Shown piece by piece: positions 1-64,000 of a DNA stretch of 64,000 nt. The stretch's first letter is position 1, and each line of letters begins with the position of its first letter. The notes under the pieces were generated by a model. It was not told the DNA's origin, made no database searches, and was given only the letters and a program-made list of their open reading frames with translations. Made by a program: the position numbers and the translations under genes. The stretch is from a candidate division FCPU426 bacterium (lineage in GTDB: Bacteria > Oederibacteriota > Muellerivitia > Muellerivitales > Muellerivitaceae), in NCBI GenBank assembly GCA_963771075.1, contig CAVYSE010000007.1:64001-128000 (forward strand), given 5' to 3'.

Positions 1-2082
1 ATTGCCCAACGCTTGGCCGCTTGTCTTCCTCCCGGCTCGATCGAGAACCGTCCCCAGCAAAATCAAATGGCCCAGGCGGTCGCCGACCTTCTGCGGGAAG
101 GCGGCCACCTGATGGTGGAGGCGGGTACGGGGGTGGGCAAGAGTTTTGCCTATCTGCTTCCGGCCTTGCAACACGCCCTGAGTGAAGGGGGGCCCGTCGT
201 CGTTTCCACCCACACCCTGACCCTGCAAGAACAGTTGTTTCAAAAGGACCTTCCCATCGTGATCAAGGCCCTTCAACAAGAGGGCTTGGGCCCCGTTCGG
301 GCGGTGTTGTTGAAGGGGCGGGGGAATTACCTTTCCCGCAGGCGTTTGAAGTTGGCTTTGGAAGGGAACGACCAAACCGATTTCATGGGGGAAGGCGAGG
401 TTCTCTTCAAACTCCAGGAATGGACGGCCACTTCAACCGAAGGCACACTCTCGTCGGCTCCCATTCCCATTCCAACATCGATTTGGGAGGAGGTTAAAAG
501 CGACCCCTACCATTGCCTAGGGCCCCAATGTCCCACCTTCGATACCTGCTTTTACCACTCGACCCGTAAGAAGGCCTACCAGGCGCACCTGATCCTGGTG
601 AATCACGCCCTGCTGCTGGCCGACCTGGCCCTGAAAATGGAATCCGAACAGGGGGTTCTCCCTCCCTATCAAACCTTGATCGTGGATGAGGCGCACCATC
701 TACCCGCGCTCGCGTCGGAGCACTTGGCGACCACGTTCAGTTTCTCGGAATGCCAAGGCTTGATGAGACGTCTCCTTTTTACCGACGAGAAGGCTCCGGG
801 CGGCAAGGGACTCTTTGCCGCCATTCCCACCGCCGGGGCGGGGGAGGCGGTTGCTGATTTCAAATCGAGTTTCCACGATTTTTTTTCGGATTTAGGCAGG
901 GGCCTGGCCGATCAATCGGGAAGATTAAAGGCGGCCCGCCTGCCCGACCCTCCCCCGCCCATGGGTGACCTGGCCAGGTCGCTGGGTCGCTTGGAATCCC
1001 TCCTGGAGGACGCCGCCGAAACCGCGCCCACGGAAGAACTGGAATTGGAAGCCAAGGGGACTCGGGAAGAATGCCGTGAGTTGGTTCGCCGCCTTTCCTA
1101 TATCCTGGAAAGGGGTTGGGGTGAGGATGCCTGTTATCTCATGGAACCCGATGCTTACGCCTATAAAAAAGGTGAAATCCGCGCCGCCTCGATACGCGCG
1201 GTGCCCCTGGATTCCTCCGAACTGCTCAAGGAACACCTGCTTTCCTCTGTTAAAAGCGCCGTTTTCACCAGCGCCACCCTCTCGGTCGGGGACGATTTTT
1301 CCTATTTCCGCCATGCCTTAGGGTTGGACGAGGATTCGGGATCGGGGCGGGTCAAGTCCCTGAGGGTCGGGTCACCCTTTGATTTCCGCAAACAAGTGAC
1401 GATGTTCCTCCCACGGTCCATGCCACATCCCCGCCGGGAAGAGGAAAAATACAATCGGGAGGTGGTCGAATACATCCGGGCATCCCTCAAACAGTCCCAC
1501 GGTAAAGCCTTCGTGCTATTCACCAGTTTCAAGATGATGCGCCAGGTGTCGGAGGCTATCCGTGAGGATCTGGACGCCCTCGGAATCACCCTTTTAGTCC
1601 AAGGGGAAGAGGGATGGGACCGAACCCGACTTTTGAAGGTTTTTCGGGAAGATATCCACTCGGTTCTATTGGGGGTTAATAGTTTCTGGGAGGGGGTGGA
1701 CGTCCCGGGAGAGGCTCTTTCCAACCTGATCATCACCAAGCTGCCCTTCCAGGTTCCCGAGGGCCCATTGGTGGAGGCTCGCCACGCCCGAATGAAGGAG
1801 CAGGGTATGGAGCCCTTTCAGGTTGAGAGCCTGCCGGAAGCGGTATTGAGGCTTAAACAGGGGTTTGGCCGATTGATCCGAAGCGCGACCGATGTGGGGA
1901 CGGTTACCCTTTTGGATCCGCGGGTTACCACCGAGCGGTGGGGCCGGATCTTCCTGGATTCCTTACCCGATTGCGAGAAGGTTTTTTTGTCGAAGCCCGG
2001 GAAACCGGAACCCTATCTTCCCATCGATTTTTCCCCGGCCCAGAACGCCAAACGGCGGGCCCGGCCCCGCATGAAAGAATGA
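1..2082 (+). CDS. DinG/YoaA-family ATP-dependent DNA helicase (5' end probably outside window)
   Basis: EAGTGVGKS Walker A, DEAH box, KGRGNY and LFTS motifs, SFWEGVDVPG, QGFGRLIRS. The frame is open from base 1. Confidence 0.9.
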   Translation: MAQRLAACLPPGSIENRPQQNQMAQAVADLLREGGHLMVEAGTGVGKSFAYLLPALQHALSEGGPVVVSTHTLTLQEQLFQKDLPIVIKALQQEGLGPVRAVLLKGRGNYLSRRRLKLALEGNDQTDFMGEGEVLFKLQEWTATSTEGTLSSAPIPIPTSIWEEVKSDPYHCLGPQCPTFDTCFYHSTRKKAYQAHLILVNHALLLADLALKMESEQGVLPPYQTLIVDEAHHLPALASEHLATTFSFSECQGLMRRLLFTDEKAPGGKGLFAAIPTAGAGEAVADFKSSFHDFFSDLGRGLADQSGRLKAARLPDPPPPMGDLARSLGRLESLLEDAAETAPTEELELEAKGTREECRELVRRLSYILERGWGEDACYLMEPDAYAYKKGEIRAASIRAVPLDSSELLKEHLLSSVKSAVFTSATLSVGDDFSYFRHALGLDEDSGSGRVKSLRVGSPFDFRKQVTMFLPRSMPHPRREEEKYNREVVEYIRASLKQSHGKAFVLFTSFKMMRQVSEAIREDLDALGITLLVQGEEGWDRTRLLKVFREDIHSVLLGVNSFWEGVDVPGEALSNLIITKLPFQVPEGPLVEARHARMKEQGMEPFQVESLPEAVLRLKQGFGRLIRSATDVGTVTLLDPRVTTERWGRIFLDSLPDCEKVFLSKPGKPEPYLPIDFSPAQNAKRRARPRMKE

Positions 2083-2190
2083 TCGTGACCGCGGCGACGG
2101 TGACGAAACCCTGAATTGAGGTTGACCGGTTGAATTCTAATTGATCCTTTCATTGTTGAACCGACTTCGATTGAGGGTAAAATAAAGCCC

Positions 2191-3252
2191 ATGTCCCGGC
2201 CTCCCTCCTCATCCCCAAAAGAAGCCAAATCACCTCCAGCGGAAATTCGTCTCTTGGACTCAGCCGTTCCGGGAGGGGAGGATGAACCCACCCTTAGGCC
2301 CCAGTATCTGGCCGAATATGTGGGCCAGACCGCCCTGAAAGAATCCCTTTTGATCGCCCTGAAGGCGGCCCAACAACGGAAGGAAGCCTTGGAGCATCTT
2401 CTTTTATCCGGCCCGCCGGGTTTGGGAAAGACGACCCTGGCGTCCATCGTGGCGAAGGAAATGGGGGTCAATTTAAAGGCGACTTCGGGTCCCATTATCG
2501 AGCGCTCCGGCGACTTGGCCGCCCTCCTGACCAATCTCCAGCCCTTTGACCTGCTGTTCATTGACGAAATTCACCGTTTGCCGAGAGTCGTGGAAGAGGT
2601 GCTCTACCCCGCCATGGAGGATTTTCAGCTCGATATCATGATCGGCAAGGGCCCCACGGCCCGCGCCATCCGTCTTCAATTACCCCCCTTTACCCTGGTG
2701 GGCGCCACGACCCGGGCGGGAAAGGTCAGCGCGCCCTTGCGGGACCGGTTTGGGCTTTCTTTCCGCTTGGAGTTCTACCAGCCGAGTGAATTGATGGAAA
2801 TCGTCCGCCGCTCGGCCCATGTGTTAAAAATGGATTTAACCGAGGATGGGGCCCAGGAAGTGGCCCTCCGGTCCCGGGGAACACCCCGCCTGGCGAACCG
2901 GCTCCTGCGCCGGGTCCGGGATTTTGCCGAGGTCAAACGAAAGGGAAAGGTGGACCGGGAAGTCGCCGATGCCGCCCTTCGCCTGTTGGAGGTCGATGCC
3001 CTGGGGTTGGACCGGATGGATCGCCGTATCCTTGCCAGCGTGATCGAAAAATATTCAGGCGGCCCGGTCGGGGTGGATACCCTTGCCCTTTCCGTTGGCG
3101 AAGAGCCGGAGACGGTGGAAGATGTCTATGAACCCTTTTTGGTTCAAATGGGTTTCCTGCAGCGTACCCCCAATGGACGGAAAGCCACGGCCCTGGCCTA
3201 CAAGCACCTTTCGCTGACCCCGCCCCCTGAAATTCAAGGAAGCCTATTATGA
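2191..3252 (+). CDS. ruvB: Holliday junction branch migration helicase RuvB
   Basis: [42 protein letters not shown] motifs. Confidence 0.97.
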
Positions 3253-4526
3253 ACGGCCAAAACCTGCGGCTCCCCAAAAAATCCGAGGTTTTTCTCTTCG
3301 GTACCATCACCCTGATGGGAGTGGTCATCGGTTTGGCCTTTCCCCTCCTGAATTATTTCAAACCCGCCAGTCATTTCTGGTTTTACGTCATCTGTGTTCT
3401 TTCGGGGGTCTTTGCCTCCGGGTTGATCCTGCTGGTCGTGCAAAAAATAGTCCTTCATCCCCTGGAGGAATTTTTGGAAGCCATGGAGCGGGTCTCCGAG
3501 GGAAACCTGCAGGTGAAGGTCGTCGGAAAGTACTCGGGTGATTTTGAGGCCCTGGCCCGGCATTTCAACGTCATGCTGGATTCCCTGAGGGCCTCCGTGC
3601 TTCAGCTGAAGAACAGCTCCCAGGAAACCCTTCTCCTGGCCCAGCAGCTGACCCAGACCATCCAGCAAATGCATGGCGCAACGGAGGAAGTATCCTCCAC
3701 CATTCAAAACATCTCCCGGGGAGCGGAAGACCAGGCGTTAAAGGTACAGGAAGCCTTTAATATCATCGATAAAATGGCGGGCAACATCCAGACATCCGCC
3801 GAGCTCCTGAACAACTCGGGTAAGGTCGTTGCCCGGGCGGTCAACGCCTCCGAAGCGGGCAGCCGGTCCTTCCAAAAGACGATCCAACAAATGCGGTCCA
3901 TCCACGAAGTGGTCCAAAGCTCCACCCGGGAAGTCACCGAATTGGGCAATCGTTCCAAGCAGATCGGAAAGGTGGTGGACGTGATCACCCAAATCGCCGA
4001 CCAGACCAACCTGTTGGCCCTGAACGCGGCCATTGAGGCGGCCCGGAGCGGGGAATACGGACGGGGTTTCGCGGTGGTGGCGGAGGAAGTCAAGAAGCTG
4101 GCCGATGGATCGGCGGAAGCCGCCAACAAGATTTCGGTGATCATCCGGGAAATCCAAAAGGAAATCGCCGGGGTGGTGACCACCATGAGCGAAGGAGCGG
4201 AGAAAGTTACAGAAGGTTTGGTGGTGGTGACCGAGGGCGGGGAAGCCCTCAAGGAGATCCAGGGCACTTCGGACGAGGTCGTCAAACAGGTGCAGGAAAT
4301 CTCCAAATCCTTCGAGAACCAAGCGGATCAGGCATCGAGCGTGGTGGAAGCTATCACCAATATCGTGGCGGTTTCCGAGGAGAACGCTTCGGCCACGGAG
4401 GAAATATCAGCTTCCACCGAGGAACTCACCGCTTCCATGGAATCGATGGTCGCGGCCGCCCGCCAGCTGGAAGGTGTGGCCCAGCGATTGAAGGATGCCG
4501 CGGCTAATTTTAAGGATGTCGGCTGA
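3249..4526 (+). CDS. Methyl-accepting chemotaxis protein (2 TM, HAMP, signalling domain)
   Basis: [37 protein letters not shown] signalling hairpin. Two N-terminal TM helices with almost no extracytoplasmic loop. Confidence 0.93.
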
Positions 4527-4650
4527 GAAACCGCCTTTTCAGTGGCAAACCCCTTGAAAATAAGAGAAAAGTGTTTATATTTCATGTCGGCCGTTTATAG
4601 CTTTGAAGGTTTATTGCTGTTGTTAATAACTTAACCCAAAGGTCCTGCCC

Positions 4651-5595
4651 ATGATCGAAGTCAAAGACCTCGTGAAGATTTACGGAACCACGACTGCCGT
4701 GGACCGGGTGACCTTTTCCGTGCCCAAGGGTACCATCCTGGGCCTGCTGGGCCCCAATGGAGCCGGAAAAACAACCACGATGAGGGTGATCACCACCTCC
4801 CTTCCTCCCAACGGCGGAAAGGTATCCGTGGCGGGCTATGATGTAGCCGATGCCCCCCAGGAAATCCGCAAACGAATTGGTTATCTTCCGGAAATCCCCC
4901 CCATCTATGGGGATATGACCATCATGAATTACCTCAAGTTCGTCGCGGATATTAAGGATATTCCCAGGGAAAAGAAAACCGACCGGATCGGGGAGGTTTT
5001 GGAGATGCTTTCCCTGGACGATATCAGCCGACGCCTCATTTCCCATCTTTCCCTGGGTTACCGCCAAAGGGTGGGATTAGCCCAGGCCCTGATCCATGAC
5101 CCGGATGTGCTGATTTTGGACGAGCCTACCCGGGGTTTGGACCCCAAGCAAATCCTCGAGATCCGCAAGCTCATCAAGTCCCTGAGCGGCCAGAAAACCA
5201 TCATCCTTTCGACCCATATCCTGCCGGAAGTAGCTTCCACCTGCGATAACGTGGTGATCATCGACCAGGGCAAGGTGGTCGCGGCGGATACGGTGGAGAA
5301 CCTGTCCCAGAAGCTGGAAGGCGCCAAAACGCTGGATGTGGAGATCAAGGGGCCCGCGGCGGACGTGAAGGCGGCCCTGGAGAAGGCGTCCGGGGTCTCG
5401 GCGGTCAAGGTGTTGGGCAAGGAAAGCCGGGGCGCCACCAAGTTCGAGGTGATCACCGACGGAAGCAATGAGGCACGGGAGGCGCTCTTTAATTGCGTGG
5501 TTAAGAACAAATGGGTCCTCTACCAATTAAGCCCGGTGGGCATGAGCCTGGAAGACGTTTTCTTGAAACTTACCACAAAGGAATCCGCCTCATGA
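4651..5595 (+). CDS. ABC transporter ATP-binding protein (GldA-like)
   Basis: GPNGAGKTT, LSLGYRQRVGLAQA, LILDEPT. Confidence 0.92.
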   Translation: MIEVKDLVKIYGTTTAVDRVTFSVPKGTILGLLGPNGAGKTTTMRVITTSLPPNGGKVSVAGYDVADAPQEIRKRIGYLPEIPPIYGDMTIMNYLKFVADIKDIPREKKTDRIGEVLEMLSLDDISRRLISHLSLGYRQRVGLAQALIHDPDVLILDEPTRGLDPKQILEIRKLIKSLSGQKTIILSTHILPEVASTCDNVVIIDQGKVVAADTVENLSQKLEGAKTLDVEIKGPAADVKAALEKASGVSAVKVLGKESRGATKFEVITDGSNEAREALFNCVVKNKWVLYQLSPVGMSLEDVFLKLTTKESAS

Positions 5596-5677
5596 CCCGA
5601 TATTCAGTGAACCTCCCGAGGACATCGGGTCAATACCGACATTCTTTATATATTCATTTTTTCATAGGAGAGTCGGC

Positions 5678-6391
5678 ATGAACCCCAGAAAAATTTCGGC
5701 TTTAATGCAGAAGGATTTGACCCAATATTTCGCCTCCCCGATGGGTTATTTGGTTTTGACTGTTTATTTCCTGGTCGGTGGTTTTTTCTTCTGGCTGATC
5801 GCGATCCAAAGCCGAAGCGCCACCATGACCCCGGTTTTCCAGAACACGGTGATCCTGCTTCTTTTCATCACCCCCATGATCACCATGCGCCTCTGGTCGG
5901 AAGAGGAAAAGTCGGGCACGGCGGAACTGCTTTGCACCTCCCCCCTTTCCCTGTGGGATATCGTCCTGGCCAAGTATTTCGCGGCCATGGCTTTTTTCGG
6001 CGCCATGCTGTTATCCACGATTATTTACCTGGTGATCATGCTGGCTTCCGGAAACCCGGATTTGGGGCCGGTTACCGCTAACTACATTGGCTACATCTTG
6101 GCCGCGGGGGCATTCTTTTCCTTGGGCTTGTTTGCCTCCACCCTGAGCGAAAACCAGATCGTCTCGGCCGTCATCGCTTATGGGATTCTCCTGATGCTTT
6201 GGGTGATCGGAGCCGCCGGGGCGAATGTACAGGGACCCTTGGGGGATTTCCTGAAATACATATCGGTTTTCGAGCACTTGGATGATTTCTTCAAGGGCGT
6301 GGTGGACTTGACGCACGTCTTTTATTTCTTGAGCATCATCTTTTTGGGACTTTTCCTTTCGGTGAAGGTCCTGGAAAGCAAGAGGAGTTAA
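5678..6391 (+). CDS. ABC-2 type permease (GldF-like)
   Basis: Six hydrophobic segments, MRLWSEEEKSGTAELL motif, operon context. Confidence 0.88.
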   Translation: MNPRKISALMQKDLTQYFASPMGYLVLTVYFLVGGFFFWLIAIQSRSATMTPVFQNTVILLLFITPMITMRLWSEEEKSGTAELLCTSPLSLWDIVLAKYFAAMAFFGAMLLSTIIYLVIMLASGNPDLGPVTANYIGYILAAGAFFSLGLFASTLSENQIVSAVIAYGILLMLWVIGAAGANVQGPLGDFLKYISVFEHLDDFFKGVVDLTHVFYFLSIIFLGLFLSVKVLESKRS

Positions 6392-6393
6392 CC

Positions 6394-8010
6394 TTGGCCC
6401 CAACATCCTTCCTACTCAAAGTCCGAGCCTATAACCAGCCCCTGGCGATCACGGGCCTGGGTCTCGTGGCGGTCGGTATTCTTGCGGTGCAGATATTCAA
6501 CACGGCGAATTGGTGGAATCTCACCCTCGTGGGCTTGGGCTTGGTAGCGCTGGTGCTGTTCTTCGTGGCCAACCAGGCCACGGTGAAGGAAGTGGGCAAA
6601 AAGCGCTCGACCCTCGTTCGCGCCAACTTAAGCTTATGGGTGCTGGTCATGGTGGGCATCGTTTGCGGCTTGAACTACGTGATCTCCCGCCACCCGGTCC
6701 GGTTCGACTTGACCTCGAACAAACTCTATACCCTCGCGGACCAGACCAAGGATGCCTTAAAGGCCCTCAAGCAGGATGTCAATGTCTCCATGTTCATTTC
6801 CAACAAGAAGCAGACCAACGTCCAGGGTGAAGTGGTCCGGGCGCAACAGCTTTTGAAGGAATATGAAAAGATCAACAACAAGTTCCATTTCAAGGTCGTC
6901 GACGTGGATCAAAACCCATCGGAAGCCAAACGGCTGGGCATTCACGAGTACAACACGGTCGTGTTCGAAAGCGGGGATAACCGCAAGGATGTGCTCCAGC
7001 GGGATTATGTGACCTATTCCCTGCAGGGCCGCCAGCCCGTGCCGAAGTTCCAGGGCGAGGGAGCTTTTACGGCTGCACTCGTCAACATGAGCGACACCAC
7101 CCATCCTGTTTTCTATTTCACCGAGGGCCACGGTGAAAAGGAAATGAACAACCCCCAGCCGGAAGGGTTCAACACCTTCAAGGATATGCTGTCCCAGCAA
7201 AACTATACGGTGAAGACCGTCAACCTCCTGACCGGCGGGAAGATCCCCGACGACGCGACGGGTTTGGCCATCGTGGGCCCCACCCACCCCTTCCAGCCGG
7301 CCGAATCGGCCTTGATCGACGACTACCTAAAAAAAGGCGGGAAACTGGTTCTATGCGTGGACCCGGGCGTCAAGGTGGGGTTGGAACCCGTTCTCAACGA
7401 TTTTGGCATCAAGCTGGGCAATGACCTCATCGTGGACCAGACCAGTTACGCGTTTCCGGATGTGAGGGTGGTCATCCCCCAGTATCTTTCCCAGCCCATC
7501 GTGGACAAACTTTCTGAAAATCACATCGCTTCCATGATGCCCTATGGACGGACCGTGCAAGGCCAGACGCCCGCTTTGAAGGAGGTGACCCAAGCGCCTA
7601 TCATGCAAACGACCGACAAGGGATGGGCCTTGAAGGATTTGAAAGCCAAGAGTTTGAGCTTTCGCGCAGGGATCGACACCAAGGGACCGGTCACCATGGC
7701 CCTGGCCTGCGAGTATGTCCTGCCCACGGATGCCACGAAAAAGGCCAGGGTGGTGGTTTTTGGAGACTCGAATTTCTTCACGAACCAATTCCTCCAGGGG
7801 CCGGCCAACCTGGACCTGGGGCTCAATACCTTTAGCTGGGCCGCGGTAGTGGAAAACAAGATCACCATCCACCCCAAGGAAGACTCCATGCGGGTCATGA
7901 ACCTCTCCAATGTGGGCGCCAACTTTATCTATGATTTGACGGTTTGGGTAATGCCCATTGCGATCCTGGCCCTGGGCGGATGGGTCTGGTACCGCCGCCG
8001 TTCCCTATGA
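6394..8010 (+). CDS. GldG-family ABC auxiliary component
   Basis: RFDLT..K.YTL, YFTEGHGE, VVVFGDSNF motifs and a C-terminal TM ending in RRR. TTG start. Confidence 0.85.
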   Translation: MAPTSFLLKVRAYNQPLAITGLGLVAVGILAVQIFNTANWWNLTLVGLGLVALVLFFVANQATVKEVGKKRSTLVRANLSLWVLVMVGIVCGLNYVISRHPVRFDLTSNKLYTLADQTKDALKALKQDVNVSMFISNKKQTNVQGEVVRAQQLLKEYEKINNKFHFKVVDVDQNPSEAKRLGIHEYNTVVFESGDNRKDVLQRDYVTYSLQGRQPVPKFQGEGAFTAALVNMSDTTHPVFYFTEGHGEKEMNNPQPEGFNTFKDMLSQQNYTVKTVNLLTGGKIPDDATGLAIVGPTHPFQPAESALIDDYLKKGGKLVLCVDPGVKVGLEPVLNDFGIKLGNDLIVDQTSYAFPDVRVVIPQYLSQPIVDKLSENHIASMMPYGRTVQGQTPALKEVTQAPIMQTTDKGWALKDLKAKSLSFRAGIDTKGPVTMALACEYVLPTDATKKARVVVFGDSNFFTNQFLQGPANLDLGLNTFSWAAVVENKITIHPKEDSMRVMNLSNVGANFIYDLTVWVMPIAILALGGWVWYRRRSL

Positions 8011-9386
8011 AAAACCTCACTCAAACCTTCATCCTGCTCGGCGTGGGCCTGGCCCTGGCCGCCTATATCTTTATTTTCGAGAGGGGACCGGTCAAGGATT
8101 CCTCCGCGAAAAAAGACAAGGTTTTCGCCAATTTCGTGGCGGATGACGTGCAGGATATTGAAGTGGAATACGGCTCCAACACCCTGGCCGCTTCCCAGAC
8201 CCAGGGTAAGCCCAACCTATCCCTGAAGAAAGACGAGAAGGGTATCTGGCAGATCACCCAGCCGGTGCAGTTGAAGGCCGATGAGACCATCGTGCGCCAG
8301 TCCCTGACCAGCTTGGGCCAGATGGACCCGGATGACGTTATGAAAACTCCGGGGAACCTTTCGGATTATGGACTCACCCATCCCTCTGCCAAAATTACCT
8401 TTATCTCCAAGGGAAAGGCCCCGGATGTTTTGTGGGTGGGAGACAAGACCATCAATAGCGCCGATTACTACTGCATGAATCCCGCCTCGAAGATCCTTTA
8501 CCTGATCCAGCCTTATGTCCCGGAGGGGTTCTTGAAAACCCCCAATGAGTTCCGCGAGCACGCCCTGATCAAAACCGACCAGGTCACGGCCCAGAAAATT
8601 GAGGTGGACTATCACGGAAAAACCATGGTTTTGGCCAAGGATGACAAGAACGCGTGGAATATCGAAAAACCCATCCAGGAAAAGGCCGATCCCGCAAAGG
8701 TGCGGGATCTTTTAAACCAGATCAATACCACGAAGGTCGCCGAGTTTGTCGATGACAACCCCAAGTCTTTGGCGCCTTACGGCCTGAACTCTCCCAAGGC
8801 TTCCATCACCATCTGGCCCGCCGACCATACACCGCCTACCACGATTTTGTTGGGCCGTCAAAAATTGAAATCGACCGACCTATTCGCCAAGTTAAGCGGC
8901 CAGAGCCCTGTTTTCCAATTGGGCGCCTTTATCGACACCTGGCTTAATTTCAAGGTCAATGATTACCGGGATAAAACGGTGATGACTTTTGATTCCGCGC
9001 AGGTCAAGAACCTGACAGTCCATCACAACCAACAGATTTTTACCTACCAAAAAGATACCAAGGACCAATGGACCTGCCAGGGCCGTTTGCAGGCCCAAAA
9101 CGAAGCCTCTTCCATCATCTCGGACCTGAGCCAAACCAACATCGCCAGTTTTGTTGAGCCGAAGACACAAACCGGTATTGAGAATCCCTCCTACCTGGTG
9201 GAAGTGACCCTCAATGATGGCACGGTTCGGCGCTATCGATACGGGCGCAGGGAAAAGGAGCAGGTCTACCTTGCTTCCGACCAGGGAAAGGATACCTACC
9301 TGGTATCCAACAATACGGTAACCCTTTTGGAAGGTTACTTCAGCGTTCTCATGACCCCAATTCCGGCAACGGCCCCGAAAAAATAA
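8007..9386 (+). CDS. DUF4340-type periplasmic protein
   Basis: ATGA overlap with the upstream gene, N-terminal TM anchor, repeated W....P...KAD / YGL..P units, typical fourth gene of Gld-like ABC operons. Confidence 0.75.
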   Translation: MKNLTQTFILLGVGLALAAYIFIFERGPVKDSSAKKDKVFANFVADDVQDIEVEYGSNTLAASQTQGKPNLSLKKDEKGIWQITQPVQLKADETIVRQSLTSLGQMDPDDVMKTPGNLSDYGLTHPSAKITFISKGKAPDVLWVGDKTINSADYYCMNPASKILYLIQPYVPEGFLKTPNEFREHALIKTDQVTAQKIEVDYHGKTMVLAKDDKNAWNIEKPIQEKADPAKVRDLLNQINTTKVAEFVDDNPKSLAPYGLNSPKASITIWPADHTPPTTILLGRQKLKSTDLFAKLSGQSPVFQLGAFIDTWLNFKVNDYRDKTVMTFDSAQVKNLTVHHNQQIFTYQKDTKDQWTCQGRLQAQNEASSIISDLSQTNIASFVEPKTQTGIENPSYLVEVTLNDGTVRRYRYGRREKEQVYLASDQGKDTYLVSNNTVTLLEGYFSVLMTPIPATAPKK

Positions 9387-9393
9387 TTTAAAT

Positions 9394-9609
9394 CTCAACT
9401 TTGGCAAATTCAGTATGGACACACAATATCTCACCCTCTGAAAGAGGGGGAACAAGGGGGAGTTAGCCTTTTCTTGCGGCTTTGCCAAAGACTAATACCC
9501 CCTCTCCCCCCTTTTCACCCCCATGCCCCATGTCATTCTTTCCAATGGGGTATGGGGGAAGGGGAAATTGTTCTTCACGGCGTGTCTTTCAAGATTTGCC
9601 AAAGTTGAG
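9394..9609. mobile_element. MITE copy 1 (216 bp)
   Basis: 16-bp terminal inverted repeats CTCAACTTTGGCAAAT / ATTTGCCAAAGTTGAG. Flanks TTAAAT / TGAAAT (degenerate 6-bp duplication). Homologous to 16269-16444. Confidence 0.8.
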
Positions 9610-9797
9610 TGAAATCCTAAAACTTCGCCTTTACCTCTGCGGCGCCATGAAGATTGGAAGTCATCTATTGGCTAAAAGGGAATAAAACTTATTTTAGGGT
9701 CCCTGTTTTGCTTTCTTGGCGTCTATGCGTTGAATTTGCCTTTTTTTGAACCCCGGTATCTTTCCAAAAAACATGAATCCCCCTAAAGTGTCAACCT

Positions 9798-10565
9798 ATG
9801 ACGAAACCTTCCTCTGATAAACCGCGCTATTTATTCGACCATTTGCTGGAATTGCGGCAAGTTTTGTTCCACGGCTTGGCCGCGATTACACTGGGGGTCG
9901 GCGTGGCCTTTTGGAAATCGGCGTTCCTTTTTCAAATCCTCGAGGGCCCTTACCAGCGGACCTTGTCCCATTTCTCCCAATCCGCCGCCCCCTTGGGACC
10001 GTTGAAAACCTTGGTTCCCATCGAGGCCTTCATGATCAACATGAAACTGGCTACCGCGGCCGGGATCGTCCTGGCCTCTCCTTATATTTTGTGGCGGCTT
10101 TGGATTTTCGTCGTCCCGGCCTTGAAGCCCACGGAGCGGGCGATGATTTTGGCGGTCCTGATACTGGGGCTCTTCTTTTTCACGGGAGGTATTTGCTTCA
10201 GCTACTTTCTGGTGATCCCCTTAGCCTTGGAGTTTCTATTGAAGTACAACCTGGACTATCAACTCATTCCCCAATGGACCCTTCAAGGTTACTTCGACTT
10301 CACCCTGAACTTCTCCCTGGTTTTCGGTATTCTCTTTGAATTGCCATTGGTTTTGGCGGGCCTTGCCGCCGCGGGGATCGCCACCCCCCAATTTTTGGCC
10401 CAAAAAAGGAAGCTCGCCATTTTTGCCATCTTTATCCTGGCCGCCCTCGTGGCGCCTAGCGCCGACCCGGTGACACAAACCATCGTTGCCGTGCCTTTGG
10501 TGTTTTTATATGAAGTGGGAATCTGGCTTTCTTGGCTTGTGGTCCGAAAAAAGAAAACGGCTTGA
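9798..10565 (+). CDS. tatC: Twin-arginine translocase subunit TatC
   Basis: HLLELR, FVVPALKPTER, FGILFELP, PSADP motifs; six TMs. Confidence 0.93.
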   Translation: MTKPSSDKPRYLFDHLLELRQVLFHGLAAITLGVGVAFWKSAFLFQILEGPYQRTLSHFSQSAAPLGPLKTLVPIEAFMINMKLATAAGIVLASPYILWRLWIFVVPALKPTERAMILAVLILGLFFFTGGICFSYFLVIPLALEFLLKYNLDYQLIPQWTLQGYFDFTLNFSLVFGILFELPLVLAGLAAAGIATPQFLAQKRKLAIFAIFILAALVAPSADPVTQTIVAVPLVFLYEVGIWLSWLVVRKKKTA

Positions 10566-10718
10566 AGAAACGAATTGGCCTTTAACCTGCGAGGAATAGT
10601 GTTCTGGGCCCTTCGTTGACAATTCCCGCGGGTCCGACCATAATTCCAATCGATTACCAGCCTCAATGCCCGAAAAGTCATTCCGGGGTAACGGACGATT
10701 TAAATTTGGGAGGTTAGC

Positions 10719-11369
10719 ATGAAATTTTTCTTGGATACGGCGAATCTGGACGAGATCAAGCAGGGCGTGGCCTGGGGAATCGTGGATGGAGTCACCACGA
10801 ATCCTTCCCTGGTCGCCAAGGAAGGCGTCAGCTTTCACAACCGGATCAAGGAGATCTGCGCCTTGGTCAACGGTTCGGTATCAGCCGAAGTGACCGCCAT
10901 CGATTTCGAGGGCATGATCCGGGAAGGCCACGTGTTGGCGAACCTGCACCCCAACGTCACGGTCAAGGTTCCCTTGATCCCGGATGGTATCCGGGCCTGC
11001 AAGGCGTTGAGCGCCGAGGGGATCAAGGTGAACGTGACCCTTTGTTTCTCGCCCGCCCAAGCCCTTTTAGCCGCCAAGGCGGGAGCGACCTATATCAGTC
11101 CCTTCGTGGGCCGTTTGGATGACGTGGCTTCCGACGGAATGAAGCTGGTCGAGGATATCGTCCGCATTTACGACAATTACAATTATCAAACCCAGGTCCT
11201 GGCGGCTTCCTTGCGTCACCCCGAACATATTATCCAGGCCGCCCTGATGGGAGCGGATGTCGGGACCATGCCTTTTCCGGTGATGAAGATGTTGTTCAAC
11301 CATCCCCTTACGGATATCGGGTTGAAGAAGTTCATGGAGGATTGGGAAAAGGTGAAGGGGAAAGTTTAA
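10719..11369 (+). CDS. Transaldolase / fructose-6-phosphate aldolase family protein
   Basis: [21 protein letters not shown] (Schiff-base Lys), [11 protein letters not shown]. Confidence 0.93.
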
Positions 11370-11387
11370 TCGGCTGCCCGGCTCACC

Positions 11388-11618
11388 GTGGATTTTTCCC
11401 AATGGGGGAAGGGCCTTGTCGCAGTTGGACTGGGATTGATCCTGTTGGGCGGTTTGGCCTGGATTTCCGGGAAATGGACCTTTTTCGGCAGGCTACCCGG
11501 CGATATCCATATAGATCGGCCTTCCTTTTCTTTTTATTTTCCCCTGACGACTTGTCTTCTCTTATCCTTGGTGATCACCCTTGTCCTCTGGGTTTTTTCA
11601 AAATTCAAAGGTCCCTAA
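11388..11618 (+). CDS. DUF2905-type small membrane protein
   Basis: GRLPGDI.....FYFPLTTC signature between two TMs. Confidence 0.85.
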   Translation: MDFSQWGKGLVAVGLGLILLGGLAWISGKWTFFGRLPGDIHIDRPSFSFYFPLTTCLLLSLVITLVLWVFSKFKGP

Positions 11619-11643
11619 CGATTTCTTAAGAGGTAACATTTTT

Positions 11644-12852
11644 TTGAAACGGTTTTTTCCCCTCCTTCTCGCCTTTTTGGCCGGATGCGCCAGCTTTCCC
11701 GTGGTGACGGATTATAAAGTTCCCGAAGAAACGGTCTCCTCGCCCGTGGCGGCGACCGATGCGCCTAATCCCGACAACCGGCGAAGAATTCGCGTGGCGA
11801 TTTCCTTACGACAACCCAGCGTTAAACTCGTCGCTCCGGAGACCTTCATCCTAGAGGGTTTTCCAATGCCCCAGGCGCCCCCGTCCTTGAGCCCGGCCCC
11901 GACCCTTACCCCCACGAAACCATTGCGGGAGGCGGTGCTGACCCCATCCAAGATTGATGAGAAAGGGGCGAGGATCGAACCCTTAGGGGAGGGTGAAATC
12001 GAAGTGGATGGGATGAAGTTTCAGGGAAACATGGAGATCATCCATGATGGGGCGGGGACACTCACGGTGATCAATGATGTCGCCTTGGAGGATTATGTAA
12101 CGGGTGTGTTGGCCGGGGAGATTCCCCACGAATGGCCATTGGAGGCCTTGAAGGCCCAGGCCATCGCCGCCCGGACCTTCGCGTTCTTGAAAATGATGGA
12201 TGCGCGCCAAAAGGGGCAGAAATACGATGTTGAAAACAACGCCTTTTACCAGGTCTATCAGGGAACCGGCAAAGTGGACGATGAAATGATACGGGCGGTG
12301 AAAGAGACCCGCGGGGAGATCCTTGTTTATGGAGACCGGCCCATTGAGGCTTATTTCCACTCGAATTGCGGCGGGCATACCACGTCGGCAAAGGATGTTT
12401 GGGGAAAAGACCAACCCTATTTACGGTCCGTTTCCTGTGAATTCGGGAACAATGGGGCCCATTATCGTTGGAAAGCTTCAATCCCGATCCGGGATATCGT
12501 GCGAAAACTCAAGTCGATCGGCGTGACTCTTAGCGATGTCGTCCGCATTTCCGGATTGGATGTGGACGGCGGAGACCGGATCGTGAACCTGGATATATTA
12601 GACGCCGATGGGAGGGTTCATACCCTCAAAGCGAATGCTTTTCGCATGGCGCTGGGGCCCGACCTGGTGAAAAGCACCCATTTCAGCGCCAGGGTGGAGG
12701 GAGACAAGGTTTTATTTGACGGAAAGGGTTGGGGCCATGGGGTGGGGCTATGCCAGGAAGGCGCCCAGGGCATGGCCAATCATGGTTATGGGGCTTTCGA
12801 CATTTTGAGGCATTACTACCAGGGCATCATGATCGAGAAGATAACGGATTAA
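11644..12852 (+). CDS. SpoIID/LytB-domain lipoprotein (lytic transglycosylase-like)
   Basis: Lipobox LAGC after a TTG start (start inferred); LEDYV.GV..GE, EALKAQAIAART, GWGHGVGLCQ.GA. Confidence 0.88.
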   Translation: MKRFFPLLLAFLAGCASFPVVTDYKVPEETVSSPVAATDAPNPDNRRRIRVAISLRQPSVKLVAPETFILEGFPMPQAPPSLSPAPTLTPTKPLREAVLTPSKIDEKGARIEPLGEGEIEVDGMKFQGNMEIIHDGAGTLTVINDVALEDYVTGVLAGEIPHEWPLEALKAQAIAARTFAFLKMMDARQKGQKYDVENNAFYQVYQGTGKVDDEMIRAVKETRGEILVYGDRPIEAYFHSNCGGHTTSAKDVWGKDQPYLRSVSCEFGNNGAHYRWKASIPIRDIVRKLKSIGVTLSDVVRISGLDVDGGDRIVNLDILDADGRVHTLKANAFRMALGPDLVKSTHFSARVEGDKVLFDGKGWGHGVGLCQEGAQGMANHGYGAFDILRHYYQGIMIEKITD

Positions 12853-13123
12853 AATTTATCCGTTGATGAATTTTAGTGAGATTCAATGAACCGCATTTTG
12901 TTTCCCAAAGTTTATTCAATAAAGTATTTGTGGGGTGGTTAACCCTTTTACGAAAAGATTGATAAAGTAGGCTTGAATTGAAAAATCGCTTTTTTGCGGA
13001 AAATGTCAAATTCCATACAGAAAACTCTTATTACTTGACAGTTTTAACGGGGACAAGGTCACCTTTTTTGAGAGATTCTGAAACAAATCCCAATGATTTT
13101 ATGGTATTTTGTTCAAGTTTCTG

Positions 13124-13139
13124 TGGCATTCAACTTGCC
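13124..13139 (+). promoter_or_regulatory. Candidate sigma54 -24/-12 promoter
   Basis: TGGCATTCAACTTGCC fits the GG-N10-GC consensus (TGGCAC...TTGC), just upstream of the 13176 ATG. Confidence 0.6.
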
Positions 13140-13175
13140 ATTTAAATATGAAAAATTGCACCTGGGGGTTGGTTC

Positions 13176-16070
13176 ATGAATTCATGGCGTTATGTCGCTT
13201 TGGGGCTGTTGATTTCTGTGATCGGAGGAACCGGAATTTTCATAGGCTGTACCCGCCAGATTTCCGTCCCAACCACATTCGCTTCGAACCCCACTTCAAC
13301 CCCGACACCAATAACGTTGGCAGGTCAAAATTGGAATATCACTCTCCCCTTAGCGGCGGGGGGAACTACAACCTTCCCAGCAGTCTTAGTTGAAACCGGA
13401 ACTAATCTTACGGCTACCGCCAATATCGGCGGAGTCGGGGTCGTTACACTTTCGGGAACGGTTAATGGAAACGTTATTACCGTTTCAGGTAGTGGAATTA
13501 CCATTACAGGTACCGTTAATGCCGCTGGAAATAGCTTTACGGGCACCGACACCACATCGAATTTGACATTGGCGAATGGAGCGGCCACCGGTGTGCTTGC
13601 TCCCGCATCAACCTCCACGCCTACTTCCACCGCGACGCAAACGATAACTGCCACGTCCGCCGTAAACACCTCGACTATCACCTCAACCCCTACTCCCACC
13701 TCAACGATCACAATGACACCACTGGTGAGCTATACCTTTACCGTGACGCCAACCATTACGAATTCACCCACTAGTACCGCTTCGCTCACTTCAACCCCTA
13801 CCATCACGAGCACGCCGGGTATCACCTTGACGCCTTTCCCCGTGGGAGTTTGCGGTACCGCCCCGTCGGCTTTCCAGGCGACCTATAATTTCAACGGCGG
13901 AATCCAATGTTGGACGGCCAAGGTGGATAGCGGGACCAATTACATTTCTGGATTTGGAACCACTAACGAGGTTCAGTACAACGGCCAAAATAGCTTGGTG
14001 GTTACAGTCAACAACCCAACGGGAAGCACGGTGACGGTCAGCATTGATTTCATCATTGCCGTTGCCACAAACCAGGTTCTGACGGGCGGGTCCATCTCGG
14101 GTTATGCGATGGTCGATTCGAATTTAATGAGTGGCGGCCCGCAAGCGCAAGCCTATAACATCAGCGACGGAGTGACGCCTCCCACTTACAATTTTGATGA
14201 CGCGAACAATAATTGGCCCAATGTCTTGTCCACGGGCTGGGTTCAAACGACTCAAAGCGCCGTGGTAAACACGGATACCCAGCAGGTGGGTATCCAGGTG
14301 TTCAAAGTGACGATCCCGGCGAACTCTTCAGGCAATATTTACCTGGCGGATGTGAGTCTTAACATTCCCGCCGCGCCGACGGCGACAATGACTCCTACCG
14401 TGACTTCCACGGTGACCCAGACTGCCACTGCGATTCCCCCCAATTACGCCCTGATCGATGATTTCTTGGGAACGGGATCATCTATGTACACCGATTCAGA
14501 CAGCGTCAGCAACATCTACGCGGTTCAGGATCAGCAATTAAATTGGCGGGATGGCTATTGGTATGGAGCCTCCAGTGGAAGCTTCAGCATGGTTTTGGGT
14601 ACTGGCGGTGATCCATATAGCACCGGACATGGAATGGTTTGTTCGGGCACCTTGCTCGGCCAGGTAACGGATTACGCCCAATTTGCCTTTACCTTTACCA
14701 ACGCCACTAACCCCGGCTGTACGTCGACTGGCCATGGGAATTGCGGCGTGACGGTTTATGACGCCACTGTTAAAAATGCCTACAACGGTATCGCTTTCGA
14801 CGTCATCATGCCGACCTTGCCGAATTTGGGGTCAAATGTGAATGGGTCTAAAGCCGCCTGTTCGGCTATTAACGCGATGCCTTTGCAAGTGGATTTGGTC
14901 GATAATCAGGCGGTCACCGACCACTATTTCGCCGTTCCCATGACGACAAGCTGGCAGAGCGTTACTGTCTTCTTCAACCAGGCAATCAACCAGGGGGTGG
15001 TCGACGACCCAACTCATTTGCAGGTGATCAAGTTCGCGCCGATGAACGAGGGAACGACTGTTACCGGGCTCGGCTATAGTTTCACTTTAAATAATATTCG
15101 GCTGGTTCAGGGAACCGCCCCGGCGATGGCCGTTACGAATAAATATATCATCACGGATTTTGAAAACGGGTCCAACCTCATTCCCTGGACAGGCCCCACG
15201 GGCATTAGCACCCCAGGAGCCATTTATGTCGCGGGCGGGTGGAACAGTTCGAGCGGTGATACCCTACCGTTGCCTCCCGGAGAACCAACCGCGGATGTTC
15301 TTCCCGGCGGTGATCCATTGGCGACGGTTTGGAATACCTGTCCCATTTCCGGCGCAATCGGTGGAAGCTTCTTCCCGGCGACACCCGGACATAACGGCCT
15401 TTGGGCAGGGCATGTGATGGGGACTTTTGGCGATGAGACCAACCCCTATATCCAGCTGGGCATTAACCTGCAGAATCCACGAAACACAACGGATCTTTCG
15501 GGTTACAGCACCTTGACCTTCTGGGCCAAGGCAGGGGTTACGCCTAACGCTGCCACCCCGATGATTGTCAAATTCCCCAATGAATATACCGATCCGCAGG
15601 GTGGGGTTTGTAATAATTCAACTTATAGCGCCGCAGGTAACGGAGCCATGATTGTGGACGGAGTCGCGGATACAAACTCAAATTGCGCCAATGATCACCA
15701 GGTTGGCTTCACCCTTTCGACCACTTGGCAACAGATTACGGTTACCCTAAAAAGTAGTGGCCCGAATTACCCAACACAACAAGCCTATTGGGGTGAACCG
15801 GGGCCTGGGCCTGATAATTTGGGTACACCCGTTGACTTTGACGGTTCTAATGCCGCCACTATTACCGGGGGAGATGGTAGAGCACCTATCGCCACTGTAT
15901 ATGCTGTTTCCTTCCAAACAAACGTGCAAAGCGAAGAGTGTTGTGATGCGAACGCTACCAATTGTACGCCGTACGGATTGCCTGAAAATCAAACCTGTAC
16001 TGCCCAAGGCTTTGCTTCAAACGGCACTCCAGTGGACTTCTGGATCGATGATGTAACACTCGCGCCATAA
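13176..16070 (+). CDS. Large Thr-rich surface lipoprotein with carbohydrate-binding-like (jelly-roll) modules
   Basis: Signal peptide ending IGC, TPT linkers, one ~185-aa module shared with the next gene, further CBM11/CIA30-like domains (LIDDF, DLSGYSTLTFWAK, FWIDDV). Confidence 0.75.
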   Translation: MNSWRYVALGLLISVIGGTGIFIGCTRQISVPTTFASNPTSTPTPITLAGQNWNITLPLAAGGTTTFPAVLVETGTNLTATANIGGVGVVTLSGTVNGNVITVSGSGITITGTVNAAGNSFTGTDTTSNLTLANGAATGVLAPASTSTPTSTATQTITATSAVNTSTITSTPTPTSTITMTPLVSYTFTVTPTITNSPTSTASLTSTPTITSTPGITLTPFPVGVCGTAPSAFQATYNFNGGIQCWTAKVDSGTNYISGFGTTNEVQYNGQNSLVVTVNNPTGSTVTVSIDFIIAVATNQVLTGGSISGYAMVDSNLMSGGPQAQAYNISDGVTPPTYNFDDANNNWPNVLSTGWVQTTQSAVVNTDTQQVGIQVFKVTIPANSSGNIYLADVSLNIPAAPTATMTPTVTSTVTQTATAIPPNYALIDDFLGTGSSMYTDSDSVSNIYAVQDQQLNWRDGYWYGASSGSFSMVLGTGGDPYSTGHGMVCSGTLLGQVTDYAQFAFTFTNATNPGCTSTGHGNCGVTVYDATVKNAYNGIAFDVIMPTLPNLGSNVNGSKAACSAINAMPLQVDLVDNQAVTDHYFAVPMTTSWQSVTVFFNQAINQGVVDDPTHLQVIKFAPMNEGTTVTGLGYSFTLNNIRLVQGTAPAMAVTNKYIITDFENGSNLIPWTGPTGISTPGAIYVAGGWNSSSGDTLPLPPGEPTADVLPGGDPLATVWNTCPISGAIGGSFFPATPGHNGLWAGHVMGTFGDETNPYIQLGINLQNPRNTTDLSGYSTLTFWAKAGVTPNAATPMIVKFPNEYTDPQGGVCNNSTYSAAGNGAMIVDGVADTNSNCANDHQVGFTLSTTWQQITVTLKSSGPNYPTQQAYWGEPGPGPDNLGTPVDFDGSNAATITGGDGRAPIATVYAVSFQTNVQSEECCDANATNCTPYGLPENQTCTAQGFASNGTPVDFWIDDVTLAP

Positions 16071-16087
16071 TTAATTGTTGTTAGTCG

Positions 16088-16122
16088 AAAGCCCGTCTCG
16101 AATCGAGGCGGGCTTTTTTTTT
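16088..16122 (+). terminator. Rho-independent terminator
   Basis: AAAGCCCGTCTCG-AAT-CGAGGCGGGCTTT followed by a T-run. Confidence 0.85.
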
Positions 16123-16268
16123 GGCCAATTCGTTTGAACCAAAAGGATGTAGGCGAGAGAGGTTTCTGCAACCCCAAAATGGCGTAATGAGTTTTACGTT
16201 TAATAGCGAAATGTCAAAATCAGTGCCCACTCTAGGTAGTGTCGTAATAGTGGCAAGAAGAGTTAGGC

Positions 16269-16444
16269 CTCAACTTTGGCAAATTCAGCCTGGACACACA
16301 ATGTCTCCCCCTCTGAAAGAGGGGGAACAAGGGGGAGTTAGCCTTTTCTTGCCGCTTTCCCAAAGACTAATACCCCCCTATCCCCTTTTTCAAAGGGGGA
16401 AATTGATCTTCACGGCGTGTCTTTCAAGATTTGCCAAAGTTGAG
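16269..16444. mobile_element. MITE copy 2 (176 bp)
   Basis: Same 16-bp TIRs as copy 1, with a perfect 6-bp target duplication TTAGGC on both sides. Confidence 0.85.
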
Positions 16445-16630
16445 TTAGGCGATGAATCGGGTCATTTTTGTCAGAATTGATTGGAACCCATTGCATAAAA
16501 GTCATTGCATTTAATGCCTGTTTTTTGAGATTTAGCGAGGCAGAGTTTGGGAAATGGTAGTAAAATTTAAAGCAATGTTGGCAGGTTGAAGGTTTAAACA
16601 AATATCTTGTTCATACACTTTGGGGGAATC

Positions 16631-19600
16631 ATGAGACGCATTCAAGTGATTGGTTTGTCCGCAGCCGTTATCCTGATGGCCGCTTTCGTTGGCTGCAACA
16701 GATCGATCGGCGTTTCACCCACCATGATCGCCCCCCCCGCTCCGACTTCCACTCCCATCGCCTTTTCATCGGGTATTTGGAATATTATTCTTCCGACTGC
16801 GGGAGGCCCCGCGACCTATCCGGCAAATATCATTGAGGGCGGTTCCGTCCTGAACGCAACGGTGACGATTGGCGGTGTAGGTTATTTATTGACAGGTTCA
16901 ATTTCGGGAGCTTCGATTACCTTGTCTGGAAATGGCATTTTAATAACGGGGACTACCACGGGCACATCCATCACCGGGACGGAAAAATATACGGGAACCG
17001 GGTTAGGCCTTTCGAACGGACCAGCTTCTGGGGTCTATGTTGGTTCCGGTTCTGCCCAAACCTCCACCTTTACCCAAACCATTACCGCTTCCTTTACCGC
17101 AACCCCTTCCCTGACGAATACCCTGACGCCGACTCCAACCGGGGCGAAGACCGTTACACCTTCCCCTACAAACACCAATGTTTCAACCGGCACGTGGACA
17201 GTTACGATTCTTCCAACTGGTACTTCCACTTTTTCACCAACCCTGACCGGCACCAATACCCAAGTGCCAGTCCTCAGTTTTACCTATACCTTAACGCCTA
17301 CCCCGACCGGGACAAGCACAGTGACGGCCACCACTACTCCTACCATCACGATCACCAGCACTCCGGGAATCACCCTGACGCCTTACCCCGTGGGAGTTTG
17401 CGGTACCGCCCCGTCGGCCTTCCAGGGAAACTATAATTTCAACTCGGGTATCCAGTGCTGGACGGCCAAGGTGGATAGCGGGACCAACTACATTACCGGT
17501 TTTGGAACCACTAACGAGGTTCAGTACAACGGCCAAAACAGCTTGGTTGTTTCCGTCAACAATCCCACAGGAAGCACGGTGACGGTCAGCATTGATTTCA
17601 TCATTGCCATTGCCACAAACCAGGTTTTGACGGGCGGGTCCATCTCGGGTTACGCGATGGTCGATTCGAATTTAATGAGTGGCGGCCCCCAAGCGCAGGC
17701 CTATAACATCAGCGATGGAGTGACGCCTCCCACTTACAATTTTGATGACGCGAACAATAATTGGCCCAATGTCTTGTCCACGGGTTGGGTTCAAACGACT
17801 CAAAGCGCCGTAGTAAACACGGATACCCAGCAAGTGGGTATCCAGGTGTTCAAGGTGGCGATCCCGGCGGGTCAATCCGGCAACATTTACCTTGCGGATG
17901 TGACCATTAATGCCCCGACGATTCCCACTAATACCATAACCGCGACACCCACCCAAACGCCTACTATCACCCAAACGCCTACAACCACACCAACGGTCAC
18001 TATCACGAGTACGCCGGGCATTACCCTGACGCCTTACCCCGTGGGAGTTTGCGGCACCGCCCCGTCGGCCTTCCAGGCGAACTATAATTTCAACTCAGGT
18101 ATCCAGTGTTGGACGGCCAAGGTGGACAGCGGGACCAATTACATCACCGGTTTCGGTACCACTAATGAGGTTCAGTACAACGGCCAAAATACCTTGGTTG
18201 TTTCCGTCAACAATCCCACTGGGAGCACGGTGACGGTCAGTATTGATTTCATCATTGCCATCGCCACAAACCAGGTTCTGACGGGCGGGTCTATCTCGGG
18301 TTACGCGATGGTAGATTCGAATTTAATGAGTGGCGGCCCCCAAGCGCAGGCATACAACATCAGCGATGGAGTGACGCCTCCCACTTACAATTTTGATGAC
18401 GCGAACAATAATTGGCCCAACGTCTTGTCCACGGGCTGGGTTCAAACGACTCAAAGCGCGGTGGTGAACACGGAAACCCAGCAGGTGGGTATCCAAGTGT
18501 TCAAGGTGGCGATCCCAGCGGGTCAGTCTGGCAACATTTACCTGGCGGACGTGAACATCAATATACCGACAGTTTCAACACCAACGGCTACCGCGACCCC
18601 GACATTAACATCCACGCCGACCGCGACTATCACCAGCACTCCGGGAATCACCTTAACGCCTTACGCGAACGTAACGCCCTGCGCGGTCGCCCCGGCCGTG
18701 TTCCAAGCAAACTACAACTTTACTTCCGGCACCCAGTGTTGGACAGCCAAGGTGGACAGCGGTACCAATTACATCACCGGGTTTGGAACCACTTCCGATA
18801 TCCAATACAACGGCCAAAATAGCTTGGTTGTTTCGGTCAACAATCCCACTGGGAGCACGGTGACGGTCAGTATTGATTTCATCATTGCCATCGCCACAAA
18901 CCAGGTTCTGACGGGCGGGTCTATCTCGGGTTACGCGATGGTAGATTCGAATTTAATGAGTGGCGGCCCCCAAGCGCAGGCATACAACATCAGCGATGGA
19001 GTGACGCCTCCCACTTACAATTTTGATGACGCGAACAATAATTGGCCCAACGTCTTGTCCACGGGCTGGGTTCAAACGACTCAAAGCGCGGTGGTGAACA
19101 CGGAAACCCAGCAGGTGGGTATCCAAGTGTTCAAGGTGGCGATTCCAGCGGGTCAGTCCGGCAACATTTATCTTGCCGACGTGAGTATTACCTCCTCGAC
19201 GATACCTACTGCGACCATTACGGCAACGCCCACTCCGACAGGCACGCCCACTCCGACAAGCACGCCCACCATGACCTCTTCGCCCACATCAACCGCCACC
19301 ATCACCAACACGCCTGGCATTACCCTGACGCCTTACCCCGTGGGAGTTTGCGGTTCAGCACCTGCCGCCTTCCTATCGAACTACAACTTCACCGCAGGCA
19401 TCCAGTGCTGGACGGCCAAGGTGGATAGCGGGACCAATTACATTACCGGTTTTGGAACCACTTCCGAAGTCCAGTACAACGGCCAAAATACTTTGGTCGT
19501 AAACGTCACCAACCCAACCGGAAGCACGGTGACGGTCAGCATTGATTTCATCATTGCCATCGCCACAAGCCAGGTCATGACGGGCGGGTCCATCTCGGGT

Positions 19601-21025
19601 TACGCGATGGTAGATTCAAATTTAACCACTGGTAGCCCGCAGGCCCAGGCTTATAACATCAGCAATGGAGTGACACCTCCCACTTACAATTTTGATGACG
19701 CGAATAACAACTGGCCTTCCATCACTTCGACGGCATTTGCCCAGGCCATTCAAAGCTCCGTGGTGAATACGAATACCCAGCAGGTAGGCATTCAGGTATT
19801 TAACGTGGCGATACCAGCGGGGCAATCCGGCAATATTTACCTCGCGGACGTGAATATCACGTCGCCTAACACGCCCACGATCACCGCGACACCTACGGTG
19901 ACCGGTACACCTACCATCACCAACACGACCATACCTGGAGCGACTGTCACAAATACCCCGACGGTCACCTCGACGAATACGACCGTTCCCGCGACGGCTT
20001 GTACGGTCCTGTTCAACGCTTGCGACACGCTTCTGGACAACGGGAATTGGACCACCACGTCGGCCAATGACGCGGCTCCGGTTATTACGAGTTCCCACTC
20101 AACCCAGGGAACAGGCGCGATTCAAGTCGATGTCACCAATCCCACGAATTACAACCAGTTCCTCAAGCTGAATTCGGTGGATCCATCGAACTGGAGCGGT
20201 GTCTCTTTCGTGCTAGTCGATGTATACGTGGATTCGACTATTCCGGCCGGGACCACTTATTGTCAATTGACCTTGGCCGCTGATACGACGGGCGGCCCTT
20301 ATGGTTCGTCCATCTGTCCTAATGCGCCCACCCTCGTTCCTGGACAGCAAACCGTTGCCATCCCCATTAATTTTTCCGCCGGGACGATTCCGGTCGGATC
20401 GCCTCTATCCGGCCTTTATTTCATCCTGAATTGCGGGGGTACCACCCCGGCCAACGCCGGGAACATCTATATCGACAATGTTCGGCTGGTTTACGCGAAT
20501 TCCAATTCTCCAGCAAACCTATGCGGCCCCGTACCGGTCTACAGCGCGAACTTCGATGATAATTCAACGGATGGCTGGGCCAAGAATAACTGGTTTTCGG
20601 GAAGTGCCGGCGAAGTGCTTAGCGTGGTCTCGCCTGGTTACCCGGGTGCGGGTTACTGCTTGAACGATTACGTGCCCTTCACTGCCGGAGGCCAACAGGA
20701 GGCCTTGGCCTATACCTTCCCAGCCGCGACGGATTTGACGGGTCGAACCCTTCAGGCTGATTTGTGGATTGATTCATCGATCAACAGCGGGTATCCGGGT
20801 GGTTACCTATTCGTGCAGAGCGGCGCTTGGATCGAAGAGCAAGGTCCCGGCAGTTGGAATAACTTGACCCCCAACGCCTGGAACCGGATTACCTTTACGC
20901 CCACTTGGACGGTTACAGCGGGTGAAGACTCCACGAATGTCCTTCAGGTCGGTGCGATCTTTTCGACGGGTTCGGGCACCATCGGTGCCGGTAATGTTAA
21001 AGTCGATAATTTCATTATTTATTAA
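16631..21025 (+). CDS. Giant Thr-rich surface lipoprotein with four tandem CBM-like modules and two further C-terminal jelly-roll-like domains
   Basis: GGGGGA RBS before ATG 16631, lipobox FVGC, 4 x ~185-aa repeats (YNF..GxQCW...GNIYLADV) separated by TPT linkers. Confidence 0.8.
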   Translation: MRRIQVIGLSAAVILMAAFVGCNRSIGVSPTMIAPPAPTSTPIAFSSGIWNIILPTAGGPATYPANIIEGGSVLNATVTIGGVGYLLTGSISGASITLSGNGILITGTTTGTSITGTEKYTGTGLGLSNGPASGVYVGSGSAQTSTFTQTITASFTATPSLTNTLTPTPTGAKTVTPSPTNTNVSTGTWTVTILPTGTSTFSPTLTGTNTQVPVLSFTYTLTPTPTGTSTVTATTTPTITITSTPGITLTPYPVGVCGTAPSAFQGNYNFNSGIQCWTAKVDSGTNYITGFGTTNEVQYNGQNSLVVSVNNPTGSTVTVSIDFIIAIATNQVLTGGSISGYAMVDSNLMSGGPQAQAYNISDGVTPPTYNFDDANNNWPNVLSTGWVQTTQSAVVNTDTQQVGIQVFKVAIPAGQSGNIYLADVTINAPTIPTNTITATPTQTPTITQTPTTTPTVTITSTPGITLTPYPVGVCGTAPSAFQANYNFNSGIQCWTAKVDSGTNYITGFGTTNEVQYNGQNTLVVSVNNPTGSTVTVSIDFIIAIATNQVLTGGSISGYAMVDSNLMSGGPQAQAYNISDGVTPPTYNFDDANNNWPNVLSTGWVQTTQSAVVNTETQQVGIQVFKVAIPAGQSGNIYLADVNINIPTVSTPTATATPTLTSTPTATITSTPGITLTPYANVTPCAVAPAVFQANYNFTSGTQCWTAKVDSGTNYITGFGTTSDIQYNGQNSLVVSVNNPTGSTVTVSIDFIIAIATNQVLTGGSISGYAMVDSNLMSGGPQAQAYNISDGVTPPTYNFDDANNNWPNVLSTGWVQTTQSAVVNTETQQVGIQVFKVAIPAGQSGNIYLADVSITSSTIPTATITATPTPTGTPTPTSTPTMTSSPTSTATITNTPGITLTPYPVGVCGSAPAAFLSNYNFTAGIQCWTAKVDSGTNYITGFGTTSEVQYNGQNTLVVNVTNPTGSTVTVSIDFIIAIATSQVMTGGSISGYAMVDSNLTTGSPQAQAYNISNGVTPPTYNFDDANNNWPSITSTAFAQAIQSSVVNTNTQQVGIQVFNVAIPAGQSGNIYLADVNITSPNTPTITATPTVTGTPTITNTTIPGATVTNTPTVTSTNTTVPATACTVLFNACDTLLDNGNWTTTSANDAAPVITSSHSTQGTGAIQVDVTNPTNYNQFLKLNSVDPSNWSGVSFVLVDVYVDSTIPAGTTYCQLTLAADTTGGPYGSSICPNAPTLVPGQQTVAIPINFSAGTIPVGSPLSGLYFILNCGGTTPANAGNIYIDNVRLVYANSNSPANLCGPVPVYSANFDDNSTDGWAKNNWFSGSAGEVLSVVSPGYPGAGYCLNDYVPFTAGGQQEALAYTFPAATDLTGRTLQADLWIDSSINSGYPGGYLFVQSGAWIEEQGPGSWNNLTPNAWNRITFTPTWTVTAGEDSTNVLQVGAIFSTGSGTIGAGNVKVDNFIIY
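17350..19860 (+). repeat. Four tandem near-identical coding repeats, period ~630-670 bp; fifth copy at ~13800-14360
   Basis: GGTGGA(T/C)AGCGG recurs at about 17470, 18121, 18751 and 19420, and at about 13922. Confidence 0.92.
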
Positions 21026-21039
21026 TAAGTAGGATAAAT

Positions 21040-21080
21040 AAAAAAAGCGGCTGCTCTTTGAGGGCGCCGCTTTTTATTTT
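21040..21080 (+). terminator. Bidirectional Rho-independent terminator
   Basis: AAAAAAAGCGGCTGCTCTTTGAGGGCGCCGCTTTTT. Confidence 0.8.
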
Positions 21081-21184
21081 ATAGGGTCGATTTAGAGTAG
21101 TTCTGTTTTCTCGGGCAAATCGGTATAACAGGTTGTTTCCCCTAATAACTTGAATTCGAAGGGTGGATATCCCACAATCCAAGT

Positions 21185-23169
<1,985 letters not shown>

Positions 23170-23173
<4 letters not shown>

Positions 23174-25008
23174 ACCCCTTAACGTCCGATCCCGCCACGC
23201 TACCTGATCCGTTTGATTCTTCACTGCGAACATTAAAGAGAACGGCGGCGGCCTTTCCTGATTCCCCCGGGGTCTACCTCTTCCGGAATGCTCAGGGCAA
23301 AGTGATCTATGTGGGAAAGGCGCTATCGCTAAAAAAAAGAACCGCTTCCTATTTTAACGCCGCGGGTCAAGAAACCCCCAAAGTCAGGGCGTTGACGCGA
23401 CAATCCTCTTCGCTGGAATATGTGTTGACGGAGGATGAAAGCCAGGCTTTGCTCCTTGAAAGCAACCTCATCAAGAAGCATCGGCCACGCTACAACGTGG
23501 TATTGCGGGATGACAAAAGTTATCCCTATCTCAAACTGACCGTAAAAGAGAATTTTCCGAGGATACTCATTTCCCGGCGCACCTTGGGCGACGGGGCGCG
23601 TTATTACGGGCCCTTTCCCAATCTCAAGGTGCGGGAAATCGTGAAAATGATCCATCGGTTCTTCAACCTGCGCGACTGCGACATCGAAATCGACGGAAAT
23701 TCTGATAGGGCCTGTGTGAGTTATCAAATTCGGCAATGCCCGGCACCCTGTACGGGCCAAGCGACCAAGACGGATTATGGCAAATTGGTCAAGCGGGTCC
23801 AATGGTTCTTGGAGGGTAGGCATGAGGAATTAATCCAATACGTTCGTGAACAAATGCACGCAGAAGCCGGCCGCCAGGAATTCGAGGAAGCTGCCAAGTT
23901 GAGGGACCTGCTTGGATCGCTAGAAAAACTTCAAGTTGAAAGCGCGGTCATTACGGCCGAAAAGCGGGACTTGGATGTGGTAGCCCTCGCCCTGGGGTTG
24001 GGAAAGGTCTTGGCTTCGGTCTTGAGGGTCCGCCAGGGTAAGGTGGTGGACCATGCCCGGTTGACCCTGGATAACGAGATGGAACAAGAACTTCCGGATG
24101 TTTTGCCCCTTTTTCTCCAGCAACTTTACTCAGGCGGACTTTTTATACCCGAGGAAATTCTAATACCCCAGAATTTCCCGCTCTCCCTTGAAGTCACGAA
24201 GAAGTTGGGTGAATGGCGGGGCGGGAAGGTCATGCTGACCCTGCCGCAGGAGGAATGGCATCAAAAACTAATGGAAATGGCCGAAAGCAACGTTTTGTCC
24301 GTCTTGCGGGAGGATCTTCGCCAGTTGGAAGTCCTTAAGGAAATCCAGGGCCTTTTGGGTTTATCCCAACTTCCGCGCTTGATCGCATGTTTTGACATTT
24401 CAACGCTCCAAGGAGCCCACACGGTAGGTTCCGCGGTATTGTTCCGTGATGGCGTGCCTGATAAGGATCGATACCGAAAATTCAAAATAAGGGAACAGGA
24501 TGGGCAAGACGACTTTCGGGCCCATGAGGAAATGATGCGCAGATATATTCGTTTGGTGGGGCGGGAAGGGTTGCCTTTTCCGGATCTTTTTTTGATCGAT
24601 GGGGGAAAGGGGCAGATTAACGCGGTTTGGCCCGTTTTACTCAAGGAATTCGGAAAGGAATTCGGGTTAGCTTCCCTCGCCAAAAGGGAAGAAGAAGTGT
24701 TTGTCCCCGGGAAACCGGACCCTATCGATTTTAGGGGGCATTTAAAAGCCCGTTTTTTATTGCAAAAGATCCGGGATGAATCCCACCGGTTCGCTATAGG
24801 CTATCATCGCACATTGAGGGACAAGCAAACCTTGGACTCGCTTCTCCAAAAGGTTACCGGTATTGGGCCATCACGCTTTCGCGCGCTTTTCAATCGGTTT
24901 GAGACATTGGAGCAGATGAAAAAGGCCTCGCCCGAGGATTTGGCCTCCGTAGATGGGTTTTCAAACGAATTAGCGATTCGGCTTTTTGAAGCTTTACACG
25001 CAAAATAA
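23170..25008 (+). CDS. uvrC: Excinuclease ABC subunit C
   Basis: GIY-YIG (PGVYLF...IYVGKA), Cys cluster, FDIS / IDGGKGQ RNase H-like domain, HhH. Confidence 0.96.
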
Positions 25009-25154
25009 GAACCAAGTTATTGCCATGGATGATCGTTGTTTTTATGAATTTATGGCCAATTTTGAACTTTCCGGTATTTAAAGCCACTTCGTCAAAAATT
25101 TCACAAACCTCAAGCTAAGTGTTACAATTCAACCATATCTCAAAAATAGTCCTA

Positions 25155-25172
25155 TAGTCAATTTTGTGACTA
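25155..25172. promoter_or_regulatory. Palindromic candidate operator upstream of the sensor kinase
   Basis: TAGTCA-ATTTTG-TGACTA perfect 6-bp inverted repeat. Confidence 0.4.
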
Positions 25173-25194
25173 AGGCCTGGGAACCTCCTAATCC

Positions 25195-27081
25195 ATGAAA
25201 GCAAATAAACCCGTTTTTCGAGGGAGTGTTTTAGCCGAATGGGTGAGTCGGACCCTATTCGTAGGCATTGTCATATTGTTCGTCTATGGCGGTTTTGCCT
25301 ATTACGTTTCGAAAAAAACTTTTGATGACGAGATGGGAAACCGTTTATTAGTCATCGCACGGTTAACCGCTGGGCAGACGCCGACGGATTGGCTGCCTTA
25401 TTTGGAAGGTAAAGAAGACACCCTCTATCGGAAGCTTCAAGTTTTTTTGGATCAAAAAAAACATGAAAGTCAGGCGCGAAATATCTTTATTTTGGACGAG
25501 AGTGGACGCGTCCTTGTGGATGCCAATGGCCAGTATGAGTTTAAGGAAACGAATTGGTTGAAGGATTTGGATCCTGAACCCTTCAAGCGAGCGGTTCAGG
25601 GTGTACCCGCGGTTTCGATCCTATTCGCGGAAATGGACGGGGGCATCTATAAGATCGGATATAGCCCTCTATTGCTCAAAAATGGAAGGGTTGGTGCGGT
25701 TTTAGGGGTGGAAGCCAGTGCCGACTTCATGGATGGCTTAAACCAATTCGCTAAAATTTTATTATTATTCGGACTAGTCTGTCTTTTTTTGATGGGCGGG
25801 CTTCTTTTCGCTTTTGGCAGGCGTTTTATCGCCCCCATCGAGGAGATGGCGGCCTTTTCCATCAAGATTGCGGAAGGGGATTTCAGCCAGCGAGTCGGCT
25901 TTTCCGCTACGAACGAATTGGGCGCCTTGGCCCACGCTTTCAACGAGATGGCCAAGCGCATGCAAACGCACAATGAATATATCCTGGAAAGTATGTCGAA
26001 CGGCCTGCTGGTAGTGGACTGGAGGGGAACGGTGACAAGTTTCAACCGGGCGGCTTCGATGATCCTGGATATTCCTCAAGGAGAGGTCTTAGGCCTTCAC
26101 TACGCGGAGGCCTTTCGGCATTTTCCGGTGTTAAACCACGCGATTAAAACCCGTTTGACCCAAAGAGGGAGGCGGGAAGACACCGTGATTAATTTAAGCG
26201 AGGATGAGCCCAAGTTTCTTAACCTTCGAAGCGCTCCCCTTTTGGGGGCGGACGGGCAGGAATTAGGCATGGAAATCCTTTTCTCGGATGAGACGCAGCT
26301 TCGCAAACTTCAATCCCAAATCAAAGCTTCTGAAAAAATGGCGACTATTGGCGAATTAGCGGCGGGTATCGCGCATGAAATTAGGAACCCCTTGGGAGCC
26401 ATGAAAGGCTTCACCGAGATACTATCCAAAAAAATAAAAAACCAACCGGAGGCAAAAGAAATCGTTTCGGATATTGCCTCCGAAATAGAGATCCTGAATA
26501 AAATCGTCACTAATTTTTTGATTTTCGCGCGTCCCGCGACCTTGGAAACGCAGGATGCGGACGCGACGGAGGTGATCCAGGCCCTTCTCCCGTTGGTGCA
26601 ACAGGAAGCCTCCCAAAAAGGAGTGCAGGTGCTTTGGAAGGGAAAGAAGCCGATTTGGCTTTGCCTGGACGTGGAACAGTTTCGCCGGGCGGTATTGAAT
26701 TTGACGCTCAACGCGGTTCAAGCCTCACCCAAGGGTGGGCGGATCACACTAGGGATTGAGAGCTTTACACGTGCGGAATTGGTTCAACACATCCAAACCC
26801 AGGGTTACACCCAGTTGTTTCCCCCGGAGACGGAGCCCCATTGGTGCGGTTTTTGGGTGGAGGATGAAGGACAGGGCATCGCTCCCGAAAACATTTCCAA
26901 ATTATTCACGCCGTTTTTCACGACCAAAACCGAGGGGTTCGGCCTTGGCCTATCCATCACCCGGAAAATCGCAGAGGCCTTAGGCGGACAAGTGGCAGGA
27001 ATGAATCGGCCTGAAGGGGGAGCTCGGTTTCTCATGATCCTGCCGGCTCTTAAAACTAAATCGGAGGTAACTAACCTATGA
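25195..27081 (+). CDS. Sensor histidine kinase (TM, HAMP, PAS, HisKA, HATPase)
   Basis: AGIAHEIRNPL H-box, NAVQA N-box, DEGQGI, PFFTTK..G.GLGL. Confidence 0.93.
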   Translation: MKANKPVFRGSVLAEWVSRTLFVGIVILFVYGGFAYYVSKKTFDDEMGNRLLVIARLTAGQTPTDWLPYLEGKEDTLYRKLQVFLDQKKHESQARNIFILDESGRVLVDANGQYEFKETNWLKDLDPEPFKRAVQGVPAVSILFAEMDGGIYKIGYSPLLLKNGRVGAVLGVEASADFMDGLNQFAKILLLFGLVCLFLMGGLLFAFGRRFIAPIEEMAAFSIKIAEGDFSQRVGFSATNELGALAHAFNEMAKRMQTHNEYILESMSNGLLVVDWRGTVTSFNRAASMILDIPQGEVLGLHYAEAFRHFPVLNHAIKTRLTQRGRREDTVINLSEDEPKFLNLRSAPLLGADGQELGMEILFSDETQLRKLQSQIKASEKMATIGELAAGIAHEIRNPLGAMKGFTEILSKKIKNQPEAKEIVSDIASEIEILNKIVTNFLIFARPATLETQDADATEVIQALLPLVQQEASQKGVQVLWKGKKPIWLCLDVEQFRRAVLNLTLNAVQASPKGGRITLGIESFTRAELVQHIQTQGYTQLFPPETEPHWCGFWVEDEGQGIAPENISKLFTPFFTTKTEGFGLGLSITRKIAEALGGQVAGMNRPEGGARFLMILPALKTKSEVTNL

Positions 27082-28472
27082 GCACCATATTGCTCGTGGA
27101 CGATAAATCCAGCATGCGAAAGGTGTTGCACCAGACACTGGAAAATGATTCCCATCAGATTCTGGAAGCGGAGGATGGCGAAAAGGCGTTGGAAATCATT
27201 AAAACAAAACACGTGGATGTGATCATCACCGACATCAAGATGCCCCGCGTGGATGGAATGACATTGCTCCGCATGATCAAGGAACTGGACTCGGAAATTG
27301 TGGTCATCATCATGACGGCTTATGGGACGATTGAAACGGCGGTCGAGGCCATGAAACTTGGCGCCTATGATTACATCACCAAACCCTTTTCCACCGAACA
27401 GGTCAAATTGACAGTGGATAAAGCCGTGGAAAGACAGAAGCTGGTTTATGAAAATAAATATTTGAGGGAAAAACTCAACGACCAGTACAACTATAAGCGA
27501 ATTGTTGGAAACAGCCCCTCCATGCAGCCGGTGTATGAGCTTATCGACAAGGTGGCGCCGACGGACACGGCGGTCCTAATCCGGGGTGATTCGGGAACGG
27601 GGAAGGAACTGGTTGCCCATGCCATTCACTTCAACAGTCGCCGGAAGGACCGGCCCTTTATCAAGGTGAATTGCGCGGTCTTGGCCGAAGGGGTCTTGGA
27701 GAGCGAGCTTTTTGGCCATGAGCGCGGTTCATTTACGGGCGCGGCTGGAAAAAGGATCGGACGTTTTGAGTTGGCGAGCGGCGGCTCCATATTTCTGGAT
27801 GAAATCGGGGACATTAGCCTTTCCACCCAGGTCAAGCTTTTAAGGGTACTTCAAGAAAAGGAATTTGAGCGGGTGGGTGGAACGGAAAATATTCATGCGG
27901 ATGTTCGGGTCATTGCCGCGACGAACAAGAACCTGGAGGAAGGCATCAAGAAGGGCCAGTTTCGGGAAGACCTGTTTTTCAGGCTGAATGTCGTTCCGAT
28001 TGTCGTGCCTCCTTTGCGGGAACGAAGGGAGGATATCGAGCGTCTTGCCCAGCATTTCCTGAATCGTTATGGGTTGGAAGCCAATAAAAAAATCAACAAG
28101 ATCGATAAAAAAGCCTTGGACTTATTGATACGCTACAACTGGCCCGGAAATGTCAGGGAACTGGAAAACGCGATTCAAAGGGCGGTTGTCCTATCCGATG
28201 CGGACACCATATATCCATCCAACCTTCCGCTGGATATCCAGTCCTTTCAGAAGGACGAGGCGATGCTTTATTTGGGCGACAACGCCAGTCTCACCGCGAA
28301 AGTTGAGAATTACGAAAAGGAACTTATCCTGAAATCCATGGAAAAGGCAAATCACGTGCAAACCAAAGCCGCGAAATTATTGGATATTAATCGGACCGCT
28401 CTTATCTATAAATTAAAAAAATATGGTCTTTTATCGGACAATGTCGACGATGGAGATGAAGAATCAAAATGA
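27078..28472 (+). CDS. Sigma54-dependent NtrC-family response regulator
   Basis: REC domain, GDSGTGKE, ESELFGHERGSFTGA (GAFTGA variant), WPGNVRELEN, Fis-type HTH. Confidence 0.95.
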   Translation: MSTILLVDDKSSMRKVLHQTLENDSHQILEAEDGEKALEIIKTKHVDVIITDIKMPRVDGMTLLRMIKELDSEIVVIIMTAYGTIETAVEAMKLGAYDYITKPFSTEQVKLTVDKAVERQKLVYENKYLREKLNDQYNYKRIVGNSPSMQPVYELIDKVAPTDTAVLIRGDSGTGKELVAHAIHFNSRRKDRPFIKVNCAVLAEGVLESELFGHERGSFTGAAGKRIGRFELASGGSIFLDEIGDISLSTQVKLLRVLQEKEFERVGGTENIHADVRVIAATNKNLEEGIKKGQFREDLFFRLNVVPIVVPPLRERREDIERLAQHFLNRYGLEANKKINKIDKKALDLLIRYNWPGNVRELENAIQRAVVLSDADTIYPSNLPLDIQSFQKDEAMLYLGDNASLTAKVENYEKELILKSMEKANHVQTKAAKLLDINRTALIYKLKKYGLLSDNVDDGDEESK

Positions 28473-29515
28473 ATTGGATGGTTTGTACCCTGGGAATCCT
28501 GGCTTTCTGGGCCGGGGATCCCCTTAGGGGCCTATCCCAGGACCTGCCGACACCCGGGGGATCACCCGCCGCGATGACGCCAACCCCGAAAGTTTCTTCT
28601 TCAAACACCGGGTTCGAAACTCAAAGCCGGGAAAGTACGACATTGTTTGCGGATCCAGGAGCCTATGGCCCGGTCATGGATCGATTTGAAAGTGAAACCC
28701 GGGCGCAAGTGGAAAAATTAAACTCGATTAAATTAATCCAGGAAAAAATGCAAGTCCAGATACAAATCCTGGAATCCAAGGCCCAAACTCTCCGTGATCG
28801 AAATCGATCCTCCCTCAACGTTTTCGAGGATGCCAAGCTCAAGGGCACTCTAGGCGAACTTCAGCAGAAGCTGGCTGAAAATTCCAGGCTGGAAAAACAA
28901 TATCAAGTATACCGGAACGATTTTGAGCAAAAGGCCCTTTCCTTGATCGCTTTTTATAATGACTGGATCGAGGCAAACCTGACTCCTCCCAAAAATCCAT
29001 CGCCTTCCGCCTTGGATGAACGATTGATGGGTCTTATTCGGGTTGTCAAGAAACGAACTATATTGCAGGACCTGCTTCGCCATTATGGGACTCCGGAAGA
29101 AAAAGAACCGAAGTACAAGACCACTGATTTTAAGGGGTTGGATCCCAGCGACGAGGAAGGAAAACGTATGGCCATGGATCTTTTGCGTGACCGTAAAAAA
29201 AATATTAGCGACAGACTGGATCGCCTTTCCTTGGAGGAAGATGAGATTAAGAATGAGATAAAACTTCAGGGTAAATTGCAGGATTTTATGGAGGACATCC
29301 AGCGAATGAACGAAGATTCTTCATTTCCAAGGGGAAGTTTACGCCGAAATGATATTCAAGGTTATTTCGGAGACAAATCCAGGAACGTCCTTGGGGAACG
29401 GTTGTCACAATTGGAGAAGGAAATAGGAATTGATCAACAAATCCTGGCCCAAATGAACGCCTCCATTGCCCGGTTAGAATCAGGGGCGGGAGAAAAAAGA
29501 GGAGATCGCCCATGA
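28469..29515 (+). CDS. Secreted coiled-coil hypothetical protein
   Basis: Signal-like N-terminus, heptad-rich, ATGA-coupled to both neighbours. Confidence 0.65.
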   Translation: MNWMVCTLGILAFWAGDPLRGLSQDLPTPGGSPAAMTPTPKVSSSNTGFETQSRESTTLFADPGAYGPVMDRFESETRAQVEKLNSIKLIQEKMQVQIQILESKAQTLRDRNRSSLNVFEDAKLKGTLGELQQKLAENSRLEKQYQVYRNDFEQKALSLIAFYNDWIEANLTPPKNPSPSALDERLMGLIRVVKKRTILQDLLRHYGTPEEKEPKYKTTDFKGLDPSDEEGKRMAMDLLRDRKKNISDRLDRLSLEEDEIKNEIKLQGKLQDFMEDIQRMNEDSSFPRGSLRRNDIQGYFGDKSRNVLGERLSQLEKEIGIDQQILAQMNASIARLESGAGEKRGDRP

Positions 29516-30618
29516 GGTTAAGACCGGTGACCCTTTTGCCCATCCTTTGGGGGCTTTTCTTATTGTCCATCCCCTTGCATGGACAGGAGGGTAACGAAAA
29601 TGGAATAAAAATCCTGGGAAACTTTTCGCCTTTACAGGCGGGGCTACGGTTGGATGACAACGTTTTTAGGTCAACCATGGATTCGGGGGTGGTATCGGAT
29701 CTTATTACTTCCGTTGATTTCGGTTACACCTTGAGTTCCGTGTTGGAGAATTGGCGAGCGGAATTGCGTTATGAAGGGGGAGGGGATAGCTATACAACAT
29801 ACGATATTCTCGACAATTTCCGAAATGATGGGGTCATATCCATCGATTGCATTCAAGGAGCTTTTCAGTTTTATTTTGAGAAGGAATTGTACTTAACCAC
29901 CAGCCATTACGACGATTTTAATTATATTGAAGATGGACTTCTGCTGGGTGTCCAGTGGAACCCCGCCAATCCGATAAATTTAGAACTAAAATATAAGAAC
30001 CTTTCAAGGGAATATGGGAATCAGGCACAAGATGTTTGGTCACAGAATTTTCTCGATAATTCCTTGGCCATCGATGCGCATTTGGAAATGGACAATCGAT
30101 TGACGCTCGGGGCAGAAGGGACCTATGCGAATCGGCAATACAATCGGTACGCCCTAGTGCAAGCTGACTCCGATCCAGCTAGTTATGTACAAACCGGTTA
30201 CCTCCAAACCGACCAAAACTATGGAATCCTTTTATCAGCACAAGTTTATATTGAATCGATACTGCAAAACCTTACGATCCAGCATCAAAGGACGGATTCC
30301 AATTGTTACGGATTTTCGAATACGGTGGATAGCTTTTCGTGGGCCGCGGTTGTTCGACCGGTGAAAAATTTCTACCTACAACTCTTTGTTCGCTTATTCG
30401 CGAAAACTTACGATCAAGCGCCTTTAATTGACCCTTTTTTGCAAGTCGGGTTCACGGATGAGGATAGCCAAGATCTGTTGTCGGCTAAGGTGACGTGGGA
30501 AATCGCTCCCGGTTGGTCAAGTGGGTTTACCTATAGCCGAATGAAAAATGAGTCCACTCAGCCGGGGGAGTATTACATAAAAAATGTTGAAGCTTTTCAA
30601 ATTGAACGAAAATTCTAG
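29512..30618 (+). CDS. Putative outer-membrane beta-barrel protein
   Basis: Signal peptide, DDNVF motif, alternating aromatic strands, terminal Phe. Confidence 0.65.
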   Translation: MRLRPVTLLPILWGLFLLSIPLHGQEGNENGIKILGNFSPLQAGLRLDDNVFRSTMDSGVVSDLITSVDFGYTLSSVLENWRAELRYEGGGDSYTTYDILDNFRNDGVISIDCIQGAFQFYFEKELYLTTSHYDDFNYIEDGLLLGVQWNPANPINLELKYKNLSREYGNQAQDVWSQNFLDNSLAIDAHLEMDNRLTLGAEGTYANRQYNRYALVQADSDPASYVQTGYLQTDQNYGILLSAQVYIESILQNLTIQHQRTDSNCYGFSNTVDSFSWAAVVRPVKNFYLQLFVRLFAKTYDQAPLIDPFLQVGFTDEDSQDLLSAKVTWEIAPGWSSGFTYSRMKNESTQPGEYYIKNVEAFQIERKF

Positions 30619-30797
30619 CGTGAACGCTCGGAATTGCCTATTTCACCCTAAAGGCGCTACGAATTGACTTCGCTCAGAGCCAATCGATATGATGATAAGG
30701 TTTTTCAGCTTGTTCATGTTTAGGAATAGCCATTGAATCGGTTTTATTCAAGAGACAGGTTAAAAGTTAACCAATCCCGTACAAAACGGCCAAAAAA

Positions 30798-31802
30798 ATG
30801 AAAAAAAGGGATGACGAATTAAAGATTGATATATCCGAAATTTTCGGAGGCGATGTTACGCCCTTACAGCCGAAAACGGAAGAGCCGTCCTCGCTTGAAC
30901 CGGGTGCGCCTCCCTCCGAATCGGAACTTAACTACCAAGCTTTTATCGAAGAAAGAAATAAATTGTTGGAAGTGAAAACGGCCGAAATTGAGTCTTCCTT
31001 GCCGGTCCCCCTGCCCCCCGTTGAAGTGGTCTCGCAAAGCGATGGTCCCCCGCCATTGGCGGAACCTTCTGCTCCTCCAGAAATTGTTTCGGAGCCGGTC
31101 TCAACCCCAACGGACCCGGAAATTGATTTTAACGCCCCCATGGCTCCTCCTTTTACCGGCCCGGATAAACCGAATACCGCTTCGCCTATCATTGAGGGAC
31201 CCGTCGCGGATTCCATCGCACAAGATGCGAAAGCCCTCAAGGCGGAGGCCGCTCTAGCGGAAGCGGAAATGGCAGCCGCGGCCGAAGCCGAAGCTGCGCG
31301 GGTGGAAGCCGCCCGGCTCGCCGCTGAAAATGCAGAGGCGGCCCGTAAATTAACACTTCAAAAAGAACAATCTTTTTTTCTGCTTTTTGACGAATACCGG
31401 GCGATTATTGACCACGAATTGAAAGATTTGGTCGGAGAGCGTAAAACTCGTAACATGTTGGCTAAGACTTTCGAGATCGCCCGGGAAAAATATATGGATG
31501 TATTTCGAAACGCGAATTGGGATCCCTCGGGAAATCTTTTGGAGGATGGTTCGTTAGATGGAAATCGAATGGCGGAAAACGCTATTTCCTTGGAGGAATC
31601 CCATCGCGAGATTACCGTGGACATGGCATTGGTTTATTTGATGAACCTTCGTTTTCAGGCGATTGAGAAAGGCCTGGGTGCGGGTTTTAAGAACAAGTTA
31701 AGGGCTCGACTTCTCCAATGGGTTGTCGATAAGGCCGAGGGTGCAAATCGGGATGGCAAGGATTCCGCTCCTTTTCAACGTCTGAAACATTATTTGTCCT
31801 AA
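30798..31802 (+). CDS. Hypothetical protein (Pro/Glu-rich disordered N-terminus, Ala/Glu helix, globular C-terminus)
   Basis: 334-aa ORF fills the gap; function not recognised. Confidence 0.65.
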   Translation: MKKRDDELKIDISEIFGGDVTPLQPKTEEPSSLEPGAPPSESELNYQAFIEERNKLLEVKTAEIESSLPVPLPPVEVVSQSDGPPPLAEPSAPPEIVSEPVSTPTDPEIDFNAPMAPPFTGPDKPNTASPIIEGPVADSIAQDAKALKAEAALAEAEMAAAAEAEAARVEAARLAAENAEAARKLTLQKEQSFFLLFDEYRAIIDHELKDLVGERKTRNMLAKTFEIAREKYMDVFRNANWDPSGNLLEDGSLDGNRMAENAISLEESHREITVDMALVYLMNLRFQAIEKGLGAGFKNKLRARLLQWVVDKAEGANRDGKDSAPFQRLKHYLS

Positions 31803-31896
31803 AATTACGCCATAAGATGTTTAATTCATAAATGCAGTAATTTGTTTATGCCTGTGGTTCATGTCGAAATTCTTGTAAAACAAATAAAGGGTTAAA

Positions 31897-32595
31897 ATGA
31901 CTGCCAAAATTCGGCCAATTAAATTTCTCAGATCCTTTACCCGTTTCGCGGAGGGGTCGGTGTTGGTTTGTATGGGAAACACGAAAGTGCTTTGTACGGC
32001 CTCCATATCAGAAGAAGTTCCTGGATTTTTGAAGGGAAAAGGGAAGGGCTGGGTCACAAGTGAATATTCGATGCTTCCGCGAAGCACATCCGAAAGAACT
32101 CCACGGGATTCGGTAAAAGGCAAAATCAACGGGAGAACGCACGAAATTCAGCGCCTAATTGGGCGTTCCTTGAGGGCCGTCGTGGATTTGGAAACCTTGG
32201 GTGAAAGGCAGGTTGTCCTGGATTGCGATGTGCTTCAAGCGGATGGGGGAACACGAACAGCTTCGATCAACGGAGCCTATGTGGCTTTAAACGACGCACT
32301 CCGAGCACTTCAAAAGCAAGGGAAGGTGAAAAGAAATCCTTTGAAAGAGGCGGTGGCTGCGGTGAGTGTGGGCATTGTACGAGGAAAACCCTGTTTGGAT
32401 CTTTGCTATGAGCAGGATTCAAACGCGGCAGTAGATATGAACGTGGTGATGACCGCATCTGGTAAGTTTGTGGAGGTACAAGGTACGGCAGAGAAAGAAC
32501 CTTTTTCACATGATCAGTTAAAACAACTTTTGAATTTGTCGAAAAAAGGAATCGGTCAAGTGTTAGCGGCTCAAAACAAGGCATTGCGAGGATGA
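31897..32595 (+). CDS. rph: Ribonuclease PH
   Basis: [38 protein letters not shown]. Confidence 0.97.
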
Positions 32596-33179
32596 AAAGG
32601 TTAGTTCTAGCCACTCAAAACCGGAACAAATTCAAGGAAATGGCTGATGCGCTCCGATTAACCGGATGGGAAATATTCCCCGCTTGGGAGTTTCCCGGAG
32701 CCCCCGAAGTGGAAGAAGATGGCGAAACGCTTGAAGCTAATTCCTTGAAAAAGGCTAGAGCTTTATGTACTTTTACCGGACTTACCGCTCTTTCAGATGA
32801 TACGGGCCTTTTTGTGAAAGCGCTGGATGGGCGACCGGGAATCTATGCGGCTCGTTACGCGGGAGAAGGGTGTACCTATGAGGACAATGTTCGGAAAATG
32901 CTTGCGGAAATGGCGAAAGTACCATGGGATCAAAGACAAGCCTCTTTCCGAACCGCGATAACCCTCTTTTACCCAGACCGGCCTTTTGTTCAAGTTTGGG
33001 GTGAGGTGACGGGTTTCATTACCTTGGCGCCAAGGGGTGATAAGGGTTTTGGATATGACCCCATTTTCCAACCGGATGGCCTTGACAGGGTCTTTGCCGA
33101 AATGACATTGGAAGCGAAGAACCAAATGAGTCATCGGGGCAAGGCTTTGCAAGCAGCCCGGAAAATATTGAATTCCTAG
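32592..33179 (+). CDS. rdgB: Non-canonical purine NTP pyrophosphatase (RdgB/HAM1)
   Basis: [28 protein letters not shown]; follows rph. Confidence 0.95.
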
Positions 33180-33264
33180 AAAAGCCACTCTCCTGTAAAA
33201 TCGACCAGCAAAAATGTTGTACACTTGCATCGGGATTAAAGGGCGTCCATTTGAGTAGTTTGGC

Positions 33265-33339
33265 CGGGGCGTAGCGCAGCGGTAGCGCACTTGGTTTGGG
33301 ACCAAGGGGCCGTGAGTTCGAATCTCACCGCCCCGACCA
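33265..33339 (+). tRNA. tRNA-Pro(TGG)
   Basis: Cloverleaf, anticodon arm CTTGG-TTTGGGA-CCAAG, GTTCGAAT, CCA end. Confidence 0.95.
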
Positions 33340-33430
33340 AAAAATTCAATAGCTTATATGCAGGGAATATTACCACCTTGGTTTTTTTGAATTTCAGTGT
33401 TTGATAGCCTTTAAACCACTCATTCCATTT

Positions 33431-33507
<77 letters not shown>

Positions 33508-33522
33508 TATTTTTCAACGGTT

Positions 33523-34638
33523 TTACAACTTCACTTCTTGGCCGGCACCCGTCCGTGTCATATCCGTGTCAAACTGCCTCTCAACCTGTAGTAGTGCGTT
33601 CACCCGGTCCTTCCGGTCGATCCGGTTATACCGTTTGAACATGGCGTAGGTCTTATGGCCCGATATGGACATGATGACCGAGTCGCTTACCCCCGCCTTT
33701 CTTAGATTCGTCACCGCGCAATGCCTGAGATCGTGGAACTTAAAATTTCCGATCCCCACCATGCGGCACGCCCTCAAAAAGGCGGACTTGACGCTTTGCA
33801 TGCGCTTTCCCCTATGGGTGAAGACATAAGGGCTTCCAAGGGTCTTAGGGGTCCGTTTCAGGAGGTCTAACAAGCTCTCCGTCAAAGGGACTTCCCGTTT
33901 CTCCTGGGTCTTGGTGTCCGCGGCTTCCAGATTGATGACTTTGTTTTGAAAGTCCACCTGTTCCCACCGCAAACTCAAAATTTCCCCCTTCCTCATACCC
34001 GTCCAATAAGCCAATTGGACTATGGCACTCAGTCGGGGCGCGCAATAACCCAAGAGCGCCTCGTATTCTTCCGGCGTCAAGGTGCGGTCGCGGGATTCTT
34101 CCCGGAAGGGCCGTACCCTTTGGATCGGGTTTTTCTCAATCAAATCATTGAGGACCGCCCGATTCACGATAGCCTTGAGAGTCCCAAGGTCCCGGTTCAG
34201 TGTAGCGTTGGATAACGCCTTTCCGTTACGGCCTTGATTTAAGGCTTGGTTTCCGGCCTTCTTCCGTTGGGTTAAAAAGCCTTCCACAATGTCCGGCGTT
34301 AAGCTTCTCAAGGGTCTGTCACCGAAATAAGCCCTGAGCCGCTCGACCATCTGGATATCGTTCTGGTGGCTTTTCCTTCTTGCCTCGGAATAAGCCAGGA
34401 ACGAATCCGCCGCTTCGTTGAAGGTGACTTCCGGCTTTTCCACGGCCAAGAACTTTCCCGCCACCATTTCTTGCATGTGTTGGGCCAGTATCTTTTTGGC
34501 TTGGGCAACCGGTATTACACCCAATCGAACCCGCTTGCGCTTCTTCAATCCTCCCTCATCGATAAAGTAATCCAGGAAATACCCCTTTTCGTCCTTACGG
34601 AGAAATTGGGGCAATCCATGAACATTAGGTCTACTCAT
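33523..34638 (-). CDS. Tyrosine recombinase / integrase (element 1)
   Basis: TGMRKGE (R), TKT (K), FHDLRH (HxxR), SGHKT (H), RYN (Y); AGGAGG RBS. Confidence 0.96.
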   Translation of the reverse strand: MSRPNVHGLPQFLRKDEKGYFLDYFIDEGGLKKRKRVRLGVIPVAQAKKILAQHMQEMVAGKFLAVEKPEVTFNEAADSFLAYSEARRKSHQNDIQMVERLRAYFGDRPLRSLTPDIVEGFLTQRKKAGNQALNQGRNGKALSNATLNRDLGTLKAIVNRAVLNDLIEKNPIQRVRPFREESRDRTLTPEEYEALLGYCAPRLSAIVQLAYWTGMRKGEILSLRWEQVDFQNKVINLEAADTKTQEKREVPLTESLLDLLKRTPKTLGSPYVFTHRGKRMQSVKSAFLRACRMVGIGNFKFHDLRHCAVTNLRKAGVSDSVIMSISGHKTYAMFKRYNRIDRKDRVNALLQVERQFDTDMTRTGAGQEVKL

Positions 34639-34889
34639 GCGTCCCTCCTAATGTCCCCAGCACTTGGCATTTTATAATCAGAGTCCGCCCAAGATGGAAG
34701 GGGTTTTTTAAAAACTTGAAGAAACACCGAATACCAAACCCTCGGATACTTACCAACCTTCACAAAGGGAAGGGCACCGGTCTGCCGCCAATAGCGGACG
34801 GTATTGGGGGAAACACCGGCTTTTTCGGCAATGTCTTTGTCCGACATTAAAAAATTCCGCCGTTCGACATTTTTCCTACGATCTACCAT
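34635..34889 (-). CDS. Excisionase-like HTH protein (MerR/HTH_17 type)
   Basis: MSDKDIAEKAGVSPNTVRYWRQTGALPFVKVG pattern; overlaps the int start; GGAGG RBS. Confidence 0.82.
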   Translation of the reverse strand: MVDRRKNVERRNFLMSDKDIAEKAGVSPNTVRYWRQTGALPFVKVGKYPRVWYSVFLQVFKKPLPSWADSDYKMPSAGDIRRDA

Positions 34890-35200
34890 GGCCTACCTCC
34901 CTTTTTAAAAATTTTAAATAAACGACCCTCCAAAGAATTCTCTTTGGAGGGTCGAAAATTGGGTTGTGAAGCGTTCAAGGTTTGGGGGATTCTCCGGGCT
35001 GATTGACTTGGAATTTTGTTTTCGGTTGTCGAAGCGGAACAACTTGCGAGGGCGAAATCTTCGGGGCAGTAATCGCCCTTTAAATGCAAAATCTGAAATT
35101 CGTTTTTGGGGGTCATCCGTCACCGCCGTATTTTGTGATATTTATTTTGACTGTCTTAAGCGCCTAAACGTTTCATCAAAAAGAAATAATTATTTTGAAA

Positions 35201-35305
35201 TGTCACTGACCGTCACTTACTGCCGCTAACTGCCACTTGTGATCGGCAGTGATCTTTTGTGAGCATTCTCCGTGACCATCGTTAACCATGGATTGCCATG
35301 GATTG
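35201..35305. repeat. 10-bp phased direct repeats in the divergent control region (element 1)
   Basis: TGTCACTGAC/CGTCACTTAC/TGCCGCTAAC/TGCCACTTGT, then CGTGACCATC/GTTAACCATG/GATTGCCATG; conserved at 45871-45975. Confidence 0.7.
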
Positions 35306-35355
35306 GACGCAATAGATTTTTATGACACTTAAAATTTTTGGGAGCGAAAGGAGAA

Positions 35356-35571
35356 ATGAATCGTCCAAAAGGCATGAAAACAATTTCTGGAGGGAGCTAT
35401 GGGCCACTACCTGGAAATCAACGATACCGAAGCCCAGCACCTCGCCTGGATTCACTCCAACAAGTTCACCATCCCAGAGCTTTTCCAAAAGAAGTTTTAT
35501 CCCCAAGGCACCTATCGAAATACCTGTTACGTCCTCAGCAAATACGTCAAAAAAGGGTTCCTGCTTTTTGA
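35356..35571 (+). CDS. Leader ORF starting MNRPKGMKTIS (element 1), overlapping the rep-like gene out of frame
   Basis: AAGGAG RBS; first 11 codons conserved with the element 2 copy by synonymous changes only. Confidence 0.5.
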   Translation: MNRPKGMKTISGGSYGPLPGNQRYRSPAPRLDSLQQVHHPRAFPKEVLSPRHLSKYLLRPQQIRQKRVPAF

Positions 35572-36202
35572 AAAGGAAAATATGTTCGCGCATAACTTTT
35601 ATTTCCTGACCCTTCCGGCCATCCGCACCCTGGACGAGACAGGGCGGATGATCGTCATGGGCCGGAAGCACACCATCCGAATCAACCCCTATGAGCGACA
35701 GCATGACCTTATGGTCCAGGAGTTAAGAATCACCTTGGAGGCCACCCCCACCCTGGAAGACATCTTTTGGGTGAGTGACTTCGAAATGCGGGCAGGTATC
35801 ACCCCGCGAACAAAGGCCGAGTTCCTCAATGGGGAGCTGGAAAGAAACTGGCGGGTTAGGGCCTACGAAAGGGCAAAGTCCTTGGTCCGTAGGACGCCGG
35901 ACGGATACTTTGAAGCCGACTTCCAGGGGGAGAGACGGGCCTTTGTCCTGGAATTCGAGCGGACGGCCTATAACTGGAACATGGTCAAACGGATGGTCTA
36001 TAACTTGGACGACGCCTTTCCCAACGCCTGGCGGCTTGTTGTCTCGGAAACCTACCCCCATGCCTGGCGGATGATCCGCAACCTCCAAGCCTGGGTCATG
36101 GAAAGGGATCGGTCCAAGTGGTTGGTAAGCGACTTCGGCAGGGTAACGACCCGCCCATTCGAGAAAGTCTGGTTCCAGATCAGCAATCCTCTGCCGGAAT
36201 AA
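35399..36202 (+). CDS. Replication-relaxation (Replic_Relax-like) protein: wHTH + PD-(D/E)XK domain (element 1)
   Basis: N-terminal wHTH-like segment, QHDL motif, RRTPDGYF...FVLEFERT nuclease motif; GGAGG RBS. Confidence 0.7.
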   Translation: MGHYLEINDTEAQHLAWIHSNKFTIPELFQKKFYPQGTYRNTCYVLSKYVKKGFLLFEKENMFAHNFYFLTLPAIRTLDETGRMIVMGRKHTIRINPYERQHDLMVQELRITLEATPTLEDIFWVSDFEMRAGITPRTKAEFLNGELERNWRVRAYERAKSLVRRTPDGYFEADFQGERRAFVLEFERTAYNWNMVKRMVYNLDDAFPNAWRLVVSETYPHAWRMIRNLQAWVMERDRSKWLVSDFGRVTTRPFEKVWFQISNPLPE

Positions 36203-36210
36203 CACCCCGT

Positions 36211-36435
36211 TGGCCGTGGAAAAAATGTCCTACGGTCTTTCATTCGGACGGAACTACAAATTTTAATCTTTCGGCTTTTTTAGGGGTGTTTTCCCATGCT
36301 CCGATGGCGAGCCCCCCTATCTCTGCATCAAGTACGGATGCGAGAAACGATAGGGGGGCTCGCCCTCTCCGCATGGGAAAACCAGGAGACGTTATTTTTA
36401 AAAACAAGGATGAGACAAATTCAAATTAAAATCAG
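36211..36435 (+). ncRNA. Candidate structured ncRNA or ssDNA origin hairpin (element 1)
   Basis: Long stem 36288-36382 with compensatory changes versus 46966-47058. Confidence 0.55.
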
Positions 36436-36708
36436 ATTCAAGAGCAAGGCAAGGCAAACCGGAGCAGTATCCAGAGGTGGCAGGTTGGGATTGGAGTGGT
36501 GGGTGCAGGTTAGCGTGGTAGGTGGGTAAGACAAAGGCAGGGTAAGGGAAGTGGTAGTTTGGGATAGTTGGTAGGTTGTTGGTTATAGCTGTTTTAAACA
36601 GGGGTTAATCCTTCCTGATAACGTGGTTTTGGTTTTAAGGGGTGTTAATCTTAGGAACGACAAATTATGGTTCTTGTGGGTATAATGGTTTTCTAAAGGG
36701 GCAACAAT

Positions 36709-37032
36709 ATGCAGGGAACAGATTCAAAATTGACTGAAATCGTGAACCGCTTGGCGGAGGCTTATCACCCCGAGCGGATTTATCTTTTCGGTTCCACGGC
36801 TAGGGGCGACCAAGGCCCGGACAGCGATTTTGATTTAATGGTCGTAGTCCCTGATAACGCCCCGTCCCCCCTGCGCCGAAGCCGTTTGGCCTATGAGAGG
36901 CTTTGGGGTACGGGAACTGCGGCAGATGTTTTGGTTTGGACCCATACCGCCTTTGAAAGCCGGAAGGCCGTAATAGCCTCTTTACCCGCCACGATTCTCC
37001 GGGAAGGCCGTCTGCTTTATGGGGCCGCTTGA
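36709..37032 (+). CDS. Minimal nucleotidyltransferase (MNT) antitoxin-like protein
   Basis: LFGSTARGDQGPDSDFDL (GS-x10-DxD). Confidence 0.9.
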   Translation: MQGTDSKLTEIVNRLAEAYHPERIYLFGSTARGDQGPDSDFDLMVVVPDNAPSPLRRSRLAYERLWGTGTAADVLVWTHTAFESRKAVIASLPATILREGRLLYGAA

Positions 37033-37438
37033 AGCAGACCGCGCCGCTGAAACCAGGGCTTGGCTACATAAAGCCGCCCAAGACTTAAGGGGCGCTGAAA
37101 TTGACCGCCAAGCTGACCCTCCCTTTTTGGAAGACGTTTTGTTTCACTCCCAACAATCAGCCGAAAAATCTTTGAAGGCGTTCTTGTGCTGGCATGACCA
37201 ACCTTTCCGCAAAACCCATAACTTAGTTGAACTAGGAGAGCCTTGCGCCAAAGTGGACAGCACATTGGAACCCATCCTCCGAAAAGCCGCCGTCTTAACC
37301 GAATATGCTTGGAAATTTCGATATCCGGGAGACGTTGAAGTAATTGAAACGAAAGAAGCTGATGAGGCAATGGGTTTGGCCCGCCAGGTATTCGATGCGG
37401 TAAAGTTGCGGCTTCCGAAAGAAAGCCATCCAACATGA
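37019..37438 (+). CDS. HEPN-domain protein
   Basis: W..KA..DL, FHSQQSAEKSLKA, KTHNL, RYP; overlaps the MNT gene. Confidence 0.9.
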   Translation: MGPLEADRAAETRAWLHKAAQDLRGAEIDRQADPPFLEDVLFHSQQSAEKSLKAFLCWHDQPFRKTHNLVELGEPCAKVDSTLEPILRKAAVLTEYAWKFRYPGDVEVIETKEADEAMGLARQVFDAVKLRLPKESHPT

Positions 37439-37492
37439 GGATCGAAGTCGTCCTTTTTTGATGGAAGGTTCAGCTCAAACGGGGTGGATTTG

Positions 37493-37699
37493 TCACTCGA
37501 AAAAATTTTTTATGTCGATTTCAAAATGGTTGGCAAGTTTTTCAAGAAGGCGAACGGTGGGGTTTAACTTACCGGCTAAAAGACGGGATATTGTGGATTT
37601 CGCTACCTCTGCACCAAAGGCGACCTGCTCAGCGGTTTCTCCGCGTTTTTTGAGTGTCTTTTTTATGTTTTCAACGACCCGTTCCGAAGCACTTTTCAT
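37493..37699 (-). CDS. XRE-family HTH regulator
   Basis: T.EQVAFGAEVAKSTISRLLAGKLNPTVRLLEKLA. Confidence 0.85.
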   Translation of the reverse strand: MKSASERVVENIKKTLKKRGETAEQVAFGAEVAKSTISRLLAGKLNPTVRLLEKLANHFEIDIKNFFE

Positions 37700-37763
37700 G
37701 CCCAGAGAATATATTTTTAAGTTATACTGCTAGTTGCTTATAGGAAACCTAAGAGGTGGGTCT

Positions 37764-38324
37764 ATGAAAAAACACTTGTGGCTTACGGGATTAACCTTTT
37801 CAGCGATTTTCGTTGTTTTTTTATCCTGTAATAAAATTACCACTCCGTTAGCACCTGGCTCCGGAACAAGCGCCAATAGCAGTAGCTTCATTTTGGCTTG
37901 TGGGTCAACTTTGCCTACATCAGCAAACAGTTGTTCGATAACTTTAACTTGTGGCACGGCTGTTGATTTGAGTTCCATTTTATCCGCAAATAGCACGAAT
38001 ATTTATGCTTGCGTCAACCCTTCCGGACTTCCAAAAAGCTTTAATAGTTCAAATGTTTATACGGGGTCAGCATACTGTTCAGCGCCAACAACCACATGTG
38101 CGGGACCGTCGGGATGCTCTGGCTCTTTAAATTCTTCAAACATAACCATAAATTGTGGGGACAATTTACCTTGTTCCGCAAACTCAGCTGTAATCACCAT
38201 AGCTTGTCCCACAATTACCGATTTAAGTTCGATTTCGTCGGTAAATAGCACAACCATTTACATGCACAATGCCCCTTGCAAGTTGCCTCAGAGCTTTAGC
38301 AGTAGCCATATTGTTTTGTATTAA
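37764..38324 (+). CDS. Cys/Ser-rich lipoprotein with an internal two-fold repeat
   Basis: GAGG RBS, MKKH..FLSC lipobox; two ~55-aa CG..LP.SANS...DLSSI.S.NST.IY units. Confidence 0.7.
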   Translation: MKKHLWLTGLTFSAIFVVFLSCNKITTPLAPGSGTSANSSSFILACGSTLPTSANSCSITLTCGTAVDLSSILSANSTNIYACVNPSGLPKSFNSSNVYTGSAYCSAPTTTCAGPSGCSGSLNSSNITINCGDNLPCSANSAVITIACPTITDLSSISSVNSTTIYMHNAPCKLPQSFSSSHIVLY

Positions 38325-38353
38325 TTTGGCAGATAAGCATTCAGAGGTAAATC

Positions 38354-39229
38354 ATGAAGCCTGCATTGTTTTTGGTAATTTTGGTAGTAATGGTCGTAGT
38401 TCCTGCCTTGTCGTTGGCCCAAACACCTACACCTTCTGCACCTCAATACATAGCTGATGGAAACAAATATTACGCAATAAAAGATTATTCAAAGGCTTTG
38501 TTGTATTACCAAGCGGCCACCCAGTCGGACCCAGGAAGTGCCGTGGCTTTTCAGGGACTCGGAAACGCCAATTATATGTTGGGTCAAAAGACAACAGCTC
38601 TCGCTGCCTATGAAAAAGCGATGGCTTTAGATCCCACGAATGCTCAATTGAGCAATTTCGTTCAAACGCTAAAAACTCAAAATAATGAATCTTCAAAAGT
38701 TGTTACGGCTACCCCTACCCCATCAGTCCTTCAATTTTCAAGAATTGAAATAGATTTGATGGGTGGGATTGATGAGCCAGTAAACCCAGATGGATATGCG
38801 CTAAGCTTTGGAGGGGGAGGCACATTTTACCTTTCGTTGAATCGTGCCACGGCTATTGGCATTTCTCTTTCTTTGTATTCTTTTTCATATCAAGCCTCTA
38901 GCGCCACCAGTACTGTGAATGGTATTACCACCTCTTCTCAAAGCGGGGGAGGATCGGCTACCGAGTTTGAAGGATTGGCGGTTTTCAAGTTTCGGCTGAG
39001 TACTGGAAATTTTGAACCGTACATATTGGTTGGTGCCGGATTATCAGATTACAATGATACCGTTGATGGATCGGTGCTAAATCCCGCAATTAGTGGCGGG
39101 CTTGGTTGCGAATTTAGTTTGGGGTCCGGGACAAATCTTTTTTTAGAAGGCAAAACCAACGCGATAATTGCTTCGAATACGACTATTATCCACATACCGA
39201 TGGAAGCAGGCATCAACTTTGATCTTTAA
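38354..39229 (+). CDS. TPR + outer-membrane beta-barrel protein
   Basis: Signal peptide, two TPRs (YSKALLYYQAA, GLGNANY..G...A..AYEKA), EPYILVGAG barrel strands, terminal FDL. Confidence 0.75.
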   Translation: MKPALFLVILVVMVVVPALSLAQTPTPSAPQYIADGNKYYAIKDYSKALLYYQAATQSDPGSAVAFQGLGNANYMLGQKTTALAAYEKAMALDPTNAQLSNFVQTLKTQNNESSKVVTATPTPSVLQFSRIEIDLMGGIDEPVNPDGYALSFGGGGTFYLSLNRATAIGISLSLYSFSYQASSATSTVNGITTSSQSGGGSATEFEGLAVFKFRLSTGNFEPYILVGAGLSDYNDTVDGSVLNPAISGGLGCEFSLGSGTNLFLEGKTNAIIASNTTIIHIPMEAGINFDL

Positions 39230-39364
39230 TTCCAAGCTCTTTCTGGAAAAAGCAGAAAAAAGAGGCGAGAAACGTAAGATCATTCAGGGAAGCTACGGGA
39301 AGAAATGCCAAATATTAAAAATCTTATGACGGTAAGTTTAAGAAAGTGATAAAGGAGAATTCTC

Positions 39365-39961
39365 ATGCGGCCAAGAACCCCTGTTATTTTATTATTGTTT
39401 GCGACATTGTTAAGTTTAACCTTAGCTGGTTGCAAAGATGCGGAAGTGGCCCCAATGGTTCTTCCGCAATTCAACCAATACTTCCCAGCTACAACGTTGT
39501 TTCAGGTTGATAAACGATTTCTTTGGGTACAAACCAACATAGACGGAATTAGCGCGGCGGCGGCGGAGTTGATGTTTAAGCAGGATTGCGGCCAGGCCTT
39601 GCCAGCGATACAACAAAAATCATTCGGGCTGATTAAAAATTTATCCACGGCCTTATCTATCGCCGGTAAACAGGTTTTAATTGTTGGATTTAAAAACTAT
39701 TGGGTTGTTTGGGTTGTCCGCAATGGGATTGACACCCAGGGGCTTCCTTACAACTACCAGGTCTTGAATTACCAGCAGTTCAGTAGTTGGCTTATCCAGG
39801 TTATGGGCGCTGTTCCTACACCGGACCAGATCAAGGTCGTTACTTTGGAAAACGTCCAAGCTACCCCCAAAGGCCAGCCTGTAATAGCCCCCACCTTGGC
39901 CCAGGTTCGCCAACAGGTGGCCCAACAACCCCAAGTTAACAACCCGACCTTTGCGGAATAA
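39365..39961 (+). CDS. Hypothetical lipoprotein
   Basis: AAGGAG RBS, lipobox LAGC. Confidence 0.7.
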   Translation: MRPRTPVILLLFATLLSLTLAGCKDAEVAPMVLPQFNQYFPATTLFQVDKRFLWVQTNIDGISAAAAELMFKQDCGQALPAIQQKSFGLIKNLSTALSIAGKQVLIVGFKNYWVVWVVRNGIDTQGLPYNYQVLNYQQFSSWLIQVMGAVPTPDQIKVVTLENVQATPKGQPVIAPTLAQVRQQVAQQPQVNNPTFAE

Positions 39962-40222
39962 AAATTAAATCCTTGGGTGAGCTTTTAAACGTCAGCGTGC
40001 CAATGAAGTCGGTCGGGATGTTTTCATGGGTTTCGCCGTGTCATATACGTGTCAAACTCGACCGTCAAAATCGAGTTTTGACCGTCGCCAAGTGTCCTTG
40101 ACCGTCACCAACAAAAAAAGCCTCTGCCTGCTTGGGTTGTGAAACCCTTGCAGGCAAAGGCCTTAAAAATCTGCTGGGGACTTTAAAATTTTAAAAATGT
40201 TCCAACTGTGTTGTCGAATGAA

Positions 40223-40267
40223 CTTCTAAGCAGTAGGTCCCGCGTTCGAATCGCGGCAGGCGCACCA
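40223..40267 (+). repeat. Distal att site of element 1: displaced tRNA-Arg 3' half
   Basis: CTTCTAAGCAGTAGGTCCCGCGTTCGAATCGCGGCAGGCGCACCA, lacking a 5' half. Confidence 0.9.
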
Positions 40268-40611
40268 TATTTTACTAAATCCCAGGGGCGAAGGATTACA
40301 AACGTTGTTTTGGAAAACGTCTGAAAAGTTTTCGTGAAAAAGGGCTTTTTTATCTGAGATTTTTGATGGGCTAGAGTTCTGCTAAGTTTTCTCTTCCTTT
40401 ATGAATCGTCAAATTAATCTTTACAATTGAAAGGCCAAAAATTAAACTTTTATGGCTTTTCTCCCGGACCATGTTTTCTGATGAAATCGGGAAAATAAAC
40501 TTGCTGGTGAGCCCGGTTTGGATGGGCCGCCAGCTTGTTTGTTTCTGGCCTTTTGGCCAGTTGGGGAGCGGTTGGGATTGCACCGTCCCTGACCCCGTTT
40601 CGGAAACGCAT

Positions 40612-40689
40612 GGTGGGAGTAGCTCAATTGGTTAGAGCACCAGATTGTGGATCTGGGGGTTGCGGGTTCGATTCCCGTCTCTCACCCCA
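40612..40689 (+). tRNA. tRNA-His(GTG)
   Basis: G-1, anticodon arm CCAGA-TTGTGGA-TCTGG, C73, CCA. Confidence 0.95.
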
Positions 40690-40775
40690 CTTGATCCGGC
40701 CGTCCTAACGGTCCGGGGCGTCCCGTACCGAGGTGGAGTGGTGGCTGGTTGCTCCCGCGTAAATAGTTGGAGGAT

Positions 40776-40852
40776 GCGCCTGTAGCTCAGTTGGATAGAG
40801 CGACAGATTCCGGATCTGTAGGTCAGAGGTTCGAGCCCTCTCAGGCGTACCA
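40776..40852 (+). tRNA. tRNA-Arg(CCG)
   Basis: Anticodon arm ACAGA-TTCCGGA-TCTGT, CCA. Confidence 0.95.
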
Positions 40853-40971
40853 TTTTTTTTTAAATATGGCGGACGAAGTTTGCCATCAGGTTAGAAATGG
40901 GGATGTACCGATTAGTTGGAAAGTTGTTTTCGGAAAATTGGCACATACCATTTTTCATTATGTTTGGTTTT

Positions 40972-41047
<76 letters not shown>

Positions 41048-41177
41048 TTTTTAGTTTCCTTTTGATTTTGCCGGGTTGGAATGATTCGAACCAACAAGGA
41101 ACTCCAATTATCATGATCCTCGGAATACCCACGACATCCAGATGTTGAGTACCTAAACTCAAAACGAAAGAGGCAAT

Positions 41178-43518
41178 ATGCGCTACGGATACTTTGATGT
41201 TCCAAATAAAGAGTATGTGATCGAAAGGCCCGATACACCGGTGCCTTGGATGAACTACCTGCATAATGACGAGTATTGCGCACTCATTTCCAATAACGCT
41301 GGAGGATACAGCTTTCACCTATCCGCCCGAGACAAGAGGATTTTGCGTTATCGATTAAATAATATTCCGGTGGATCGCCCAGGAAGATATATTTATGTTC
41401 GGGACGAACAAGATGGAGATTATTGGTCCGCGACTTGGCAGCCCGTCCTGAAAGACCTGTCCGACTATAAGACGGAAACACGCCATGGATTTCGGATATA
41501 CCCGCGTTACCTCCGCATATAAGGGGTTAGAAATGGAAACCCTCTATGTGGTTCCCGTGAAGGATAATTTGGAACTCTGGCATTTGACCCTAACCAACCG
41601 TACATCCAAAACCAAGACGCTCAACTTGATTTCCTATGCGGAACTTTGCCTCTTTTTCGCACAAAACGACATGATCAACTTTCAATATACCTACAACATC
41701 GCGAGATGTTTTGAAAAGAATGGGATGATTCATCATACGACGATGATCGAAAATGCCGGGCATTACGCCTTTTTCACCGCGAGCAAACCCTACACTTCCT
41801 TTGATTGCGACAGGGAAAAGTTCATGGGGCCATATCATTCGGAAGCTAACCCCCAGGCAGTTTTGGACGGAAAATGCTTCAATTCCGAAGCGAATGGTGG
41901 AAACCCGGTAGCCGCGACGTCGATCCCGGTAACACTTAAGCCTGGGGAGAGCAAATCCATTACCTATATATTAGGCGTGGCGCCCTCCATGGCGGCCGGT
42001 GCTAAATTGGCGGCCAAGTACCGTAAATCGGGAGCTGTCGAACGGGCTATGGATGAATTGAAAGAACATTGGGATGAGAAGCTGGGTTCCTTGACGGTGA
42101 ACACGCCGGATAAAGACATCAATTTATGTTTGAACCAATGGAATGCTTATCAAGTGCATACCACGTTCAGTATGTCCCGCGGCCCCTCCATTTATGAGGG
42201 TGGTATTGGACGAGGGATGGGATTCCGGGACAGCAACCAGGATGTGCTGAGCGTGATTCACAGTGTGCCTGGGAAGGTGAAAAAACTCATCACTGATTTG
42301 GCTAAGAACATGTTCAAGGACGGAACCGCGTATCACCAGTTTTTCCGGTTGACCGGCGAAGGGGACGGTAAAGGATATTCGGACGATCCGCTTTGGATCA
42401 TTCTTTCCACAACCGCATACGTCAAAGAAACAGGTGATTTCAAGTTTTTAAACGAAAAGATCGCTTGGGCCGATGGCGGGACAGCCACCATGTACGAGCA
42501 TCTTCGGGCGCCATTGGATTACACATATAAAAACGTTGGAAGCCACAAGATTCCCTGCATGGGTTTCGCTGATTGGAATGATACCCTCCAGATCAACGGA
42601 CCGAAACCAGGAGAGAGCGTTTGGGTGGCCGAGTTCCTCGTGAAATGCGCCAATGATTTCGTTGAATTGGCCGAAGCGCTGGGCAAAAAAGGGGACGCCC
42701 AAAAGTATCGCAAGATGGCAGCGGATATGGGCGCCCGTACTAATAAAGTTTGCTGGGACGGGGATTGGTACGCAATGGCTTTTGATGGATGGGGAACCAT
42801 GCTGGGTTCCAATAAGCAAAAAGACGGAAAGGTTTATTTGAACACCCAAACCTGGGCGGTCATCTCCGGGGTTGCCGATCAAAAAAGGGGCGAAGAATGC
42901 ATGGATGCGGTGCGTGAGTACCTGGATTCCAAATATGGGGTGGCCCTTATGTACCCTGGCTTTAAGCATTTCAGCCCCCGCTTGGGCGGGGTGAGTACCT
43001 TTCCCCCGGGTTTGAAGGAAAACGGTGGAATCTTCTCGCATGCCAATCCATGGGCTGTCATTGCCGAAACGATTTTAGGACGGGCGGATGTCGCGATGAA
43101 ATATTACAAGCAATTATTGCCGACAACAAAGGACCAGATCCAGGATGTGCACAAAGCGGAACCCTATATCTATGCCCAGGCCATCGCTTCTAGGGAACAC
43201 CGTGACTTCGGATTTGCGAGAAATTCCTGGTTGACCGGAGCTGCTTCCTGGAACTATGTGGCAGCCACTCAATATATATTGGGTATTCGGCCGACCTACT
43301 CGGGGCTCCGGGTGGATCCTTGTATACCAAAGGACTGGAAAGAGTATCAGGTGACTCGATTGTTCCGTGGAGTGGAATACCACATTCGAGTGAAGAACCC
43401 CAGACACATCAGTAAGGGTGTCGCTTTTATGACCGTGAATGGCAAGAAGTTTGATGGAAACGTCATTCCGGCGCAAAAGTCGAGCAAAAAAATCGAGGTT
43501 GAGGTTGTGCTGGGTTAA
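41178..43518 (+). pseudogene. GH94 glycoside phosphorylase (cellobiose/chitobiose phosphorylase-like), split by a +1 frameshift
   Basis: MRYGYFD...PW.NYL N-terminus, GRGMGFRDSNQD, DWND, ENGGIF.H. Removing one T at 41490-41492 restores RHGFGYT. Confidence 0.85.
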
Positions 43519-43541
43519 TTGGATTTAAGCATCTTAAATGG

Positions 43542-43574
43542 ACCAAGCCCTAACAAACGTTAGGGCTTGGTTTT
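43542..43574 (+). terminator. Rho-independent terminator
   Basis: ACCAAGCCCTAAC-AAAC-GTTAGGGCTTGGT then TTT. Confidence 0.8.
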
Positions 43575-43692
43575 CATCAAAATAGTGTGGAACGGGCCGT
43601 GAAAAGAGCCGTTTTAGGTTTCGTTGACAGCCCTCAAACAGCATGCTATAAGAAGCTTGCTTAAGCTTCGGCGAGGGAAGAAGGAGCCACGC

Positions 43693-43974
43693 TTGGTCGC
43701 CATCATGACGTTGAAAGTCGCCGCAAAAAGCAACCCCTCCACCGTGGCAGGCGCCATCGCCAATAACGTAAGGGATGGAAAAGGCGTGGAAATTGTCGCC
43801 ATGGGGCCTGAAAGTATCAATAACACGGTCAAGGCTATTGCCATCGCGCGAGGTTTTTTGCGCGGGGATGGGATGGACGCTTATTTCAAACCCGAATTTA
43901 TTCATCTCACGATTGATGGAGAAAAGAAAAGCGCGATCAAGTTCATTTTGAGCGTCGAAAAGAACGAAAAGTAA
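43693..43974 (+). CDS. spoVS: SpoVS-family protein
   Basis: LKVAAKSNPSTVAGAIA, N..VKAIAIARGF; AAGGAG RBS before TTG (start uncertain). Confidence 0.88.
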   Translation: MVAIMTLKVAAKSNPSTVAGAIANNVRDGKGVEIVAMGPESINNTVKAIAIARGFLRGDGMDAYFKPEFIHLTIDGEKKSAIKFILSVEKNEK

Positions 43975-43994
43975 TACAGATGATTTCTATGTTG

Positions 43995-44023
43995 AAACCC
44001 TGGCCTTAGGACCGGGGTTTTTT
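43995..44023 (+). terminator. Rho-independent terminator
   Basis: AAACCCTGG-CCTTAGGA-CCGGGGTTT followed by Ts. Confidence 0.7.
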
Positions 44024-44029
44024 ATTTTA

Positions 44030-44106
44030 GGGCGAATAGCTCAGTTGGTTAGAGCACCTGCTTTACACGCAGGGGGTCACAGGTTCGAATCCTGTTTCGC
44101 CCACCA
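44030..44106 (+). tRNA. tRNA-Val(TAC), integration site of element 2
   Basis: Anticodon arm CCTGC-TTTACAC-GCAGG, CCA. Confidence 0.95.
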
Positions 44107-44121
44107 TATTTTTCAACGGTT

Positions 44122-45225
44122 TTACGACTTCACTTCCTGGCCGGCAAGGATCCGTGTCATATCCGTGTCAAACTGCCTCTCAACCTGTTGTAGCGCGTTC
44201 ACCCGGTCCTGCCGGTCGATCCGGTTGTACCGTCTGAACATCGCATAGGTCTTGTGGCCCGATATGGACATGATGACCGAGTCGTTCACCCCCGCCTTCC
44301 GCAAGTTGGTCACCGCGCAATGCCGGAGATCGTGGAACCGGAAGTTCTTGATCCCCGCCTTACGGACCGCTTTCCTGAAGCCGGTCTTGATGTTCTTGAT
44401 GCGCTGGCCCTTGTAGGTGAAGACATAGGGGCTTCCCAGGTTCCGGGGTGTCCGTTTCAGGAGTTTCAAAAGCCCCTCCGTCAATGGCACCTCCCGCTTC
44501 TCCTGGGTCTTGGTGTCCGCGGCTTCCAGGGTGACGACCTTGTTTTGGAAGTCCACCTGTTCCCACCGCAGGCCCAAAATCTCCCCCCGCCGCATTCCCG
44601 TCCAATAAGCCAGCTGGACGATTGCGGAAAGGCGCGGGGAACAAAACCCCAAGAGGCTTTGGAATTCCTCAAGCGTCAAGGTGCGGTCCCGTGATTCTTC
44701 CCGGAAGGCCCGAACCTTTTGAATCGGGTTTTTCTCCAACAAGCCGTTGAAGACAGCCCGGCTCATGATGCTTTTGATTACTCCAAGGTCCCGGTTCAAG
44801 GTGCAGTTGGAAAGGGGTTTTCCCCCAAAGGCAACATTGCCCGCTTTCCGCCTTTGGGTCAAATAACCCTCAACAATGTCCGGCGTTAAACTTTTCAAGG
44901 GCCTGTTACCAAAGTAACCCTTGAGCCGCTTAACCATCTGGATATCGTTCTCGTGGCTTTTCCTTCTTGCCTCGGAATAAACCAGGAACAAATCCGCCGC
45001 TTCGGTGAAGGTGACTTCCGGCTTGTCCTCGGCCAGGAACTTTTCAGCCACGATTTCCCTCGTGTGCTGGGCTAAGACCTGCTTTGCCTGGGTCAAAGGA
45101 ATGAACCCCAACCGCACTCTTTTGCGCTTTCTTATACCTCCTTCCCGGATGAAGTAATCCAGAAAATACCCCTTATCGTCCTTGCGGAGAAATTGGGGCA
45201 ATCCATGAACATTAGGTCTACTCAT
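44122..45225 (-). CDS. Tyrosine recombinase / integrase (element 2)
   Basis: All catalytic residues present; roughly 80% identical by eye to the element 1 integrase. Confidence 0.96.
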   Translation of the reverse strand: MSRPNVHGLPQFLRKDDKGYFLDYFIREGGIRKRKRVRLGFIPLTQAKQVLAQHTREIVAEKFLAEDKPEVTFTEAADLFLVYSEARRKSHENDIQMVKRLKGYFGNRPLKSLTPDIVEGYLTQRRKAGNVAFGGKPLSNCTLNRDLGVIKSIMSRAVFNGLLEKNPIQKVRAFREESRDRTLTLEEFQSLLGFCSPRLSAIVQLAYWTGMRRGEILGLRWEQVDFQNKVVTLEAADTKTQEKREVPLTEGLLKLLKRTPRNLGSPYVFTYKGQRIKNIKTGFRKAVRKAGIKNFRFHDLRHCAVTNLRKAGVNDSVIMSISGHKTYAMFRRYNRIDRQDRVNALQQVERQFDTDMTRILAGQEVKS

Positions 45226-46024
45226 GCGTCCCTCCTAATGTCCCCAGCACAAACATATTACCAGGGGCCAAGATTTTTTCAAAAGAAGTACCCAGCACAA
45301 CCGCCGAAAACGCGAAAAGTTCAATAACGCCTTCAAAGTGTTGGAAGCATGGGTTTGGGTTGTTTGATTTGGGTTTGAAGTTAGAAGTGGCTTTAATTAG
45401 TGCCGCAATATGGGCGGCCAAGCGAACCAAGAGGCCAGACCCCACTACCGTTTTCCTGGATAGGAACTTGATCCAGGGGGAGTGGGGTCTGGCGTCGCAG
45501 GTGAGAAAACAGCCGCCCATATTGCGGCTATTTCCTGAAAAAAGATGTGAGTCAGAGTCACGTTCCGCTTTAAGCAGGTTTAAGTTCCGGCTCAAGCGAG
45601 TCGTGCCTCTCTTTTGGTGGATCGTTAAATTGAGTTGTGAAGCGTTCAAGGTTTGGGGGATTCTCCGGGTTGATTGACTTGGATTTGAAAGTTCACTTGT
45701 CGAAGGGTAACAACTTGCGAGGACGAAATCTTCGGGGAAGTAATCGCCCTTTAAATGCAAAATCTGAAATCTAAAAAGTTCGTTCATCCGTCACCGCCGT
45801 GTTTTGTGATATTTATTTTGACTCTCTTGAGCGCCTAAACGTTTCTTTGAACGGAATAATTTTTTTGAATTGTCACTGACTGCCACTTACCGCCGCTAAC
45901 TGCCACTTGTGATCGGTAGTGATCGTTTATGCGCATTCTCCGTAACCATCGTTAACCATGGATTACCATGGATTGACGCAATAGATTTTTATGACACTCA
46001 AAATTTTTGGGAGCGAAAGGAGAA

Positions 46025-46078
46025 ATGAACCGTCCAAAAGGCATGAAGACAATCTCCCTGCAAGGATGCGGTCCATGA
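46025..46078 (+). CDS. 17-aa leader peptide MNRPKGMKTISLQGCGP coupled to the rep-like gene
   Basis: AAGGAG RBS; its TGA overlaps the ATG at 46075 (ATGA). Confidence 0.6.
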   Translation: MNRPKGMKTISLQGCGP

Positions 46079-46878
46079 GCCAATACCTTGAAATCAGCGA
46101 TACCGAAGCTCAGCACCTCGCCTGGATTCACTCAAACAAGTTCACCATCCCCGAGTTATTCCAAAAAAAGTTTTATCCCCAAGGCACCTACCGAAACGCT
46201 TGTTACGTTCTCAGCAAATACGTCAAAAAAGGTTTTCTGCTTTTCGACAAGCCCCACATGTTCGCGCATAACTTTTACTTCCTGACCATTCAAGCCATTC
46301 GCACCATGGACGAGACAGGGCAGATGATTGTCATGGGCCGAAAACACCCCATCCGAATCAACCCCTACGAGCGACAGCATGACCTTATGGTTCAGGAGCT
46401 AAGAATCACCTTGGAGGCCTGCCCTAGCTTGGTGGATATCTTTTGGGTCAGTGACTTCGAAATGCGGGCTGGTATCACCCCGCGAACCAAGGCCGAATTC
46501 CTTAATGGGGAGTTAGAAAGCAACTGGCGGGTGAGGGCCTATGAAAGGGCTAAGTCCTTGGTCCGAAGGACGCCGGACGGGTACTTTGAAGCCGACTTCC
46601 AGGGGGATAGGCGGGCATTTGTCCTGGAATTCGAGCGGACGGCCTACCACTGGAACATGGTCAAGCGGATGGTCTATAACCTGGACGATGCCTTTCCCCA
46701 TGCCTTGCGGCTTGTCGTCTCGGAAACCGTGCCCCATTCCAGGCGGATGATCCGCTACCTGCAAGCCTGGGTCCGGGAGAAAGACCTTTCTTGGTGGTTC
46801 GTGAGTGACTTTCAGAAGCTGACGACCCAGCCTTTCGAAGACTGCTGGTATCAAATCAACCATCCCTTGGAGCAATAG
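46075..46878 (+). CDS. Replication-relaxation (Replic_Relax-like) protein (element 2)
   Basis: 267 aa, same length and motifs as 35399-36202. Confidence 0.7.
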   Translation: MSQYLEISDTEAQHLAWIHSNKFTIPELFQKKFYPQGTYRNACYVLSKYVKKGFLLFDKPHMFAHNFYFLTIQAIRTMDETGQMIVMGRKHPIRINPYERQHDLMVQELRITLEACPSLVDIFWVSDFEMRAGITPRTKAEFLNGELESNWRVRAYERAKSLVRRTPDGYFEADFQGDRRAFVLEFERTAYHWNMVKRMVYNLDDAFPHALRLVVSETVPHSRRMIRYLQAWVREKDLSWWFVSDFQKLTTQPFEDCWYQINHPLEQ

Positions 46879-46887
46879 GGGGTTTCC

Positions 46888-47112
46888 TGGCCGTGGAAAA
46901 AATGTCCTACGGTCTTTCATTCGGACGGAACTACAAATTTTAATCTTTCGGCTTTTTTAGGGGTATTTTCCCGTGTTCCGATGGCGAGCCCCCCTATCTC
47001 TGCATCAAGTACGGATGCAAGAAACGATAGGGGGGCTCGCCCTCTCCACACGGGAAAACCAGAGGCGTTATTTTTAAAAAAAAGGATGATACAAATTCAA
47101 ATTAAAATCAGA
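46888..47112 (+). ncRNA. Candidate structured ncRNA or ssDNA origin hairpin (element 2)
   Basis: Homologue of 36211-36435 with a covarying stem. Confidence 0.55.
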
Positions 47113-47252
47113 TTCAAGAACAAGACAAAGCAAACCGGAGCAGTATTCAGAGGGGGTAGGTTGGAATGGAAGTGGTAGTGCAGTTTTGGGTGGTAGGTGG
47201 TGAAGGGGGTTGGTGTATAATCAGGGGCAGGTGAATTCTTGAAAGTGAAAAA

Positions 47253-47585
47253 ATGATTCAACTCAAAGATCGTTCAACAACAGAAGAACTTCAGGAAGTG
47301 GTTGAGAGGGTTATCGGCAGGTTTCATCCCGATAGAATCCTCCTCTATGGTTCTTTTGCTTATGGTGATCCCCGCCCGGACAGTGACTTTGATTTATTGG
47401 TGGTCTTGCCCGACCCTCCCGCCCGGCAGGTTGGATGGGAAGCGGCTCATGAAATACGCCTCAAACATCCCCTTCAATTGGTTTTCATGAAGACTGAAGT
47501 GTTCGAGGAAACCAAAGACGTTGTCGGGGGCCTTGCCTATCCCGCCAATCATTGGGGAAAAGTGCTCCATGAAAAGGCTTCGTGA
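47253..47585 (+). CDS. MNT nucleotidyltransferase
   Basis: LYGSFAYGDPRPDSDFDL. Confidence 0.9.
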   Translation: MIQLKDRSTTEELQEVVERVIGRFHPDRILLYGSFAYGDPRPDSDFDLLVVLPDPPARQVGWEAAHEIRLKHPLQLVFMKTEVFEETKDVVGGLAYPANHWGKVLHEKAS

Positions 47586-47997
47586 ACAGGTCATTTGGGA
47601 CTTTATTCAAGGCTGGCTTAAAAAAGCCGAGAGCGACCTAATCGCCGCCGAGATAACTCTAAATACAAAATCAGAAGACCATTTCATCTCCGCTTTCCAC
47701 TCCCAGCAAGCCGTTGAAAAATACCTAAAGGCTTTTCTCATTTGGCGACAGGTGCCCTATCTCAAAACCCATGAGATCAAAAAATTATTGTCTCTTTTCC
47801 CGGCGGAAGACGCGGAGCTGGTAAAGGGATTGTCTGAAGCTGATTGGTTGACGCCCTTTGGGGTTGAATTTCGTTATCCAGGCGATGAAGTTGCCGACCT
47901 GGAAACGGCAAAGAAAGCCGTGGACCAGGCAAAAAAAGTTCAGAAAATCTTCTTTGGATGCCTAAAAGATTATCTCGAAAAGGGACGACCTGGTTAG
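47569..47997 (+). CDS. HEPN-domain protein
   Basis: WLKKAESDL, FHSQQAVEKYLKA, KTHEI, FRYP. Confidence 0.9.
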   Translation: MKRLREQVIWDFIQGWLKKAESDLIAAEITLNTKSEDHFISAFHSQQAVEKYLKAFLIWRQVPYLKTHEIKKLLSLFPAEDAELVKGLSEADWLTPFGVEFRYPGDEVADLETAKKAVDQAKKVQKIFFGCLKDYLEKGRPG

Positions 47998-48004
47998 GGG
48001 AAAT

Positions 48005-48667
48005 TTGTTGCCTACTCAAAAATGTTACACGGAAAAAGAGCTTATAAAAGAGTTGAAAAAATTTAAGCCTAAATGGAAAAAATGGTTTAACTTTCACCGA
48101 TTGTGGGAACAGGATAGTGAAATAGAAAAGTTTATCCGCCATGCCGTTGACGGGAGTACATTCAGAGCTTTTCGCGGAGTTAAAAACCCAGCAATAAAAT
48201 TTAGAATTTGGGCGAAAAAGTATTTGACCGACAAGCGTTTAGAAGAACTTCGTAAAATAAAAAGTCAAACCGAATATTCTGAATGGCTAAACGATATGAG
48301 AAAACACTTGCAAGGCCATTGGAAAGCCAAAAAGAAAATGGATTACGGCCATGCCATGAAACTCTCAAACCTATTGGTAAAGCAACTTTGTTGTTCAAAA
48401 AGGGAAATACCGCAAAAAACGTTCAATGAAATAATCGAGTTCATCGAGGTGCCGCTTGATAAATATTCTCTTCAAGCCATAGCCAATTGTAAAAAATATT
48501 TGCCGGAAGACGTCAAGATTAAAGGAACTGATGCGATGGGTTATATAAAAAACGATAAGAAAAAGTACAAAAAAATTCAGGATGGTATTCGAATGCTTAT
48601 CAATGAAAATAAAGTAAAAGTGCCTCCAATTGCTTTCGATTTATTCGTTTGGAACCATGCCCATTAA
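48005..48667 (+). CDS. Basic, Lys-rich hypothetical protein (AT-rich cargo)
   Basis: 220-aa ORF; motifs YGHAMKLSNLLVK, EVPLD, FDLFVW. Confidence 0.7.
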   Translation: MLPTQKCYTEKELIKELKKFKPKWKKWFNFHRLWEQDSEIEKFIRHAVDGSTFRAFRGVKNPAIKFRIWAKKYLTDKRLEELRKIKSQTEYSEWLNDMRKHLQGHWKAKKKMDYGHAMKLSNLLVKQLCCSKREIPQKTFNEIIEFIEVPLDKYSLQAIANCKKYLPEDVKIKGTDAMGYIKNDKKKYKKIQDGIRMLINENKVKVPPIAFDLFVWNHAH

Positions 48668-48706
48668 GGTCCAATAAAGAACATTATGAAAAGAAACGGA
48701 GGAAAA

Positions 48707-49603
48707 ATGAATAAAGTATTATTTGTATTATTGGCACTTGGACTAAGTGGCCCATTGATGGCAAATGACAAAATTGTGGTACAGATTAATAACGATATAT
48801 CCATGGAGAACTATAAAAAAGACCTCTACTTAGCGATGCATTTTTACAAATTGAAAAATTTTAAGGAAGTTTTAAAAGAACTTAAGAAATTTGAAAAGGA
48901 TACGGCTGTTGAAAATCCTTCGCCAAGTGGACAAGCGACTTATTCATACATCCTTTATCGAGTAACGATGTACCAAGCCCAAATGGCACAAAAACAAGGG
49001 AATAAAATTTTGTATTTGGAGTGTAAGGATAAAGCTAGAGATCTATTAGACAGGATTCAAAATATTAGTGATGTGAATGACGAAAGGGTTAATCAAGCAC
49101 TTGGACCTGGGCACGGCGGAGCTATCCTAGTTGCGATAGATGAAATAAAACCTTATTTTGATTGTTACGATAGTAACGAAAGAAATTGTGATGATTACTT
49201 TGTTCAACCGATTGCTACTCCAACCCCTGAAATGATACCCGTGACTGTATCCGTCGAGTTGTCGCCAAAAGCCACTCCGGTAATAAATATGGGTTATTAT
49301 GAATATAAAAATCCCCCGGGTTTGCAAGTAACGATGAATTGGAACCCGATTCTTGAAAGCACAAATGCCGCAACTACGGTAATTTATCTTCCTAAGGGAA
49401 GCGGAAAGCGTTTTCAGATTGAGGAAGAATTTCCTAAAGATGAAAATGCATCATTTACCCTAGTGATTTCTCAACCTGGATCAGAATCCGTAACAAGTCA
49501 TGGAGTTGATTGTAGTGCTGGTCTTGGTTGTCGCCGGGCAATGATAGACGTTAGAGCGGGAGAAAATATTTCAAATATGTTAAGTGAATCCAGCGGAAAT
49601 TAA
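48707..49603 (+). CDS. Secreted hypothetical protein (helical N-domain, TPT linker, beta C-domain)
   Basis: GGAGG RBS, MNKVLF signal peptide. Confidence 0.7.
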   Translation: MNKVLFVLLALGLSGPLMANDKIVVQINNDISMENYKKDLYLAMHFYKLKNFKEVLKELKKFEKDTAVENPSPSGQATYSYILYRVTMYQAQMAQKQGNKILYLECKDKARDLLDRIQNISDVNDERVNQALGPGHGGAILVAIDEIKPYFDCYDSNERNCDDYFVQPIATPTPEMIPVTVSVELSPKATPVINMGYYEYKNPPGLQVTMNWNPILESTNAATTVIYLPKGSGKRFQIEEEFPKDENASFTLVISQPGSESVTSHGVDCSAGLGCRRAMIDVRAGENISNMLSESSGN

Positions 49604-49935
49604 ACTGTAGGATCAATCGGTGTCATATACGTGTCAAATTTGGACTCACTGAATGAATTGCAGGCAGTCTTTTTTACGACCCCCTCCATGAAATGCAGGG
49701 GCTTACAAGGCACAGGCGGTAAAAATTAGTCGTTCTGCCGTGTCATATACGTGTCAAACTTAACCATGCTTTACGATGCTTGACCATCACTTACCGCCGT
49801 TTACCGCCACTTCAAAAAAAGAGCCCTTGCCGCTCAGGTCGTAAAACCGTTGCAGGCAAAGGCCCTTGAAACTGTGCTGGGGACTGTGAATTTTTAAACT
49901 CGCTCTAAAAGAGCGTCCAAATATGGTTTCGGTGA

Positions 49936-49981
49936 TTTACACGCAGGGGGTCACAGGTTCGAATCCTGTTTCGCCCACCAT
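49936..49981 (+). repeat. Distal att site of element 2: tRNA-Val 3' half duplicate
   Basis: Identical to 44062-44107. Confidence 0.95.
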
Positions 49982-50119
49982 TTTTGATAATGATTAGACA
50001 TTTTTTTCTTACAAAAATATAACCGCTCGCCGACAACTGTTTGCCAGGACTTACTTGTATTTTTGGGCTTTTTGGTTAAAATTCTCTCCCTGTTAAAAAG
50101 AGTCGTTGGTTTTTGAATT

Positions 50120-50195
50120 GGGGGCGTAGCTCAGCTGGGAGAGCACTTCCATGGCATGGAAGGGGTCGTGGGTTCGATCCCCATCGCCTCCACCA
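50120..50195 (+). tRNA. tRNA-Ala(GGC)
   Basis: G3:U70, anticodon arm CTTCC-ATGGCAT-GGAAG, CCA. Confidence 0.95.
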
Positions 50196-50414
50196 ATTTT
50201 AAAGTCTTTTTCCACTAAACCATAACCTACATGCTGTCAAATCCCACCTTTGAAAGATAAATATCTATCCATAGATGGTATAAATGCGGAGATCCGAGCG
50301 GCTTGAATCCGTTCATTTATTGAGCCACAATGTTTTGTCGTTCATTAAACGCTCCAATAAAAATACTTTTAGCTGGAATCCAGTTCGACTCACGACCCAA
50401 ACAGCAGGAAGTTA

Positions 50415-51563
50415 ATGCTTTCCCGAGAAACGCTTGAACAATTAGAAGATCAAACCTTATCTTCCTACGCTCAAAAAAGCAGGGTTAGCCGGGGACGGCT
50501 GCATGCCGAGGAAGAACATCCCTATCGAACGATATTTCAAAGGGATCGGGATAGGATTATCCATTCTTCGGCCTTTCGAAGGCTTCAATATAAAACACAA
50601 GTTTTCGTCAACCATGAAGGGGATTACTACCGCACCCGAATTACCCACACTATGGAAGTGGCCCAGATTGCCAGGTCTATCGCCCGTTCCCTGGGGCTCA
50701 ACCAAGATCTCACTGAGGCCATTGCCTTGGCCCATGACTTGGGACATACGCCTTTTGGGCACTCTGGAGAAAAAGTCCTAAATGAGATCATGAAAGATGA
50801 GGGGGGGTTTGAGCATAACGCCCAAAGTTATCGGATTGTGACCCATTTGGAGGATAAATATCCGGCATTTCGGGGGCTCAATCTTTCTTACGAGGTTTTG
50901 GAGGGAGTGGATAAGCATCGGACCCGGTATGACCGGCCGTTGGATACCGTGGGGGAACAATACACCCTGGAGGCGCAAATCGTGGATCTGGCGGACGAGA
51001 TCGCTTATACCTCCCACGACCTGGATGATGGTTTAACTTCCGGCTTGCTGGGTTTTGACGGATTAGGTCAGACGGGTCTATGGAAACGTAATTATGATAA
51101 GGTCCTTATCCAAAATCCGGGGCTCGCCTCCAACAAAATGAAATACCAGACGGTCCGCTCTATTATCAATGAAGAGGTTACCGACCTTTTAACAGAGGCG
51201 GATTCGAGACTTGCAAGCCGGGGCATCCAAACCCTGGATCAGGTCCGTTCTTGTCCGGAAGAACTTGTTTCTTTTTCCAATGCGTTCCGCCAGGAACATC
51301 TGGAGATGAAAAAATACCTTTTTCAAAATATGTACCGGCATCCCAAGGTGACCCGGATGGAAGGTAAGGCCGCAAAGGTATTGAAGGAATTATTCCGTAT
51401 TTATGAGGAAACTCCAGAAATTCTCCCGGGTAATACCAGGGAAAAAATACGATTGGCCCAGGAGCCTCTCCGCCGAATCATATGTGACTATATCGCAGGA
51501 ATGACTGACCGCTTTGCAATAGAAGAATACGAAAAGCTGACTGAACCTTCCATACGGGTTTAA
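50415..51563 (+). CDS. dgt: dGTP triphosphohydrolase
   Basis: FQRDRDRIIHS.AFRRLQYKTQVF, HDLGHTPFGHSGE, DYIAGMTD. Confidence 0.94.
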   Translation: MLSRETLEQLEDQTLSSYAQKSRVSRGRLHAEEEHPYRTIFQRDRDRIIHSSAFRRLQYKTQVFVNHEGDYYRTRITHTMEVAQIARSIARSLGLNQDLTEAIALAHDLGHTPFGHSGEKVLNEIMKDEGGFEHNAQSYRIVTHLEDKYPAFRGLNLSYEVLEGVDKHRTRYDRPLDTVGEQYTLEAQIVDLADEIAYTSHDLDDGLTSGLLGFDGLGQTGLWKRNYDKVLIQNPGLASNKMKYQTVRSIINEEVTDLLTEADSRLASRGIQTLDQVRSCPEELVSFSNAFRQEHLEMKKYLFQNMYRHPKVTRMEGKAAKVLKELFRIYEETPEILPGNTREKIRLAQEPLRRIICDYIAGMTDRFAIEEYEKLTEPSIRV

Positions 51564-51583
51564 TTCAGCCCTTTTGGGCCAAG

Positions 51584-51612
51584 TTGACAGGCCTTCCCTT
51601 TGACATTAATAT
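51584..51612 (+). promoter_or_regulatory. Candidate sigma70 promoter for the arg/lys operon
   Basis: TTGACA-17 bp-TAATAT. Confidence 0.45.
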
Positions 51613-51724
51613 GACCTCACTTTAAGAAGTCCCCGTGGGCGGAATGTTCCCGGGGGCTTTTTTGTTTAAAACCATCCTTGGGCGCGGAGGAAAATCGAAC
51701 CCGGGGTTGGGAAAGGGGCCTTCC

Positions 51725-52936
51725 ATGGAAACATACCAAATCATCCAACAGGGAGACGATTATCTCTTGCCGGTTTACAACCGCCAGAAGATTGTCCTGA
51801 TGCGAGGGGAGGGTGCCCATGTTTATGATTCGGAACGGGTGGTATATCTCGATTTCTTTTCCGGCATTGCGGTCAATGGGTTGGGACACGCCTGTCCCGA
51901 GGTGGTGGAAGCCATCATCGGGGAGGCAAAAAAACTGGGGCATGTCTCCAATTATTATTACAACGCCCCCAACGTGCAGTTGGCCAAACTTCTATGCGAG
52001 ATTTCGTTCGCCCAGAAAGTATTCTTTTGCAATTCGGGGACCGAGGCGGTCGAGGCGGCCCTGAAACTGTCACGCAAATATTTCCGCCGCATGGGGCAGG
52101 ATCGTTTCGAGATCATCAGTTTTTTCCAATCTTTCCATGGCCGCACATTTGGTTCTATCTCCGTGACGGGACAGGTGAAATTCCAAGAAGGGTTGGATCC
52201 ACTTCTGCCGGGAATCCGTCACGCCCAGTTTAACCATATCGAAAGCGTCAAGAAGCTCTTGAACGAAAAGACAGCGGCCATATTGGTGGAAGTGATCCAA
52301 TGTGAAGGGGGCATTCGGCCTGCCGATAAAACCTTCTTGAAAGAATTGAGTACCCTAGCCCGGGAGAACGGTATTTTCCTCATTCTGGATGAAGTCCAAA
52401 CCGGATTAGGCCGCACGGGTAAAATGTGGGCTTACGAGCATTATGACATCGAGCCCGACATGATGGTATCTGCCAAGGCGCTGGGGGGAGGCTTGCCCAT
52501 GGGAGCTTTATTGGTGACCAACCAGGCGGCCCAGGGGTTCAAACCGGGGGACCATGCCTCGACTTTCGGGGGCAATCCCATCGTTTGTGCTGCTGCCATT
52601 GCCAATATTGAGACCATTATCGGGAAGGATCTGGTGATTCATGCCGGTAAAATCGGGGAATACCTCAAAAAATCCCTGATTGGCTTGGTGAAGAATTATC
52701 CCCAATTGTTCAAGGAGTGGAGGGGGATGGGATTGGTGCAGGGTCTAGAAATGACCCGCAAGGCCGCATCCCTCGTCACCCATTGCGCCAAACAGGGACT
52801 TTTGGTGGGTTCGGCTTTTGAGAATGTGCTTCGGTTTCTGCCCCCGTTGATCATCAAGGAGACGGACGTAGATCAGGCCATGGAAAAACTCAAAAAAGCC
52901 ATTGAGGAAGAACTCAAGACAACACCTGAAGGATGA
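51725..52936 (+). CDS. argD: Acetylornithine aminotransferase
   Basis: FFCNSGTEA, SFHGRT, DEVQTGLGRTG, AKALGGG, HASTFGGNP; first gene of the arg cluster. Confidence 0.92.
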   Translation: METYQIIQQGDDYLLPVYNRQKIVLMRGEGAHVYDSERVVYLDFFSGIAVNGLGHACPEVVEAIIGEAKKLGHVSNYYYNAPNVQLAKLLCEISFAQKVFFCNSGTEAVEAALKLSRKYFRRMGQDRFEIISFFQSFHGRTFGSISVTGQVKFQEGLDPLLPGIRHAQFNHIESVKKLLNEKTAAILVEVIQCEGGIRPADKTFLKELSTLARENGIFLILDEVQTGLGRTGKMWAYEHYDIEPDMMVSAKALGGGLPMGALLVTNQAAQGFKPGDHASTFGGNPIVCAAAIANIETIIGKDLVIHAGKIGEYLKKSLIGLVKNYPQLFKEWRGMGLVQGLEMTRKAASLVTHCAKQGLLVGSAFENVLRFLPPLIIKETDVDQAMEKLKKAIEEELKTTPEG

Positions 52937-52939
52937 AAT

Positions 52940-53869
52940 ATGCTAACCCAACCCAAACATCTTCTAACTCTTTTGGAGCTTCCTAACCAGGAGCTTCTGG
53001 GAATGTTGGCTCTCGGTGAGAAGGTCAAAAAATCACCATCGAAATATCAAAAGGCTTTGGCTGGGCAGTGCCTGGCCATGATCTTCGATAAAAGCTCGGC
53101 CAGGACCCGGATATCTTTCGAAGTCGGCATTTACCAATTAGGCGGTCACGCCCTTTTTATCAACGGGAACGAAATCCAAATCGGTAAGCGCGAGTCCGTG
53201 GGCGACACGGCGAAAGTGTTATCCCGGTATGTCCAGGCCATCATGATCCGGACATTTGGCCATTCCATCGTTGAGGAATTGGCCAAGAATTCAAGGGTTC
53301 CCGTTATTAACGGCCTTACCGATAGCCACCATCCCTGTCAGGCCTTGGCCGACCTATTAACTCTGCAGGAAGAGTTCAACCGCTTAAAGGGGCTTCAGGT
53401 CGTTTTTGTGGGAGATGGGAACAACGTGGCCCACAGCCTCATGATTGGGGCGGCGAAATCGGGGGTTCATTTTCGGCTAGTTTGTCCACCGGGTTATGAA
53501 ATGGATACAAATCTGATCCGTCAAGCCAAAGCCGAGGCCTTGAAGACTGGCGCGAGGGTCGAAACCACGCACCATATCAAAGGTTCGGTCAAGGGGGCTA
53601 ATGCCGTCTATACCGATGTTTGGACCAGCATGGGGCAAGAGGCTGAGAAAACCAAGCGATTGAAGGCCTTCAAGGGTTTTCAGGTCAATGAATCCTTAAT
53701 GAGGGAATCTCCCCAAGCGATATTTCTTCACTGTCTTCCGGCCCACCGGGGTGAGGAAGTTTCCACCGATGTAATCGATGGAGCGCGTTCCCGAGTATGG
53801 GATCAGGCGGAAAACCGATTGCATGCCCAAAAAGCGGTGCTCTTGATGTTGATGGGCAAAAACAAATGA
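52940..53869 (+). CDS. argF: Ornithine carbamoyltransferase
   Basis: SSARTR (STRT variant), HPCQ, DVWTSMG, HCLP. Confidence 0.95.
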   Translation: MLTQPKHLLTLLELPNQELLGMLALGEKVKKSPSKYQKALAGQCLAMIFDKSSARTRISFEVGIYQLGGHALFINGNEIQIGKRESVGDTAKVLSRYVQAIMIRTFGHSIVEELAKNSRVPVINGLTDSHHPCQALADLLTLQEEFNRLKGLQVVFVGDGNNVAHSLMIGAAKSGVHFRLVCPPGYEMDTNLIRQAKAEALKTGARVETTHHIKGSVKGANAVYTDVWTSMGQEAEKTKRLKAFKGFQVNESLMRESPQAIFLHCLPAHRGEEVSTDVIDGARSRVWDQAENRLHAQKAVLLMLMGKNK

Positions 53870-53924
53870 CGGGACTCAATGCCGATCTACAACCTGAAAC
53901 CGCCATGGATACAAGGAGCCGATC

Positions 53925-55133
53925 ATGAAAAAGGTTAAAAAAGTGGTTCTGGCTTACTCCGGTGGACTGGATACCTCGATCATCATTTCCTGGCTGAAAG
54001 AGCATTATCATTGTGAGGTGGTGGCCTTTATCGCGGACGTAGGGCAAGGGTCTGAAGTGGGGCCTGCCTATAAAAAGGCCCTGAGGACTGGGGCGATCAA
54101 GGCCGTGGTCAAGGATTTACGCAGGGAGTTTTTGGAGGAATATTGTTTCTCCGCCCTGCGCGCCCAGGCCAAATACGAGGGTACTTATCTCTTGGGAACC
54201 TCCCTGGCCCGTCCCGTCATCGCCAAGGGGCTGGTGGAGACTGCCTTGAAAGAAGGAGCGGACGCCATTTCTCATGGCGCCACGGGAAAAGGCAACGACC
54301 AGGTGCGCTTCGAGTTGACGGCCATGGCCCTGGCCCCCCATTTGAAAATTATCGCCCCCTGGAGGGAATGGGATATCCGTTCCCGCGAGGACGCCATCGA
54401 TTACGCCCAAAAGCGCGGCATCGAGGTGCCGGTCACCAAGAAGCGCCCCTATTCCATGGACGGGAACCTCTGGCATTTGAGCCACGAGGGAGGAGAATTA
54501 GAGGATCCCTGGAACGCGCCCTCCCCCCATGTCTTTTTGACCACGAAGGACCCCGCGCGCGCGCCCCAGAAACCCTTGAACCTTGTCCTGGCCTTCGAGA
54601 AGGGTACGCCCAAGGCCCTGAACGGGAAAAAGATCGGCGCGGTCGCGCTTTTGGAAAAGCTCAACAAACTGGCGGGCGCCTACGGCATCGGCCGGGTGGA
54701 CATGGTGGAAAACCGACTGGTCGGCATGAAGAGCCGGGGGGTCTACGAGTCCCCCGGGGCAACGGTGCTTTACGAAGCCCACCGCGCCCTGCAATCCTTG
54801 ACCGTGGAAAGGGACGTGCTTCATTTCGGGCAGATGCTTTCGGTAAAATACGCTGAGATCATCTACAACGGGCAATGGTTCTCGCCCTTGAGGGATTCGC
54901 TGGAGTCCTTCTTCAACGAGATGCAAAAGAACGTAACCGGGGAAGTGCGGGTGGAATTGAATCCCGGCCGGGTGACGGCCACCGGCGTGCGTTCGCCTTA
55001 TTCCCTTTACCAGCAGGACCTGGCCACCTTCGGGGAGGACGAGGTTTACAACCAGAAGGACGCCGAGGGATTCATCCGGCTTTTCGGCTTGCCGCTGAAG
55101 GTGGTGGGGACGGTGAAAAGGAAAAACAAATGA
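53925..55133 (+). CDS. argG: Argininosuccinate synthase
   Basis: [23 protein letters not shown]. Confidence 0.97.
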
Positions 55134-56539
55134 AAAAGACGTGGGGCGGGAGATTTCAAAAATCCACTCATCCTCAAGTCGAAGCCTTTACCGAATCGAT
55201 TTCATTCGACCAGCGGTTGGCGCCTTACGACATCGAGGGAAGCCTAGCCCATGTCCAAACCCTCGTGAGGGCCAAACTATTGACCGTCGCGGAGGGTAAA
55301 AAGCTCCAGGCGGGACTCCTTCAGGTTCAAAAGCTCCTGCAGGCCAAAAAACTCTCGTTCGATCCATGCCTGGAAGATATCCATACGGCGGTGGAAAAGA
55401 CCTTGACCCGGATCGTAGGCCCCCTGGGCGGGAAGCTCCATACCGGGCGGTCCCGAAACGACCAGGTGGCCACTGATTTCCGCCTTTACCTGCGTCACGC
55501 GGTGAAAGAAGCCGTCGAGGCGGGAAGCCGGCTGATCGAGGTTTTGGCCCGCTTGGCTCTGCGTGAGAAGCAAACCCTCATGCCGGGTTATACCCATATG
55601 CAAAGGGCCATGCCCATCACCCTGGGTCATCATATGGCGGCTTACGCTTTTATGCTCACCCGGGATATGGACCGGTTCCTATCCGCCTGGGAAAGGGCTG
55701 ATAGCCTCTCCCTGGGATCGGGGGCCCTGGCCGGAACCAACTATGACTTTGACCGGCAATACACGGCGAAATTGCTCAGGTTAAAATCGGCGATGGAGAA
55801 CAGCCTGGACGCGGTTTCGGACAGGGATGTTTACGTGGATTTTCTCTCGGCCGCGGCCGTGACCCAAATGCACCTCTCCCGGTTTTCCGAGGACTTGATC
55901 CTCTGGGCTACCGCCGAATTCGGATTCGTCGAAATGGATGATGCCTTCGCCACCGGATCCAGCCTGATGCCCCAAAAGAAAAACCCGGACGTGGCCGAGC
56001 TGGTCCGGGGAAAGACTGGAAGGATATTCGGCAATTTGATAGGGCTCCTGACCGTCTTGAAAGGCTTGCCCCTGTCCTACAACCGCGATCTCCAGGAAGA
56101 CAAGCGGTTCGTTTTCGATTCCGCCGACACCGTCACCGCGTCCCTGAATATCATGGCGGGATTCCTCACCACTATGAAATTCCGCCGGGACAGGATGGCC
56201 GACGCCGCCGACAAGGATTTGACCCTCTTGGCCACCGATTTGGCCGACGTTTTGGTGAAAGAGGGCATGCCCTTCAGGAATGCCCATGAAATCATCGGCT
56301 CGGCCGTCCGTTACTGCCTAGGAAAAGGCAAAAGGCTGCAGGATTTGACTGATCCTGAGCTGAAACATTTCTCGAAAATGTTCCCCGATGGGGTTGGCGC
56401 GGGACTCTCGGCCTATCGTTCCGTTGTCAGGAAAAAAGCCATTGGCGGAACCTCGCCCAAGAACGTTGTCCGGCAAACAGGATTATTGAAAAAACACCTG
56501 GCGGAAATTAGAAAACGCCTTAGGACATTGAAGGATTAA
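55130..56539 (+). CDS. argH: Argininosuccinate lyase
   Basis: [30 protein letters not shown] overlap with argG. Confidence 0.97.
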
Positions 56540-56542
56540 CCC

Positions 56543-57790
56543 ATGACAGGATTTCACTTTAAAAAGGGCCATTGGCATTCGGATGGGGTTTCCCTGGAGA
56601 AGATCGCAAGGAAAACCGGCACCCCAGCCTATGTTTACAGCCTTCCGGCATTCGAGGAGAGGTGGAAGGAGGTGGACCAGGCCTATCGTGCGGTCCCTCA
56701 TCTGGTGGCTTACGCCATGAAAGCCAATGGGAATTTGACGGTCATGAACTCTCTCGCGAAATTAGGGTCCGGGGCCGACACGGTTTCAGGCGGTGAGATA
56801 TTCCTGGCCCGGAAGGCCGGTGTTCCCGCCAACAAGATCATCTACGCCGGGGTGGGAAAGACTGACGACGAGATCGCTTATGCGATAAAGGAAGGGATCC
56901 GTTATTTCAACGCCGAATCCATCCCCGAGATCCTGGCCATCAACGAGGTGGCCCGCAAGATGAAAAAAACCGCCCCCTTGGCTGTTCGTTTCAACCCTGA
57001 TGTGGACCCCAAAACCCACCATTACATTACTACGGGAAAAAAAGAGACGAAATTCGGAATCTACCTTGGGGACGTGGAAAAGATCATGGGAACGGTGAGG
57101 GATTGCCGAAATGTCCATTGGACAGGGGTCCATGCCCATATCGGCAGCCAGATGACCCAGACGAACTCGGTTGGCAAGGCCGCGAAGGTCCTGGAATCGC
57201 TGGTATTGCTCCTGAGAAGGGAAGGGTTCCCCATCACCACGGTGAATTCGGGTGGCGGGTACGGGATTCAATACGACCAAGAGAAGGCCCCGGACGCTTC
57301 CCGCTACGCCTCCCTCGTGATTCCGTTCATAAAACGGCTAAACGCCCAGCTGATTCTGGAACCGGGAAGGTTCATCGCCGGCAACTCGGGGGTCTTGTTG
57401 ACCCGGGTGATTTACGTGAAAAAGAGCGGGTCCAAGACCTTTTATATCGTGGACGCGGGAATGGGGGAACTGATCCGCCCCGCCCTTTACGAAGCCTATC
57501 ACCGGGTGGCTCCCGTCTCAGGCTACCAAAAGGGAACTCAAAAGGCCGATGTGGTGGGACCTATCTGCGAATCCACCGACTTTTTCGCCAAGGACCGCCT
57601 TCTTCCCCCCGTCCAGCGGGGGGACCTGCTGGTGATTTTCTCGGCGGGGGCCTATGGCGCCGTGATGGGGAGCACCTACAACGCCCGTCCCTTGGCGCCG
57701 GAGGTGGTGACCCGCGGATCCACGTTCTCCATCGCCCGGCGCCGCCAGTCCTGGAGCGACCTGACGAGGCTGGATAACTTCCGAGCCTGA
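56543..57790 (+). CDS. lysA: Diaminopimelate decarboxylase
   Basis: YAMKAN, HIGSQ, EPGR, GPICESTD. Confidence 0.96.
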   Translation: MTGFHFKKGHWHSDGVSLEKIARKTGTPAYVYSLPAFEERWKEVDQAYRAVPHLVAYAMKANGNLTVMNSLAKLGSGADTVSGGEIFLARKAGVPANKIIYAGVGKTDDEIAYAIKEGIRYFNAESIPEILAINEVARKMKKTAPLAVRFNPDVDPKTHHYITTGKKETKFGIYLGDVEKIMGTVRDCRNVHWTGVHAHIGSQMTQTNSVGKAAKVLESLVLLLRREGFPITTVNSGGGYGIQYDQEKAPDASRYASLVIPFIKRLNAQLILEPGRFIAGNSGVLLTRVIYVKKSGSKTFYIVDAGMGELIRPALYEAYHRVAPVSGYQKGTQKADVVGPICESTDFFAKDRLLPPVQRGDLLVIFSAGAYGAVMGSTYNARPLAPEVVTRGSTFSIARRRQSWSDLTRLDNFRA

Positions 57791-57852
57791 TCCGTCCAAA
57801 AGTTTTCTTGCGATGGATGGTGAATTTACCTAAACTAACTTCACTCGACACC

Positions 57853-57879
57853 AACCCCCGCTTGGGGGTTTTCTTTTTT
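57853..57879 (+). terminator. Terminator-like hairpin between lysA and dapA
   Basis: AACCCCC-GCTT-GGGGGTT followed by TTCTTTTTT. Confidence 0.55.
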
Positions 57880-57907
57880 GGGGTCGGTTTTCGGATCAGG
57901 AGGTCTC

Positions 57908-58801
57908 ATGTTTCGCGGAGCCTATACCGCCCTTATCACACCTTTCAAAAACGGGAAAATCGACTTTGCCGCCATGGAATCCCTGATCGAGAACCAAATC
58001 ACCAAGGGAATCGACGGCCTGGTGCCCTGCGGCACGACCGGCGAATCCCCCACCTTGTCCGAGGCTGAGCACAAAGAGGTCATCGCCTTCACCGTCAAGA
58101 CCGTGCGCAAGAGGGTTCCCGTCATCGCCGGCACCGGCTCCAACTCCACGGCCGAGGCCGTCCAGCTCACCCAGCACGCCAAGCAGGTGGGCGCGGACGC
58201 GTCCCTCCTCATTTGCCCCTACTACAACAAGCCCTCCCAGCGGGGGTTGATCGCCCATTTCACGGCCATCGCCGACGCCGTGGATATTCCCCAGATTCCC
58301 TACAACGTGCCCGGTCGCACCGGGATCAACATCAATCCCGAGACCCTGGCGGAGCTTTCCCGCCACCGCAACATCGTGGGGGTCAAGGAAGCCAGCGGGA
58401 ACATGGAACAAATGATCCGCATCAAGGCCCTTTGCGGGAATGATTTCGACCTCATCTCGGGCGACGACCCCTTGACCCTGCCCATCCTGGCCGTGGGGGG
58501 AGTGGGGGTCATCTCGGTCACTTCCCATCTTCTTCCCGGGGAAACCTCCCGAATGGTGCACAGCTACCTGGAAGGAAAGACGGCCGAATCTAGGGATCTT
58601 TTCTACCAGTACTATGATCTAGTGAAAGCCGTCATGGGCGTGGATGTGAACCCGGTGGGCATCAAGGCCGCCCTGGCCTTGCGGGGCCAGATCCGCGAGG
58701 AATACCGCCTGCCCCTAGCGCCCCTGACCGATGAGGCGAGGGAAGGCTTGAAGAAACAGTTGGAACGATTCGGCCTTTTAACAGCGGGAAGTCTCAAATG
58801 A
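57908..58801 (+). CDS. dapA: 4-hydroxy-tetrahydrodipicolinate synthase
   Basis: GTTGES, PYYNKP, YNVPGRTG, KEASG; AGGAGG RBS. Confidence 0.96.
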   Translation: MFRGAYTALITPFKNGKIDFAAMESLIENQITKGIDGLVPCGTTGESPTLSEAEHKEVIAFTVKTVRKRVPVIAGTGSNSTAEAVQLTQHAKQVGADASLLICPYYNKPSQRGLIAHFTAIADAVDIPQIPYNVPGRTGININPETLAELSRHRNIVGVKEASGNMEQMIRIKALCGNDFDLISGDDPLTLPILAVGGVGVISVTSHLLPGETSRMVHSYLEGKTAESRDLFYQYYDLVKAVMGVDVNPVGIKAALALRGQIREEYRLPLAPLTDEAREGLKKQLERFGLLTAGSLK

Positions 58802-59619
58802 GCTTGCGCTTGGTGGTTTCAGGCGCCACCGGCCGGATGGGTAAAGCCATCTTGGAATTGGCGGCTTGTGACCCCTTCTTCGTCATGGTGGGCGCCTTGG
58901 AAACCTCCCAGCATCCCGACCTGGGCAAACCCCTTTCGGCCCTTTCGCCTACCTTGCCCGACAAGGTTTTTCTCAGGGTCCGGCTATCCGAAATTTCCCC
59001 CGCGCCCCAGGTTTTGGTCGATTTCACCCAGCCCCCCGCGACCCTCGCCTACTTGAAGGAGGCGGTCGCCCTTAAAACCGCCATGGTGATCGGCACCACC
59101 GGTTTTTCCGAGGGGGAAAAGGCCGAGATCCAAAAGGCCGCCTTGGCCATCCCCATCGTCCAAGCCTCCAACATGAGCATGGGAATGAACCTTCTTTTTT
59201 CCCTCGTGCGGGAAGCGGCAGCTAAATTAGGCCAGGGGTACGACGTTGAAATCGTGGAAGCCCATCATCATCACAAAAAAGACGCCCCGTCCGGTACGGC
59301 CCTGACCCTGGGTGAATCGGTGGCGAAGGCTTGGGGGGTTCCCCTGAAGGACGTTGCGACCCATGGCCGGGAGGGCTTGGTGGGGGAAAGAAAGGCCGGA
59401 ACCATAGGCTTTCATGCGGTCAGGGGGGGAGACATCGTCGGGGACCACACCGTTCTCTTTGCCGGGCCGGGGGAAAGGCTTGAATTGACCCACCGGGCCC
59501 ACAGCCGGGTGCCCCTCGCCCAGGGGGCCTTGATGGCCGCCCGGTTCCTCGGGGATCAATCCAAGGGTTATTTCGACATGAGAGCCGTTTTGGGCCTGAA
59601 TGGCTCCCCAAAGCCGTGA
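58798..59619 (+). CDS. dapB: 4-hydroxy-tetrahydrodipicolinate reductase
   Basis: GATGRMG, EAHHHHKKDAPSGTA. Confidence 0.96.
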   Translation: MSLRLVVSGATGRMGKAILELAACDPFFVMVGALETSQHPDLGKPLSALSPTLPDKVFLRVRLSEISPAPQVLVDFTQPPATLAYLKEAVALKTAMVIGTTGFSEGEKAEIQKAALAIPIVQASNMSMGMNLLFSLVREAAAKLGQGYDVEIVEAHHHHKKDAPSGTALTLGESVAKAWGVPLKDVATHGREGLVGERKAGTIGFHAVRGGDIVGDHTVLFAGPGERLELTHRAHSRVPLAQGALMAARFLGDQSKGYFDMRAVLGLNGSPKP

Positions 59620-60386
59620 AAATCGCCAGGCTGCTACATAGCAATCGTCCCCGTTGGGCCATGCTGCTGGAATCGGTTGCGACCTACCGGCTGTTCGAAT
59701 CGGAAGCCCCTTGGGCCGATCCGCTCATGGATTCCAAGTCGTATCCTCTCAAACCAGGCCAGCTACTGGTACCGTCGGTCCCTTCCAAAATAATCGCAGT
59801 AGGCTTGAACTATCAGGACCACGTGAGGGAAATGTCGCATGTTAGTCCAAAGGAACCGGTCTTATTTTTGAAGCCACCCTCTGCCTTGTTGAACCCTGAG
59901 GGCCAAATCCAGTATCCTTTTTCCTCCAATCGCGTTGATTTTGAAGCTGAATTGGCCGTGGTCCTCAAAAAGGAACTCAAAAACGCCGATCCGAAGGAAG
60001 CCCTGGGGGCGGTTTGGGGGTTCACCTGTTGCAATGACGTGACGGCCAGGGATCATCAAAAGGCGGACGGCCAGTGGGGCAGGGCGAAGGGTTTTGACAC
60101 CTTCTGTCCGTTAGGACCCTGGATTGTGACCGATTTTGAGGAGCACGACCAGAAAATCTGCACGAGGTTAAACGGCGAAGAAAAGCAATCCTCCAAAATA
60201 TCGAACCGCATATGGAGGACGGCTGAATTGCTTTCGTTTATATCGAAAGTAATGACCCTTTACCCTCTGGATGTGGTAACTACCGGGACTCCGGAGGGGG
60301 TCGGCCCCATGAAACCGGGGGATCGGGTGGAAATCGAAGTGGAGGGCATCGGCATCCTTCGAAACCAAGTGGCGCAAGAAAGATAG
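59616..60386 (+). CDS. Fumarylacetoacetate hydrolase family protein
   Basis: VGLNY.DH, FLKP, DFEAEL, NDVTARD, TGTPEGVG. Confidence 0.92.
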   Translation: MKIARLLHSNRPRWAMLLESVATYRLFESEAPWADPLMDSKSYPLKPGQLLVPSVPSKIIAVGLNYQDHVREMSHVSPKEPVLFLKPPSALLNPEGQIQYPFSSNRVDFEAELAVVLKKELKNADPKEALGAVWGFTCCNDVTARDHQKADGQWGRAKGFDTFCPLGPWIVTDFEEHDQKICTRLNGEEKQSSKISNRIWRTAELLSFISKVMTLYPLDVVTTGTPEGVGPMKPGDRVEIEVEGIGILRNQVAQER

Positions 60387-60392
60387 GACTTC

Positions 60393-61556
60393 ATGGAATT
60401 CAAGTTATCGAACCGGCTGAACCAACTTCCGCCTTATCTCTTTATGGAGATCGACAAGAAAAAGAAAGCCGCCATTGAAAAGGGTGTGGATATCATTAGC
60501 CTGGGAGTGGGCGACCCGGATTTGGCCACGCCCGATTTCATTATTGAAGCCCTTTACCGCGCGGCCAAGGATAAGGCAAACCACCAGTATCCCTTTGGCG
60601 CAGGGTTAATGAAGTTTCGCGAAGCGGTGTCCCGTTGGTACCACCGCCGCTTCGGGGTGGACTTGGACCCCAAGGACGAAGTCGTGGCCTTGATCGGCTC
60701 CAAGGAAGGTATTGGCCACTTGCCCCTGGGAATTTTGAATCCCGGGGACATCAGCCTGATTCCTTCTCCAGGTTATCCCGTATACCACGCGGGAACCCTT
60801 TTCGCGGGCGGTATTTCCTTTTTCATGCCGCTTTTAGAAAAGAACGGGTTCCTTCCCGATTTGGATTCGATTCCTCCGGAGGTGCTGGAACGGTCCAAAA
60901 TGATCTGGACCAACTCCCCCAACAACCCAACTGCCGCCCTCGCAGGGCCGGATTTCTACGCAAAACTTGTAGCCCTGGCGCAGAAACACAATATCCTCGT
61001 CGCAAATGACGCCGCCTACACCGAGATCTATTATGACGGGAAAAAGCCCGTCAGCTTTCTTCAAACTCCCGGCGCGAAAGAGGTTGGGGTGGAGTTTCAC
61101 TCCCTCTCGAAGACCTTCAACATGACGGGTTGGCGTGTTGGTTTCGCAGTGGGCAACAAGTCCGCCCTCAAGGGACTGAGCACGGTCAAGGAAAACTTGG
61201 ATTCGGGCCTTTTCAACGCTATTCAATACGCAGGCATCGCAGGTCTGGAAGCCCCTGATTCGGTGACCGATGGGATTCGAAGTATCTACCAAGACCGTCG
61301 GGACTTTTTCACGTCGGGTCTTAAAAAATTGGGTTGGCAGTTCCAAACGCCCGAAGCGGCTTTTTACCTTTGGGTTAAGGTCCCGAAGGGTTATTCCTCC
61401 GCGGCCTGGTGCGGCAAGCTTTTGGAAGAGGCGGGCGTGGTGACGACTCCCGGAAACGGTTTTGGCCGGGAGGGGGAGGGCTATTTCCGCATGACCCTGA
61501 CTGTCGAAAAAGCCCGGTTGGAAGAGGCTTTGCAAAGATTCTCGAAGTTGAAATAG
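60393..61556 (+). CDS. dapL: LL-diaminopimelate aminotransferase
   Basis: PPYLF, LIGSKEG, SLSKTFNMTGWR; lies within the dap cluster. Confidence 0.82.
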   Translation: MEFKLSNRLNQLPPYLFMEIDKKKKAAIEKGVDIISLGVGDPDLATPDFIIEALYRAAKDKANHQYPFGAGLMKFREAVSRWYHRRFGVDLDPKDEVVALIGSKEGIGHLPLGILNPGDISLIPSPGYPVYHAGTLFAGGISFFMPLLEKNGFLPDLDSIPPEVLERSKMIWTNSPNNPTAALAGPDFYAKLVALAQKHNILVANDAAYTEIYYDGKKPVSFLQTPGAKEVGVEFHSLSKTFNMTGWRVGFAVGNKSALKGLSTVKENLDSGLFNAIQYAGIAGLEAPDSVTDGIRSIYQDRRDFFTSGLKKLGWQFQTPEAAFYLWVKVPKGYSSAAWCGKLLEEAGVVTTPGNGFGREGEGYFRMTLTVEKARLEEALQRFSKLK

Positions 61557-61608
61557 GGCTAAGAAGAACGAAGCGAACGGATTAAATTTTCTCGCTATTC
61601 CTGGTGAA

Positions 61609-62097
61609 ATGATGCCTTTGGCTTATTTATCTTTGGGGTCCAATTTGGGCCCAAGGGAAGTTTATTTGGACCGTGCGCGGAATGCGACGCGGGAATTTTT
61701 CCCGAAAGTTCGGGAATCCTCCGTCTACGAGACCGAACCCGTGGATTTCTTGGATCAACCCTGGTTTTTGAACCAAGTCCTAGAAATTGAGACACCCTTA
61801 AATCCGCAGGCCCTGTTAAGCTGGATACGCGGGTTGGAGGATGGGATGGGTAGGCAGAGGGTGACCCCCAAGGGGCCGCGCACCCTGGATGTGGACATTT
61901 TGTTGTACGATGATTGGACCCTTAGGGGAGATGAACTGGTGTTGCCCCACCCGCGGTTGATTTATCGGAGGCACGTTTTGGTCCCTCTTTGCGAATTGGC
62001 CGATGAGCGACGAATCCCGGGCGAAACCCGAACTCTTCGGGAAATTCTGAGCACTGTCGAAGACTTGTCCCAAGTGAGACGCCATGCTTCAACATAA
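61609..62097 (+). CDS. folK: HPPK (2-amino-4-hydroxy-6-hydroxymethyldihydropteridine diphosphokinase)
   Basis: LSLGSNLG, GPRTLDVDIL, LPHP. Confidence 0.95.
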   Translation: MMPLAYLSLGSNLGPREVYLDRARNATREFFPKVRESSVYETEPVDFLDQPWFLNQVLEIETPLNPQALLSWIRGLEDGMGRQRVTPKGPRTLDVDILLYDDWTLRGDELVLPHPRLIYRRHVLVPLCELADERRIPGETRTLREILSTVEDLSQVRRHAST

Positions 62098-62728
62098 ATA
62101 TATCGCCATTGAGGGCCCCATTGGTGTGGGCAAAACTAGCCTTGCAGAAATTTTGGCCAAAAAGTTAAGCGCCCGCCTCGTCATGGAAGGTGCGGTCGAC
62201 AATCCCTTCATCCACACCTTTTACAAAGACATCAAGGCCCATGCCTTTCAGACCCAGCTTTTTTTCCTGCTCTCCCGTTATAAGCAACAGCAGGAATTGG
62301 CCCAAAGCGATCTTTTTCAAAGAGGCATCATCAGCGACTATGTCTTCGCGAAGGACCGGTTGTTCGCCAACTTGGTTTTGGATGACAACGAATTAAAACT
62401 GTACGAGCAGATCCACACGATCCTCACGGGAAGGATCCTGAAGCCGGATCTCGTCATTTACTTGCAGGCGTCGACCGACGTCCTCTTGAAACGCATTGCT
62501 TTGCGAGGTCGTAAATTTGAGAGTCAGATCAACGAGGCTTATTTGGCGGAATTGAACCAGGCCTACAATTACTTCTTTTTCCACTACCAGGAAACTCCGC
62601 TGATGGTGGTGAATACCAGCGAGATCGATTTTGTCCACCGCGACGCGGACCTGGATGATCTGCTTGTTCACCTAGGGAAGATCACCAAAGGCACCGTTTA
62701 TTACCAGCCGGTCTCGGTAAAAAAATAA
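62084..62728 (+). CDS. Deoxynucleoside kinase
   Basis: IEGPIGVGKTSL, QLFFLLSRY, PDLVIYL. Confidence 0.92.
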   Translation: MLQHKYIAIEGPIGVGKTSLAEILAKKLSARLVMEGAVDNPFIHTFYKDIKAHAFQTQLFFLLSRYKQQQELAQSDLFQRGIISDYVFAKDRLFANLVLDDNELKLYEQIHTILTGRILKPDLVIYLQASTDVLLKRIALRGRKFESQINEAYLAELNQAYNYFFFHYQETPLMVVNTSEIDFVHRDADLDDLLVHLGKITKGTVYYQPVSVKK

Positions 62729-62783
62729 CTGTTTTTAACCGTTCACTGCCGAATGCAGATGGTTTCACACTTGAGGGGTTTCG

Positions 62784-63575
62784 ATGGAACATCAGTTGAC
62801 CATTCTGGATTTCCAAGCCAAATGCGATCAGGGTGAGAAGATCGCCCTCGTGACGGCCTATGACTACGCCATGGCGCGGGCGGTCGACACCGCCGGGGTG
62901 GACGGCATTTTGGTGGGGGACAGCCTTTCCAACGTCATGTTGGGCCGGGCCACCACCCTCTCCACGACGCTGGAGGAGATGATTCATCATTGCAAGGCGG
63001 TTGTTCGGGGCGTTCAAAAGGCTCTTGTGATCGGGGACCTACCATTTCTCACCTATCAATTGGGGCCCGAAACGGCATTGGCGAATGCCGGAAGGTTGAT
63101 GGCGGAAACGGGTGTGGGGGCGGTCAAATTGGAATGGTGTGCCCAAGCGGCCCGGATAACCGAGTTTCTAGTAGGGAACGGTCTTCCGGTCATGGGCCAT
63201 GTGGGGTTCACGCCCCAGCAGGTCCACCGGTTCGGGGGCTACCGGGTGCAGGGAAAGGATAAATCCTCCGCTTCCACATTGCTCCAACAAGCAAGGGCAT
63301 TCGAAAAAGCGGGCGCCTTTTCGGTGGTGTTGGAACTGGTACCGCCTTTACTCGCGAAAAAAATTAGCCAGGTTTTGAGGATTCCCACGATTGGGATCGG
63401 AGCGGGCCTGGATTGCGATGGGCAGGTCCAGGTGCTCCACGATCTTTTGGGCCTCATGCCGGATTTTCATCCAAAACACGCTAAGACCTATCTAAGCCTT
63501 TACCCGACGATACAAGAAGCCATCCGGCGCTATGCTAGGGAGGTCAAGTCGGGAAATTTCCGGCCGGGCCCATGA
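62784..63575 (+). CDS. panB: Ketopantoate hydroxymethyltransferase
   Basis: TAYD, LVGDSL, AVKLE, GIGAG. Confidence 0.96.
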   Translation: MEHQLTILDFQAKCDQGEKIALVTAYDYAMARAVDTAGVDGILVGDSLSNVMLGRATTLSTTLEEMIHHCKAVVRGVQKALVIGDLPFLTYQLGPETALANAGRLMAETGVGAVKLEWCAQAARITEFLVGNGLPVMGHVGFTPQQVHRFGGYRVQGKDKSSASTLLQQARAFEKAGAFSVVLELVPPLLAKKISQVLRIPTIGIGAGLDCDGQVQVLHDLLGLMPDFHPKHAKTYLSLYPTIQEAIRRYAREVKSGNFRPGP

Positions 63576-64000
63576 AAGCGCCCGCTCCACGCACCTTTGA
63601 AGATCCAGGAGTCATGCGTACCCAAGCCCGAAAATGGCGTAAGTCCGGCAAAACCGTAGGGTTTGTGCCGACCATGGGTGCCTTGCATCCGGGCCACTTG
63701 GAATTGGTGCGCGCTTCCCGGTCCGCCAATGACCTGACGGTTGTTTCCATCTATATCAATCCCATGCAGTTTGGGCCCCAGGAGGATTACAACCGCTATC
63801 CCCGGACCCTCGAAGCGGATTTGGCCCTGTTGACCGAGGAAAAGGTGGACGCAGTGTACCTGCCCAATAACCGGGTCATGTATCCCAAGGGTTTTGCGAC
63901 CACCGTATCGGTCTCAGGATCATTGATTTCGAGCTTGTGCGCCCCCTTCCGTCTCGGCCATTTTGAGGGCGTGGCGACGGTGGTGGTAAAATTGGTCAAC
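63572..64000 (+). CDS. panC: Pantoate-beta-alanine ligase (truncated by window end)
   Basis: Manual translation gives GFVPTMGALHPGH, SIYINPMQF, YPRTLEAD. Confidence 0.93.
   Translation, partial: MKAPAPRTFEDPGVMRTQARKWRKSGKTVGFVPTMGALHPGHLELVRASRSANDLTVVSIYINPMQFGPQEDYNRYPRTLEADLALLTEEKVDAVYLPNNRVMYPKGFATTVSVSGSLISSLCAPFRLGHFEGVATVVVKLVN

Follow-up and report, generated by a model that had tools for sequence, protein, structure and literature searches.

MOBC relaxases are described as PD-(D/E)XK enzymes whose N-terminal part is a winged helix and which carry a DEE motif (PMC5714925, PMC6736028, PMC12857230). For CloDF13 the nick is quoted as GGGTG/GTCGGG in PMC5935869, and our repeat analysis of this known origin found an imperfect inverted repeat of 134 nt whose 3' arm contains the nic position. 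The origin of pTEF1 contains a 142-nt imperfect inverted repeat adjoining five 12-nt direct repeats, and the five direct repeats bound by TraX lie 70-120 bp from its nick (PMC12857230). The latter report treats as an open question how MOBC relaxases, for which no covalent intermediate is detectable, deliver and re-circularise DNA. In MOBC ICEs, oriT is located between the relaxase and the MPF operon (bioRxiv 10.64898/2026.01.13.699239). In general, oriTs usually lie upstream of the relaxase, and a downstream position is described as atypical (bioRxiv 10.1101/2024.01.30.577996). IMEs with a MOBC relaxase and islands with only an origin are categories already described (PMC5704250; bioRxiv 10.64898/2026.01.13.699239), and the kind of element treated here is therefore known.

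The window, i.e. the whole 64,000-nt stretch of DNA that was analysed, carries two tRNA-integrated islands of ~6.8 kb (element 1) and ~5.9 kb (element 2). Each island consists of a tRNA gene, a tyrosine integrase gene, a gene for a 267-aa protein, a hairpin, MNT-HEPN cargo, and a repeat of the tRNA 3' end; element 1 has in addition an excisionase-like gene before the 267-aa gene. The first-pass annotation had offered an oriT as one of several alternatives for the hairpin. Judged by the T4CP/T4SS context, the MOBC-type relaxase, and the architecture of known origins, this is the best explanation: the hairpin is most likely the MOBC-type oriT of mobilisable elements that borrow the transfer machinery of an ICE. 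The genes and ends of the islands are as follows.

33431..33507, + strand: tRNA-Arg(TCT), attL of element 1 (tRNA prediction and repeat)
33523..34638, - strand: tyrosine integrase of element 1 (PF00589, E 4.8e-32)
34635..34889, - strand: excisionase-like HTH protein, element 1 only (PF12728 HTH_17 at cut-off; PHROG excisionase matches)
35399..36202, + strand: predicted relaxase P0001, MOBC/Replic_Relax-type (fold, motif, and family matches)
36709..37438, + strand: MNT-HEPN toxin-antitoxin-type cargo of element 1 (PF01909, PF05168)
40220..40273, + strand: attR of element 1, imperfect tRNA-Arg 3' repeat
44030..44106, + strand: tRNA-Val(TAC), attL of element 2
44122..45225, - strand: tyrosine integrase of element 2 (PF00589, E 6.1e-33)
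46075..46878, + strand: predicted relaxase of element 2, 85% identical to P0001
47253..47997, + strand: MNT-HEPN cargo of element 2
49933..49985, + strand: attR of element 2, tRNA-Val 3' repeat with 3 mismatches in 54

Both islands have the composition of an IME, with integrase, att duplication, and relaxase present and no MPF inside. A search for T4CP or VirB4 within the 64-kb window gave no match. Near both island ends, a 23-nt repeat, CCGTGTCATAT(C/A)CGTGTCAAACT, was found at 33553, 40036, 44152, 49618, and 49738; it likely represents integrase arm sites. Repeats with a 10-nt period plus a TTAACCATG motif lie upstream of both relaxase genes (35197-35300 and 45867-45970) and recur at 49760-49812 near attR of element 2. 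On the - strand, a terminator-like 14-bp hairpin with a T-tract (34923-34954) stands just upstream of the excisionase-like gene. A third hairpin of the window type occurs at G000:C18:217143-218570 (L074) behind a truncated relaxase remnant and adjoining a tRNA-Glu. No integrase was matched in the fetched stretch of this locus, which is probably a decayed island.

The gene in front of the hairpin had been called rep-like. On the basis of sequence and a structural model, its product is better read as a predicted MOBC/Replic_Relax-type relaxase. P0001 has 267 aa and was modelled as an N-terminal winged helix followed by a C-terminal restriction-enzyme-like domain (pLDDT 91.5), the second domain carrying a D-x16-E-x-E motif; both domains are those of MOBC enzymes. 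Residues 6-85 aligned to MarR (Z 10.2, rmsd 2.3, 76 aligned). Residues 98-267, taken from the full-length model, aligned to SdaI with a middling Z of 8.4 (rmsd 4.5, 131 aligned), and comparison of the C-terminal part with N.BspD6I gave a Z of 8.9 (rmsd 5.5, 162 aligned). Foldseek with the model yielded no match at E <= 0.001, and its best rows were FokI. H102, D168, E185, and E187 were invariant in 37/37 homologues, and the three acidic residues also in 54/54 in a further count.

P0001 gave no match in Pfam or NCBIfam, nothing convincing in PHROG, and nothing in sequence searches of the PDB. No relatives were found in viral contigs, and neither a protein nor a DNA relative in the PLSDB plasmids. 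PF13814 (Replic_Relax) matched 4/37 close homologues (best E 7.9e-6) and 4/21 distant ones, of which one, P0090, exceeded the cut-off (28.3 bits, compared with 28.5 for the pTEF1 MOBC relaxase). In the Atlas search, 23/30 matches were PF13814 clusters (score 0.95), in which 17-54% of the members carry PF13814. A family profile compared by hhalign with the pTEF1 relaxase was collinear over 192 columns, a weak match (probability 16.5%, E 0.0015), and P0001 alone or a narrow alignment gave no significant match to that relaxase.

The first-pass annotation had reported a covarying hairpin in two copies behind this gene, and most of its description was borne out. Both copies are present, each preceded by an identical stretch that extends over 77 consecutive nt from 36211 and 46888 (~76 had been given). 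The long stem, noted as ~95 nt, corresponds to a 93-nt large inverted repeat, and this repeat and its twin ranked as the top two inverted repeats within 33000-51000. Its features and those of the flanks are listed below.

36237..36255, no strand assigned: short inverted repeat, copy 1 (6-7-6, T-N11-A core), candidate protein-binding site
36289..36381, no strand assigned: large imperfect inverted repeat, candidate oriT/nic region, copy 1 (fold, repeats, covariation)
36289-36299/36371-36381: outer stem of copy 1, followed by an internal loop
36306-36321/36349-36364: invariant 16-bp central stem of copy 1
36324-36329/36337-36342: tip stem of copy 1
36395..36560 (approximate boundaries), + strand: C-poor purine tract 3' of the hairpin, weak 6/12-nt periodicity
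46914..46932, no strand assigned: short inverted repeat, copy 2
46966..47058, no strand assigned: large inverted repeat, copy 2 (identity and repeat search)

Between the copies, compensatory changes at two outer-stem pairs (A-T to G-C and C-G to T-A), the invariance of the 16-bp central stem, and the G/A difference at the tip were all found as noted. The additional 5' hairpin and outer AT helix that had been proposed are weak, since each was only ~83% paired in 16 close homologues and part of the 5' hairpin is missing in L003. Relative to shuffled sequences, the fold reached z values of -5.6 on the + strand and -4.8 on the - strand as RNA, and -8.3 to -9.7 as DNA. In the 16 close homologues 98% of the outer-stem cells were paired, with 6/11 pairs altered on both sides. 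Covariation in a wider alignment, a check that the annotation had named, was strong across 41 homologous hairpins: the 18-pair core was 97.6% paired, 9/18 pairs were altered on both sides, 0/500 shuffles scored as high, and slid controls gave 43-56%, where the cell counts overstate independence because the hairpins are kin and the stem is conserved. A selected structure is thus supported by covariation across homologues. The conserved motifs are the internal loop CGA/TCT and the tip ATCA, next to a tip pair that alternates between T-A and T·G. CCCC/GGGG and the loop motifs are invariant across relaxases that are ~31-40% identical. All 7 hairpin copies of the window genome sit inside these mobile elements. 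In L021 and L022 the internal loops are near-perfected, which suggests template switching by arm-to-arm copying; such copying may be the source of some of the double changes.

The short inverted repeat is centred ~60 nt away from the central stem on its 5' side, at a fixed offset in both hairpin types. Its mean symmetry was 4.2-5.0 of 6, compared with a background of 1.4-1.6. In the window only 3/6 positions are complementary, so that a protein site is a better fit than a stem; each half nonetheless matches halves in other copies. A PWM of the palindrome had 915 matches in the genome; it is therefore too degenerate to name its binding protein. For the tract 3' of the hairpin, the periodicity was 0.39 at lag 6 and 0.36 at lag 12 against 0.31 after shuffling, with 9% C, and it is possibly a degenerate direct-repeat binding site. 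This weakly periodic tract and the short palindrome are all that was seen here in the way of a counterpart to the direct repeats of TraX. The first 21 nt of the conserved segment (36215-36235) and the start of the excisionase-like gene (34860-34880) are 81% identical in inverted orientation, a likeness that may be due to chance or to a common binding site.

The genomic context was then compared across relatives at 104 loci, 87 after removal of duplicates. Only loci with 600 nt or more of upstream sequence entered the count of VirD4-like genes, and only loci with 260 nt or more of downstream sequence the count of hairpins. A VirD4-like gene lay directly upstream of the homologue at 31/32 loci with 42-56% identity and at 21/22 loci below 42%; in total 52/54 informative loci below 60% identity had this arrangement, compared with 0/16 in the window's clade (60% or more). 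The directly upstream VirD4-like gene typical of MOBC relaxases is thus a property of the family that is absent in the window's own clade. In the window genome, all 3 T4CP genes precede a homologue. A relaxase homologue was present in 21/30 genomes of the same family and the hairpin, searched for with model R1, in 23/30, with both in 20; R1 had 0 matches in 30 more distant genomes.

The hairpin had been placed directly downstream of the gene. This holds for the window clade, where it follows the relaxase within 200 nt at 16/16 loci, and the same was seen at 21/24 distant loci. In the middle, ICE-type class it is adjacent at only 5/36 loci, and elsewhere it persists without the gene. Hand pairing linked thirteen middle-class relaxases each to a hairpin that shares its contig but is not adjacent; all of these hairpins were on the same strand, 4.6-45.9 kb downstream. 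One contig had a further copy upstream. For ~10 other ICE-type relaxases, no hairpin was present on their own contig among the matches listed, and some of these genes are near contig ends. The locus shows what is expected of an oriT, an intergenic large imperfect inverted repeat linked to a relaxase module. A quick relaxase tree (74 rows, fragments and duplicates dropped) was used descriptively only; stem type follows relaxase clade loosely, as GGCGAG also occurs with L049/L051 and GGCGAA with L087.

A complete ICE of 65 kb, bounded by a 45-bp tRNA-Thr repeat, was found in a relative (G004:C4 131794-197258). Its order is T4CP, relaxase, cargo, umuDC, hairpin, ArdC, defence cargo, VirB6-like, VirB4-like, xis, and integrase. 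The window genome has a syntenic ICE, a candidate helper, which is split over contigs C2 (T4CP) and C3 (VirB4) and whose ends are a 46-bp tRNA-Asp repeat on the two contigs. The relaxase of this ICE is split into two ORFs. ICE-type relaxase genes appear to be split into two frames, at different places, in five genomes (G000:C2, G014:C7, G021:C97, G025:C51, and G018:C40), either by decay or by assembly error. The cargo of the complete ICE (L165:13512-19514, L166, L167) includes SRAP, umuDC, ArdC, two WYL proteins, an FtsZ/tubulin-like protein, a patatin and DncV-like pair, and HamA with a helicase.

Hairpins also stand beside integrases in islands with no relaxase (L144 twice, L145, L146, and L158). 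At the tRNA cluster of G027 equivalent to that of the window (L144), there are two islands, each with an integrase and a back-to-back pair of hairpins, the first of type B and the second of type A. L145 is a sibling of element 2, with 93% identity over the type-B hairpin region and 87% over the cargo, and L146 and L158 are similar. The relaxase-less islands carry GGCGAA stems as the ICEs do, and not the GGCGAG of the window clade. Element 2 itself contains a second, divergent hairpin that was absent from the first-pass annotation.

45402..45525, - strand: type-B hairpin of element 2 (central stem 45434-45493)

This hairpin scored 89.9 bits with R1, whose training set included the sequence, and its stem kind follows the T4CP-relaxase on contig C27 of the window genome. 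It occupies the place of the excisionase-like gene of element 1, an arrangement also seen in L066. At type-B loci (L071, L016, L056, and others) a second conserved hairpin, GGAAAACCCC...GGGGTTTTCC, follows the relaxase stop at ~230-290 nt, with the type-B origin on one side of it and the xis-integrase genes on the other. A group II intron-like element, which starts with GTGTGC and has an RT ORF read by eye, was found at L001:8976-11065 and L152:8201-8492. It is inserted at the same position, in the outer-stem 3' arm, of two different hairpins, and a 77% identical relative has at least 11 copies in the window genome.

The strongest rival to an oriT, improbable in our assessment, is a replication origin (dso or single-strand origin) that maintains the circle after excision and is initiated by the Replic_Relax protein, so that the hairpin would be not, or not only, an oriT. 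PMC3424549 gives PF13814 a part in the replication and relaxation of plasmids. The missing coupling gene of the window clade and the better folding of the - strand (see below) point the same way, and so does the intron that two copies carry in their 3' arm, a feature in keeping with a hairpin that is exposed in ssDNA. However, the protein family is tied to VirD4-like genes at nearly all other informative loci and sits in complete ICEs, and the islands that lack the protein keep ICE-type hairpins, which is worthwhile only if a helper acts on them. The dso/sso alternative of the earlier annotation fits less well than oriT, with the qualification that replication and transfer roles are not mutually exclusive.

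The annotation had also proposed an ncRNA partner of the nuclease, and had taken the change from G·U to Watson-Crick at the tip as favouring the + strand. The latter fails in the wider set, where the minus strand usually folds better: it was the more stable strand in 68/78 hairpins as RNA and in 76/78 as DNA. Among the 1248 cells of the central stem in these 78 distinct hairpins, 1218 were Watson-Crick, 3 G·T, and 27 other, whereas G·U made up 36/998 pairs in the 46 tRNAs of the window genome; in the 18-pair core of the 41 hairpins it was found in 1/737 cells. Outer-stem mismatches read on the + strand were A·C in 22 cases versus G·T in 8. Neither copy matched Rfam up to E 1, a library from which undescribed families are absent, and Rfam returned tRNAs and chance matches only. 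Promoter and terminator prediction called nothing at 36289-36381 on either strand, and there is no U-tract. Neither the G·U-tolerant covariation favouring one transcribed strand that marks an ncRNA nor the short GC stem and U-tract of an intrinsic terminator was thus found. In metatranscriptome contigs of relatives from 4 runs, which cannot show the level or the absence of a hairpin transcript, the depth in the hairpin bins was 1.28/0/0/0 and 0/0.3/0/0, and the integrase bins were covered.

A structured ncRNA acting as partner or guide of the nuclease would account for the strong covariation, the conserved loop and tip motifs with their T-A/T·G alternation, and the constant + orientation behind the gene. 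Against it stand the near absence of G·U, the usually stabler minus strand, the lack of a promoter or terminator consensus at the site and of a variable guide segment, the back-to-back divergent copies beside integrases in gene-less islands, and an architecture that is the same as that of experimentally mapped DNA origins. We consider the ncRNA highly improbable; the hairpin is most likely a DNA site, and covarying intergenic hairpins need not be RNAs. Least probable of all is a stabiliser or terminator of the relaxase mRNA or a REP-like repeat kept by arm-to-arm copying, since the position directly behind the stop codon in the window and distant clades and the near-perfected loops of L021 and L022 are outweighed by the absent U-tract and terminator call, by hairpins kilobases from the gene and in gene-less islands, by motifs invariant across divergent relaxases, and by the confinement of all window-genome copies to these elements.

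For the oriT, what was observed are the element boundaries, the gene content, the family, the covariation, and, in relatives, the joint occurrence with genes for coupling protein and T4SS. The course of events is tentative. The element would first be excised, and the adjacent MOBC-type relaxase would then bind near the hairpin, at the short palindrome ~60 nt 5' and/or the periodic tract 3'. It would nick one strand within the extruded inverted repeat and be handed to a coupling protein and T4SS that a same-family ICE supplies in trans. Relaxase-less islands with the same hairpins would be nicked in trans. The order in which genes enter, with the relaxase last, serves as a pointer to the transferred strand. 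Gene order, with the relaxase last and ArdC first on the 3' side, suggests that the + strand is nicked; folding energy suggests the - strand. Several observations run against the oriT: the site is downstream of the relaxase, 31/36 ICE-type loci have no adjacent hairpin and ~10 ICE-type relaxases have none on their contig among the matches listed, the window clade has no coupling protein of its own, and the ICE relaxase of the window genome is split. The missing family matches of P0001, the weak profile match to the pTEF1 relaxase, the kinship of the hairpins with possible arm-to-arm copying, and the comparison with known origins given below also weigh against it.

A more far-reaching joint reading is rather unlikely as a whole. 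In it, fold-back would replace the covalent relaxase-DNA link, which is not known to exist for MOBC enzymes: the nick would lie inside the perfectly paired central stem, and the ssDNA ends would re-pair after transfer and be sealable. A few stem letters (GGCGAG, GGCGAA, GGCGAC, and GCCAGA) would form a specificity code that each relaxase clade reads in its own way, and an island with a back-to-back pair of hairpins would carry the keys to two distinct helpers.

The 3' arm of the hairpin was also compared with the 11-mer around the CloDF13 nic. The resemblance is attractive by eye, with 7-9/11 matches, and fails the permutation test: it gave 7.57 matches versus 7.14 ± 0.48, and 19.5% of composition-preserving permutations were as high. 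Model R1 matched neither CloDF13 nor pTEF1. The architecture therefore matches known MOBC origins and the sequence does not, so that any assignment of the nick position and strand is tentative. In the literature searched, a scope outside of which lie subscription papers and bioRxiv supplements (e.g. oriT family tables), this hairpin family is not described. The first pass of bioRxiv 10.64898/2026.01.13.699239 takes the intergenic region upstream of the relaxase, and a downstream oriT would escape such an upstream-only pass; oriTs downstream of the relaxase can thus be overlooked.

Compared with pAD1/pTEF1, where TraX acts with oriT2, the likeness extends to a ~260-aa relaxase with wHTH and PD-(D/E)XK domains, D..ExE motif, and fringe PF13814 score (PMC12857230), a VirD4-like gene upstream, a large imperfect inverted repeat, and repeats at a distance from it. 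In contrast, the inverted repeat of pAD1/pTEF1 lies between coupling gene and relaxase and here downstream of the relaxase, by up to 45.9 kb; moreover, pTEF1 is a plasmid without DNA similarity to the window elements, which are integrative. CloDF13 mobB-mobC shares the order of coupling gene then MOBC relaxase and a nic within a large inverted repeat, but has its own coupling protein, which the window elements lack. With IMEs the window islands share an integrase and relaxase without a T4SS (PMC5704250), and the relaxase-less islands resemble iOriT islands, which consist of integrase and oriT only (bioRxiv 10.64898/2026.01.13.699239). One bacterial family thus provides a natural series from full ICE over coupling-protein-plus-relaxase island and relaxase-only island, as in the window, to origin-only islands with one or two origins. 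The hairpin variants are ready substrates and specificity pairs for the question of MOBC delivery and re-circularisation. Unlike canonical IMEs and iOriT islands, these elements carry a candidate new oriT family with deep covariation, belong to an uncultured lineage, and can hold two different back-to-back origins in a single island.
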